Below, one piece after another: positions 1 to 64,000 of a DNA stretch of 64,000 bases; position 1 is the stretch's first letter, and every line of letters begins with the position of its first letter. A model generated the notes under the pieces. It had not been told where the DNA came from. It made no database searches and saw only the letters and a program-made list of their open reading frames with translations. The translations under genes were made by a program, and so were the position numbers. Source of the stretch: Yuukianura sp. NJ FZ-2021 (Eukaryota). Where the stretch lies: positions 12,214,001-12,278,000 of the forward strand of contig CM102290.1 of NCBI GenBank assembly GCA_046563655.1, read 5' to 3'.

Positions 1-3000
1 GTAATTCTTGGAGCAAGGCGTCTTGGACGACACATGACCATTTCAGAAGGAGCACTGGGTTCGCTCTGCCCTGCAGCGTTGATTGCAATAACCCTGAACT
101 CATATTCCTGGTTCTCAATGAGGTCATCCACTGTTCCGTGCGTTTGGTTAGCTGGAACTTGAGCTGCATTTACCCAGTACGGACTTCCCTTCTCCTTCCG
201 TTGGATGATGTAGCCTGAAAGTAGAATAGTTTGTATAATCCCTCGGTTTTAAAACATAATTCCAACCCAAACACTAAAATATCAAATCACGAAGTATCCA
301 AATTCTAAACCAGAAAAAATTCTGTAAGATTGTTTTATGGGGGGATATTTGCTTATTCATGTGAGAAATTTTTCCACATTAGAAATTTCTAGAGAACAAC
401 GGGCTATTCCTAACGTAGAAAATAGTGAGACCCAATTCTTAATGCAAAAATTCCAGACAAATAATTACTAAGGCAGAAATTCCAGACGAAGAAAGTTGGA
501 GTCGTTCATTCTAAATCATACCTCTAGAACCAGGTAGGATTTGGAATTCCCACCTAAAAATTTTCACATTAGAAATCAACTAATTTACGTTAGTGTCAGG
601 ATTTTCTGCATTAGAAATTGACTGTCAGGATTTTCTGCATTAGGAATTGGACCTGACGATTTTTTGAGTTAAGAATAGCCTGCTGTTTAGTAATTTCTAA
701 TGTAGAAACATTGTTGACGTTAATTAGCACATCTCCCCCCATATTGTTTATCGCAAGACTTACTTACAAGTACGAACGTCTGTGCTTCATGCACTGGTTG
801 TTTGCCAAAATATTGTCGAAGCTACTTTGTAGAGGTTAGAATAAACAGCACTCACACAATAATTGTTAGAAGGTTAGTGATTTTTAGGACATGGTATTTG
901 GACTTGCCGCTGAGTGGAGCTCCTCCATCACTCTTTGGAGGTTTCCATTCCAGATCTGAAAAGGTAAGAAAAACAATTCGTAAAAAACGCCTACAAACAA
1001 AAAGATTCAAGTAATGCCCCAATTAGTGCTTGCGTACCAACTCTGTTTTTGTCCCAGTCGGTAACGAGTGGTCTGCCTGGCTGTGTTGGTTCATCAAATG
1101 GATTCTTCGCCACAGTGGGCAAAGATGTCAGTGGTTCTGATTCTCCAATATTGTTTTTCGCTCTTACGCGAAACAAGTATTCTTTCTTGTGAATTAGTTT
1201 CGGTACCTCAGCCGTACATGTCGTCGAGATACACGCTTCTGTCCAAGTACCTCTCGAGGTATCCATCTTCTCAATGACGTAACCTATAAAAAAATCAATA
1301 CACATTGAATGCAACGTATTTCACTACTCAAGAACTACATCGTACGCCCTTGAAGAAAAAACAATCTTTTTTGTGAAATTAGAAGTTATGATAGATAACT
1401 TACATTGTATTGGTGAGCCACCGTCGTCTTGTGGTGGGTTCCAAGACAGTCTGGCGCTATCCTTCGTTACATCCGATACATTCAAGGATTCGGGTACACT
1501 CGGCCTGTCAACGACTGTCACATTGGCAGAACCGGAGACTGTTCCTAGATCATTCTCCAAAGTCAGCACATAACGACCCGTGTCACCTCTGGCAGCCATC
1601 GGAATTTCCAGTGCCGCAATTGAGCCAACTGTGGAGACATCAGCTCGATCTCCAGGTTCCACTTTTTTACCCTCAATCGTCCATGTTGCCTTAGGCGGTG
1701 GTGAGCCTGAAATGGGCACTGCAAAACTAATCTTCTGCCCTGCTCGTACCACCAAGTCTTCGAGGAAGGATCTGTCAAGATGTGGACCAAGAAATCGTGG
1801 CTTGACGACGATTGGTTTAGAAGCGTCTGATGGATCAGATGGTCCAGCCTTATTTTTCGCAATAACACGAAACTCGTATTCTTCATTTTCTGTCAAATTT
1901 GGTACAGTGGCCTTTGGAATCTTCCCAGGGACTTCCAATGCTTTCGTCCATTGTCCCAACTTCGGTCGCTTCTCGATTATGTAGCCTTCAATTGGAATTC
2001 CGCCGTCGTTCTTCGGTGGTGCCCATTCAAGAGACACGCTATTTCTGTCCCAATCCACAATTTCTGGGCATCCTGGCTTCTCTGGTTTTGAAAATGGATC
2101 TTTAGCTGTGATGGCTTGGTCTCCAACAAGCGGCTGAGATTCTCCTTGCTTGTTGACTGCTCTTACTCTGAACTTGTAATCATGGTCTGGGATTAATTTG
2201 TCTACTTGAATAGAGGTTCCACTTGCTTCACCCACTGGCAACCATCGCATGTTCTCAAGGTCCATCTTCTCAACAACGTAATGTGAAATCTCACTGCCTC
2301 CATCTTGAAACAAAAATCAAGCATAACATCATTCTTAGCATACCCAGGTCAGCTTAAAACCATGTGACTTACCATCCGCTGGCTTTGTCCATTTCAACTT
2401 GCATCCATTCTTTGTGACGTCATCGACTAGCAGAGATTTCGGTGGCAAAGGCACGTCTAGAACAATGACGTTGACTGTCGCCGTGTCAGCTCCATTTCTG
2501 TTCTTGGCTGTAAGCGTGTAGACGCCGCTATCACCGCGCTGTGCGTTGACCACTTTCAGTTTGGTTGAGTAGTCTTCGTTTATAACCTTCAGATGGTCAT
2601 CTGGAAGCAGCGACGAGTCGTTGAGTGCCCATTCTTTTGTCGGTGGAGGCTCTCCGCTGACAGGAACGTCAAACTCGAAGTTTTGACCTGCCTTGATCTT
2701 GATGGGCCTCATGGCTCCTTTGTCAATCTTGGGTGCGCTGTTCTTCGGTCGGGCAATATGTGGTGCCGTGGGCAAACTAGCTTCACCAGGACCACCTTTG
2801 TTCACCTATAGACAGTAACATAGATTCAATGATAAATTCAAAATAACAATTTGATTTGATATATAGTTTTTGAAACATTGGAACAAGTAAACTCACCGCT
2901 CTGACTCTGAATTCGTATTGGTTCCCTTCTTCAAGGCCCTTGACTATTCCAGTGGGTACATTACCTTCCACTTCAGCCGCTTTTTCCCAATTAGGACTAT

Positions 3001-6000
3001 ACTTGTCCTTCATCTCAATAATGTAGCCTAAAGTAATTAAATTAGTATCATTATTGGTTAAATTATTGTTAAGTTAAATTTTTCCGTAATTTCCTAGAAA
3101 TAGTTGCTTACCTGTAATAGGTGATCCGCCATCTTTCTCTGGCACATCCCATTTCAGCTGCACAAAGTCGCGGTCGTAATCAGCGATTTCGGGCTGAGAG
3201 GGAGCTCCTGGGGCATCTACAAAAAAAACGTTATAACTCCATATGTCTTGCATTTTATTCCCCTCTGAAGAAAAAATAAGCTAAAGAAGCTAAATTTTTA
3301 TCAGAAATTACGAACCGAATGGATTCTTGGCCACAATTCCTTGCGTAGTTGTAAGCGGATCGGATTTTCCTTGTTTCTGTAACAAGCAGACGACAATTGA
3401 GTATTTCAATTTCAATGTTTAATTCCTAATCTGAATTTTATACAACATTTCTAACAATTAATTCCTTACATTGACAGCCGAAACCCTGAATTTGTATTTA
3501 TGACCAGGCGTGAGACCATCAACGTTAAAACTCGTCGTTTTACCGTCAGTCTCTCCGGCTGGAACCCAGCGTCCAGTGGACTCATCCATTCGTTCAATTT
3601 GGTAGTTGCTTATAGGCGCTCCACCATCTGTAAAAGCAGCAGCACATAATAGTAAGTACATAAGTTAACTTACAGTACTGCCGAACACTAAATGCTTGGC
3701 TACGCACCGTCAGCTGGTGGTGACCAATTCAGTTTGCATCCCTGAGCCGTAACGTCTGAAACCTTAAGTCCGGTAGGTGGTTCTGGCCTGTCCAAGACAA
3801 TGACCTCGACGTCAGCCATGTCAGTACCGTTGACATTAGTAGCAGTGATGGTGTATGTTCCAGAGTCACCACGTGAAGCAAGCTTGACGCTCAATTTTGT
3901 ATTGTAGCTCTCATGCTGAACTTTGAGGCCATCACCAGACTTGAGCTCCTTGCCCTTCAACTTCCACACAGCTAAAAAAAAAAAACAAAAACAGAAATTG
4001 TTATTTCTTATTATTACTTTTTCGAATATAATCTTGTTTTCTTGTTCAATGAATTAAATTTTACTCACTTGTTGGTTCAGGCTCTCCAGAAACTTTCACA
4101 TCGAAGTTGAAACTCTGACCCGCTTTGATTTTAATAGGAACCAAGTCAGTTCTGTCAATTTTCGGTGCCAAGTTCCTTGCTTTAGCAATTATAGGTCCAA
4201 TGCTGTCAGATTCTTCTCCTGGTCCAGCTTTGTTCACCGCCCTAACTCGGAACTCGTAAGGTTGGCCTTCAGTAAGCCCTGGAACCGTTGCTGAAGTCTT
4301 GTCTCCAGGTACTTCCAAAGCCTTTTCCCAATTCCCATACTTGTCTTTCTTCTCTACAATGTAAGCCGAGATAGGGTTACCACCATCTTCAGTCGGCGGA
4401 GTCCAAGCTAGGTCAACAAAATCTTTGCCCCAATCCGTAGCTTTCAGATTTCCAGGCTTCCCGGGTTCATCGTATGGGTTCTTGGCAATTATTGATTGAG
4501 CAGTAGTCAACGGTTCAGATTCTCCCTCCTTATTGACCGCAATACATCTGAACTTATACTCTTGTCCAGGAGTGAGTCCAGTGACATCAAATGTTGTTTC
4601 TGCCGAATGACCACAAGGAATCCAAATTCCATTTTCAGATTCCTTTTCCAGTTGGTAGTATTCAATTGGACAGCCGCCGTCATCTTTAGGTTTCTTCCAT
4701 TTCAGTTTACATCCAGTTTTGTGTACGTCAGATACAGATATGTCTTGTGGTGGGGTAGGTTTATCCGTTACGACGATATTTACAGTAACCGAATCTTTGC
4801 CGGAAGGATTCGAGGCAGTAATCGTGTATTGACCAGAATCTTCTCTCTTTGCAGGGCGAACAACCAGCTTGGAGTTGTATTCTACATCATCAATGGTAAC
4901 ATTCTTTCCGGCTCTCAATGGATTTCCATCGACAGTCCAAACGACAGTTGGTGGTGGCTCTCCAGTGATATCCACATCGAATTTAATTGAAGCTCCAGCG
5001 GATAAGGTGAGGTCACGCAAATTCTTCCGGTCAATCTTGGGAGCAAGAAATCTGGCTTTAGCTGTTACTGGATTTGATGCAGAAGATGGTTCAGACAGAC
5101 CAGCTTTGTTCTTTGCAATGACTCTGAAAGTATACTGCTGTCCTGGTGTGAGGCCCTTTGCCGTTCCTTTGCACTCAGGACCAAAAGTCTCCTCAACTTG
5201 TTCCCAAATCGGGCTATGCTTATCCCGTTTCTGAATAATGTAGCCAGTGATTGGACTTCCACCATCCGAAACTGGCTTTTCCCAAGCCAGATCCACAGAA
5301 TTAGGTGACCAATCCGTTGCTTCTGGTGTACCAGGCTTATCAGCCACTGAGAACGGATCTTTGGCGATAATTGGCATAAGTGTTTCCAGTGGCAGTGATT
5401 CTCCTTCCTTATTCTGAGCTTTGACTCTGAATGAGTACTCGTGTCCTTGGACCAATCCTTCTACATCCATTTCCGTATCTTTTGTCTTTCCAACTGGGAT
5501 CCAAATGCCAGCGTCCTTGTCGAACTTCTCAACGACGTAAGCTTCCAGTGGAACACCACCGCTGTCCAGAGGCTCCTTCCACTGTAATTTGCATCCGTCT
5601 TTCTTAATGTTAGAAACTTCCAGTGGTCCTTCTGGTGGCGACGGTTTTGAAACGACGACGACTTCTACCTCGGCGGAATCTTCGCCCCATTTGTTCGAAG
5701 CGACTATTCTGTAAGTTCCAGAATCCTTACGCGTTGGACTATCGTTGTAGAACTTTGTGTTGTACGGGACGTCAACTATGCGACGGTCGCCAGTTTCTAT
5801 GATTGGTTTTCCATTGAGAAGCCATTCAACTAAACCAAGGTCAATTAGCAACTTCAGACATTTTACTTCATTTAACACAAAAATTCATAAATTACTTTAA
5901 TTTCTCAGACTCACCCGTTGGAGGCGGCTCGCCAGAAACTTTGACGTCAAAGAAGAACGGCTCTCCTTCACGTACTTGAATCTTATTCAAATTCTTGCGG

Positions 6001-9000
6001 TCAATCTTTGGAGCCAGTTTTCTTGGTTTCGCTGTAATCGGCTTACTAGCTCGACTCGGTTCTCCAGGACCAGCAGCCTATGTACATACAAACAATTGAG
6101 CTTTATTTTTCAGCTTTTACTAGTAGTAATATACTACACTATATGTTATACACATAGATACTAATAGTTATACTAATTAATTTAGTTAATTACTTACGTT
6201 TTTGGCCCTAATACGAAATTCATAGGTTTGCCCTGGTTCAAGTCCTTCAGCAGTCCCTTGGCATTCATTTCCTTTGACCTCTCCTGCTTTGACCCACTTC
6301 CCACCAGGTTCCTTCTTTTCAATGATATAACCACTGATTGGATTTCCCCCGTCAGAAAGTGGTGGTTCCCAACTAAGCGTTACGTGATCCTTGTCCCAGT
6401 CCGTGGCTTCAGGAGCTCCCGGTGCTCCAGGGCAATCAAACGGATCCTTGGCAAGAATTGGTTTGTCAGTTTCAAGTGGTTCCGACTCCCCTTCGTCGTT
6501 AACCGCCGTAACCCGGAACTTGTACTCTTGACCCGGTTGAAGATTCTTTACCACCATCTTTGGTTCCTTGACACGTCCGATAGGAATCCAGCGTCCAGTT
6601 TCTGGATCTAATTTTGATACTTGATAGTCAATTGGAAGTCCTCCGTTGTCGTCTGGTGGAGTCCATTCCAATGTGCATCCTTCCTTGTGAATATCGGACA
6701 CTTTGAGGGCTTTTGGTTTCGTGGGTTTGTCCAACACGGTAACCTTGGCCACTGCCTCGTCATCCCCAGCCAAGTTTCTGATTCTGAGCATGTAATTACC
6801 GCCATGAGCTCGTGTGGCTTTCGTAATAACCAACTTTGTTCTGTAGTCGTCATTGTCGATAGCTACATTTCCGCCAGCTTTTAGTTCTTCAGTTCCAAAC
6901 AGCCAGGTTTTCGTCGGAGGAGCTAAAAGAATAAACAAATTGATAAAACCCATGCCATGATAATTCTATAGTTCCACTCACGTTCTCCTTTGACTTTGCA
7001 GTCAAACCGGATAGTTTGCCCAGCCTTGACTGTCAAATCCTTAATGTTGCTTCGGTCAATGTGTGGAACCTGTCGTCTAGATTTAGCCGTTACTGAATCA
7101 GAAGCATCCGATGGCTTCCCGGGTCCCGCTGCCTGTCCACACGATAGAATCAGGCTTCAATTTAATTCTTACAAAAGTTGATTATCAATCCAGAAGAGAC
7201 TCACATTCTTGGCGCGTACGCGAAACTGATATGTCATGCCTTCTATGAGATCAGGTACACGAGCTTCGCACTTATCTCCAACAGTTTCCATAGCCGTTTG
7301 CCACTTTGTCGAATGCTCGTCTTTCTCTGTAGTGTTAGTAAGCAATAGTATTAAATCCATATAAATAAATGTCGTCACCTAAATCTGAAAACTAGACTAT
7401 TTACTTACTTTCTATAATGTAGCTTGTAATGGGAGCTCCACCGTCAGATTCCGGCGCTTGCCATTGGAGAACTACGTGGTCTACGGCATACAACAAAGGG
7501 AAAGTTTATACCAACATGTCATCCAATGGCTTTTAACTTTAGCAGAAAAGTACTTACCCTTGTCCCAGTCTTTGGCAACAGGTTTCCCCGGTTTTCCAGG
7601 CTATTAAAAAACAGTCAACGGAAACGAAAAATTGTTAAATTCATACCATATTTTGAAAATTTGTATTGAAGAAAATGTCACCTCATCATAGGGATTCTTG
7701 GCGAGTGTTTCTTTTTCGGTTTCCAAAGGCTCTGATTCCCCTTGGTCATTCTATGAAACAACATAAGGAATATGTATTATCTATTTGGTGGGAAAACAAA
7801 ATGAGCCAAAAAAAAATTTCTTGAAAGTTTCAAACTAGATCCAAAATTTTTCGGATTCGGTAAAGAAATTTTTTTTGCCAAATTTTTCGGAAACTTTTTC
7901 TTCCCTTTCACTTTTTTTTCGACGTTTTAAGGCATTTTCTATTTCAAAATACTAAATACTTACCACAGCGACGACCTTGAATTGGTACGATTTTCCTTCA
8001 TTCAAGCCCGTCACATCCATAGTCGTTCCTTTGGTGACACCAACAGGTACCCATCGTCCAGAGGAAGTGTCCATTCGAGATACTTGGTAACTTATGGGTT
8101 GACCACCGCCTCCATCATCCAGAGGTGCTTTCCATTCCAGCTTAGCTCCATCAGCTTTCACATCAGACACTTTCAAAGGGCCTTGTGGAGCACTCGGTTT
8201 TCCAAGAACAGTCAGATCCAAGTCCACGACATCCTTTCCAGAATCATTGACTGCCATAACAGTGTAAATACCCGTATCGCTTCGAGTAGCTTTGATAAGA
8301 ATAAATGTTGTTTTGTAGTCTTCACTTTCAGTTTTGATACGGTCGTTCTTGATTGGTGCATCTTTGAAAGTCCAGGTACATTTAGGAGCCGGTTCACCTT
8401 TGACATCAGCTTCCAGCGACAGCATTTCACCAACACGAATCACCTTCTTTGCTAAATTCTTGCGGTCAATGTATGGTGCCAAGTGACGGGGCTTCGTCAC
8501 GACTGTTCGCGAAGGATCCGATGGCTCAGAATTTCCAGCCTTATTTACAGCAATTACTCGAAATTCGTATTCTTTTCCTTCTTCGACTGCTGTAACTCTG
8601 GCTTTTGGAGTAGAACCTGGAGCAGTGGCGACATCCATCCAGTTCCTTGCTCCCTTCTCTTTCATCTGCACAGTGTATTTCTGAATAGGAGCGCCACCAT
8701 CTGATGTAGGTGGAGTCCACTCCAATTCAACAAAATCCTTGTCCCAATCAGTAGCCTGCGGTCTTCCAGGTTTTCCAGGTTCATCAAACGGATTCTTGGC
8801 AATGATTGGTTTGTCTGCCTCCAAGTCATCGGAACTTCCTTCCTTATTGATAGCTTTAACCCGAAACTTATATTGCTTCCCTTCCTGTAACCCGGCGACA
8901 TTGAACTCCAAATCGTCTGGACCAGCGTCGACCTTGCCGCAAGGAATCCATTGACCTGTATTGGGATCCAATTTGGAAATTTCGTAAGCTTCTACTGGAC

Positions 9001-12000
9001 ATCCACCGTCGTCTTCTGGCTTCTTCCATGCCAGTTTACATCCACTCTTGGTTATATCCGAAACGACAAGCGGACCTTTGGGTGCACTAGGTTTACTCAA
9101 AACGGTGATTTCAATTTCAGCTTCGTCGGATCCAGAAGTATTGACAGCCTTCACTTTGTACTTCCCAGTATGACTGCGTTTCGCTCGCATTATGGAGAAC
9201 TTGGTATTGTAGTCAATGTTGTCAACCCGCAATGTTTCATCTTGTACGACATCTTTACCGTCCACGGACCACGTCACTGCAGATGAAAAACAACATGTTA
9301 TACAATGCATATTTTTTCTGACATTCAAACTGCTACTAAAGTTGTGTAAAACTAACCTGTTGGTGGTGGCTCTCCTTTCACGTCCACATCCAACAAGATT
9401 TGTTGACCAGCTTTGACAATCAGAGGTTGCGAAATGTTGGTACGATCAATACGTGGTTTGAGGAATCGAGCCTTGGCCAAGTGGGGCTCAGTGGCTTGAC
9501 TAGGTTGTCCAGGTCCAGCCTTATTCACTGCTCGAACTCTAAATTCATATTTGTTTCCAGGCTCTAGTTTGCTCACTGTTCCCTGGCAATTGTTGCCGCT
9601 GACTTCTGCGCATTTGACGAATTCAGGACTTCCTTTGGCTTTCATTTCAATGACATAACCCGTAATTGGAGCTCCTCCATCACGAATAGGTTCGTCCCAT
9701 TTAAGTTTGACATGAGTTTCGTCATAGTCTGTAATTTCTGGAAGTCCTGGGGGAGATGGCGTGTCGAAGGGATCTTTGGCCAGGACAGCTGTATCTGTTT
9801 CCAAATTGTCTGACTCTCCCTCTTCGTTGACAGCTCTCACACGGAAGTTGTATTTATGACCAGGTTCTAAACCTGTGACGTTGAATTCAGGGGCGTCACC
9901 CTCCGCCCGTCCACAAGGAACCCACTTCCCGCTGATGGCATCCATCTTTTCAACAACGTAACACTGGATAGGCAAGCCACCGTCTACAATAATATAAAAA
10001 AAAGTATACGTTTTATGTAAAAACTATTTATGTTAATAAAGTTCAGAATTGTCCTCAAAGGCTCACCATCGCTAGGTTTTTCCCATTTCAACAAGCATCC
10101 ATTCTTGTGTACATTTGAAACCTGGAAGCAAGTATTTTCGGTTTAAAATATGTATAAGGATTCAAAATTTTCAAAAACTGTCACCTCTAAGTTTTTAGGC
10201 TTTGAAGGTTTGTCCAGAATGTTCACTTCAACTTCAGCCTCGTCCTTCCCATTCACATTTACTGCCACGAGCTTATACTTTCCACTGACTTTACGCGTAG
10301 TGTCACGAAGTTGCAGTTTCGTATTGTAGTCTTCGTTTTCAATTTTGACAGTAGGTGAGTTCTCTAGCGGCTTGTCGCAAAATATCCAAGTGTCTGGACA
10401 GTAAAAGTAAATTTTGAATTAACATTTTAAGTCTAAAAAAATTTTTAGTATGTGTTGGTAACGTACATGTCGGCGGTGGTTCTCCCTTGACGTCAACATC
10501 CAACCGAACCAATTGTCCAGCTCTAACCGTGATGGTTTGCATCTTATCTCGGTTGATTCGGGGTTTCACTGTAAACAAAGTCAAACCGTTATAAAAACTA
10601 TGAATTAAAGCAAAACACTAAGCTAATTTTCACTTACAGTTGCGAGCTTTAGCAACGTGAGGCTTGGTTGAATCGCTAGGTTCTCCAGGACCGGCTTTGT
10701 TCACAGCCCTGACACGAAACTGATAAGTGTGACCTTCCATGAGTCCAGTGACCTTTCCCTTGGGTTCTGGCGAGTTCGTCTTGAGAACTTCCTCCCAGCC
10801 ACCAACTTTGTCCTTCTTCATTTCTACAATGTAGCCAGTAATTGGAGCTCCACCGTCTGATTTCGGCTTGGCCCATTCCAGCTCAACGTTATCAGCGTCC
10901 CAGTCCTTTAGATTTGGTACTCCTGGTGGACCAGGTTCTTCAAACGGATTCTTGGCCAGTGTAGCTGTGTCTGTCTCCAATGGTTCAGATTCTCCCTCTT
11001 CATTTTCTGCTTTGACACGGAAGTGATACTTGTGACCCTCCTGAAGGCCAGTGATGTCAAAAGACTTGTCATCTGGACCTGTCCGACCTACTGGCACCCA
11101 ACGTCCAGTAGCTAAATCCATCTTCTCAATGACGAATGCTTTGATGGGTTTACCACCATCGTCATCTGGTTTCTCCCAGGACAATTTGGCTCCACTCTTG
11201 GTTACATTTGAGACGTTGAGAGCTTTGGGACGACCAGGAGCTCCTAAAATGACAATTTCCACTTCGGCTTCGTCTTTTCCATGTTCATTCGTGGCGACGA
11301 TTTTGTAAATTCCGGATTGAGCGCGCTTGGTTTCTTTGATTTCGAATTTGGTATTGTAGTCAACATTTACAATTATAACATCTTGATCCGTCACTTCCTT
11401 GTCCTTGAAAATCCAGACGATCTTTGGAGGTGGTTCTCCCTTGACGTTGACATCAAGCCTCACAGGCTTTCCAGCCTTCACCACCGTTTGTTTCAGATTG
11501 GTTCTGTCAATCCTGGGTTTCAGAGATCTGAACTTGGCAATATGATTTTTGGTTGGGTCTGAAGGCGGCGAAAGTCCGGCCTTGTTTTGAGCAACAACAC
11601 GAAACTGATATTCTCCACGTTCCTTCAATCCAGTGACTTTTGCGCTGAGTTGATCCGCAGGTACTTCAACTGCCTTCTCCCACTCAGGCTTGAAACGATC
11701 CTTGACCTGGACAATATACTTCTCAATCTTCGCTCCTCCATCACTCTTTGGTGCTTTCCAGACCAAGTCAACACTCTCGTTGTCATAGTCGACAATTTCA
11801 GGCGTACCAGGCTTCGTAGGTTCGTCGTAAGGGTTTTTGGCTACGATGGCCAAGTCACTCACGAGTGGATCTGACTCTCCTTCGTCGTTTACTGCAGTTA
11901 TGCGGAATTTATATTCGTTGTTTGGTGTTAGACCAGTTACTTCAAATTCCAATGGTCGACCAACAGCTGGAACCTTCCCGACACGAACCCAGCGACCGCT

Positions 12001-15000
12001 AGATGTGTCCATTTTCTCAATTTCGTATTCTCGAACAGGTACTCCGCCGTCATCGTCACACTTCTGCCAAGATAACTTGCATCCTTCCTTGTGAATATCT
12101 GTGACCTTCAAGTCTTTAGGAGGACTGGGCTTCCCTAAGACGACCAATTCCACTGTCTCAGTATCCACGCCAGAAGAGTTCTCAGCTTTCAACGTGTATT
12201 TGCCAGTATCAGACCGTTTGGCATTCGTGATTGTAAAATCTGTGTGGTAATCTTTCTTTTCAATATTCAGCCGCTCAGAATTCGTCAGTTCAATGTCATC
12301 TCTCCAGCACCAAGTTAGTTCCGGTGGAGCTGCAATTTAAATGTTGAAAAAAAAACGTATGCTAGAGTGTAACCCTTTTTGCGGAGAGAAAATTGTAACT
12401 TCCTATGTAATTAAAAACTTACGTTCTCCACTGACGTCAACGGACCACTTATGATTGCGTCCAGCTTTGATTGTAACGGATTTGAACGTATTACGGTCAA
12501 TCCTTGGTTTCAGAAATCGGTGTTTGCAGATATGGGGAGCAGTAGGTTCACTGGCAGGAGAGAGACCTGCCTTGTTTCGAGCCTTTACTCGAAATTGATA
12601 TGTTTGTCCTTCCTTCAAACCTTCAATTACTGCTTTCGGCTCTGCATCTTTCGTTACTAGGACTTCTGTCCAGTCCGGAGACAGTTTATCCTTCATTTCC
12701 ACAACGTAAGCTGCAAAACGTCAAATTCAAATTATAAATTAGGTTGTTCAATTAATATTGTTTTCAATGCATAGCTACCAACAAATTACTTGCTGTACTT
12801 ACCTTCAATAGGGCGTCCACCATCATTTTCAGGCTACAAACAAAAGTATTCCGATGTAATTATGTTAGTTTTCCGGTTTTGAGAATGCATGAATTTTGAA
12901 AATTTGAAAACGTAAAGAGGCTCACCTTTTTCCATTCAAGTGTAACATTCTTGTTGGTGTAATCCACAATATCTGGTTTTCCTGGTGCGGAAGGCTCATC
13001 TGTAAACAGTATTAAGATTAACGTTACAAAAATACAAGAAAACATAGTTTTATTTTAAAAATTAGTACCATAGGGGTTCTTTGCTGTGATTGGTTCTGCG
13101 ATCTCAAGTGGTTCCGACTCTCCTTCCTTATTCACCGCTTTCACTCGGAACTTGTATCGTTTTTTGGGTGTGAGCCCATCAACCTTCATGCTGGTAGCAT
13201 TAGCTCCGCATTCTCCTGCCGGAACCCATCGGCCAGTATCCATATCCATCTTCTCCAACACGTAACCAGTAATATCCGAACCACCAGCATCTTCCGGTCT
13301 CTCCCACTTGAGTACTGCATGGGTTGCTCGCACTTCTTGGGCAACAAGAGGACCTTTGGGAGGCGTTGGCTTGTCCAAAACAACCACTTCTCCTACAGAC
13401 TCGCACTTTCCACTTGAATTTGTCAGGGTCAACTTGTACTTCCCTGAGTCAGCACGTACAGCACGGCGAATAGTGATGAGCGTATTTCTCTCAAACAGGT
13501 CAATCGTGGTTTTGTCCCCTTCTGTCTTCAGTTCTTTTCCATCCAGAGACCAAACACACGTTGGTTCAGGCTCTCCGCCGTACCGAATGTCGAACTTGAT
13601 AACTTGTCCTTTCTTGATGACAATACTCTTGAGGCCTTCTCCAATGATGAACGGTTTGACGAATCGAGCTTTGCATATCACAGGCTTTGTAGCGTCACTT
13701 GGCTCTCCAGGTCCTGCTTTGTTGACAGCCCGAACACGGAACTCATACTGCTTGCCTTCTGTGAGACCGTCGATTGTGGCCTTGGTCATATCCGCCGGTA
13801 ACCTCTTGACTGTTGACCACTCCTTACTGAACTTTTCTTTGTACTCGATGATGTACTCTGTAATGGGAGCTCCACCGTCCTTCTCTGGCTTCTCCCATTT
13901 GAGGTCAACGTGACCAACATCCCAGTCAGTCACTTCTACACCTCCAGGTTTCCCAGGCTCATCCCAAGGATCCTTGGCTAGAATAGTTTTGGGATAACTT
14001 GCTGGTTCTCCTTGACCAATCTTATTCACTGCCTTGATACGGAACTTGTACTCCTTTTTGGCAGTCAAATCCTCGCATTTGAATTTGTTTGCTGTTGGCG
14101 GGATTTCGGCTACGCTGTGCCAACCACCCTTGATACTCAAGTCTTGCCTCTCTGCAACCAAACACAATGTTAATTGATTTCACGAGAGTTTAAATAATTA
14201 CAAATAATTCTATGTATTTTAGATTATCTTACCCAGGAGGTAGTGAACAAGTGGTGATCCGCCCAAATCTGCTGGTGGTTTCCATGAAACAACGCAAGAG
14301 TGTTGAAAAACGTCAGAAATTTCCAAATTTTGTGGAGGAGAAGGAACATCTTGGAATGTAATAGTGAGGTCCTTTGTGTCTTCGCCTTGACCATTGCTAA
14401 CTTTGATTTGGTACTTTCCTGATAACTCCCTGGAGGGTTTTTTGTACTTGAAATCGATTCGGTCGTCCAGAACAACAACCTCCACATCTTTTAGCTGAAG
14501 AAGTTTTCCATCTTTGAACAGTTTTCCTTCGACAGGAGTTTGCCTCGTCCCGGTAACTTGATATGGTACGTGAAAAATAAGTGGTTTCGAACAAGGTCCT
14601 TCGACATCCCCTTCAAAGTTGATCTTAGGCATGCTTTCGCCTTGAGCAACAACCAGCTTACACGAAGAAGTGAGTCTGCCTGACGTACAGACTACTTCTC
14701 CCGAATCGCCAATTTCCGCCTTGTTGAACACCAGCTGATGTCGACCACCTCCCAAGTTCTTGATTTCAACCCTGTCGTTCGTTACGATTGGCTTTCCATT
14801 GAGCGTCCATTCAGTATCGGCCGTTTGATCCTGCAGCTCGACTTCCAGAACTACACGATCCCTCTCAACAGCATTAGTATCCTTTAGTTTCTTGTTGAAC
14901 CGATTTTGATATTCCACAACCAGCTCTCCCTTCGTTTCATCTGCATTTGTCTCACAGGAAATCATGCCTTGGTCGCTCACTTTTACATCTTTGAAGATAA

Positions 15001-18000
15001 GTTTGCGTTTCCTCCCTTCCTTCAGAACTTGAATCCTCTTGTCAGGCGTGAGAGGCTCGCCGTCACGAAACCACTTGACCTCCCCATCTTCCTCGTCAAG
15101 TTCACACTCCATGCAAACGTAGTCCTTCTCCGTCGCATGAACACTCATGAGTGCCTTTGTAAACTTGAAGGGGTACTCGGAGACTTTCACGGTCGTCTTC
15201 GTTCGGGTTTCTTGCTTGTCAATCTTACAAGTGTATTCTCCAATGTGAAAGTTCTTTGCTTTCTTGATTGTGAGACGACAGTTTCCCGTAAGGTCCTTGT
15301 TGATTTCAAAGTCTTGCTTTCCATCCTCGATTGGTTTTTCACCTTTGAACCAAGTTACCATAGCCCTTCCGCTGCTGACGGTACATTCGAGCTCAATTTC
15401 CCTGTTGAAGTACCCGTCGTACTTCTTGTTCAGCTGACGAATAAACGTGTATGACGGGTCAGGCTCTGCGAGTTGACAAGATCAATGTATATAAGGTCAT
15501 CCAGATACTACGTCATAAATCCAGATACTACGTCATCATAAAACTTACCTTCGACAGTGAGAAATGCTTCACACTTGACAGCATTGATTTCGCAAGTGTA
15601 TTTTCCGGCATCCTCCACCTTCGGATTGAATATTGTCAGCTGATATATGTCGTTCTCAACCTTCATCTTGTATTTCGAGCCCGCGAATAGTTCCTAAACA
15701 AAAGACAGGCGACATATCAGTAGTCTACTCAAATAACATTACAACACCTTACATTGTATTCTCATCATTTATATAAATCGGTCAATAAGTTAAGACTAGT
15801 GATAGTGAACATAAATAACCGCTTATGGTTTCAGTAGTATCGAGTATGAGTTGACTTACGTCTTTGCGACAGTACCACTTGACCTTGCAGTTAGCCTTGG
15901 AGAACACAGTTTCAAACATGACCTTCTTGTCCTTCCCTTCTTTGCAGTACTGGTCCACGAGGGGCTTGAGAAACGAATCCGTCTTCTACGATCGTCACAA
16001 GTAAATAAACAATCAATTAGATCCAAAGATAATCAATACTGTCGAACTTCACGAACTACCAACATTTAGAGCGAACTGAAGCAAACTGCGCCTCACCTTT
16101 TGTGTATCCCTTACAATATAACATTATCAATTGGAATTTAAAAACTGATTCAATTTACTTGTTTACTTTTACTAAAAAGTGACAGACAGAAGAGAAGAAG
16201 ACACGTTTTGTAAACGTATGAAAGACAGTAAACAAAGAAGAATTTTCCAAATCTTGAAAGGAAAGGACACAAAATTCAGTTTTTAAAAAATTTGAATTTG
16301 GCGCCAGAAGAAAGAGACAGAGTGAGAAGAAGTGTGTGTTTTAAAATGGTGGTTGTGGTTTTTGTGTTTTTGGTTTTCAAATACAAAAGTGCATGAGACG
16401 CCATTTAAAAAAACTGTGACAGTTGCATTTGCCAAGCACACGACACAAAAACGTTACAAAAAGCAAAACGTTCTCAAACACTACAAAAACGTTTTCAAAA
16501 ACACTTAAAAAGTTAAAACGTCGGCACAAGAGCAGGCGGAAGCGAGCCATGGTTAGTAATACACAGAATTTGTAGTAAACATTTGGCGGTAAAATTTAAA
16601 TAAACGAAACGAGACGAGTTTTTAGGACAATAGTGTAATTTTAAGGACAATAAACGACTTCTAACACTAGAGTAGTATAGAGACAACCTCATCTTTTGCA
16701 AATGGCTGCAGAATAGGCCAGTCTGGAATAAGTTCCGCCAAGGAGCATCGCCTCGAAGCGTTTTTGTCCACTGGCTATACAAAAAGTTGAGCAATTGACG
16801 TTCACAAAAAAGTGTCAGCGCAAAAACGTTTTTCTTTGTCTACAAAAAATATGTTTCTAAAAAAAGTCAACTACTCTACTAACCGGTTGGCGGCGAAACT
16901 TTTTTTAAACTTTCAAATACTTTTGAAAGTAGAAAAATATGGCGGCACTAAAATTTGAATCACGCTCCACTCAACGTCACACGGAAAACCTGAATTAGAA
17001 AAAGCCTGCTCTTTTCTTTGGCGTAGAAAAAACTACGTAATTGATTAACCTTCTTCCTGGAAAATGGGATGAGCGTTGGCCAGTCAGGAATCACTTCCGA
17101 CAAGGCGGATGGCTTCTTCGTCTTCGATAGGAGATCCTGATGTTAAGGGCCGGTTAACCCTTGAGTTAACCCATTTGAGTAACCCTTGGGTTCATCCATA
17201 CACGAGTACCCTTGGGTTCACACTCTTCGACAACCCTTAGCTTATCTAACGTACCCGTCTTGCCTGGTTCATTTATCTAATCCCTCGGGTTAACAAGAAA
17301 CTATTGCCATTAACCCGTATAACGGCACCCCTATCCGCCACGATATTTATCTTAGGGTTAACTCGATTAACCCTTCAATTCTTAGCCCGTAACGTTAACC
17401 TGTACTACAAGAAACTCGAATTGAAAAACATAAGTTACTGGGTTATCCGAGCCTGGGAACCCGTGGGTGTTCGGATTTGGATAACCCTTGAGTTATGGAT
17501 TAACCCATATGGGTTACTACTCGGTAGGGGAAATTTTAAAAATTGAAGAAAAAAAGAAAAATGCTAAACAAAAATCAAAAATGTAGAAAAAGTAGCAGTC
17601 ACTCAAAGGCGAGCAGAATCTTAATTTGGAGTCAAAAAATTCTCATAAATTGGAACCACTCTCAAATTCAAAGTGCTAAAATACTAATTAAGTAACTGCA
17701 AAATCAAAATCAAATGTATTTCAAAGCTTGAGGGTTAAGGTGGGTCAGATTTTAGGAAGTGTTTCCGCAGAGGTCAAAAAAGTGAACAAGTGAAATAGCA
17801 TGCACAAAATTGTATCAAATGTAATTCGAAATTCTGAAATTGCAATAAAATGAAATCAGATGAAAAATTGTAGTAGTGTCCCCCCTCCAATATTTTTTTT
17901 AAACTTTTCAATTGTCCTTTGTCTCGTAAAGTGTAATGGCTTTCAAAATTTTAGAAAACAAGTCTAGAGATAAAGTTGCTTGCCCAGGTTCTTAAAGAAT

Positions 18001-21000
18001 TAATGTAGTCCCAACCTATGTGAACTACTGACTCCAAACTACGCAGCTCCTTTGAGCGACTGTTAACACGTTAACGTTTCCGTTTTTTTTTTTCTCAAAA
18101 ATTTTAAGATTTAAAATTTTAACTTTAACTTTTGAATGACGGTGGGGTGGGACGCGGAAAGTGGGTCTACCTGAGCTCGGTTCCACTTGGATGTTGACTG
18201 GTTGCTTTGCGGCTGAGCCGGATCTTCAGCAGTAGTCTGTTGAGTCCAAGTTTCATTTTTTTGAAATTTCATTTTTTTTTCGCTCAAAATGAATTTGAAA
18301 CAGGAGAAAGTGAGGGAGGAAAGAGAAAGTGACCTTTGACCTGAACCTAGGCAAGAACTTGTCAACTCCACAATTGGTTAGGTTAGCCTAACCCTAATCT
18401 AAGCCAAAGTGGCTCAAAATTGACAGAGAAAGGAAGATACTTGAAAAAAGAGACAGTGACAGGAAGAAGAAGACGCGCTAGAGCGACTATAGAGCAACGC
18501 GCTCGTGCAGATTTCACAGAATGCCGCCAATTCTAAACTTGATGGATATTTTCGCTAATCTCTCGTAAATGTGACTAAAATTTCGAGTCTATCAAAATTC
18601 AAAAATTTCCGCCTTACCTTCTCAATGTGTTTGAGCTTAGGTTTATCCTCCTTTGGCGTTTCTTTCAATTCGCCCCAGTCAGGATCCCCTTGGTCTTTTC
18701 CCCATTTGGCATATTTTCGTTTTTTGAGCATAGCACGAAAGTCCATTCCACTCGCGTCTGAAAATCATGTCAAAATATTCCAAAAATTTTGAAATCCGAA
18801 TTCAAAATTTTGAAAATTGATCGTCGTAGATTATTGGAACAATTCGAACCAGAGACGTAGAAAGTGAGTTCCGCTGAGTCTTCGCCATGGATGTTGCTAA
18901 TGACAATTTTATATTGACCTTCGTCGTTCGGTTTGACCTTGCGGATGGCCAGAGTGATGAGGTTATTGTCACCATCCGTCAGGAACTTGTATCGACCGCC
19001 TTCTACAATTTCCGTCATACCCTACGCAAACGTAACAAGATTTGAATTAGGCTAATCAGTTTCATTAGGTTATGTTTTTTATGTTAAGTTAAGTTGAGAT
19101 TGTAATTACCTTGTAAAACCGAAATGTTGGACAAGGGTCACCCTCGATTTGTACTGTAATGTAGGCGGTTTGATCTAAACGTCAAAAAAAGTTAGGTGTT
19201 TGTTAGTGTGTTTTTCATTTCATGTGATTTTAGGTTAGGCTAAAGAAATCAATTGATTGTTGATTCCATTACCTTCAATTCCACTGTAGTTTTCCTGAAC
19301 ATCAACAATTTGTGGTGGGCCTGGAGATCCCGACGCTTGCAGCGGTGTCGATGGCTTGTCAATTCGATCCTCCAGATCAGCGACGCTGGGCCTGCGCACT
19401 TCCGTGCTTGGTCTCCTCCTCTATTACGTTCAAAGAAACATTAGCTAACTCTCATTTCCCGCCTGCTTTTTGGCGGGTTATTTCAAAATACAAAACAAAC
19501 AATATGTATACATGCAGTTTTTAGATTATCCAAAAAAGTAACAATCCAAAATATCGATCGCATGTAGAACAAAAGCTGTTTAGCTCATTCCATTTCAAGC
19601 TGAATTTAACAGTCTACCGAAGCAAAGAGTAGGCTAGTGGGCAGCGATGGCTCCATTTCCAAAAATTTTGCATTCTATTTCGTTCCATTCTCAAATTCCA
19701 AAAAAGACACAATTAGAAAAACGTATAATCACACAGATACAAAACAGAGCTGGAACGACTTCACGGAAATAATAAATACATAGAAAAATACAAAGGCGGC
19801 AGTGTACAATCAAATTCTGTTCAATGAAAAATTAAGCTTTCGCATAACCTGCGACAATGCATCTGTCAAAAAACTGAAATTTAAAAAAAATGGTTTTTGT
19901 AAACCGGACTTCACGAATTAGCATTTTTTTTAAACTGTACAGGACGAATTAGCAAAGATTTTCTTAAAAAACTGTACATGAAGAATTGCGAATATTTTTT
20001 CAAAGACTGAATAACGAGGACGAGGACTTTGTACAGAAGTTGGACATGGACTAGAGACTGGACTCTGTTCAAAATTTTCAAAATTTCCTTTCTTTCTGTT
20101 TAGAAAATTAGTCTAACCTCTTTGCCCTGCTGGTCCACCGACAGCAGTTGACCTGGACGCGGACCTTTCTTCTGATTTTAGAATAAGAAAGTCGTAACAA
20201 ATTCAATTAATAAATTAAAATTTTTTAAATTTTCACATTTTTCTGGCTCGCCTTCTACCCGTCAATTTTTCGCGTCGCGAGTTGAATTTACGCTGAGGTC
20301 GTGAAGGGTAAAGGAATGTTGCAAAACGAAAAAAAAATTAAAAAGTCAAGATCAGGCTTTGAGCAGGAGTGGGTTATTTTCAAAAAAACGAAAAAAGAAG
20401 AAAAACATGAGAGTTGGCCGAGCTCGGTTTACATGGTTGGTAAAGCGGCATGTCGACTGTTTTTTGGAATTTTAAAATTAAAAAAACTAGAAAACTAGAA
20501 AACCGTAAAACTTGTATGAGTTCACTCCGTAAAATCTTGGAGGAAATGCCCTTTGACCCACCTTAACATCATCAAGTTCCCCAGGGCGAAGCCTTCCCTT
20601 CTGAACAAGGAAATCAAAACAGAAATTGTCCAAGTTGTAGCTCAAGTGTAGTGCAATTTGTAATATTTTGGCATATTTGGTCATAATTTGTGTTTGGTAT
20701 TTTCAAAACATGAGGTGGTAAAAGCTAGAGTGGTTTGATTTGAAGCCTAGGCCGGGCCATAGTCTCAATAACCAAGGTTCCTTGACAACGGAATTGTATT
20801 CCCTACAACATGTTGTCTAATAACTCAGGATTTTCAAAAATTTTGCTTCAAACAACTTTTAGCACCAATTTTGTGTTTATACATTTTCCCCATTTTTTTT
20901 TCAAACTTTGAAACTGGAAATCGCATAGGAATAAAATAAAAGTTGAAAAAAAATTCAAAAATTGTCATAGAAATAATGGTGTAGTTTAACCCGTTTGGTT

Positions 21001-24000
21001 TTTGAAAATTTTGCCAAAAAAATGAAAAAAAAAACCCGAGTTATTGGACAACCTGGTGTAGAAAAAACATGTTCTTTGTTTACGAACCTTGTCAATAACT
21101 GTTGTAAGTGGAATAGCGGATGCTGCGAAGTGTTTGAATTTTTGGCGGGAATTGATGGGGGGAATGTGAGCTCATTAAAAATGGGGCACAGTGAGACAGA
21201 GATAGAAAAGATAGATGCAGGGAGTAAAATGCAAGGTGTGGCAACTGGAGTGACCTCCAACAGGTCAATGCAGTTAATCAAGTTCATATCTCAAAAAGTC
21301 ATCGTTAATCTTTTAGCATCACCACCAATTCAAAGTCATATTTGGTGGGAAATTTCAAAAAGTTCGGACCTTGCCGCCTCACCTTCTTATCATCCAAAAC
21401 CTCCCCGGGACGCAGTTTTCTACGCTCCTAATAATTGAGACAGTAGACAAAACAAAATCATTTTTCAAAAAAAAGTGAGGAAGCAAAAATTCATTGGACA
21501 AAAGCCAAAACGTTTTTAGATCAAAAAAATATTGGCAAAATTAATATTTCCAAAATTCTAAAAATCTTTTCTTCAAAACTTTAAAAATTCCGCTCAAAAT
21601 TTGTTCAAAACAAAACTTCAACAGTACAGTTGACCTTGCCTACCCCTTTCCCTGTCCCAAAAATTGAAAATGAAATTGAATTTCAACTTTTTCAAAAAAA
21701 GGAAACCCGGAAACGCGCAAGTCGCTAAATTTTCAAAAACCCCGCCCAAAATTTTGAAACTTACCAGTAACGCCGGAACACTTTTTTGGCTCATGATTTA
21801 AAATCGAAAATTGGGATAACTTTTGAAACTAATTTCCGCAGTTTTTCCTGGTTGCGAAAACTTACACTTTGGGAGAAGTACAAGCACTTTTTTCAGGAAA
21901 TTGTTCACGGAGATAATGTTGTTTGAATTTTGTAACTGTTTTTGAAAAAGCGACAACTAGCACAAGAGTTTACCTCGTCAGTGATGATGAGTGATGGTCT
22001 CCGGCCCTCCGTCTCGGGCGGAATGAGTGACCCACGTCGAGACGGTGGACCACTTCCGGGACCCAAAGAAGATTTGCGGGGTTCAGGCGTCTTTTCCCGG
22101 GAAACTTCAAGCTTGGGTGCAACAAGAGACGATTTGGATCCTGCAGCCTGCAAGAGACATAGAATAAGAAAAAATCAACGCGCATGTGCAGAGTCAAATT
22201 CTTATTTTTAGGTACGACGGCGCCGCTATCAACATTGGCGGGAGGTATACAAATAGAAGGAACGACAGTGCTGGGGGAGAGCTAAGTATTGACCCAAGGT
22301 CGTATTGGTTCATTCCCTTCCGTAGGCCAAACAGTGGCCAAAATCAACAGAGACAAAACTACTGCTGCTAAGACCGAAAAGCTTTAAAACTTCGCGCGAT
22401 GGATTTTAATGAACACTCGACAAGAAACAACTGCTCACTTTTCAAAAAAAAAATTAAGAAACAGGGCTAATTACTACTGCTACCTGGAACAACCATAAAT
22501 CGTCTTTTGCACAAATCTACTTTTAAAATCTCCCACCCCCACACGCAACATAACACACAATACCACAAAGAACGTACAGAAAAAAATGGCGGAAATTTCT
22601 TGTTTTAAAAATTCAAAATACGGAAGAGACTTTCAAAGTCAAAATAGAGAAAACGCCCTAAGCGCTTTGGGATTTCAATTTCCGCCAAAAAAAAATACTG
22701 TTCATACAAAATTTGAGTAAAAAATTATGAAAATCTAAGAAAATTTTTTCAAAATTCAAAAAATACCTTAGTGTCTGGTGTTTCAATTTTTGGTGGCTCA
22801 ATGACCTTGGGCTGAGCATTGACAACTTTTGGTTTTTCATCTTCCCTTGGTGGAACCACAATGGTCTGCATTGGTTTTTTAAGTTCCAAATTCAAAAGAG
22901 ACAGGACAACAAAACAAAAATGGACGTCACAACTTTTCAAAACAATTTGAAAACATTTCTAGAAAAAATTTCTTGTGGAAAAAAGAAAAAGTTTTCTAAA
23001 AAATTGAAAAATTTTGAAAGCAGGTCAAAGGTTAGAAGCAAAGTGGAGCATTGGAAATGAATATTTTTAGAAAACGAGAAGAAAAAATAACATTTTTTGC
23101 AAATTGTACCTCTGCTGGCTTGGCCTTCTCAGGTTCTGGTTTCTGTAAATCCAAAATGAAATTTATGAAGTAAACGTTGCGCCAAGATTTTTTTTTTAAA
23201 GGGAGGGAAATTTTGAAATTTATGAGAATTGCAGGATAGGGCTGTTTATTCATTCGGCCGACAGAGTGATGGGATAAGGTGTGTAAAATGTCATTGCCAA
23301 AATTCCACCATTTTTTACTTTTAAGTTTCCACCTGTCCTCCTGCAGGGCCAAACTATTTTTAAAACAAAAGATTTCGAGGCAGAAGGAGGGAAATTTGAA
23401 ACTGAAATTGGAGTGCTTACCAACTCGGGCTGCTTTTTGGCGGGAGTTTTGACCTCGTCGGCCGGTTTGACCTTTTTCTCTGCGTCTTGTAACTTCGGCC
23501 CACCGTTCGTCTCGGGTAGTCTCTGTAAAGAAAGTATGAGAAAAGTTAGACTCTCGTGCCAGTATTCAGCGAAAACCAATACGTAGCGCGAAAAAAAATT
23601 TGAAATTCAACACAGGGATTTGTTTGTGTTAGACGCGTATTTTAACAGGACGTAAATGACCTTCGACCTTTTGACTTAGATTTACAATCAGCATAAGTTT
23701 TCTGGCACTTACCATTCCAGGTAGCACTTCTTGTTCCTCTTCATCCGGTGGCGTTTTTACTTCGGGTTTTTTCGGTGCTGGTTTTTTGTCTTCGGTCTTT
23801 TTCGGTTCGGGCTTCTTTTCCTCAGGTTTCTTCGGTTCTGGTTTCTTTTCCTCTACTTTTTTCGCCTCTGCTTTCTTTTCCTCTACTTTCTTCGCCTCTG
23901 CTTTCTTTTCCTCGACTTTCTTTTCTTCTACCTTCTTTTCCTCGACTTTCTTCGCTTCTGCTTTCTTTTCCTCCACTTTCTTTTCTTCTGCTTTCTTTTC

Positions 24001-27000
24001 TTCTACTTTCTTCGCCTCTGCTTTCTTTTCTTCTACTTTCTTTGCTTCTGCTTTCTTTTCCTCGACTTTCTTCTCCTCTGCTTTCTTTTCCTCTACTTTC
24101 TTTTCCTCGACTTTTTTCTTTTCTTCCTTCTTTTCCTCCTCCTTTTTCTCCTCTACTTTTTGCTTTTCTGAAAATTTAAAAATTTATAAAGTTTCAGTTT
24201 CACTAAAAATGCTTGACAGACGAATCATAGGACGCAGGTTTACCTTTGACTACAAGTTCTCCCTCTGACTCATTCTGCCCGAATTCGTTCTTGACAATGA
24301 CTTTGTATGTCCCAGAAAACTCCTTCTTGCAGTTGGAAATTGTGAGCCTGGCAGTTTTCCCATCAAAAGTCATCTTTGTCTCCCGAGTTTCTGTGATTGT
24401 CGTCGTATTTCTAGATTAACCGACAAAAGAAATGTTATGTAACTTATACAACAGTCAGTGCGGAGCAAAGGGAAATCCGGAAAATTCGTCTCCTTACTTG
24501 TACCACGTCACGGTCACTTTCTTGTTCATGGTAGTCAACTCAATGTACATTTCGGCACTCTTTCCCTCTTCCACAGTCTGAAAGAACAAGTAATTAAATA
24601 AATTATTGAAATATTGTTTACATTTTGTGTAAATGATCAGTAAGCCAATTCCTTACCGTGTACTTGAGCCCTTGAGCGATTTGTGGTCCTTGACCTTGTG
24701 GCTTGTCTTCTGGAATTTCTGTGACCTCGACAACTTGCGAGGTCGCTTCACCCTTTTCGTTTTTGGCAACAAATTTGTAGGAGCCCTTATCCGCATTTGT
24801 CGCATCGTTAATCTCCAACTGAATCTTGTATTCTCCCTAAATCACAAAATTCAAAAACCACGAACGATTCAAAATTTTGAAATTAAATATTCTTATTTTT
24901 AGGAATTTTGAAATCGATTGGGATACCTTCTCGGTTTGTTCAACTTTTGTGACTCTGCGATGATCTTCTTTGACAACAGTTTTTTCTTTGTACCACTCAA
25001 CTTGTGGTGGTGCAGTACATCTTACGCGACACTCAATTATAACAGTCTTCTTCTTTTCTACTCGAATTACGCGTGGTTTTTCACGAATGACCGGCGCAAC
25101 TGAAAAAAAATTGGGACAGATTTTTGTAAAAATTCAAAATTTATACAAAATTACTAAAGCGACTCACTTTCGATATTCAATGTCAAATTGGCGTTGATCT
25201 CTCCCATTTCATTCTTGATATTGCACTTGTAGAGACCACTTTCTTCAGGTTGAGGATCCTGCAGACGTTTAAAAAAAACATGCGTATTGTACACCAATCA
25301 CGATTCGCTTCTGTGTCTTCAAAAACCATTTTTTGGTATGTACGAACCTTAATTTCGAGACGGATGATGTAAATTTCCTTCTCTTGGGTCATGTTAATTG
25401 TAAATTTGGCAGTTGACGATACTTCTTTACCGTCGCACGTCCATTTGAAACTGGGCTTCGGATCGGCCTTGACCTTGCATTCCATGAAGATCAATTTTCC
25501 GTTTTGTTCCGAAACAATTCTCGGTTTCTCAGCAAATGTCGGAGCTTGACCAGTCGGTTCCGGTTCAGCTTCGATATTTAAGTTGAGGTTGGCATTGGAT
25601 TCCCCATGGGGATTCTCCACATGACATCGATAAGTTCCACCATCCTTTCCACTTGGATCTTTTAGCTCCAAGATGAGGTCAAAGAGGTCATCACCAGCAG
25701 AAACAGTTCGCATAGCCACCTTGTCAGAAACTTCCACTTTGGTCGGCCCTCTGTACCAAGTGACCTTGGGTTCTGGATTGGCTTTACAGCGACATCGCAT
25801 TGTGATCAGCGATCCAGTAGCATTCGGTGTAATTTTTGGTTTTTCCACAAAAGTAGGTGCAATCCCACCTTCCTCTCCGCCTGGAAATGAAGAAAAATCC
25901 AAAGGAACTTGGAAATTTAGTACGGAGACTTAAGGGGTCAATGACCTCGCAATTTGACACTGTGACCTCATCCTCGCATGCGCCAACTCTAACAACTGAT
26001 CAACAGATGAGGGAAGTCCATTTCTACTCCAAATCCACTGTCATCCAGTTATCCAGTATGAGAACTAAAAACTTTTAAATGCACATTGACATTGTCACCC
26101 AACGAAGACACTTTGACCTTGAGAAGGTCACAGAACATTCTACTGAGACCAACTCCATTGAAAAAGACTGACAGAAAAAGTGAGTTGAAAAGGACTTGTG
26201 ACAACAGTGTTTTGTGAGGACATGTAGTACGGCTTAACCCTAAAAAATCAATCAGTTGAGCAGAACTGCTCATTGGCTAACTTGATTTTTTTGAAATGCT
26301 CGAAGAGCGGGAGAAGCTGTTCAATGACTCTCTCCGGAAGGACATGTTAAGTTATAGACAGTACAGATCATGCGCCCACAACACACGAAAAGCACATGCG
26401 CAGAGGACGGTTAGTTCCACGAGTCCATGTTTGTGAATATACGGTTCTACCTTGGAAGTTGAGTGCAATATTGGCATTACTCTCCCCCAGTGCATTCACG
26501 GCGTTGCAGCGCCAGTTCCCACCATCGGATATGGCTGGATCACGAATTTCAAGGCACAGGAGATACGTATGTTTTGAAAGTTCCTTGCGACTCATTTTGA
26601 TCCGATCGTTGAGGTCAATGGCCTTTGCTCCTTGGAACCACTTGATTTCTGGTAGTGGTTCTGCTTCAAGTATGCACTCCATCACTAGCAAGTCTCCTTT
26701 TTGTTTAATCGATGGCTTCTTCGGGAACCGCGGCGGTTTGCTATCCGCAATCCTGACAAAGACAAAAAAAAGTTTAGTTTTCCTTTTTAAACTTTCGCAC
26801 CGAAAATTAAAAATGGCTCTCTCACTTGAATTTCCCGCCGCCTTCGAAATTGAGGTGAACGACAGCCGTGGCCTCCCCTTCGGAGTTCCTAGCCAAAGCT
26901 TTGTACTCCCCCTCGTCATCCCCTTCTGCTTTGAGCACTTTGAGTTTGGAAACATAGTAAACGTCTTTGGAATCTTGCTTGGTCAATGACGCTTGGAACC

Positions 27001-29367
27001 GACCTGAAGGTGACTTCAGATTTATAATCTTCCCCATGTGGAACCTTTGGCATAATCAAAAACATTCAGTGACCTTGGACCTTACTTAATAAAATAGAAG
27101 ATGCACAGTCTGTGATGCATTGAATGTTCAAAATTGACAATCATGCTCGTCAATTTCCTCGAATTCGCTACTCGTATGTCGGCATTCCTCTCAAAAGTTT
27201 CGTTTCGAGCGTTTCAAAGCAACATTTTAGCAAAAATTCCGACATGCGAGCAAGAACCGGAACAAAGACGCATGAATGCATAACGTGCTTTACTTTACAG
27301 ATATTGATCATTCAATACATAACTGAATTCAGAGTGCAATACATAGAACAGAGACTGAACACTCACCATGTGATCTTGGGTTCCGGTTCGGACGCCAGTC
27401 GACACTCGAATGTGATTGTTCCATCATCGTCTTGTCGAATGACTGGTCGTTCCGTGAAACTCGGTTTCATGGGAGCCGTGATTCCGGAGTCTCCTAAATT
27501 GAGGAAGGAACCTGCGATCCGAAGGGGTTAGTAAGGCATCAAAACATCCAACAGAACTCAACCTTCTAAAGTCAGGCACTTCGAAACAATTCAGGGAGGT
27601 CAGGGGTCAACCACGAGTTAAAGTGTACCTTGACTTTTTAGTCAAGAACAAACTCAACTTTACACAACCGTGGAAACGGTGTAATTGGATAAGTAACGGT
27701 ACTAAATTCTTGAATTGTTTGAAGGGCTTGAAGCATTAGGATTGGCGGAGCTTTTCTAAGATTTGCTAAATTATTAAAAAGTCCTTGAAACTAGTATAAA
27801 CCTCTTGGCTCACAAAAATGAATGCAAAGGCCATACAACTCCAAAAGGAGGGAACAGGAGAGAGTTTTGAGCAGTTCTGGACCGGAGGGGTCCCTTAAGC
27901 CTGCTTTCTGAGCAGGCACACGCTCCTAACAATACCTTTAACTCTTAACTGGTAAGGAATGTACAAGGATTGTACTTACTGTCAAAGTTTAAACTTATGG
28001 TGGCGTTGCTCTCCCCGAGTTCATTCTTTGCCATCACTTTGTACTTTCCCGCGTCTTCTACTGCGACGCTCTTGATTTCTAATACGGCAGCAAACAGAGC
28101 ACCATCTTTCTCCACGGTCATCTGCAAAGCAACAGAAAAAGAAAGAGGTCATTCAACTGATTACGATTAGACTACGATTAGTGAAGTTGTGAGATCACTG
28201 ATGTCATGCCATGTAAATCGTTTTAAACTCTAATTGAGTTAATTCACTTGACACAATGGTCACCCAGCTGAGACCTGAGAGCTATGTCTCCGTTGGACTA
28301 ACGGAACGCTGGTATCAATTACATCCAGTGACACTGACTTCCTACTGTTATAAGGTAACACCATGTAAAACGTGAGCTTGCCTTGTGTCTGTTGGAAGTA
28401 CTGGGCACGACGTTTCCATCGTGGAACCAAGTGACAGTGGGTTTGGGATCTGCCTTGATTTTACAGGCGAACAGAAGACGACGTCCATCTTCTTCTTGTC
28501 GAATGACTGGTTTCTGAGCAAAACTAGGGGCGACACCATCTATCTGCCTGCAAATCCATCACAAAACGAATTAGTAATCGAACGTTGAAATCATTTCTTG
28601 CCGAATTTTATTGTATGAAAACGTAATTAAACGTAGATCTTACTTTTCTCGCGGTTCGTCAATTGCTGAAAAGGAAATCAAATGACAAATTAGTTCTTGA
28701 TTGTAATTGAATTAAATTAAAACAGATTTTCGAAAGTAGGCAACAACCACCACCACAACTGTTAAATATGTAGGGCCTCAGTAACGGCGTAACGGAGGAC
28801 AGTTACTCAGCTGTGTACCGGAAATGTTTTCACCGATCAGCTGATCCGTGCCGTACGGTACGGATTTGTATCGGTTCGCCGCGATGTGGTTGAAAACATT
28901 CCCGACATCGGTCGACCACCAGAGGGCAGATTGAAACGTTAACTGAATCGAGAAATGGACAGCTGATGGAGCAAACGTTTTGTTTGCGTATAAGCCCAGG
29001 TTAGATGTTAGAGCAAGGTCATGGGTAAACCTAAAGATACAAAGAGAGACTCACGACTGAAGTTGAGGTTGATCGATGCAAAGACTTCTCCATGCTTGTT
29101 CTTGGCCTTGACACGGTAAAGCCCTGCATCGGATTCGATGACGTTGTCTAATTCGAGAACTACAAGAAACTTGTTCCCTTCGATTCGGTTCGTTTTGAAG
29201 ACTGTTCGTTTGTCGGCCGACAGTTGGACATCTCCACGGAACCACACAATATCCGGTTCGGGTGCGCCGACAAGTTGACACTCGAAGATGAGTCGGTTTC
29301 CATCATCTTCCTGTCGTAGCTGAGGCTTCTGCGTAAATGCCGGCACTGATTCATCTGCCGAACCCAT
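1..29367 (-). CDS. bt: Projectin/twitchin (bent/unc-22 family) giant muscle protein, 5' part; multi-exon, continues past the left edge
   Basis: N-terminus [30 protein letters not shown] is typical of insect projectin. There are 8 I-set Ig domains (about 29367-24240), an E/K/P/V-rich linker (24167-19273), further Ig domains, then repeated Fn3-Fn3-Ig modules (DGG.PI..Y, YEFRV.A.N.AG). The hand-checked junctions join in frame. The kinase domain is not in the window. Confidence 0.97.
338..741. mobile_element. MITE-like non-autonomous DNA element in a projectin intron
   Basis: Imperfect terminal inverted repeats of about 80 bp (TGGGGGGATATTTGCTTATT... versus ...AATTAGCACATCTCCCCCCA). TA lies on both sides (336-337, 742-743) and TTGTTT on both sides of that (330-335, 744-749). 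Internal ATTAGAAATT motifs are repeated and there is no ORF. Confidence 0.85.
16688..16774 (-). CDS. Projectin alternative exon B, 87 nt, [29 protein letters not shown]
   Basis: TAG acceptor and GAG|GTTGTC donor, phase 0-0, open frame. Aligns without gaps to exon 17050-17136. Confidence 0.8.
17050..17136 (-). CDS. Projectin alternative exon A, 87 nt, [29 protein letters not shown]
   Basis: CAG acceptor and AAG|GTTAAT donor, phase 0-0, open frame. Shares L.E.IPDWP.L.PF with exon 16688-16774. Confidence 0.75.
17146..17530. repeat. Probable inserted repetitive element rich in TAACCC/GGGTTA motifs
   Basis: Block of higher GC with many TTAACCC and GGGTTA(A) motifs and a direct repeat TAACCCTTGAGTTA near both ends, with sharp boundaries against AT-rich intron. 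No clear TIR pair or TSD. Confidence 0.6.
20118..23522 (-). CDS. Cluster of phase-0 symmetric cassette exons of the projectin PEVK-like region
   Basis: AG/GT-flanked open exons at 23421-23522 (102 nt), 23110-23142 (33), 22767-22865 (99), 21974-22147 (174), 21383-21427 (45), 20562-20600 (39) and 20118-20171 (54). All are multiples of 3 and mostly P/E/K/R-rich. Confidence 0.75.
23713..24167 (-). repeat. Coding tandem repeat (15-nt unit) encoding [15 protein letters not shown] pentapeptides in one projectin exon
   Basis: Visible 15/30-nt periodicity. The exon is bounded by CAG (24168-24170) and ATG|GTAAGT and is in frame with the preceding Ig exon. Confidence 0.92.
28644..28665 (-). CDS. 22-nt projectin microexon in the Ig1-Ig2 linker
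   Basis: tttcag|CAATTGACGAACCGCGAGAAAA|gtaag. It is needed to convert phase 1 to phase 2, giving ...NFSPIDEPREKQIDGVAP... Confidence 0.88.
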
Positions 29368-30180
29368 GGATCCACCGCAAGGCCGAACGGCCCGTGGATC
29401 CTCTACCTACTCCAACCACGAAACCTACTAAAAATCCAACCCAGTTAGCCAATTGAACAGTTAAACTTAATTTGTATCTTTAACAATAAAACGTAATCAC
29501 ATTCCAAGATTATTTGAATGCGGCCCTTGTGACCTATGACCTATGACTTAAACGACCTCGAACTCCACCTACCGTAGTGAGATAGGGTTAAGTTGGCTTT
29601 CTTTCATTGGAATCTCTTTACGTTCGGAATGAATCAAAGTTTAAAAATTCCGTTGCAACATTCCACAATTTCCTCACAAACATTTCTTACAATTACAATT
29701 TTCGAAACACAGCGGATTCGTTCTAATTCTAAACTTTTTTTTAAATTTTTTTTAGTTTAAGCTTATTCTTACACTAATTAGATTAACTTATGTGGAGTTT
29801 GAATACCTAAAGCCTTGTGAACAAAGTGTACGCCCCAAATTTTACAAATACGAAAACCGAAAACCTGAATGTCGCAAAAATATTGGCAAGCATTTTTGTC
29901 GGATTCTGTTGACACTTTTTGCAAAAACATGAAAATTGTTGTTTTTACAAAACTTCAAAAACATAAAACTTGTTGTTTTTACAAAACTTGATTTTGCTTT
30001 AGTAGTTTCTGGCATTCGAGTCATGTTGTTGGTAAGCCCAGACGTCTGTCAACGCTAATGACTAACGGTGTAACTAATCAAAGGTAGACGATGGAAGTGA
30101 CATGTCACCTGTTGACATTAGAGGTCACGCGGTGGATGCCAAAAAAACGAAGAATTCCAACCCTGTTTAAAATCCGTCAT

Positions 30181-30190
30181 CTATTTTTAG
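30181..30190. promoter_or_regulatory. Consensus MEF2 site in projectin intron 1
   Basis: CTATTTTTAG is a perfect YTA(W)4TAR match, with an E-box CACCTG about 75 bp away. A second match TTAAAAATAG lies at 32975-32984. This fits a muscle gene but is a motif match only. Confidence 0.55.
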
Positions 30191-31013
30191 TCAATTTTGT
30201 GTTTGAAAATTCCTTTTTAATATTCTGTTTGAAATGCAAACTTTTCATTCTTTTACGGGAACGGAAGTGTCAGCAACTAACTACAATCGTCAGTACTGTT
30301 TACATGTCCTTCAAATCCTGTTCAAAATTCCATCCAAACCAGCTTCCTTGAGCTCTTGCAGCTCAACTATTACTAAGACTTTGTTTCAAAAACAGATTTT
30401 TTTTAGAACAGATTTAGGAATTTGCTAGAAGCTGCTAGGAAAGAAGAAAAAAACGGACTTTGAAACTTGTCTCTCGCCGACTCCCACAAATTTTCGGTTT
30501 CAGACATTTACTCATACTTGGAAATTAATTTATTTCAGTCGCAAAAAGTTTTGCGAAAAAAAAATTTTTTTTTCTGCAAAAAAATTGTTTTTGCAAAAAA
30601 AAAAGTGTTTCAATGCACCTGTTTCTAACGAGGCCAAACGGAGATCTTCATTTGCCAAAATCCGCTTCCGCTACTTTTGTGTAGCTGTTTTTGGAAATTC
30701 ATTACGTTTTAAAGTAAAACCTAAATACAAATCCTAGGAGAAGCCTATTATATTTTTTAGTACTTTCACTTTTCCGCTGTTCTTGGAAATTGTAAAACTC
30801 TTTTTCTAAAACTGTGTTTGAACAGGAACACTGACTGCACAATGAGACCAAATGCAACAATAATAGTAAAAACAAGGACGGATGCCAAAAAGTGAAGTAA
30901 AAATAGAAGAAAGTGGAGGCAGCTTTCCACTTAATTTCCGCTCGGCGGATCCACAAATACACTTTTGTATCAAATCCCACCGCTTCTCTGACACTCTCGA
31001 TTTGCAAACTTAC

Positions 31014-31152
31014 CGGATGTACTGGGAAATGCAATGGAATCCTCCAATCGATGATACTAAGATGATGTGGGATCCAATGGAACAGTCGGAGTCTGCGCAC
31101 AACTCTACTTGAAACTAAGGACTAAACTCACAGTTTTGAAGGAAAGCACTGA
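31014..31152 (-). promoter_or_regulatory. Projectin core promoter (Inr + DPE) and non-coding first exon
   Basis: TCAGT Inr with A+1 at 31150, and AGTCCT (DPE consensus RGWYVT) starting exactly at +28 (31123). The ATG-free exon ends at a strong CCG|GTAAGT donor (31013). Confidence 0.7.
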
Positions 31153-32351
31153 AACTCAGCTTTTTCGGCAGGTCAAGTTAGGATTTACATGGTTGACCTT
31201 TGACACTTACACGACACTGAATTTGAGCACTTTGGATGAGTCGCTGCAGCGAATCGCTGCTCCTGGCTGCCCTAGCGGTTCAGTTGCAGGTCGAAGTTAG
31301 CCTAAGGCTTGTGGCCTTGGAAGCGGTGCCTTGACGTGACTGAAGATTTGAAATTGGCGGGAAGGGTCACACACACAGCCTGCCCCTTGGATTTGCCTGA
31401 CTTTTATGTTGAGCGCTGCTTCCCTACTGGCTCTTCGTCCATATCACGACCACGACCTCTCAAGTCCAACTAAATACATCCAGGTCCATTCTGAAGCGAG
31501 GCCATGAAGAAGCATGTAGAGGCTCAAAATAGAACGAGTATCTGTGCTTCCTTAGGAGCCCAATCGCTGCTAGGAGCAGCGATCACCACGTCTAGTCCAC
31601 CCGACGAAGTTCGGAATGGCGGAAGGGGGCACGGAAACCAGGGACGTAACTCTATCTTCATGCGACCATATATGTAAGCTCATATACCCAACACACTCCC
31701 AAAAAATTCAAATCTTCCCACACAAGCCACTCTCCAATTTCAACCCAACGAAGCTCACTCCTTCCTACTTCCAATGGCTTCCATGCGCAGGGCATGCGTA
31801 GAATGCGTTCTGGGCTGTGCCTTTTCTACGCATGAGCAGTACCATACCGGAGGATCTGGCTCCAGAGCGGCGGAGACGGACAGATCATGCGTGCATAAGT
31901 GTGTCACATGGTATGTGGCCTCCGTGTACAACATGCTACTTTGTGGGCATGCACAAAGTGTGCATAAAAACCCCGGAAAATATGCACATGCCCCAACATT
32001 TATGCAGCTTGACGTATGTAATGTATGCATATGTACTGATGCTACTTTAAGATTTAGTCGTCGCATTTAACTCAAATTTGTTTAATGTTGACATAACTTC
32101 AATTCATTTAAAAAATTTTTTTAAAAATGCGCCATTTCCCAGAAAACCATAAGCGAAAATGAATGAACAATGGTTGATATTTGCATTCTAGGAACATGAA
32201 TCTGTCATGGCAGCTGATATGCAACATGGTCCACCTTCGGTAAATTCACGAGGCTGGTCATGCGATCTTCGACCTTAAGAGCAGTGTTTTCTTGGAAGCC
32301 ATATTTTTAGTGTAAACATGCAAATTATTAAGAAAAGACAGGCCTGAAGGC

Positions 32352-32368
32352 AGAGGTCATTGACCTCT
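32352..32368. promoter_or_regulatory. Perfect IR1 nuclear-receptor palindrome (EcRE-like)
   Basis: AGAGGTCA-T-TGACCTCT. Further IR1 matches lie at 33976-33988 and 25935-25947. Confidence 0.45.
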
Positions 32369-34091
32369 ACATAGTTTACGGTAGATACAATGGGCAATAC
32401 TGTATCGCTGGTAAGTAAATATCCAACATGTCTGCTGCAGCTATCTTCTTAGTTTAACTTTTGAAGATTTTTTTTTTGAAATTTTGTTTTTCAATTTGAT
32501 TTTGATTTTGAAAATTTGAATTCCCAGTGTGTTGGGCTTGGGACTCGAGTTGAGAGAAAGTGAGTGAGAAACCGGCTAACTCCAGCGCCTCAATCCGCCA
32601 ATCCCATGGTTCCTCCTGGTTGCTTTTTGGTTTCTTTTGCGCAAGCGCAGTTCTTCCTAGAAATTCCGAGTACCTGCAAAGCTGGCATAAAATTTGAATT
32701 TAGATCCATTTTCAATTGGGGGTACTTGGACAGTGTTGATTGTCCTGCCACTGGGGGAGTAGTGGGGTGACTGTGGCGGGGGTGGGGAAAGTGCGGGTGA
32801 TTTGAACGTATTCGTGGCCTATTAAGTGAGTAGGAAGTGGGATGGAGCGAGACAGTTCGGATTGTGGTACGTACATGGATTGACAAAGTATGTCCCGTAG
32901 GACCTACTTGGAATACTTGCCTACTTTCCTACTTTAAAACAACTCTTGTACATTATTAGAAGGGTTCTAATGGCTTAAAAATAGAGCAGACAAGATCTAA
33001 GATTGGATACTCCAATGTTCCTTCAAAGATCCACTAGTATCATCAGCTCTAGAGACTAAAAATATACCACGAGTCACAAGGAATCCAACCACAAACACAG
33101 GCACAAGAACCCACTTCTTTAACCAAACATGCAATTCCATTTCCAAAATATAAACTCCACTTTACACTTTAATTTTTCATTAAAATACAAATTTCCATCT
33201 TCAATTCAAATTTTGATCAAAAATCAAAAATGTCAAATTTGTAGTTACATAAATAATCCACATTCAAAAAAAAAGTCTAACCAGACACAGAACTTTTTTT
33301 TCGGAAATTGCAAATTTTTTTACTGCACGCTCCTGCGTGGGAAGAACAAAAACAGATATTTTTTAGCAAAAAAAAAATTTTTCTTGGAACAAAAAGAACC
33401 AGTACGTGGTCTAAAACTTTCGTTACCAAGAAAAAAAATTGGGTGAAATTTTTTTTATATAAAATGGTCTCCTTCCGGTTTCGATCTGTTGACCTGATTT
33501 TGGTAAAAAATTTTAACATCAGTGTGCGTTTCCTACAAATTTAGTGTTAAAGTGTGATATTTTAGCAGTCATTTCGATTTTAAGTTAGTTTTTAAAAAGT
33601 TAGAATTTTGCTTTTAAAAATATTGCAAAAACTCCCGCAAATGTAATTTTTTTTATTAAGATTCTTGTTGTATTGATGCTTATGGAACCCTATGCGTATA
33701 AAAGAGGCGTCTGGAACACCTCTGTGGTGAAGATGTTATTGTTACTTGGCAGTTGCTAGGCAACGGAGTTGAGATCACACAAGTGCCAGATTGCCGTTTT
33801 TGTACTATAAGTATATTTTGTGTTTTCCACTGGTTGCGTACAGGTTTAGATGTTCAATTGTTGAATCCACCCACCCCACCCAACTTACAAAAACAATCTA
33901 GTCACTCCACCACAACAAAGTTATACAAATTATTAACTCAAGTTATATACGCCGGTTAGAGTCTATAAGCACTAAAGGTCATTGACCCTGCAGCCACACC
34001 CACATCATGATGCAGGGGTCAAACAATTGAATAAGTACAGGTCAGGTCACATTAAACTCAATTTGTCAACTGCCATGTACTAGAAGTACTA

Positions 34092-37000
34092 ATGGGGACT
34101 TGGGTTTTCATCGCAATCTCACTCGTCACATTTCAACTTCCAGCAGAATCATCAGGTTCGTTTTACCTTCAAAAACAGTTTTTTGAAAAGTTATTTTCAA
34201 AACAAAATTTAAAATTTTTGTGGAAATTATTTCACGAAATTAGAAATGGTTTTGAAATTGAAAGTGTTGGTATTACTATCCAATGTTGTTTTTTTTTTTT
34301 TGCAAACTCTTGTTCATGCAAAAAAAAAGAAGAAGTTTCCTATACAAATTTTTAATTTTTTTAAATGTTTTGTTTTGAAAATTTTTGCAAGCTTAGAGTT
34401 GTATGCCCCAATTCTTCAAAACTTGTTTCAACACAACGGTGGTTATGTCACAAAGATGACATTTATCAATGATGTTAACTCTAGGTTACGTCACCTTACG
34501 TCCAAAAGTCACGTGAGTTTCAATTGTTCCGGCTCTAAATGCCAATTAGTCAACCGAGTCATTCGTTTTTAGACATGACGGAATGTCTTTTGTTCCCTTC
34601 TAGAATAACTCCATTAGTAAAAAAGTAAAGTTGCGGTTGGCAGAAATTGCAAAAAGTTCTTTGCACATTTCAAAAAAAATTTGGCTCAGAGCAGAAAGTC
34701 GTGGGCGAAAAATTCTGCCGGAAATGTTTTCTTTTCCAAAATTTTCAAAAAAAATTATCTGTAAAATTATTGTTGATTTTCAGAGTCACTGGTCTACTTG
34801 GGATGTTACTCGAAGGAGACGACGACAAAGGCGCCAGGGGTCGATGACCCTGACCCACCAACATTCCTAAGTGGCTCTACCGACTTGTGGTTCAGCCCCA
34901 CCGGTCCCACCTCGACTGACTCTGTTTACTCATGTCTAGCCGCATGCCGACAAAATTCTTTTCGGTGAGAGTGTTGCGCCGCTGTTTTGCGAAATTTTGA
35001 TTTTTGTTTGCTGATTTTTTTTGAACGGGGTCACGGCGGGGTCATTTCAAAAGAACCATGTGGTCTTGGTCTCCGTATTTTTTTGAAAATTAGCGCTTTC
35101 GTACCAGACTCTCGGCTTCTTTTCTTGTCGTCCTATTTTTACTTGTTTCGCAATATAATACACAGTTGAACATCATCTCTCTCCTCTCCGAGGATTAGGA
35201 TCGCACACCATTAACGAGTCTTCGGATGTCCAAAATTCCTTCCCACCCCCTGAAATCCCACTAGTGTAAGTCACTCCTGCATTCCTGGGCAACTCCCGTA
35301 CTTTCAACATTGATGTAAATCGCTATTCCTTGGCTTGGATCCATTTCGCAAAAACTCCCACAGCCAGTGGGACACGAATCCTAAAAAAACCGAAAGTCAT
35401 TTTGCACACTGCCTGCAAGGCCTGATTGATGATGGCGCATACCTCTATTACTGAACTTCTAGGTATGCTGGACTCTCTTCCATGACGACTGGAGGTGACA
35501 TGTGTAGTTGCGGCAGTAGTTATGGGTCAACTGGACCAGGTCAATGTCCACCATGCAGGAAAGACAGGCCATTTGACCAGGAACATTGCGGAGATGAGGC
35601 TTCCTGGAGCATCTATGACACGGGATTCAAAGGTCAACATAAGTAATTCAAACTCAATTTTGAATTTTGAGCAATTTTTGACCAATTTCCTGATTTTAAC
35701 GTGCAATTTTTTCAAAGTCACCCATATTTAGGTATAACTTAAGTTGTTTCTTGGTTGTAGTACGCCAATTTGCGAAATAGAGTAAAAAATGTTCTGGGTG
35801 GAAAGTTTTCACTTTTGTACTGAAATTTCCGAAAAATGAAAAATACAGCGGCATTATTCTAGAAATTAGAAAAATTCGAAAATAATTATCAAAACGATTG
35901 ATTTCTTTTGTAAATTATGCTTGCAGTGCCGTCACCACCTACAAAAGTGACCTTGGTCCATAGAGGGGAAAACACTTTGCGGATTTCTTGGTCAAAGCCA
36001 ATGGCAACCAATGGACCGTTGACAGCATACCTCGTCACGGCTCATGGACTCTTCACTTACGCACATGTACGGAAACTTTAACTTAAAAGCAGACGTTTCA
36101 AAAAAAGAATTTCAAAAAATTTGAAATTTTAAAAATCTAGAACACTCATCATGATCTCCAGGTCAAATCCTGGCGTGTGAGTGATGTCGACGAGGAGTTT
36201 CAGCTCATCGGACTTCTGCCTGCCACAAAGTACAATGTCACCGTTACTGCCGTCAACTCCGAAGGTCAAAGTTCACCGACTTCTGTCATTGTCTGGACCA
36301 AACTTTCAAGTATGACGCTGAATCAGCGATCAAGTTTACCAAAAATTCTTTTCACTGATTTCATTTCTTGTTTTTAAAGTTCCAGATACACCGCCACCGC
36401 CAACAATTTTAAATTCAGTGCCGAAACGCATGACAATCAAATTGGAGCCGTTTCACAACTCGCGTGGACCATTGTCCAAGTACCGAATTGTGATGGTCGA
36501 CGAATCCAGGCTATTTCAAACCCGGATTTTCACGATGGATCGTGTCGTTACTTGGAACGACTCCATGACGACAGGCTACCCGAAATACGTCGCTGCTCAA
36601 TTCCCGCCAGAAGTAAAAAATTGACAACGAGATTTAAAAAATGATTTAAAACGGTTCCAGTTTTGAATTTCTTTTGACCCTGCAGGCGTTCCCTCCGAAT
36701 GGAGAATTTGTCATAGGAGATGAGAGAATGTACGATGGATTTTACAATGGAGTGATTCCGGAAGGTCACTGGCATCCTAGCCTAGGAATTGTGAGTACGC
36801 TGGATGACCTTACGGAGATTTCCTACTCACCGACGTCTCATGAGCAGCATGAAGGTGACCTCAAGGTCAACATTCCTTCGTCAGCTACATCAGATTCCTT
36901 CGGCCGCAAGAAACTGAAACATAAGCGTCCACTTCCAAGTTAGTAATTTCACTTGACGTTTCATTTTCATTTCATTGACGTTTTCATTTCATTTGAAGTT

Positions 37001-39340
37001 TTGTTGACTTGGCATGACCATGCTACTGACACAGTGACTTCGAGAACTAGAAGTTAGGTCAACTATAACTTGTGGAAATAGCTTTTAATTCATAACTACT
37101 CGATAGTTTCAGATTCTAGTGAGGTTACTGTCAGAGAAATGTCACCAATGGTAATGGCCCTCTGGATCGCCATAGCTGTTACTGCTGTAATTCTAGCAGT
37201 TTGTATCTCCGTCTACTTCGTGTTGACCCTTGACCTCTTGCCAAAACACCGTCGTCGTCCACCGCTGCTGAATACTTTGTCACGACCTAGTTACGAACGT
37301 CCAACAGAACTTACGACATGCAGTGCCAATCCAGCGTATCTATTTCCCGTAAGCGCTGCACATTATCGCTGAAATGACTTCCGTTTGGCTAAAATTCTTA
37401 CTTTTGTGCTCTAAATTTTTACTTTTAGGATGATTTCAGCGCAGCTTATACACATTCAGGGTTTGTTTCAGACGAAGACTTGAAAAGTCGAGCGCTGGAT
37501 CGCTTAAAACACATTTGGAACGTACCGCGTAACTTTGTTTCCATTCCAAGCGACGAGGAAGAGGAAGTGGTTTTGATTGGACGAGGGCGCTACGGTGTCG
37601 TTCACTCCTCCCATTTACGAGCCAAGGACACGCCCACTCCGGTGCTCCTGTATACAATTCCTGGCAATTTTCTGAAAGGTCAAAGGTCACATTCTTGTAA
37701 TTTAAATTAGAACATTATGTAATTAATCAATTAACTAACATGAATTATTATCCGTATACTAGATGGGGGAGACGAGGAAAAAGAAAAGTTCATGCAGGAT
37801 TTGACCGATTTGGTAAAAATTGATGCGCATGTCAACGTCGTCAAGCTGATTGGCTTCATGGAAGATGGACCGTCACTTTTGATTGTGGTTGAATTTGGCG
37901 GGAAATCTTTGAAAGAGTGGCTCCTTGACTTCAGGAACAGCAGCGACAGTGTCACCAAAATGTCGCCGGCAACTTCCTACAACCTCATTCTCTGTGCCAT
38001 GAACATTGCGGAAGCCATGTTCCATTTGGATTCTTTCAAAGTAATACCAAAATCCTATAACATTTCGGTTGAAGTATAGTAAAGCTACATCCATTGTGAC
38101 CACCTACCTCTAAACCACTGGGTGGTTACGAAAATCTAAAATGGTTGTGGATGACATGGCGTAACCACACCTAAACAATGTTGGTTACCACAGCATTGTT
38201 ACGTGAGTGGTTACAATGGATGCAGCTTTTGTCGATTTCAACCGAAATTTCATACTCAATTGCAGATAACTCACGGTGAGCTTGCAGCGTCCAATGTTCT
38301 GGTGACCACAGTACAAATTCCAAAGGTCACGGGATATGGTCTCCTCAAATGTGATCCTCCACGGGAGGTAAGGTCACACGGCGCTAAAATTCAAAATTTA
38401 AATTCGTTCCCGCTTTCTTTCAACACTAACATTTCTACTTGTGTTTAGGGAGTTCGTCGTGACTTTAGTCGCTGGTTTGCAGTGGAGCAGTTCCAGAATC
38501 GGTGCGTAAGACCCTGTGATACTTGGTCATTTGGAGTCTTGTTATGGGAAATCGCAAGTCTTGGTAAGTGAAGGCCAAAGATACTGAAAGTATTTTAGAC
38601 TGGCGCATGCGCAATGAATCTTACTTTACCTTATTACACAAGGTGCTACTCCGTATCATGACGTCCGAAGTGAAGACTTGCCGAAGCGTTTAAGTCGCGG
38701 TCTGCGACCAGGTCAACTCGAGGTCATCGGTGACCCTCTGTATCAAATCATGCTCCACTGCTGGCAACTGGATCGAGACGAACGACCGGACTTTGCCACA
38801 CTCAGTTGCTCTCTACACCAACTTCTTTCAAACCCCACCGTAAGTGTCCTCTTATAATTCAAGGTTTGTTGACTTGATTTTTTTTAATAGGTTGAGTAAT
38901 ACCTAAATTTTAATTTTTTAAAATATAGCATATATAGTTGAAAAAAATTAAAAGCAAAGTAAAAAAAAATTGTATAAAGTTGAGGTTTATAATTAAAACA
39001 GCAAGTATAAAAGTACGAAAATAGAAAATAATTATAACGATATAAACAGTTCAAAATATTTTAATTTTTAAGAAAAAATTGACATTGTGGAACGTTGTGA
39101 CATGCATGTCAGTTTTTTCCAACTTTCTATACTTAATAAATTCTTATTCAGTTATGATTAGGTTATTTAGACAACAAAATCTAATATTAGGCTAATTGTG
39201 ATTAGGTTAGGCATTATATTAGTACTTACGTTATTAATCCAAAATACACTAATACTGTCTTGGTTTTTCAGGAAAGCCTGTGTGTTTCGCCTTCTCTCAA
39301 GTACCCCCCACGGATCCAGACCTTTGAGTACACAAATTAA
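34092..39340 (+). CDS. Wsck: Wsck-type receptor tyrosine pseudokinase (signal peptide, WSC, Fn3, TM, inactive kinase); multi-exon
   Basis: Spliced translation gives a signal peptide MGTWVFIAISLV and a WSC pattern YLGCY...CLAACRQNSFRYAGL...CSCG...C..C...CG...IYDTG. It continues with Fn3 (GLLPATKYNVTVTAVN), a TM segment (ALWIAIAVTAVILAVCISVYFVL) and a kinase fold (IGRGRYG, HGELAASN, DTWSFGVLLWEI, CWQLDRDERPDF). Stop at 39338-39340. Confidence 0.9.
38062..38248. mobile_element. MITE-like foldback element filling a Wsck intron
   Basis: Imperfect inverted termini of about 42 bp (ATTTCGGTTGAAGTATAGTAAAGCTACATCCATTGTGACCAC versus GTGGTTACAATGGATGCAGCTTTTGTCGATTTCAACCGAAAT), with internal GGTTAC/GTAACC motifs. 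No clear TSD. Confidence 0.75.
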
Positions 39341-40042
39341 TATGTACCACGGCAGCAAATACCGTATTAAGGGTGTACGGTAGTTCCTACTGACCTTGAC
39401 CTTAAGTGCCCCTATCTCTTGTCTAAAAGTTTTATTAGTAATACCAGTGTTCATTTCTTTTCATTGTAAGGTTTGTTGATTTTCTTTATTTGAGTTTGCG
39501 CGTCATGTCATACGAAAAGCAGTGTGTGAGTTTGCGCAATAAATTTGAAAGTGGAACGACAACAGAACACTATTTCTGATTCATTTGTAAAAGTTTAAGT
39601 TACAGTTTCCAGTTCCTTTGTCGTTAAATTCTAACTGTACAAAACTCGTAAGCGAGAAAAACGAGAAGTTTTGCCATGTAGGGCGCATGGAGAAGTTGAA
39701 GCAATTCCTCAAAGTGTGCAAATTGTAACTTGCAAAGCGAGAAAAAACAGATTCCCGGACCTTGCACAAGACAGATTTGATTCCATCCAAGTACCGAAGT
39801 CCATGGCGTGAATGTTTACACTTTGGAGGTTAGCGTTATTCTCAGAATGTTCTCAAGGTTAAACCAGAAAAAAAAAATGAGTCGAACTGTTTTGTGTGTT
39901 ATATCTTCTGTTAGTTTCAGATTAGTTTCAGTTTCAGACGCGTTGGTCTAGAAGATCCAGTTTTCAGTTTGTAACTGAAGAAGTTAACTACTTAAGTACG
40001 TTATTATTAAGTACAAATAAGTAAATTATTAAGTAGGACAAA

Positions 40043-41062
40043 ATGGCGTGTACAAAGTGCTCTGACCTAAGGAAATCCATTGGGAAGACAGAGGTCGTGA
40101 GTGGCGGTGGGGCGTACCCTTCAACATTGGAATTGGCTTATATGGTCAATCTAGAATACTACGCAGAAATCAACATTTCCTGTGTACACAAAATTCCAGA
40201 AAATAGCAAAGCCAATATTTCAATCAAAGAAATGGTGAAGTTTATTGATGATGCGAAATGGGAACTGGGAACAAGGACAAGCTACAAAGGTTAAACATTC
40301 GTTTACTTTAGACAAACTTTTTCCTGCGAATGCACATTGCATGACTAACCTAAACTTTAACTACTAATTAATTGTCAATTACTACTACATTTAGGATTCA
40401 AGTCCTCAACATTCATCAATCGTCCAAAGAAGCAAGTCGTAATTGTGCACCGTGGAACCGAGAATTGGTCACAGGTCAAGACGGACATTATGCTTGCCCT
40501 TGAAGTTGTTTCAAAGGAAGATATTGAAAAGGCAGATTGGCACATTACGCAAACCTTGCTCAACAATTGTCTCAAAGAAGAACGGGGGAAATTTGTTCGT
40601 AATGATTTTTCAGTGACCGTGACTGGGCACAGTTTAGGCGGATGGCTGTCCCAAGTATGTACGTTGCTAAGGAAATATCCAACGTATTTCCGTGGATACC
40701 CAAGGGGTAAATGGTCTTTTGGCAACGGAATGTCAGTTGACCTGGATCAACCCTATGACCTCCACTGCGTAGCCTTTGATAGTCCAGGAGCCAAAAGCAT
40801 TTTGAGGCAACTGGATTTGTCCTCCAAAGTTGCCTGTTGGTTACAAGGGCGTAAGCGGGAAATTGAAGATGCTTTGGGCAGTTTGGACGTCACAAACTAC
40901 TTGTCGAATCGAAATGTTGTCAACTGTTGTGGAGACCATATTGGAACTGTGAAGAGAATGGATGTAATGGAAAATGAATGGTTCTGGAACAAAATGAATC
41001 CAATTGCATCACACAGCATGGAAAGAATTTTGGCTTACTTGAAACTCCATCAAAATTTCTAG
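40043..41062 (+). CDS. Class 3 lipase-like alpha/beta hydrolase, about 304 aa, two exons (40043-40289, 40395-41062)
   Basis: VVIVHRGT oxyanion motif, TGHSLGG nucleophile elbow, FDSPG and a C-terminal HS. A GT-AG phase-1 intron joins the two ORFs in frame. Confidence 0.85.
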
Positions 41063-41409
41063 AAACTTCAAAAAACTTCAAGAAAAAACTTAAACTTCAG
41101 CAAATCTGAAATACATTGTCCATAAAAAATTAAATCTATTAAATAGTTTTATTGGGTGTGAAAAGGTAAAGTACGTTGAGCTTAAAACTATAAAGTCAAG
41201 ATTTATATTTAATTATAATATTATAATATTTAGATAGTAAGAATAAGGATGTGGACTGACTCCTGAAAAAATATAACAATATCTATTTTCGAATATACAC
41301 GTAAATAATACAATTAAAATTCTTCAGGGTAAACAATAGTATTTTGGTTTTAAAACAACTTACAGTGTTTATAATTTAAAAAATCACAAATTTTTCATGT
41401 ACCACATGA

Positions 41410-44400
41410 CTATCGTCTTTTCCTCAAACATTTTCTCGTCGTCACTGTCACTTCCTCAATAACTTTAATATTCGAGGGTCCCGAGGACGACGACGAAGAC
41501 ACTTCACTGTCACTGTCACTGTCGCTTTCTAGCGGTTCAGTTCTCCTAGCACTTCTAGTTCTGGAGGGCTCTGGAGGTGGTTTAGGAGGCGACATTTTAG
41601 GTTTTCGGTCTAATGACCTCAGCCCTCTGGCTACCGGTCTATCAGGATCCACTGGAGTAATGGAATTCCTAGTCACTACACCACTTCTTGTCTTGGCCAA
41701 CACAGGACTCGACTCTTCTTCAGAAGTCGTAGGGTCAGGGTCACTTGAACTTGAAGAGTAATTGTTCTGGTCATGATTGACCTGTGGAACGAACTCTTCT
41801 CCTTCAACTTCTGAGTCGGCGCTCTTCTCTTCCGGTTCTGGCTCGGATGACGAGGAAGAAGACGACGTTATACTGGACTCACTATCACTATCTTCCATGT
41901 CGTCATCCACATCTAACCCTCTAGTTCTGCTCACATCCATTTCCACATCAGAGTCTGAGTCGACGACGTCACCACCGGATCGATATGTCGTAAAACTTGC
42001 TGGAATAATGAGTGGTAGTGGCATGGCGGTAACATTCGTCACCACACTATTTTTCTTGCAGTTGTTGTTGCATATGACGCTGTTGCTGCAGTTACAGGAA
42101 CTGGATTCTGGACAAGGCATTTTGGAAGGAGAGGGAAGCTTTGGAGGTGACGGTGGAATAGCGACTGGTCCATTGGCTGTGTGCATTCCTGTTTGTAGAT
42201 CATACCCGACACTCTGGAACACTTTTCTGGATTTCTTGAACAGGGCGACTCCAAAAGTTCGTATTCTGAGCCCAGTTTTGTAGTAGATGGTGTCTTTGGT
42301 GTTGTAGAGGAGGCAGTTGGCTATCATGAGACTAAAATCACTCTCCAGGTCATCCAGACCAGCGTACCTCCTCTGCTCCACTTTCTCTCGCATTGTACTG
42401 AGGTCCATTGGTTCCTTAATTTTGGCCAAGTAATCAGTAACTTCTTCCACGTCGACCGGTTCGTGAAATATTTCACGTGAGTCTCGCGAACTTATTTCGG
42501 ATAAAATGTTCAAGAAGAAGGCTCTCAATGGGAACAGCTTCATTTCGGATAGCTTAACTTTCCTGAAAAGCCATATAATAATTGAGGGTTCAATAACTAC
42601 ACAACAACAACATACAACAACAAAAACATCCAACAAATCAGTTTGTAATACAGGGTTACTCACGTGTAAATTAGCTCTCTTTTCAGCTTTTCACGTTTCC
42701 GGATCATTTCACATAAGAGACGAGCACGTTCCAAGTCTTGGCGAAGCCGAACCCAGGACTTGTAATGGTCTAGTTGCTCTTGTTGCTAAAAGTTTATGAA
42801 TTCAATTAGTAATGTAGTAAAATTTGGTTAATTAATTTAATCTAATTAGTAATTGTTTTTCTCAAGCATTAATCCAACAAAATACTTCAATAATTACCTC
42901 GAGCCGCGTCTTCGGCAAAGTTTCACTCGGTTTGGCATTGGGGGCAGACGAAGCCATTTGCAAACGACGTAACAGCGGGACGCCATTCCTTAGTTGTCTG
43001 TCACAAACAATAAGATTATGTTTGGGAAACAAAATTTATATTAGGTTATATGAAAGTTATATTAGGAACACAATACAAGAAAAGCATAATTTTAACATGA
43101 TAAGTTCTAGAAATAGTTGACAATGGAAATAGATATTCAAAACTACGTCTCACCGCTTCAGTTTCCAGTAGGCCATGAGCCTCTTCATAAAGGTTGGTTT
43201 ACCAGGAAAGTTTACGCTATTTGAAATTGCTGTTATCCTATTCTTGGGAATGGTTGGAATCAACACAGCAGGAATGGCATCTCGCTTCTCAGCTAAAATC
43301 TTTCGCGTTTGCTTCATCTTCATCCTCGGAGAAGCAACTTCGACACCGTCCTTCATTTGCTAAAAGTACAATTTTAAATTACATTTTTCAGCCATAGAAT
43401 GAATACTTCTGATTATAAATGAATGAATCCTGCAATATTCTTTGCTGGCTAACCTTTTCCAGCAGCATGTCTGGCGGTGCATGGTTGTTGCAGTATGCCG
43501 TTTTCTTGATGATCACAGACGTCATGTGCATTTCTCGAACAGTTTCCATTTTCATCACAAGATTAGCTTGCTGGGCACAAGTCACATGGAACGCTTGAAA
43601 GAGAACAATTCAAATGTAAAATACATGTGTAAGTAGTTATAAGTTATTCCATGTATAAGTAGAATCGTATTACCTGTGTAACAGCTCGATTTGTAGCACT
43701 GGATACATGCACCAATTCCTTTTTGCTTACAGATAAAACAAGTAAGTCTCCACCGGGCGGCCGGAATGTTAGAAATACTTTCGATCGGCTCCAGAAAAAC
43801 CTGGAAATTCAAACAAAAACTCAATCAGACAAACTTGGTTCCTGGTTACTGTCCATCGAAGTCCATTTAAGAGAAGATTAACTGATTATCCAAACAAAGT
43901 GTAGAAATTACCGTATTGGCAAAACAAACTTCTGGAATCCATATGGCACAGGCGACATGCGCCCACCGTCCATCGTCTGTCCCCTTCAGAGCACCACCTT
44001 TGTTTGGACACAGGACACACTCCACTGCTCGTGATGGAGAGTGCAGACACTTCCGACAAAGCCATTGTCCTTCCGGGATATACGGCACTCCATAACAATC
44101 CTGGTGCACAGCAAGGTTACACATGTCGCAAAACAAAATGGCGTTACTGTTCTGACACTCTCCATCCATGCAAATACAGCACACTGCGTCATCGTCAATC
44201 GGAGGGCCGTGGTCCATTCCAGTACTTTGCATCTGAAAACATCAAACTCTGTTAAAAACGATAAATTCATTTACTAATTGAAAAAAACTCCGACATACCT
44301 GAAAATACGACTCCTTTTCTAGCCGATCCATCATGAATTCCATGTCTCGACGTTTGACAAACACAAGACCATGCTTTTTGCGGCGGTTGTTTGTAAGTTG

Positions 44401-45302
44401 TAACCACTGGACATCCTCCTCCTCCAGATCATATTCAACCTCATCGGATATTTCTTCTTGCGGAGCTTCAACGTAGCGAATATACGCATTTGGCCGATCG
44501 TATAATGGCGTCTCCTCTTCCTCTTCTAAAACGTTGAAGCTGGGTTCCGGCAGCGGAACTTGGGTGGAGACCGAGGTGGAGTCTTTCAGAGGTGAACCTA
44601 TGGACGGTGTTTGAACTTTGACTTTTCCATTTTTCTTGCCCTTCACCTTCAGCTTGTCGGTTTTTCCACGAGGTTTTCGTGATACACTGGCAGAAGGACT
44701 GCTGATCATTGGCGACTCCTCGGGAGCCGTAAAACTTGAGTCCATGAAATCATCCGCGGCCAAACTTTCCTTCTAATGAAATCAAAACAAGTTTTCTTGC
44801 TCAAAGATCAAAATCCAATAGAAATGTCTAGTTGAAACCGGTAGGTACAAAATTAGCGAACGACGACGGATGAAATCGTTTACATACCTCGACCAAGTCC
44901 AGCCGTTCTGTCACTCCAAGTCGTTCCACTGTTCCGGCAATTTCAAATTCGACGACTCTAGCAGCAATTGATGGCAGGGGTGGAGGAAACGGATCCTCCG
45001 GAGCAGTTTTCAGCAGTCTGTACTTCTGACTCGATTTCCTTGGCGTGCCTTTGAACCATTTGAGCCCTTTGTCAGTTTTGTTATTCGCCTTGGCCTTCCT
45101 TTTATCTAAACAATCATCAAAGATTTGTTACACAATGATCATGATCAACACAACACAAGCATAATCATGCAACACATCTTCAAATGCAAATGGTAAACCA
45201 CCACGTAAAACATCGTCACTTACGAGGACTGGGCACATGGGTTGGCTGACCGGATGGAATTGGTAGGGACTTGGGGATCAAGACGTTCGACACTTTCTTC
45301 AT
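41410..45302 (-). CDS. BRPF1: BRPF/peregrin (Br140)-like chromatin scaffold: EPL, PHD-Zn knuckle-PHD, bromodomain; no PWWP
   Basis: VEYDLEEED...[11 protein letters not shown] (EPL), [50 protein letters not shown] (PHD1) and the bromodomain IFHEPVD...[10 protein letters not shown]...NCLLYN. The start ATG at 45302 is inferred. Confidence 0.9.
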
Positions 45303-47495
45303 CTTCTTCTGCTTCGGAGTGACGTCTACAAAACGATCAAAAAGCCGAAATGTAAATCCAAGATGTAACTCTCTTATCTGTCAAATTTCAAGTCATCTGT
45401 TCACAGTTACCGTTATGTTGTTTACAAAACAAAGGGTTGCACGGCGGTGCACGTCACCAAAACGTTTCCGTTTCTTACAAAACCGTCTTACCCGAATTCG
45501 TTGCTGTTGCCAACCTGGTCATTTGATAGTAATTATGTAACTGACGTCTCCAACAAACTAATCGGTTTTCTTCACAATCCAATCGACAAGTTCCGTTTGA
45601 AGCAGGATGGCCTTATGAGTAATATCATCTCCAAAGGACAATCCTGTAAGGAGTGAGTACAGTTGAGTTAATTAGTTTATAATAAAACTGGATGTTAAAT
45701 CTGAATTAGTATTCAACTTTTGATCCAGAAGGGAGGGAAAATGCTTGGCTACCATTGGGTTTATTTTGAATAGAAAAAAAAAACAACAGTTTCCTCTGCC
45801 TCTCCTTTAGTATAGCAATCGGCATTTGGGGTTTTCGAATTTACCATGCTATTCTTGAATTTGTAACAGCCAGAGGCAAACAAAGGATCTTTTATATACC
45901 AAATCCACCATAAATATTTTTAAATTAAACTAATTCAATTAAATTTAATTCATCAAACACGAATTATTTATAATACCTAAACAAACTAACATTTTTAACT
46001 GCAAACGACCCTTCTCCCCGAGAAAAAAAAAACCTAAATCTGCGATCTCTTTTTACTAAAACTCAAAATCTAGCGTCTCTAAATTTATCTGATGCTGACT
46101 ATGGAGAAACTAATTTCTAAACATTCGTAATGATCTTAAATTTATCCGAAATTTTCCACTGACTACAGCATCTTTAAGCCCATAATTGAATAAAGTGGTG
46201 CTCTCGTAAGCTGTCAATACTTATGTTGCAGGCATGAAGGAAGCAAAGTAAGCGGTTGAGCGAGCGCATGGAGCAACTCCTGGGTCCCCCTTTGAGTCAT
46301 CTTCATCGTCGGATGGAGTTGAGCATTGGGATTACGAACCACTTTATGGCAATGAACTACCCGAGGAAGATGCTCTAGAGATGAGAATCCAGACAAAGTT
46401 GAAGATCATTTGAACAATAGGACACTTTAGAGACACGAGAAGATGAGGTGACAGAGATCACATTACATTACGGAAGAATTTGCTACAAAAGATTTCAACG
46501 AACGGCATAGAAAGCTAGTATGGTCTACAATCAACTTGTTCTAGCGATTTAGTCCAATTCAAGCATCAAACACAATCGACTGATCGCACCGCACGAGACA
46601 TGATGACACTGCTAGTGCAGCAGTAGCGTAGGGCCGGATTTAAGAATTTCCAAGAGTCCGATCACACAAATGCAGCAGAACAAGCTGGTCGCTCGACAGC
46701 GTCATGGTGACGTAAACAGTTCCGTGTATCTCGATTTCGCTGTTAATCAGGAACAGGATTCAAATGAATTAATGGACATTACTAAATAACACCGTAATCA
46801 ATCAGTGGGATTAGCAATCGTAATGTTCGGTTGAAATGAATTTGCGGTTATTATAGAAAGCACAGGACGTGCATCCCTGTTGCAGTAATTTGAACTCCGA
46901 CCTGTGAATATTTGGAGTAAAAGTTAGCTCAAGAGCAACAATTTCCAACAGTATTAATAGAGTAATTACCGGCTAAAAAGTAAAATCGAAATCCCTTAAT
47001 ATTATTTCATTTGAAAATGAAGTAACAACATTATACTTATACTTATTTAGTAAGTAGTAATAGAAACCTGGACTAATACCGAAAGAATCAGCAGAGGATA
47101 ATTTACAATACGCTAACTTGGCTAAATCAGGTAGTGCTAAACGCCAAACGAAACTCCGTGTGGAGCATACTCTGCCAGTCTGCCTGCGTAGTACTAGTTT
47201 GAAATAAAAACTATTCTTTTTGTAGTTATTGCGTAGACTATCTAGACCCTACAAGTATGATGCTGGAAGTATCTTAGGCTAACAACAGTTTTAGCAGCCC
47301 CTGAGATCATACTTAACATAAGGCTTCGGGAAGGATGTGTCAGTTATATATTGTTGCAGAAACTAACTGCGGAACGTAAATCACATTTAGAATGAGCAAT
47401 TATCCGTTTGTTTTGTGATTAGTAACAACATTACTTCAACGGTAGAACAGCAACAGCACCAGTCAGTCAGGTCAGCACAATGAAGGAACCGTAGT

Positions 47496-47976
47496 CTACT
47501 CTTGCCGAGCCTTTATCTTCTTCGACGACCTCTCTTTGACACCATCACCCCTGTTTGGCTTAATGCCTTGACCTTGAGCTTTTTCTTTAGCCGCAGCACT
47601 TGGTAAGTCCGTTTCACTGGCTTGTCCCAACAACTCCCGAACCAGCTTGAATCTCGAAAGGAAGCACTTCCAAACGATAAACCAACCTGATGAATAAACA
47701 AAACGACCAAATAAATGTTAGTTCTTCGTGATTCCTTACATTAACCCCATCGTCATTGCATTAACTTCTTACTTCATAAAATACCGAGAATCTACTTTTA
47801 CCTTGAAAGTAGGAGCACGTTAATTTTCCATTTACGAAATGAACAGAAATACCACATTACGAATTGCAGCAATTGAATGACTTCAGTTTAAGATCCTTAC
47901 CGATTGAGACGAATGTAAGAACAACCAGAATGCTAATGATAACAGACGTGAAGGTCAGCAGAAAACCGTTGAGCAT
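47496..47976 (-). CDS. SMIM13: Small integral membrane protein 13, 88 aa, two coding exons (47901-47976, 47496-47686)
   Basis: Spliced product MLNGFLLTFTSVIISILVVLTFVSIGWFIVWKCFLSRFKLVRELLG... carries the SMIM13 motif GW..VW..FLS.FK..REL.G. Canonical GT-AG intron. Confidence 0.88.
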
Positions 47977-49399
47977 CTTCGTCTTCGAATTAGTTACAAT
48001 TTCTAATTTAAAAGCAAAACAGAGTTTACGTTGCTTGACTTCGTAGAATATTCCAATCCAGCATGACGGGAATTGCGTTGTCGTTGTGTTATGTATTGAT
48101 TTCGTTGAAAGAGCAACTACAACCAACTAATCTAACTACTCACTGTCAATGTTTACTACTGCAATTCCAATTCAATTTAAAACGAATGAAATGACCCCAG
48201 AATATGAATGACTTCTCTATCATTATCATCACCTGTTTTGAATTTCTTTGTGTTTTTGTACAGCTCCTGTGTTGAATTCCCTCGGAAAAAAAATACGGCA
48301 CAAACTCAACACTCAAAACGCACTGGCAATTCTAATTTCGCTGAAAGTGATCAGCTAACTGTTATTTAGCGAAGTTATTTAAAATTTCGTTGTTTTCGGT
48401 AAAAAAAATGCTTTGATTTTTAATAAAACGTTTTCTGAAGTGAATTGTAACTTGTTTCCTGCTACAAAAGCAAATAAGTAGTACCTGGTTTGTTAACAGA
48501 ATACATTTTTTGACATAAAACAAAGTTTCCAGAAATTCAAGAATATTATTATGCTAAAGGTTTATCATTTGCTCAAATATTTTTAACATCTTTTTATTTT
48601 AGTAATACGTTATTATCGTCAGACTTTTAATTAGCGCTGCGATAGAAATGCATTTAAAGGAATTAATATGTTTAGAGTAAACCATTAGTATTGCAGCATG
48701 TAGAAAATTTATGTTTTGCCAGTCGTCATTTCGCAATATCATCTTTGTACCGTTTGCCATTTGGCATTCTAATAGAGCAGTTACAACTTTGTACTAATTT
48801 AATCGGATTCAGACGTCTCATCTCTATTGATACTACTCTCAATGCTCTCCTGCATTGACATAAGTGTTGATTTGGCCGTAATTAACATTTCGATGGAAAT
48901 CTTCTTTCTTATTTAGTGGAATCCAGTTCGAAAGGAAGTCAAAAATTCAAAGTTTACTAATTTTGCCTGGATTTAATTTACGCCCATCGTATCAAGTAGT
49001 CTTCGTATATTATCGTTATCCACAAAGGTTAGTAACATTACATACGACAATTAACGACTTCCAAAAAGACGTATTTTGCTTGTAAAAACACGGAGTTGAC
49101 TTTGCATCTTTTTTTTTTGAGGACGTCGTATGTGTTTGGAATTGAAAACTTTGTCAATCGACCTTCGCGGGACGAACACGGGCGAGGAGCAATAACAGAT
49201 TTGTCGATTTGCGGTTCTACCGGAATACCCCATCCCTATCCGTTCCGGTTACTACTATCGTAAGAACTTCAAATTGCAACACCTCATTCAAATATTTGCA
49301 CTGAAAAACATGGTTGCATTAGTTCTAAAGTTGGACTTTCTTTAGCTTACGTTTGGCTGACTTTGTAAAGGTACCTGGGTGCTAGCTGGCCATCTTAGA

Positions 49400-50323
49400 A
49401 TGTTACGACAACCTGGTAGCTCCAGTTCGGGATCAGTCCGTGCAGGACCAGGAAGTTCTCATGGTATTTCTCAATCTATTCTTCCGCCGCCTCCTGTTGG
49501 TCCTGCTCCTATACGGACCGCTAAAGTGCGAAATCCGAATGACTGTGAAATCATTGTAATGTCTAAAGCTCAACAGTAAGTTTCATATTTTTAACATACA
49601 ACCCATGTGTATGGAAATGCCGAACTTGCTTTATTTCGTTTCAGACGTTACGCTGAACATGTGGAGCGGTCTTTTCGTGACATCGGGCTAAAAGTAGATC
49701 TGATGTTCCCGAAGCCTGATATTTCAGTTCAAACTTTTATTACACACATCACTGCAACTGGAGCGTCTTTTGCTGTTGTCATTCGGCCGGACAATGAAAC
49801 CCATCAAAGCCTTAGCATCCATGTCCTGAAGCCAAAAATCGAAGGTATTGTCCTATTTGTACTGGTTATTATAGGTTATTTATTGCTCTGCATAATTATA
49901 ACTTCACTTTGCAGAACATCGCAACATGCCCCTCAAGACTGCCGTAATGTTCATCAAAGACAGACACTTGATGATCAAACAGTCCGAATTTACAACAGTG
50001 TCCCCAGAGTTTCTGGACGGTATCAAGCGCATGACCGAAACCCATTACCTGAGCGATGCGGACTACTTATTTTTGAGCAAATACATTCAGGAGCGCTGGG
50101 ACACGCAAAGACTGATTGAGCATAAAGTGGACTTCGATCCAGGTAACTTGTTTCCGAATGACTATAGTGCAGAAAACGTAGATTTAGTTAAGTGTTTAAA
50201 AATCTTCGCTGCGCTACGGAGATTAACCGGTTCTTTAAATTTTCTTCAGGTCTTGGAATCAACTCAGTTCCGCAGATACAGAAAAAAGTCATGCGAGTGT
50301 TGGCGTTGGAACAAACCGATTAA
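49400..50323 (+). CDS. NCOA5: NCOA5 (nuclear receptor coactivator 5)-like protein, short form; four coding exons
   Basis: NDCEIIV...RYAEHVERSFRDIGLKVDLMF...FAVVIRPDNETHQSLSIHVL...EEHRNMPLKTA is the conserved NCOA5 core. The start codon is uncertain. Confidence 0.78.
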
Positions 50324-51276
50324 ATCGGTAGCCTAGACACAAATTGCCAGATCTTTGTATTTACTTATATTCCAAATTTGCATGTAACATATAAGTTGCT
50401 AAATACTTATAAAATCTACTATAATATAGTATACGAATACTATATTTACGACATATATTGATATTACACTCTTATAATTAGTTGATTTAGTGCTGTCTTA
50501 GGCTCTGTATCCATTATTGGATTTCTGTTTTTCTATAACGGTTGTGAGTGACCGCTAAGGTCATTCCTGGACTTTGACAATCTATGTCTTGTTCCGGACA
50601 GTTTTCAATTTTTCAGACACATTTTGGTAGAACCTTGGATCAGCGATATCATTCAACGTTTGTATTCTAATTACAAATTACACATAGTATTATCTTCTAA
50701 AATATTTCTATGTTGAATTATTTTGGTTTTATGAATTGTTAGATTGGTTAAATTTATATTAGCAATTGAGGTTGAGATTTATTCAGTGCTTTGTTCGTAT
50801 CTCGTCGAGTTGGAAGCTGCGAATTTCAAATGCATGTACTAACAACATATGACATAAGAATAAATCTAACCCTGGACCGTCTAAAGGTCAAAACATAGTG
50901 GGGAAATGAACATATGGAATGGGGGGATACCAATTGTAGCAACACAAAACGATTTACCGGCAAGTTATTTTTGCTTGATTAATAATTTAGATGGCTATAA
51001 TACAAAATTATTCAATTAATATATAATTTAGTGCATAAAATGTTGCATAAAAATTTGGTTGGAGAATGAATGCCCAGCACGATACTATGCTGACGACGGA
51101 TAAAGTGGCTTTTTATGATGTAGAGTTGTACTGCGTTTATTATTTTCATTTTGTCGGTATCCGTATTTAAGTTGAGAACATTCAGCTGTCAATTGTTTTT
51201 TAAGTTCGTTAATTTGTTTATTTCAGACGTTTTTCGACCATACACGTGCCGACGGCTGATTGGGTCAATTAGAAAG

Positions 51277-52785
51277 ATGTCTGCTCCATTCAATGTCACC
51301 ACAATCGATACGGGACATGAGGACATGATTGTAAGTAAAACTACCGGCATAAAAACTTATATATAAACTTATATATATCCGGCATTACGCTCTACCACAT
51401 TGAACGATTACTGAAGAAATTTCACTAAATACTTGCAGCATGATGCCCAAATGGATTTCTTGGGCCTGAAACTGGCAACATGCTCCTGTGATAAATCCAT
51501 CCGGCTCTTCGATTTGAACTGGAGTACTGGAAATCAAACGTTTGTTGCCGAGTTGAAAGGCCACGAGGGACCGGTAAGTATTGCTTTGTTAAGCATTTTA
51601 GACGATGGTCGAACAAGATTATACGTTTCGGGTTTTCTAGGTTTGGCAATTAGCCTGGGCTCATCCAAGATATGGCACTCTCTTGGCTTCTTGCTCGTAC
51701 GATCGTCGTGTTTTGATTTGGAAGGAGACTGATGGACGATGGGAAATTGCTTACAACTATGACGGGCATGATTCATCAGGTACACGATAGTAACTGGCTA
51801 TTCACAATAAGAATTGCATTTACCGTTCTCAATTAACTAGTTATTGTTGATTTGTGCAGTGAACAGCGTTTGCTGGGCTCCTCCAGAATGGGGACTGATG
51901 CTGGCTTGTGGAAGCTCCGATAGTTCCATCACTGTCCTATCTTTCCATAACGATCGATGGGTAGCCAACAAAATTCCGAATGCCCACACCGTAAGAAGAG
52001 TACAATAGTTTGACAAAAGCACACAGTTCATCTATTAATTGGTTGTTCTGTTTGTTTCATTTTAATTTCAGTTGGGATGTAATGCTGTTTCATGGGCTCC
52101 TGCTACATTCACAGGTAATAGTAAATCCGGCGAAGGGCAACCCATCAAGCGATTCGTTTCTGGTGGATGTGATAATTTGGTGAAAATCTGGAAGTAAGTT
52201 GAACTTAATAAGAACAATGATTTTTTTTAAAACTCCTTACCACATTTGACACTATTTCGAACAGAGAAGAAAGTGAGCACTGGATTGAGGAAGTCAAACT
52301 TGAAGGTCATTCTGATTGGGTGCGTGACGTGGCATGGGCTCCGACTGCTGGTCTTGCTAAGATGAAAATTGCATCATCCTCTCAGGTAAATAGTAAACCT
52401 AAACAGTACTTTCATCGTCAGAAAAACGATTCAAAGCATTTGTACATACAGTGTTTCATTTTGTAACACTTTCAGGACCGTCGGGTCATCATATGGAACA
52501 ACCGTTCCAGCGACGGAGTCAATTGGTCACCAGAACCACTCCACGTTTTCGACGACGTTGTTTGGCATGTGAGCTGGAACTTTATCGGTGACATCCTAGC
52601 AGTATCAGGAGGAGATAATCAAGCAAGTTTTGAAATAATTTTCATGGGCTTAATTTCAAATTAGGGTTGAACTTAAATCAATTTGTTTGTATTTATAGGT
52701 GAGCTTGTGGAAGAAACAAGAAAGTGGAAGCTGGGAATGTATTACTACACATTCCAAGTCCCAAAGCGAACATCGTACGTTATAA
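51277..52785 (+). CDS. Sec13: Sec13 WD40 protein (COPII/nucleoporin); multi-exon
   Basis: [88 protein letters not shown]. The last intron is GC-AG. Confidence 0.97.
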
Positions 52786-53204
52786 AAATCTAATTATAAA
52801 GTTAAGCATAATTCCAAGTTCAGATTTACAGTTTTTGAGTCAACCGTTTCCAATTCGTCCCAAATTAGTTTTGAAATTGTACTTTTGCGAGAATTGCTTC
52901 CAAATAGGATACTGAAATGGGATCAGCGTGGTTTTAGTAGTTAAGTCACAGTGTATACAAGTAAATTCGAAGTGTTAATTGATTATTTCCTTTTGAACGT
53001 CGTCTATAAATCGTATGGGAAGTGTATCCGTAAGTGCCTCACTCCACATTATCGATTTTTTTCAAATAATTTGTTCTCTGTACTCATTCTGTTTCCGAAC
53101 TGCTGCTTATAGCGAGCTGAGCTGAAAATCTTTTCTACTCTTTTTTTAACTTTACAGAAAAACTCAATTACTAATTTATTTTAGCTGTTTAGTGTTAGCT
53201 AGTG

Positions 53205-54032
53205 ATGGGATTTCTGGATCGACTGGTCACTTTCCTTGGTCTGCGTAAAAAGGAAGTAAATGTGCTCGTGGTAGGATTAGATAACAGTGGGAAGTCTACG
53301 CTTCTCAATCACTTCAAACCAGAAGAACAGAAGGCTAGCGATATCGTTCCAACCATTGGATTCAACGTTGAGAAATTTCAGCGTACGTTCAATGATGAAC
53401 TTAATCTTCAACATAAGAGCTGAAATTAATCATTGTTAATTGTTTTTTCAGACAAGAACGTGGGATTCACTGCTTTTGACATGTCAGGTCAAGGACGCTA
53501 TCGTAGCTTATGGGAACACTACTACAGAGACTGCCAAGGAATCATTTTTGTGATTGACTCTAGTGACAAGTACCACAAAAACAATTTAACATTCAAGTGC
53601 ATTTCATTTGTCAAATTTGCTTAAAATTAATATGAAATGGTTATTTGTAACTTTAGACTGCGCTTTGTCGTAGCCAAGGATGAGCTGGACACGATGCTTC
53701 AGCAAGTACTGCTCATACAGATTTTAGAAAAATGGAATTTGAATTCTGAAATGATTGAAATTGAAATGAAATTCTGAAAATTTGTTGTTTTTTTCTGTCG
53801 TTTGTAGCCAGACATTTCCAATCGGCGTGTTCCAATTTTGTTCTTTGCAAATAAGATGGACGTGAAAGAAGCAATGTCAGCCGTCAAAATTTCGGCGGCA
53901 CTCGGTCTCGATCGGATTTCCAACAAACCTTGGCATATATGTGCCTCCAATGCTGTTACGGGAGAAGGACTACAGGAAGGCGTGGAGTGGCTGACGAGTC
54001 AAATCTGGGACTACGTCGAAAGGCGACGCTAA
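53205..54032 (+). CDS. ARL6: ADP-ribosylation factor-like 6 (BBS3) GTPase; four coding exons
   Basis: MGFLDRL...[68 protein letters not shown]. Confidence 0.96.
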
Positions 54033-54517
54033 AGCACTTTTTAAAAGCAATCAAAAGAAGCGTGTAGCTCTCTTTTTTAAAAAAGTGCGAACCATTTTTT
54101 AAAATGAATACAATTTGAGCACTGTTGTTAGATAAGTGCACCACATACGCTCAAGAGGCCTTAGAAGTTCCAAAGTCCGTCCAATTTCATTTTCAACTGT
54201 TCCGTCCAAATGATTAATCATATTTTGTTAATCAGAACTTAATTAAACTATGATTACTTGACACTCCTGCGACAAATGGTAGGATGACGTCACTTCTTCC
54301 ACTTGTCATTTACTTTCTATTTTATTAATAGAACAAAGTTATAACTTTAACTTCTGCTTTACAGCGTTCAACAGTTAGGGAGGAAGTGGTAAAGAGAAAG
54401 CTCTGTTGTAACCTTAATCATTTTCTGTACACCTTTCACATGACTAGGTTATGAATCACTTTAACACCTTGGTTAATTTAGACATTAATTGTAATTTGAT
54501 TTGTTTTGATTAATTAA

Positions 54518-55146
54518 TTAATCACAGCAGCAGCCGCAAATTCCTTTGATGCAGGTACATGGAAGGCACAGGATTTCCTTCATGCATTCGCACAGGAGGT
54601 ATGAAATGCAACAGAACAGGAGAACGACAGCCACGAACACTCCGAGTCCAAGCCACACGTAGTCCCATGTTGACCATCTAATCATTAATTAACGACATCA
54701 ATTAATTACTAATCAAGTTATGTCATTCCCAGACCTGCCAAAAATATTTAGTTCTCATGCCTGTAATGTTAACATGCATGGCAGCCGCAAAGTTAACCCT
54801 AGGCTCCACCCCCTCCGGAGTGGTTGCGTAAGGTCAACTACCGTAAATCTCCAAGTAGTACCCCGCTGACAAATAGTTGCCGCTGCCACTATTACCACCC
54901 ATTCCAGATTCCACTGAGGTGAACATGGTATCCTGGGGGTACTATTTGAAGATTTACGGTACTACAGACTCCTCCGTACAATTAGGTTAGACCAATCAAA
55001 GTTTCGTTCGAATCTTACCCTTCAAACAGTCCTCCGTCTGTCGTGTCATCGGCCTTTGTGGACCCTTGGTTCAGCGGAAGGGCTCCTACGAGATTTAGCA
55101 GAAACAAGCCGAATACCAATGCTCTAACGGCCAATCGGTAAGCCAT
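54518..55146 (-). CDS. Unrecognised 95-aa single-pass membrane microprotein with Cys-rich C-terminal tail; two coding exons (55019-55146, 54518-54677)
   Basis: MAYRLAVRALVFGLFLLNLVGALPLNQGSTKADDTTDGGLFEGWSTWDYVWLGLGVFVAVVLLFCCISYLLCECMKEILCLPCTCIKGICGCCCD*. A GG|GTAAGA donor and TAG acceptor join in phase 2. Both exons are GC-richer than their flanks. Confidence 0.8.
54841..54959. mobile_element. 119-bp Tc1/mariner-type MITE with TA target duplication
   Basis: TA|CCGTAAATCTCCAAGTAGTACCCC ... GGGGTACTATTTGAAGATTTACGG|TA, a 24-bp TIR with 2 mismatches. It lies in the microprotein intron. Confidence 0.9.
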
Positions 55147-56446
55147 TGCTTAAAGTTGGAAGAGAACTGCAGTTACTAATTTAGGTTAAGTGTTTAAATT
55201 AGACTTGGAAATCAAGTCTTAACACTGCAACAAGTGAAACACGATTAACTGATTTCTTGGCGCAGGAAACGTAGTTCCGCCACGACGTGACTCAGAGAGC
55301 TGGTGGATTTTGGATTCAACAATACTAATGTGCCTATGTGACGCAAAGTACTACAAAGACCTAGTACTTCAGTGGAATTGAGATATGACACGGTAATCTA
55401 CAATTTTATCAGGCACAGTTACACACCTTGAGTAATTACTAACGTTAAGCCACACAAACATTTATCACTTCCAGAAATTCTCTAGGGAAGACAGTCGACA
55501 CGATATGTGACAAGGTCGCTATTTAAAAGTTAATTTTGGAAAAAATAAAATTTTGAAAAAGTTGTTTTTTAAAGTTCATCGGAGCATAGCCTATCAAAAT
55601 CTGACCTCATGACCTTGATGATTGGACAAAATTAATCTAGTATTTTGCTTAAGTTAGATGACGGTGACGCCAATTCACTAGACCTAGACAGCGCTGTGTC
55701 ACGCCAACCATCGTGTTTTTAGCATCGTCATTTTATGAAATCATCATTTTTATTTAAAAAATCTCATAAGTGTGAAAAAAGCAACATTTCGAAAATTTTT
55801 ATCTTTAAATATTATTTTGAAGTTAGCCTCCACTTTAGTCTACTCGTTAACCTCAACCTGAAGTGAGGCTTTGATCCTGGACCGAGATTATGTTTGACCT
55901 TGAACTGACGTTAGACCTTGACCTTGTGACCTTACCTAATGGTTTTAATGAGAAGCATGCCTTGGGGGTGTAGTCGGGTAACACTTACGATGTTTCAAAA
56001 CTGGCCCATTTGGAGTGTTTATGTTAAGGAAATACAGCGAAGGAGGCCCTTCTTGAATTTTTTTGGAGGCGATAGGAAGAGGACGCCCAGGAGAAAGCTA
56101 GCTTTCACTCCTCAAATTTCTATGGACGCAGTAAGATCTAAAAGTATCTCAAGCTGTAGAATTTCTTTCTAAATAAGTTAATATACCAAAATATACTGAA
56201 TATAATTAATATACATACCAAAACATGTTTAAAAAGTGATATATTATTTTATTTGTAATCTCCAGCAGGAAACTAATAATGACCAAAAACTTGCAACATG
56301 TTAGATGTATTGTGGTGGTGAACCAACGTAGGTAAAAAGCTTCATGGTAGTTTTGTGAACTGTGACCTGTGACCTGAGGTCAAACTGAGGTTTGAGTGAT
56401 GGTGCTGAGTGGTAGTAAGGTGGATTTTGCAAACCAAATTAATAAC

Positions 56447-57124
56447 ATGGAGTCCAGACTTGGAATGAGTCGTGACCCAGAGGATCTCAATTCAAAAACT
56501 ACGGTGAGTTAAGTTTGACACGGAAAAATCGTGTTTTTCCTCACAAAAAAAAATCTGCGAAAGTTTTAAGAAAGTTCGGGGAAAAAATTGTTTTCTTCGA
56601 AAAGTTACAGCTTGAAAATGTCAATTCTGTTAGTTTAGAATTTGAATTATTGTAATTTTTCTTTCAGGTTCATTGGTCCTCTGTGATTGGTGAACCCGTG
56701 AATCTGCGTAGTCCAGATTGGGTCTGGAAGGCATCCAGCAGCATCTTTACTTTCGTGCAATCCTGGACATACAAAGGGCTGACGATCATTTTTGGTGCTC
56801 CGTTGGCCCTATTGCTAGCCCTCAACTTTGCAATCTTGGGATTTATTGTGAGTTTTTTTTAGAATTGACTCCAATCGCAGTCATACTCCTAATGCTTGAA
56901 ATTTTGATTTTTGACATGTTTAAAAGCAAATTTGGCTACTGAATCCCATCAACAAATTTTTGCAAGTATGTTGCAGCTTTCTACGCACTTTGATTGAAAA
57001 TGTAACCAACACTCTTCTGGGCCCATGCTTCGAAACAGTAGGTTCATGTCTGTCCAAGGTCAAAGTTCGTCATCAGAGGATCATCACTACCAAGGAAGAA
57101 GCCGTTTTCCCTTTCATCATTTAA
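56447..57124 (+). CDS. Caveolin family protein, 144 aa, three exons (56447-56503, 56668-56847, 56927-57124)
   Basis: Spliced product: RDPEDLN...VHWSSVIGEPVNLRSPDWVWKASSSIFTFVQSWTYKGLTIIFGAPLALLLALNFAILGFIQIWLLNP...GPCFETVGSCLSKVKV. It matches the caveolin RDP..N, FEDVIAEP-like signature, scaffolding, hairpin and P.FE.VG motifs. Confidence 0.9.
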
Positions 57125-57857
57125 GACGGAGCCGAAAATTTTCTGGTCTAGGGAGACAAATTTTAAGTCAAAATTTTGAAAACTCAATTCAACTTTCATT
57201 TCACTTTTTGTGGCACCACAAACACTTTCAACAAAGTTTTCCGCCGAAAGTCACAACTTAATTTGTTTGTGTTAGTAGAAAACGAGTACGAAGCAAGTTT
57301 GTGTTTATGCAAACTTTTAGTTGACAATACAAAGTTCGTACTGTGTATTCTAAGATAGCGTGCGGGAAATGTCATTTGAGTAGTATCTCAAAATGAAGGT
57401 TTGAGTAAATCCAGAATGCGTGGATGTGTAATTATAGGGTTGTGTTGATGCGTCCTCCATTGACCTCGTGACCTCACACAGAAACTAAGGTGGTAGTGAC
57501 AGTGTGCCGTTGGACACTGTCCAGGTACGCCTTGGCTCCATGACCTAATTTCTATTCACAAAAACTAATCTTATCTGAACTAGGTACGAATAGCAATGAA
57601 AATACAAAATAGCAGTGTTTTGTTCTCGTTTTTAGACAAGAGAAAATGACAGGACTAATGTGAACAGTTTAGAAAACAAAACTGTGCTACTTTCACTTCC
57701 TTTTGTCCAAAACTTATTCATCACAAAACTTTTTTTCATGGAAAACTTCGGGTTAATTCAATTTGAAAATGGAATGTCAAATCTTTGAAAATTTGGTCTT
57801 TTGTGTTTCATTTTTTTTTATATCAAAACTATAAACTCTTTGATTTATTAGTAAATT

Positions 57858-60791
57858 TCATCGTGTAGAACTTTCAACGCATTCTCCTCCGCGGCAAATC
57901 TGAATTATAAAAAACGGCTCCAAATTAACTTTTGAATTGAATATTTAAACTAATTCAATTAATTTTTCAAAACCCAACAAATAAAAATTTTTTAACAGTA
58001 CTTTTCCTTTGGCACAGTCAGTTCCTTCTAGCGCCGCATGCGTAGTAGTAGCGTGTGTCGTATTTGCACAGTACAACATTCCACAAATTGCCTAAAGTTA
58101 CAGTAAAACCAACATTGTTAAAATAAAGATTAATCATATTAGAAATGTTAAAAAGTGTTTAAAATGTGGAAATAAAACATTTACTGTCAAAATTGTTACG
58201 CATGCGCAGATCCCTTACGTTAAATGGTTTGGCTGTGGTCATGTAGGGCGTAAATTTCTTGCCAAGAGCCAAATGACATTGTTTTGTGGCATCAAACTTT
58301 TGACCCGGCAGTTTGCCATCTTTGTAGTCGATTTCAGTACTTTCTCGACTAGTTGTAGACAGGCACACAGGAGGCGTGGCTTGTCCACCGCTACCACGCA
58401 GATCAGGTGACCCCGATTTCATAAAGTCTTTAAGATTCTTACTAGAACAGGTTGACCAGGTCACCTTCCCTGTCCCTGTCGTAGGACTAAAACGAGAAAA
58501 AAAAGTCTTAATATAAATTTTTTTGGAATCATTTCTTCCATGACCTCTGACCTCATCAGAAACTTGTTGGCATCACAGGACTTGCATGTACCAGTGCCAT
58601 CGTGGTCCATTCCCACACTGTGACCCAGCTCATGAGCAATCACGTAAACGGATCCAAGTTGCAGCGCTTCACTGTTCAAAAAAAATTAACACAAAATTCG
58701 ACACTTAAATCCTAATTTTTCCAGGAAGTTCAAATTTTTTTGAAAATTTACCTCACGGAGCAACTGAAGTAGCGGTAGCACATAGTTCCCGCCCATGCCA
58801 AACCCGCTGTAAGACTCGACCCGCCTTCTTTCAAATCCGATCCAGTGAGAAGCAAACCGTGGTCCCACAGTGCGTTGTTTTTGTTCAAACTTCCCGCGTA
58901 TTCGCAAAAAGACGTCAAGTAGTCCTTGGCACTCTTTCCATTCTTCTTCATTTTGCTGGGCAATTTAGTCATCACTTCCAAGTGACATAACTTGAACATC
59001 ATTTCCGTTCCAAGCGATTTGTGCTCATAAATAATGTCCACCTAAAGTCAAATAGTTCAAAGATCAACCGAAATTTAACACATTAATCAATGATTACTTA
59101 AAATTTAGTAACTAGAACATACTGAATTGATAACAGTCAGGATGTACTCCTTGATTTTGGCATCAGTGTCTTTGGGGTAGCGGATTTTCATTTCATCATA
59201 AAACTCGGGATCCGTGAAAACAGCAATTTCCACAACAGACTTTTTTCCGGAAGTGCTCGCCTTTGTAGTTGCCTTCTTTGCGGAACTGCCCGTTTTCGCG
59301 GTGGGTTTCTTGGCCAACGGTTCTAATGCTATGACATAATCTTGTTCAGCTTGGATCTCCACGACGAGCGGAATGGCCTCTGCTTTTGTATGGTTCATCA
59401 CGTCCAATTCCCCTCGTTTGACAAGTTCGTTCATCGCCTCTTCCTCGGCAGCTTTTGCGTCTTCAGCTGCTTGTCTTTCCGCTTCTTTCAGTTTCTCCTT
59501 CGGTACATGCAGTTCTGTCAACAAAACGTATTTATTACTATGTATATTACCATATATGTAAAGCATAAGTTACGGTCAGTGGTGAGGTCAAGTCTAGCCA
59601 GGTCATCTGCCTCTGATGCTCTTCGAATGCGATGATGTGATTTCTTTGTTGTGGGATTCTCTGTTTCCGGAAGTGGCTCAATCAACCAACCTCCGTCACT
59701 CGTCATAATCAACCCACTCTACAAAAAAAAAAACGAGCACTTTCATTCCATTTCCAAGATTCAAACTACTTCCGCCTATTTTCACTAAAAGCTCAACTTT
59801 TTTTAACAAATGTGAAAATCCGGTATGCGGAAGGAAATGCAAAATTTTTAGCCAATTTTCACAAGTCGAAAATTCCGACGATTTCAAACACTGATTTTCT
59901 TGCGTTTAGTTACTAAATTGTTTTTGGACTTACAACTTGACCTTGTTCACCACACATGGAAATGGCCACTTTGGAATCTGGATCGGACTTGACGACGCCT
60001 GCGTACAGACAATCCACGGTGACGTTCAAATGTTCCCGGACAACCGTGTCGCCATCTTTGATCACAATTCTGGAACAGCAGTGGACCAAAATAAAATAAA
60101 ATAGAATGCAAAATTTAATTGATAAAGCATTACTTGAAGTCGGATGTGGTCAGTGACCTCGAGGTCACATGGATTTCCATACTTTCATTTTCAAATCTCC
60201 CGCCATTTATTTCGAAAATATGGTAGTCTCCTTCTCCCTTCGCAACGTTTACAGCTCTCCGCCTTCTTGGAGTCAAAAAGTTAACTTCCACAATTTCTCC
60301 GGGTGGGTCTGCTCCGTCCCACGAAAAACAATTTCAATTGTGTAATTCTTTTATAATAAATTTGAATTTTACTTCATGCTTCCTTATAAACTTACAATTT
60401 GACGTTCCAGAAATTACGGAGTTTGATTCCCTATAAACGACTGCACTTATCACACCCTGGTTACAAAGAAGCAAAAAGTCTGATTCAAAAATTGAAAAGA
60501 GTTCAGTGATTTTAAAAAACACAACAAGACCAGTCTACGATGACACTCCTGAAAATTTTTTCTGGAATTTTCTGTTCGTAAACTCTATAAAAGCAGTCGG
60601 ACCTAACAATTTGAATTGACGCTACAAAAAAAATCAACGAAATCGTGAATTTTGGCTGATAACAAAACTTAAAACTAAAATTTCAAAATTTCAACAATAT
60701 ACAAACTGACCTGTTGGATTTGACTCTGCTGTCCTAGTAGAAAGCAAATGAAAATCCAAGTTGTAGCAGAAACTATGGTTCTCATTCCCAT
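57858..60791 (-). CDS. Secreted ADAMTS-like M12B metalloprotease, copy 1 (signal, prodomain, catalytic, Cys-rich; no TSP1 repeats)
   Basis: Signal-like MGMRTIVSATTWIFICFLL and prodomain (CLYAG..., VAISMC, LIEPL). Catalytic motifs WDHGLLLTG.DL, GLAWAGTMC and zinc motif HELGHSVGMDHD with Met-turn. Then LPGQKFDATKQC and ALEGTDCAKGKICRGGECV before the stop. Confidence 0.88.
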
Positions 60792-61760
60792 ATTTTCCGC
60801 AAGGCTTTCAACAAATCCGTGACCTTATGACCCCACACTCACCAACTTTTTTTTAAAAAGCGGTTTTCCTGGAACTTTTAGCTCCTCTTGCGTTTGAGTT
60901 CCAAGTATAAATGCAATGTAAAGTATCATGGTTAAACCTCGGTAAAAGAGGAACAATCGGGATCCAATTATTTGCAAAAGTGATACTGGATCCTGTCCAG
61001 TGTCCCCCGCCCCCAAAACCCATTGTTGTGTCCCCTCCATATCAATTTCATCCCCACTGTGGACACTGTGGACTCCCTCTCATTAGACTCACGTTATTTC
61101 CCATTTCCTTTGCAAAATAACCTGTAGTGGCAGTTCACGTTAACTTTCCAATGCAACTTGTGGAATTCGGCACATGCAAAGATCCAGGGGCAATCGGGGT
61201 AAGTTAACCCTACCAGGGTCAGCCTTCCATTTCGTGTTTAAAAATAACAAAAACCAACTCAAATTGGTCACTTCCCTCGAAATTCAAATGTTTCAGCTTC
61301 AAGATCATACATCACACTTCAAACCAAACCACAAACGAGAGGTCATGCACGCCATGTGTCAGCATTTTGTCCAATGCATGCTGGAACACACCATCACTTT
61401 AAAATACTAAATCAATCAAAAAAAACTGGTCAAAATCATACAGTAAAGATGGACGCTATTCAAAGCTATCGGTTAGCCTTCAATAACTTTCAAAAAGTGT
61501 CACAAAAATTCATAAATTGCAACAAAGAATCAAATACAAGCAAAGAAAAATTAAAATACGAAGCCGAGTTTAGTGGTTTTTACAATGGTCACAAAAATTT
61601 TGAAATTACGAGGTGTTTAAAAAACGACACATTATTGTAATATATAGAAAATTTTGTTTTGAAATCAGTTTGTAAATGGAATCTCAGATTTTTCATAATT
61701 TCACTTTGTGTGTTCCCTTTTCTCATAAACAAAATAAACTTTTGGATGTATTAATCAATT

Positions 61761-64000
61761 TCATTTTTTCACGCAATTTCCTCCGCGGCAAATCTGAATT
61801 TCAAAAATAAACGATTCCAAATTAATTTTCAAATACAATATTGACAATAATTCAAATAATTTTTCGAAACACAAAATGAAATTTTTTAACCGTACTTTTC
61901 CTTTGGCACAGTCAGTCCCTTCAAGCGCCGCATGACTACTAATAGCATGTGTCGTATTTGCACAGTACAACATTCCACAAATTGCCTAAAGTTGCGGCAA
62001 AACCAACATGATGCTAACATTGTTAAAAGAAACAAAATGTTAAAAGATGCTTACGTTATATGGTGTGGATGTGGTTATGTAAGGCGTAAATTTTTTGCCA
62101 TGAGAAAACTCGCATTGCTTTGTGGCGTCAAACTTTTGACCCGGCAGTTTTCCATTTTTGTAATCAATTTCAGTACTTTCTCGACTAGTTTTAGACAGAC
62201 ACACAGGAGGCGTGGCATGTTTACCGAGCATGTCTGGTGACCCCGATTTCATAAAGTCTTTCAGATTCTTGCTAGAACATTTTGACCAAGTCACCTTTCC
62301 CGTACCGGTCGTAGGACTAAGATAAAAAAAATTTAAACCATTCTGAATTCACATTTGTCATGAGCGTGACCTCTGACCTCATCAGATACTTCTCGGCATC
62401 GCAGGATTTGCATGTACCTTCGCCATCGTGGTCTATTCCCAGACCGTGCCCTAGCTCATGAGCCATCACGTAAACGGATCCAAGCTCAACCGCTTCACTG
62501 TTCAAAAAGTAACATAAAATTTGACACAAATTCCACTTTTTCCAGGAAGTTCAACGTAATTTTTTGAAAATCTACCTGATGGAGCAACTTAAGTAACGCA
62601 AGCACATAGTTCCCGCCCATGCCAAACCTGCAAGCATATTCGACCCGTCTTCTTTCAAATCCGATCCAGTGAGCAGGAGACCATGGTCCCACAGTGCGTT
62701 GTTTTTGTTCAAACTTCCCGCGTATTCGCAAAAAGACGTCAAGTAGTCCTTGGCACTCTTTCCATTCTTCTTCATTTTACTGGGCAATTTAGTCATCACT
62801 TCCAAGTGACACAACCTGAAAATCATTTCTGTTCCAAGCGATTTGTGCTCATAAATGATGTCAACCTAAGCAAATAGGTCAAAGGTCAACCGAAATTTAA
62901 CACATTAATCAATAATTACTTAAAACTAGTTAAGTAAAACTTACTGAATTGACCACAGTCAGGACGTAGTCTTTGATTTTGGCATCAGTGCCTTTTGGGT
63001 ATCGGATTTTCATTTCATTATAAAACTCGGGATCCGTAAAAACGGCAATTTCGATGACAGACTTTTTTCCGGAAGTGCTCGCTTTTGAAGTTGCCTTCTT
63101 TCCGGAACTGCCCGAGTTCTTGGCCAACGGTTCCAGTGCTATGACAGAATCCTGTTCAGCCGTGACGAGCGGAATGACCTCTGCTTTTGTATGGTTCATC
63201 ACGTCCAATTGCCCTTGTTTAACAAGTTCGTTCATCGCCTCTTCCTCGGCAGCTTTTGCGTCTTCGGCTGCTTGTCGTTTCGCCTCCTTCAGTTTCTCCT
63301 GCGGTACATGCAGTTCTGTGATCAAAAGTTATTTATTACTATGCACGGCAGCATTTATGTAAAGCATAAGTTACGGTCAGTGGACAGGTCATTTGCCCCT
63401 GCTGCTCTCCGAATGCGATGATGTGATTTCTTTGTTGTGGGATTCTCTGTTTCCGGAAGTGGCTCAATCAACCAACCTCCGTCACTCGTCATAATCAACC
63501 CACTCTACAAAAACGACCAATTTCATTCAATTTCCAAGATCTACTCAAACTACTCCCGCCAATCTTCGCTCGACTTTTTTTTAGGAAATGCACAAATCCA
63601 GTACGCGGAAAGAAATGTAAAATTTTTAGTCAATTCTTAAAAGTCCAAAATTCCACGGAATTCGGAAACGGATTTTCTTGCGACGGTGTAATAAAACGTA
63701 TCTGGACTTACAACTTGACCTTGTTCACCACACATGGAAATGGCCACTTTGGAATCTGGATCGGACTTGACGACGCCTGCGTACAGACAATCCACGGTGA
63801 CGTTCAAATGTTCCCGGACAACCGTGTCGCCATCTTTGATCACAATTCTGGAACAGCATTGGACCAAAATAGAATAGAATAGAATGCAAAATTTAATTGG
63901 TAAAGCATTACTTGAAGTCAGATGTAGTCAGTGACCTCGAGGTCACATGGATTTCCATACTTTCATTTTCACATCTCCCGCCATTTATTTCAAAAATATG
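61761..64000 (-). CDS. ADAMTS-like M12B metalloprotease, tandem copy 2; 5' end beyond the right edge
   Basis: Same exon structure and high identity to copy 1. Zinc motif HELGHGLGIDHD; ends ICRGGNCVKK*. Confidence 0.88.

What the first reader, a model, noticed from the sequence alone, without database searches (positions are those of the whole stretch)
16688..17136. Hidden duplicated 87-nt projectin exons that could act as a splice-encoded PKA switch
Seen: two phase-0 exons of identical length lie in the long intron after Ig9 and align without gaps ([29 protein letters not shown] / [29 protein letters not shown]). Exon B has a canonical RRxS motif (RRCSL). Exon A has Ala at the equivalent position and only a weaker KKPS. 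Known: PKA phosphorylation of RRxS linker sites in molluscan twitchin controls catch. Inference: mutually exclusive or stackable use of these exons tunes cAMP sensitivity or filament tethering by muscle type.
Basis: partly seen in the sequence, partly recalled or inferred. Interest (0 to 1): 0.78.

Follow-up and report, generated by a model that had tools for sequence, protein, structure and literature searches.

The report
Conserved hidden phospho-motif exons in projectin
Two small exons that gene models usually skip lie inside an intron of the giant muscle protein projectin; each encodes an old, widely conserved motif, in most species a kinase target site next to an invariant IPDWP core, so they are real coding parts and could tune muscle behaviour.

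Summary
Exon A (17050-17136) and exon B (16688-16774), minus strand, are 87-nt, phase-0, AG/GT-bounded ORFs. They lie in the 2632-nt intron between the projectin Ig9-Ig10 linker exon and the Ig10 exon.

They are real coding exons, not chance ORFs:
- In a related metagenome contig (L001) the intron has diverged to about 40% identity. Both exons survive at 76-79% identity with splice sites, frame and low dN/dS (0.08 and 0.23).
- A profile of A+B found 30 short ORFs among 1.84 billion proteins, and 37 metagenome loci, carrying [RK][RK]xS-LAE-x-IPDWP-x-L.
- In 12 of 37 loci the motif lies beside projectin linker or Ig10 exons.
- Of 53 distinct motif copies, 44 carry RRxS/T.

Exon A (KKPS; KKPC in L001) is a degenerate copy. 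The two-copy arrangement also occurs in at least four other lineages, so the duplication is probably old.

Eight linker-to-Ig10 sequences from other arthropods skip the exons. Bombus, Nicrophorus and Daphnia RefSeq "uncharacterized protein" models carry both copies in one model. This favours stackable cassettes over mutually exclusive ones. All 11 copy-2 exons examined keep a weak GTT donor.

No RNA evidence exists for this species. PKA phosphorylation and its effect are inferred only.

The parts
18618..18757 (-). Constitutive Ig9-Ig10 linker exon of projectin (..[24 protein letters not shown]). Its phase-0 donor is at 18617/18616.
   Evidence: It is 100% identical at protein level in L001. 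The intron position is supported by four reference proteins.
18171..18236 (-). Candidate third cassette exon X, 66 nt, phase 0-0, caacag|ACT..CAG|gtagac. Peptide [22 protein letters not shown].
   Evidence: An ORF with matching acceptor and donor is kept in L001, where it is 75 nt (TTTSAESPESAQPDTNLPSKWNRVQ). The length difference is a multiple of 3. The evidence comes from two species only. There is no RNA evidence.
17566..17662 (-). Conserved non-coding intronic block about 430 nt upstream of exon A.
   Evidence: 73% identity over 100 columns to L001 5094-5190, with indels that are not multiples of 3. No Rfam match. No supported fold.
17149..17520 (-). GGGTTAAC-type repeat cluster. By spacing it looks like a lineage-specific insertion, and it ends 13 nt upstream of the exon A acceptor.
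   Evidence: Repeat families D1, D2 and D14. Conserved block to exon A spacing is 430 nt here and about 137 nt in L001.
17050..17136 (-). Exon A (copy 1 of the module), 87 nt, phase 0-0. Peptide [29 protein letters not shown]. It has KKPS in place of RRxS.
   Evidence: The orthologue in L001 (5327-5410, 84 nt) keeps ATCAG| and AAG|GTTA, with dN/dS 0.08 over 24 codons. The acceptor is weak (9th percentile of true sites) and the donor is average (41st percentile).
16688..16774 (-). Exon B (copy 2 of the module), 87 nt, phase 0-0. Peptide [29 protein letters not shown]. It carries the RRxS-hydrophobic site.
   Evidence: The orthologue in L001 (5770-5856) is 79% identical including both splice sites, with dN/dS 0.23 and reduced synonymous change. 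The same exon is 78-96 nt, with an AG acceptor and a GTT donor, in 10 other loci.
16307..16341 (-). CU-rich repeat (CTTCTTCTCACTCTGTCTCTTTCTTC-like). Further copies lie at 18443-18473, 18417-18437 and 16173-16197.
   Evidence: Repeat families D3 and D6. Identity to L001 is 91-94% within an otherwise diverged intron.
15860..15985 (-). First exon of Ig10 ([21 protein letters not shown]...), phase-0 acceptor.

Best explanation
Exons A and B are real, optionally included cassette exons of the projectin (twitchin-family) gene. Each encodes one copy of an old linear motif: a dibasic-x-Ser site, followed by L-A-E-x and an invariant I-P-D-W-P-x-L. The motif sits in the disordered linker just before the Ig domain that starts (K)xESFLKPL (Ig10 of insects). 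Skipping both exons gives the 47-residue linker seen in published gene models. Including one or both lengthens the linker by 29 or 58 residues and adds the motif.

Shown:
- The exons exist, are paralogous, and are under purifying selection at protein level.
- Their splice sites and frame are conserved.
- The motif and its position are conserved across several arthropod lineages. In one unidentified lineage it is part of a long uninterrupted twitchin-like ORF.
- RRxS/T accompanies the motif in most copies.
- This lineage's copy 1 (exon A) has lost the RR, and in L001 it has also lost the Ser.

Inferred:
- Inclusion is regulated rather than constitutive. The grounds are conserved weak GTT donors, conserved intronic elements, skipping isoforms in other species, and models that contain the exons in Bombus, Nicrophorus and Daphnia.
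- The Ser is phosphorylated by PKA or another basophilic kinase.
- Phosphorylation switches a contact made by the IPDWP core, by analogy with PKA control of twitchin-actin binding in molluscan catch muscle.
For: 1. Anatomy.
2. Paralogy beyond chance. A against B gives dN/dS about 0.3 with dS about 0.75-1, and the flanks are 28% identical.
3. Phylogenetic footprint against L001. The intron is about 40% identical in a global alignment. Exon A (76% over 96 nt, a net 3-nt indel) and exon B (79% over 129 nt) are islands that keep AG and GT. dN/dS is 0.08 for A over 24 codons and 0.23 for B over 29 codons. Neighbouring constitutive exons have dS above 2.
4. A profile of A+B found 30 proteins at E<=1e-3 among 1.84 billion, all short ORFs carrying the motif.
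5. 37 of 125 pattern matches in metagenome contigs were confirmed. The projectin linker exon lies upstream in 9 of 37, the Ig10 exon downstream in 10 of 37, both in 7 of 37 and either in 12 of 37.
6. 44 of 53 distinct motif copies have RRxS/T and 5 more are dibasic.
7. The copy-2 exon in the window and 10 loci has an AG acceptor, phase 0, a length of 78-96 nt (87 nt in 6 of the 11) and a G|GTT donor in 11 of 11. Only 3 of 22 homology-defined introns of this gene use GTT.
8. Skipping isoforms: 6 of 101 linker hits continue into Ig10, and all 6 join directly. Timema and D. sechellia do the same.
9. Models containing the exons: the Bombus RefSeq protein P0103 maps to three separate blocks of L010 (714-836, 3136-3219, 4995-5081), upstream of the Ig10 exon at 6303.
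10. Neither window ORF holds an ATG, and exon B's ORF starts at the acceptor's TAG. The motifs can be translated only after splicing to upstream coding exons.
11. Exon B has fewer synonymous changes than its constitutive neighbours, 8 of 20 sites against 64 of 78 (rough Fisher p=4e-4). This is typical of regulated exons.
Against: - There is no RNA evidence in this species. The only run found is a metatranscriptome holding 0.06 of the words. It gave no cover between 15448 and 18711 and no joints.
- No protein longer than 193 aa was among the 30 profile hits, and 0 of 7 long projectin-like proteins examined has DWP. No full-length model containing the exons was seen.
- The inclusion evidence rests on RefSeq models annotated as separate small genes, mapped onto an unnamed contig and not onto the Bombus genome.
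- Exon boundaries in the other loci were chosen by me from ORF ends and AG/GT. They are not verified by RNA.
- Many loci are near-duplicates (for example L003-L006, L008/L009, L013/L014). Independent lineages number about 6-8, not 37.
- The splice PWM rests on 22 introns.
- At least one species (P0086) has only about 21 codons of intron there and so has no cassette.
- Phosphorylation, the kinase and any binding partner are untested. The same protein already carries constitutive RRxS sites in NTCS-1, so one more site need not be a switch.
Confidence: 0.68

Rival explanations
1. The exons are constitutive in this species and were simply missed by gene models elsewhere. The linker would then always contain the motif(s) and no splice choice would be involved.
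For: Both exons are under strong purifying selection. In one lineage (L024, L025, L030) the motif lies in the same ORF as the next Ig domain. In L030 it lies inside a 2387-aa uninterrupted ORF, so it is constitutive there.
Against: The non-consensus GTT donor is conserved in 11 of 11 copy-2 exons. Each exon has one weak site here. Direct linker-to-Ig10 joins occur in 8 sequences from other arthropods: 6 of 101 linker hits plus Timema and D. sechellia. Two of the six linker hits look transcript-derived: the Scylla record is known to me only as a UniRef name, and P0075 is a partly spliced unnamed contig.
Confidence: 0.12
2. A and B are a mutually exclusive pair. One isoform would carry a PKA-sensitive module (B) and the other a PKA-insensitive module (A), chosen by muscle type.
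For: The exons have equal length (87 nt), are paralogous and lie in tandem. In this lineage only, copy 1 has lost RR, and in L001 it has also lost the Ser, while keeping IPDWPTL under selection. That is the pattern expected for an insensitive variant.
Against: Double inclusion stays in frame. The A-B intron is 275 nt, so there is no steric block. No convincing selector or docking pairing was found. Other lineages put both copies in one model, and their copy 1 normally keeps RRxS.
Confidence: 0.08
3. The motif exons belong to an independent small gene, or to an internal-promoter transcript, nested in the projectin intron. RefSeq annotates them this way in Bombus, Nicrophorus and Daphnia ('uncharacterized protein LOC...').
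For: Searches show models of 101-130 aa with an initial Met. They end a few codons after reading through the copy-2 donor.
Against: In the window neither exon ORF has an ATG. The in-frame ATG upstream of candidate exon X is not kept in L001, where a stop lies just upstream of the acceptor with no ATG between them. All exons are phase 0 relative to projectin, on its strand. The Ladona twitchin model joins the linker exon to the homologue of the Bombus N-terminal exon. In L030 the motif is part of the giant ORF. The RefSeq models end by donor read-through, as partial transcripts do.
Confidence: 0.08
4. The exons are chance ORFs, decaying pseudo-exons or pieces of a repeat.
For: No RNA evidence exists here. 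Exon A's acceptor is weak and abuts a repeat cluster.
Against: Searches show conservation of frame, splice sites and amino acids in an intron otherwise diverged to about 40% identity. The motif is widely conserved. Only two copies occur in the window.
Confidence: 0.03

Closest known systems
Alternatively spliced PEVK/NTCS-1 exons of insect projectin (Southgate and Ayme-Southgate; passages of PMC3835035 read)
   Same: Same gene and same N-terminal I-band region. They are small, frame-preserving exons encoding disordered sequence between Ig tracts, used to make isoforms.
   Different: Those exons lie between Ig8 and Ig9. The passages I read describe the Ig linkers only as 5-46 residues and mention no optional exon between Ig9 and Ig10. 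The present exons encode a conserved motif rather than composition-biased PEVK sequence.
PKA sites D1 (Ser-1075, between Ig7 and Ig8) and D2 (Ser-4316, between Ig21 and Ig22) of Mytilus twitchin, which release catch (review PMC12040844, passages read)
   Same: A twitchin-family protein with a phospho-acceptor in an inter-Ig linker of the N-terminal part. Phosphorylation lowers binding to thin filaments. A PKA-type consensus is present here (RRCSL).
   Different: Sequence homology to D1 or D2 could not be tested. No Mytilus sequence was available, and the primary papers were not held. Phosphorylation is not shown here. In insects the site is on optional exons. Splice isoforms of Mytilus twitchin are something I recall; they come from no call.
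Vertebrate titin spring elements (N2B, N2A, PEVK) with splice-dependent length and PKA/PKG sites
   Same: A giant sarcomeric protein in which alternative exons and phosphorylation of a disordered linker tune mechanics.
   Different: The sequences are unrelated. Here a short conserved motif is added, not a long spring segment.
DFRxxL actin-binding motifs of smooth-muscle MLCK (recalled, not checked)
   Same: The constitutive linker exon just upstream carries DFRAML. The cassette therefore sits beside a candidate thin-filament contact.
   Different: The IPDWP module itself has no resemblance to DFRxxL. It matches no Pfam family.

Membership tests
Projectin/twitchin gene (host gene) | N-terminal Ig tracts separated by PEVK and NTCS-1, followed by Fn-Fn-Ig super-repeats | tested here: met
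   Colinear tblastn chains to Timema 'Twitchin', D. sechellia GM26811, Diaphorina, Rhopalosiphum and Plutella proteins. NTCS-1 lies at 21974-22120 and a K/E/V-rich repeat ORF at 23629-24183.
Projectin/twitchin gene (host gene) | C-terminal MLCK-like kinase domain | not tested
   The gene runs off the window at base 1 before the kinase region.
Alternative cassette exon | AG/GT boundaries, with a length and phase that keep the frame whether the exon is included or skipped | tested here: met
   Both exons are 87 nt and phase 0-0. The same holds in L001, at 84 and 87 nt.
Alternative cassette exon | Both the skipping and the including mRNA forms exist | tested here: inconclusive
   Skipping forms appear in 8 sequences from other species. 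Including forms appear only as RefSeq small-gene models. Nothing is available for this species.
Alternative cassette exon | Conserved suboptimal splice sites and conserved flanking intronic elements | tested here: met
   GTT donors in 11 of 11 copy-2 exons, against 3 of 22 in the gene. Conserved intronic blocks and CU-rich repeats are shared with L001.
Mutually exclusive exon pair | A mechanism that forbids double inclusion: frameshift, steric hindrance or competing RNA pairing | tested here: not met
   87+87 nt stays in frame. The A-B intron is 275 nt. Only AT-rich, low-quality inverted repeats were found.
Mutually exclusive exon pair | Transcripts carry exactly one of the two | tested here: not met
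   Not testable for this species. In Bombus, Nicrophorus and Daphnia models both copies occur in one protein.
PKA (basophilic AGC kinase) consensus site R-R-x-S/T-hydrophobic | Consensus present and conserved | tested here: met
   Exon B has RRCSL. 44 of 53 distinct motif copies have RRxS/T.
PKA (basophilic AGC kinase) consensus site R-R-x-S/T-hydrophobic | Consensus present in exon A | tested here: not met
   KKPSA here and KKPCA in L001.
PKA (basophilic AGC kinase) consensus site R-R-x-S/T-hydrophobic | The residue is actually phosphorylated by PKA | not testable with these tools
   This needs a kinase assay or phosphoproteomics.
Molluscan twitchin D1/D2 catch-regulating sites | Sequence homology of the site and of its linker | not testable with these tools
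   No molluscan twitchin sequence was obtained. The papers were not held. A full-text search for IPDWP found no relevant paper.

The most novel reading that the evidence does not exclude
The RRxS-LAE-x-IPDWP module would be the arthropod counterpart of the molluscan catch switch. It would be a phosphorylation-gated tether between thick-filament projectin and the thin filament (or another sarcomeric partner), placed next to the DFRAML linker. It would be spliced in only in slow or tonic muscles. cAMP signalling, for example by octopamine, would release it, which would explain the cAMP-relaxable 'catch-like' tension of arthropod muscle (physiology recalled, not checked here). In this lineage copy 1 would have become a constitutively 'on', non-phosphorylatable tether.
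Probability: 0.15. Interest if true: 0.85.

Novelty: new variant of a known kind. Interest (0 to 1): 0.62.

Why it matters
Projectin/twitchin is the arthropod thick-filament giant protein. Its known isoform diversity lies in the PEVK region. This work points to a second optional unit in the Ig9-Ig10 linker. It is deeply conserved, absent from every long projectin model seen here, and matches no Pfam family. It carries a near-universal basophilic-kinase site fused to an invariant IPDWP core. That gives a concrete, testable candidate for how second-messenger signalling could act directly on the arthropod third filament. It also explains a set of RefSeq 'uncharacterized protein' models in Bombus, Nicrophorus and Daphnia as fragments of projectin transcripts.

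Tried and rejected
- RNA evidence. The one run found (X1, share 0.06) gave no cover of 15448-18711 and no joints. This is no verdict either way.
- Own genome. None is held.
- Word-indexed protein search with the A/B alignment, padded with intron-derived residues. There were 34 candidates and none scored.
- Search for 3459-5000-aa proteins with the Diaphorina linker region. Four hits, none with the motif. Proteins over 5000 aa were not searched, so full-length isoforms remain unseen.
- Pfam scan of 8 proteins. No family at the curated cut-off.
- ESM Atlas for the Daphnia protein. No usable hit, and the model was low-confidence (pLDDT 0.41), as expected for disorder.
- Rfam scan of the intron. 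0 matches.
- Consensus fold of the conserved non-coding block. -1.7 kcal/mol and no covariation.
- Inverted repeats as docking or selector pairs. Only AT-rich weak pairs.
- Earlier notes of this scan. Nothing.
- Literature. 'IPDWP' anywhere in the text gave 5 papers, none relevant. 'twitchin'+'DFRXXL' gave 0. 'twitchin'+'TWD1' gave 0. 'projectin'+PKA/octopamine returned papers matched on the word 'projecting'. The primary Mytilus papers are not held. Figures are not held, so a printed alignment could have been missed.
- Cluster look-ups of the other 20 profile hits gave no organism names. Two long cluster members (P0148, P0150) are unrelated proteins.
- A homologue of the hymenopteran 'GWF' exon was not found in the window by tblastn. 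Candidate exon X occupies the same relative place, but its homology is unproven.
The same alignment was made from stored protein ids instead.
Full report
**1. What is there**

The window carries, on its minus strand, most of a projectin/twitchin gene. Colinear tblastn chains run from about 29.4 kb to base 1. They match proteins named Twitchin (Timema cristinae), GM26811 (Drosophila sechellia) and projectin-like proteins of Diaphorina, Rhopalosiphum and Plutella.

The layout follows the published insect pattern: N-terminal Igs, PEVK, NTCS-1, then six Igs (passages of PMC3835035). A K/E/V-rich repeat ORF lies at 23629-24183 and NTCS-1 at 21974-22120.

After the first Ig behind NTCS-1 (Ig9) comes a 140-nt linker exon (18618-18757...[17 protein letters not shown]...KLKHIEK). 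A 2632-nt intron follows (15986-18617), then the first Ig10 exon (15860-15985, KTDSFLKPL...). Four reference proteins support this intron position.

- Exon A, 17050-17136 (cag|GAT...AAG|gttaat).
- Exon B, 16688-16774 (tatag|CCA...GAG|gttgtc).

Both are 87 nt and phase 0 at both ends, with exactly the quoted peptides.

**2. More than chance**

- BLASTP of A against B gives 10 of 20 identities, E=3e-8.
- The best local protein score between the upstream and downstream parts of the intron is 67. In 200 dinucleotide-preserving shuffles the mean was 37.3 +/- 3.9 and the maximum 49; 0 of 200 reached 67.
- The back-translated core occurs only at these two places in the window, against 0.17 expected.
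- Between A and B the 18-codon core has dS about 1 and dN/dS 0.33. The 60 nt on either side are 28% identical. The similarity is therefore held at the protein level and the duplication is old.

**3. Real coding exons**

L001 is an 8.8-kb metagenome contig from a relative. Its linker exon is 100% identical at protein level, NTCS-1 is 96% and Ig10 is 95%.

In L001, synonymous sites of the constitutive neighbour exons are saturated (dS above 2). The intron aligns at about 40% identity. Against that background blastn recovers two islands:
- Exon A: 76% over 96 nt, with indels of 2+1 nt, giving an 84-nt exon.
- Exon B: 79% over 129 nt.

Both islands keep the AG and the G|GTT. dN/dS is 0.08 for A (24 codons) and 0.23 for B (29 codons). 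Exon B also shows fewer synonymous changes than its constitutive neighbours, 8 of 20 sites against 64 of 78 (rough Fisher p=4e-4). This is common in regulated exons.

Neither window ORF contains an ATG. Exon B's ORF begins at the TAG that forms its acceptor. The peptides can therefore be made only by splicing to upstream coding exons.

**4. A widely conserved module**

A profile of A+B was scored against 1.84 billion representative proteins. It found 30 at E<=1e-3, with 3 at <=1e-10.

All 30 are ORFs of 42-193 aa that carry ...RRxSLAE[VLI]IPDWP[TEV]L.... Most end homology at a Val, which is the read-through of a GT donor.

Only three have organism names, and each is annotated as 'uncharacterized protein LOC...':
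- Daphnia pulicaria
- Bombus species
- Nicrophorus vespilloides

Each of the three holds two motif copies. The other 27 are unnamed.

An alignment of the hits (A5) was used to scan metagenome contigs. 125 stretches matched the pattern and 37 loci were confirmed.

I then ran the window's own exons against these loci by tblastn. Relative to the motif and on the same strand:

| Flanking projectin exon | Loci (of 37) |
|---|---|
| Linker exon upstream | 9 |
| Ig10 exon downstream | 10 |
| Both | 7 |
| At least one | 12 |

Most of the remaining contigs are short or too diverged. No locus placed the motif in a clearly different gene, but four contexts (L026, L028, L032, L035) remain unknown. Many loci are near-duplicates, so I count about 6-8 independent lineages.

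In one unidentified lineage the motif lies in the same ORF as the next Ig domain (L024, L025, L030). In L030 it lies inside a 2387-aa uninterrupted twitchin-like ORF. That ORF runs Ig domains, then a basic PEVK-like stretch, then RRSS, RRPSLRRV and RRDS, then RRPSLAEVIPDWPAL, then Ig domains and Fn/Ig repeats.

The module is therefore an old part of the twitchin linker. In insects it sits on separate small exons. It matches no Pfam family. A full-text search for IPDWP found no relevant paper, though figures are not searchable.

**5. The kinase site**

Among 53 distinct motif copies from loci, proteins and the window:

| Site before the motif | Copies |
|---|---|
| RRxS/T within 10 residues | 44 |
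| Another dibasic-x-S/T | 5 |
| A single Arg | 2 |
| None | 2 |

Of the two with none, one ORF is truncated at its start and the other is exon A of L001.

The Ser lies at a fixed distance from the core (S-L-A-E-x-IPDWP). Exon B (RRCSL) fits this pattern.

Exon A has KKPS followed by an extra Ala. The same one-residue insertion occurs in copy 1 of L020 and L036, and those copies keep RRxS. BLAST therefore aligns KKPS with RRPS. In L001 the Ser of exon A is Cys.

In this lineage, copy 1 has lost the basophilic consensus while IPDWPTL stays under selection. It corrects the claim that Ala occupies the equivalent position.

That PKA is the kinase is inference from the consensus only. PKG, CaMKII or projectin's own kinase are not excluded.

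**6. Copy 1 and copy 2 are old, and probably stackable**

The order linker, copy 1, copy 2, Ig10 recurs in several loci:
- L007, where copy 1 is degenerate
- L020
- L009 and L018
- L010 and L011

The Bombus protein P0103 maps onto the hymenopteran-like contig L010 in three separate blocks, upstream of the Ig10 exon at 6303:

| P0103 residues | L010 position | Identity |
|---|---|---|
| 2-42 | 714-836 | 73% |
| 40-67 | 3136-3219 | 82% |
| 68-96 | 4995-5081 | 93% |

Each block is bounded by AG and by G|GTT. The RefSeq model is therefore a spliced join of three cassette exons, including both motif copies, that then reads through the last donor.

The Ladona 'Twitchin' model joins the linker exon to the homologue of the first of these exons.

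This favours co-inclusion. With frame-neutral lengths, a 275-nt A-B intron and no selector-like pairing, it argues against enforced mutual exclusion.

**7. Optional rather than constitutive**

- Of 101 proteins found with the linker exon, 6 continue into Ig10: Diaphorina, Scylla, Gryllus, Apolygus, Plutella and unnamed P0075. All 6 join ...KKVE[KR] directly to K[QS][DE][ST][FW].... None of the 101 has DWP. One (P0086) reads through an intron of only about 21 codons, so that species has no cassette.
- Timema and D. sechellia also join directly.
- The copy-2 exon in the window and 10 loci has a G|GTT donor in 11 of 11. Only 3 of 22 homology-defined introns of this gene use GTT.
- With a PWM built from those 22 introns, exon A has a weak acceptor (9th percentile of true sites; 81 of 139 decoy AGs score as well) and an average donor (41st percentile; 3 of 162 decoy GTs as good). 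Exon B has an average acceptor (36th percentile; 16 of 139) and a weak donor (5th percentile; 64 of 162).
- Conserved non-coding blocks and CU-rich repeats survive in the intron.

All of this is typical of regulated cassette exons, but none of it is RNA evidence for this species. The only run found held 0.06 of the sampled words and gave no cover of the intron and no joints. I draw no conclusion from that.

**8. Mechanism, with status**

Shown: the exon anatomy, selection, motif conservation, position in the linker, and degeneration of copy 1.

Inferred with good support: regulated inclusion that lengthens the 47-residue Ig9-Ig10 linker by 29 or 58 residues (more if candidate exon X is real) and adds the module.

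Inferred by analogy only: phosphorylation of the Ser by PKA changes a contact of the IPDWP core. The analogy is to Mytilus twitchin. There PKA sites in inter-Ig linkers (D1 between Ig7 and Ig8, D2 between Ig21 and Ig22) release catch and lower binding to thin filaments (review PMC12040844, passages).

I could not test whether the module is homologous to D1 or D2. No molluscan sequence was at hand, and the primary papers are not held.

Projectin already has constitutive RRxS sites in NTCS-1 (SRRGSL and GRRPSL at 21974-22120). The cassette therefore adds a site rather than creating the only one.

**9. Verdict**

A hidden, duplicated pair with a conserved PKA-type site on B and a degenerate A is correct. 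Mutual exclusion, the PKA effect and muscle-type tuning are unproven, and mutual exclusion is unlikely.

I class this as a new variant of a known kind, namely alternative linker exons of a giant sarcomeric protein. Its motif appears to be uncurated.

Noticed in passing
window 18171-18236 (-); L001 about 4505-4579: A third candidate cassette exon lies in the same intron. It has a caacag| acceptor and a CAG|gta donor, and is 66 nt here and 75 nt in L001. The ORF is kept despite indels. It sits in the same relative place as the first of three cassette exons in the hymenopteran-like contig L010.
   Followed up: partly
window 17566-17662 (-); L001 5094-5190: A non-coding block of about 100 nt is 73% conserved in an otherwise diverged intron (GTGGTTCCAATTT ... 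TTTTGACTCCAAATTAAGA ... CTTTGAGTGA). It has no Rfam match and no supported fold. It may be a splicing regulatory element.
   Followed up: partly
window 18443-18473, 18417-18437, 16307-16341, 16173-16197 (-): CU-rich repeats (TCTTCTTC..CTGTCACTGTCTCTTT) lie near both ends of the intron. They are 91-94% conserved in L001. They look like binding sites for a pyrimidine-tract splicing regulator, but this was not tested.
   Followed up: no
window 17149-17520 (-): A cluster of GGGTTAAC/AACCCTT-type direct and inverted repeats ends 13 nt before the exon A acceptor. In L001 the conserved block upstream lies about 137 nt from exon A, against 430 nt here. This looks like a lineage-specific insertion.
   Followed up: partly
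window 21974-22120 (-) and homologues P0020, P0070, P0101, P0133, P0134: NTCS-1 carries constitutive, conserved RRxS sites ([17 protein letters not shown], and further on RRRPS..RRPSV.EL in other insects). The last of these resembles the cassette's RRPSLAEL.
   Followed up: partly
window 18618-18757 (-): The constitutive linker exon holds DFRAML. This fits the DFRxxL pattern that I recall as the actin-binding motif of smooth-muscle MLCK. It is nearly invariant in the 101 hits.
   Followed up: no
L030 692-7852: A 2387-aa uninterrupted twitchin-like ORF from an unidentified lineage. The IPDWP module and a cluster of RRxS sites lie constitutively between a PEVK-like stretch and the next Ig domain.
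   Followed up: partly
L032 10001-10069; L035 5549-5617: A motif copy with an in-frame stop just before it ([18 protein letters not shown]) and no recognisable projectin flanks. It may be a decayed copy.
   Followed up: no
window 23629-24183 (-): The PEVK-like region here is a regular [16 protein letters not shown] repeat. The Lepidoptera paper says projectin PEVK regions generally lack a repeating pattern (PMC3835035).
   Followed up: no
window 58100-63900 (-): Two tandem paralogous gene copies have near-identical ORF series, including HELGH-type metalloprotease motifs (for example 58461-59569 and 62317-63328). I saw these only in the ORF list.
   Followed up: no
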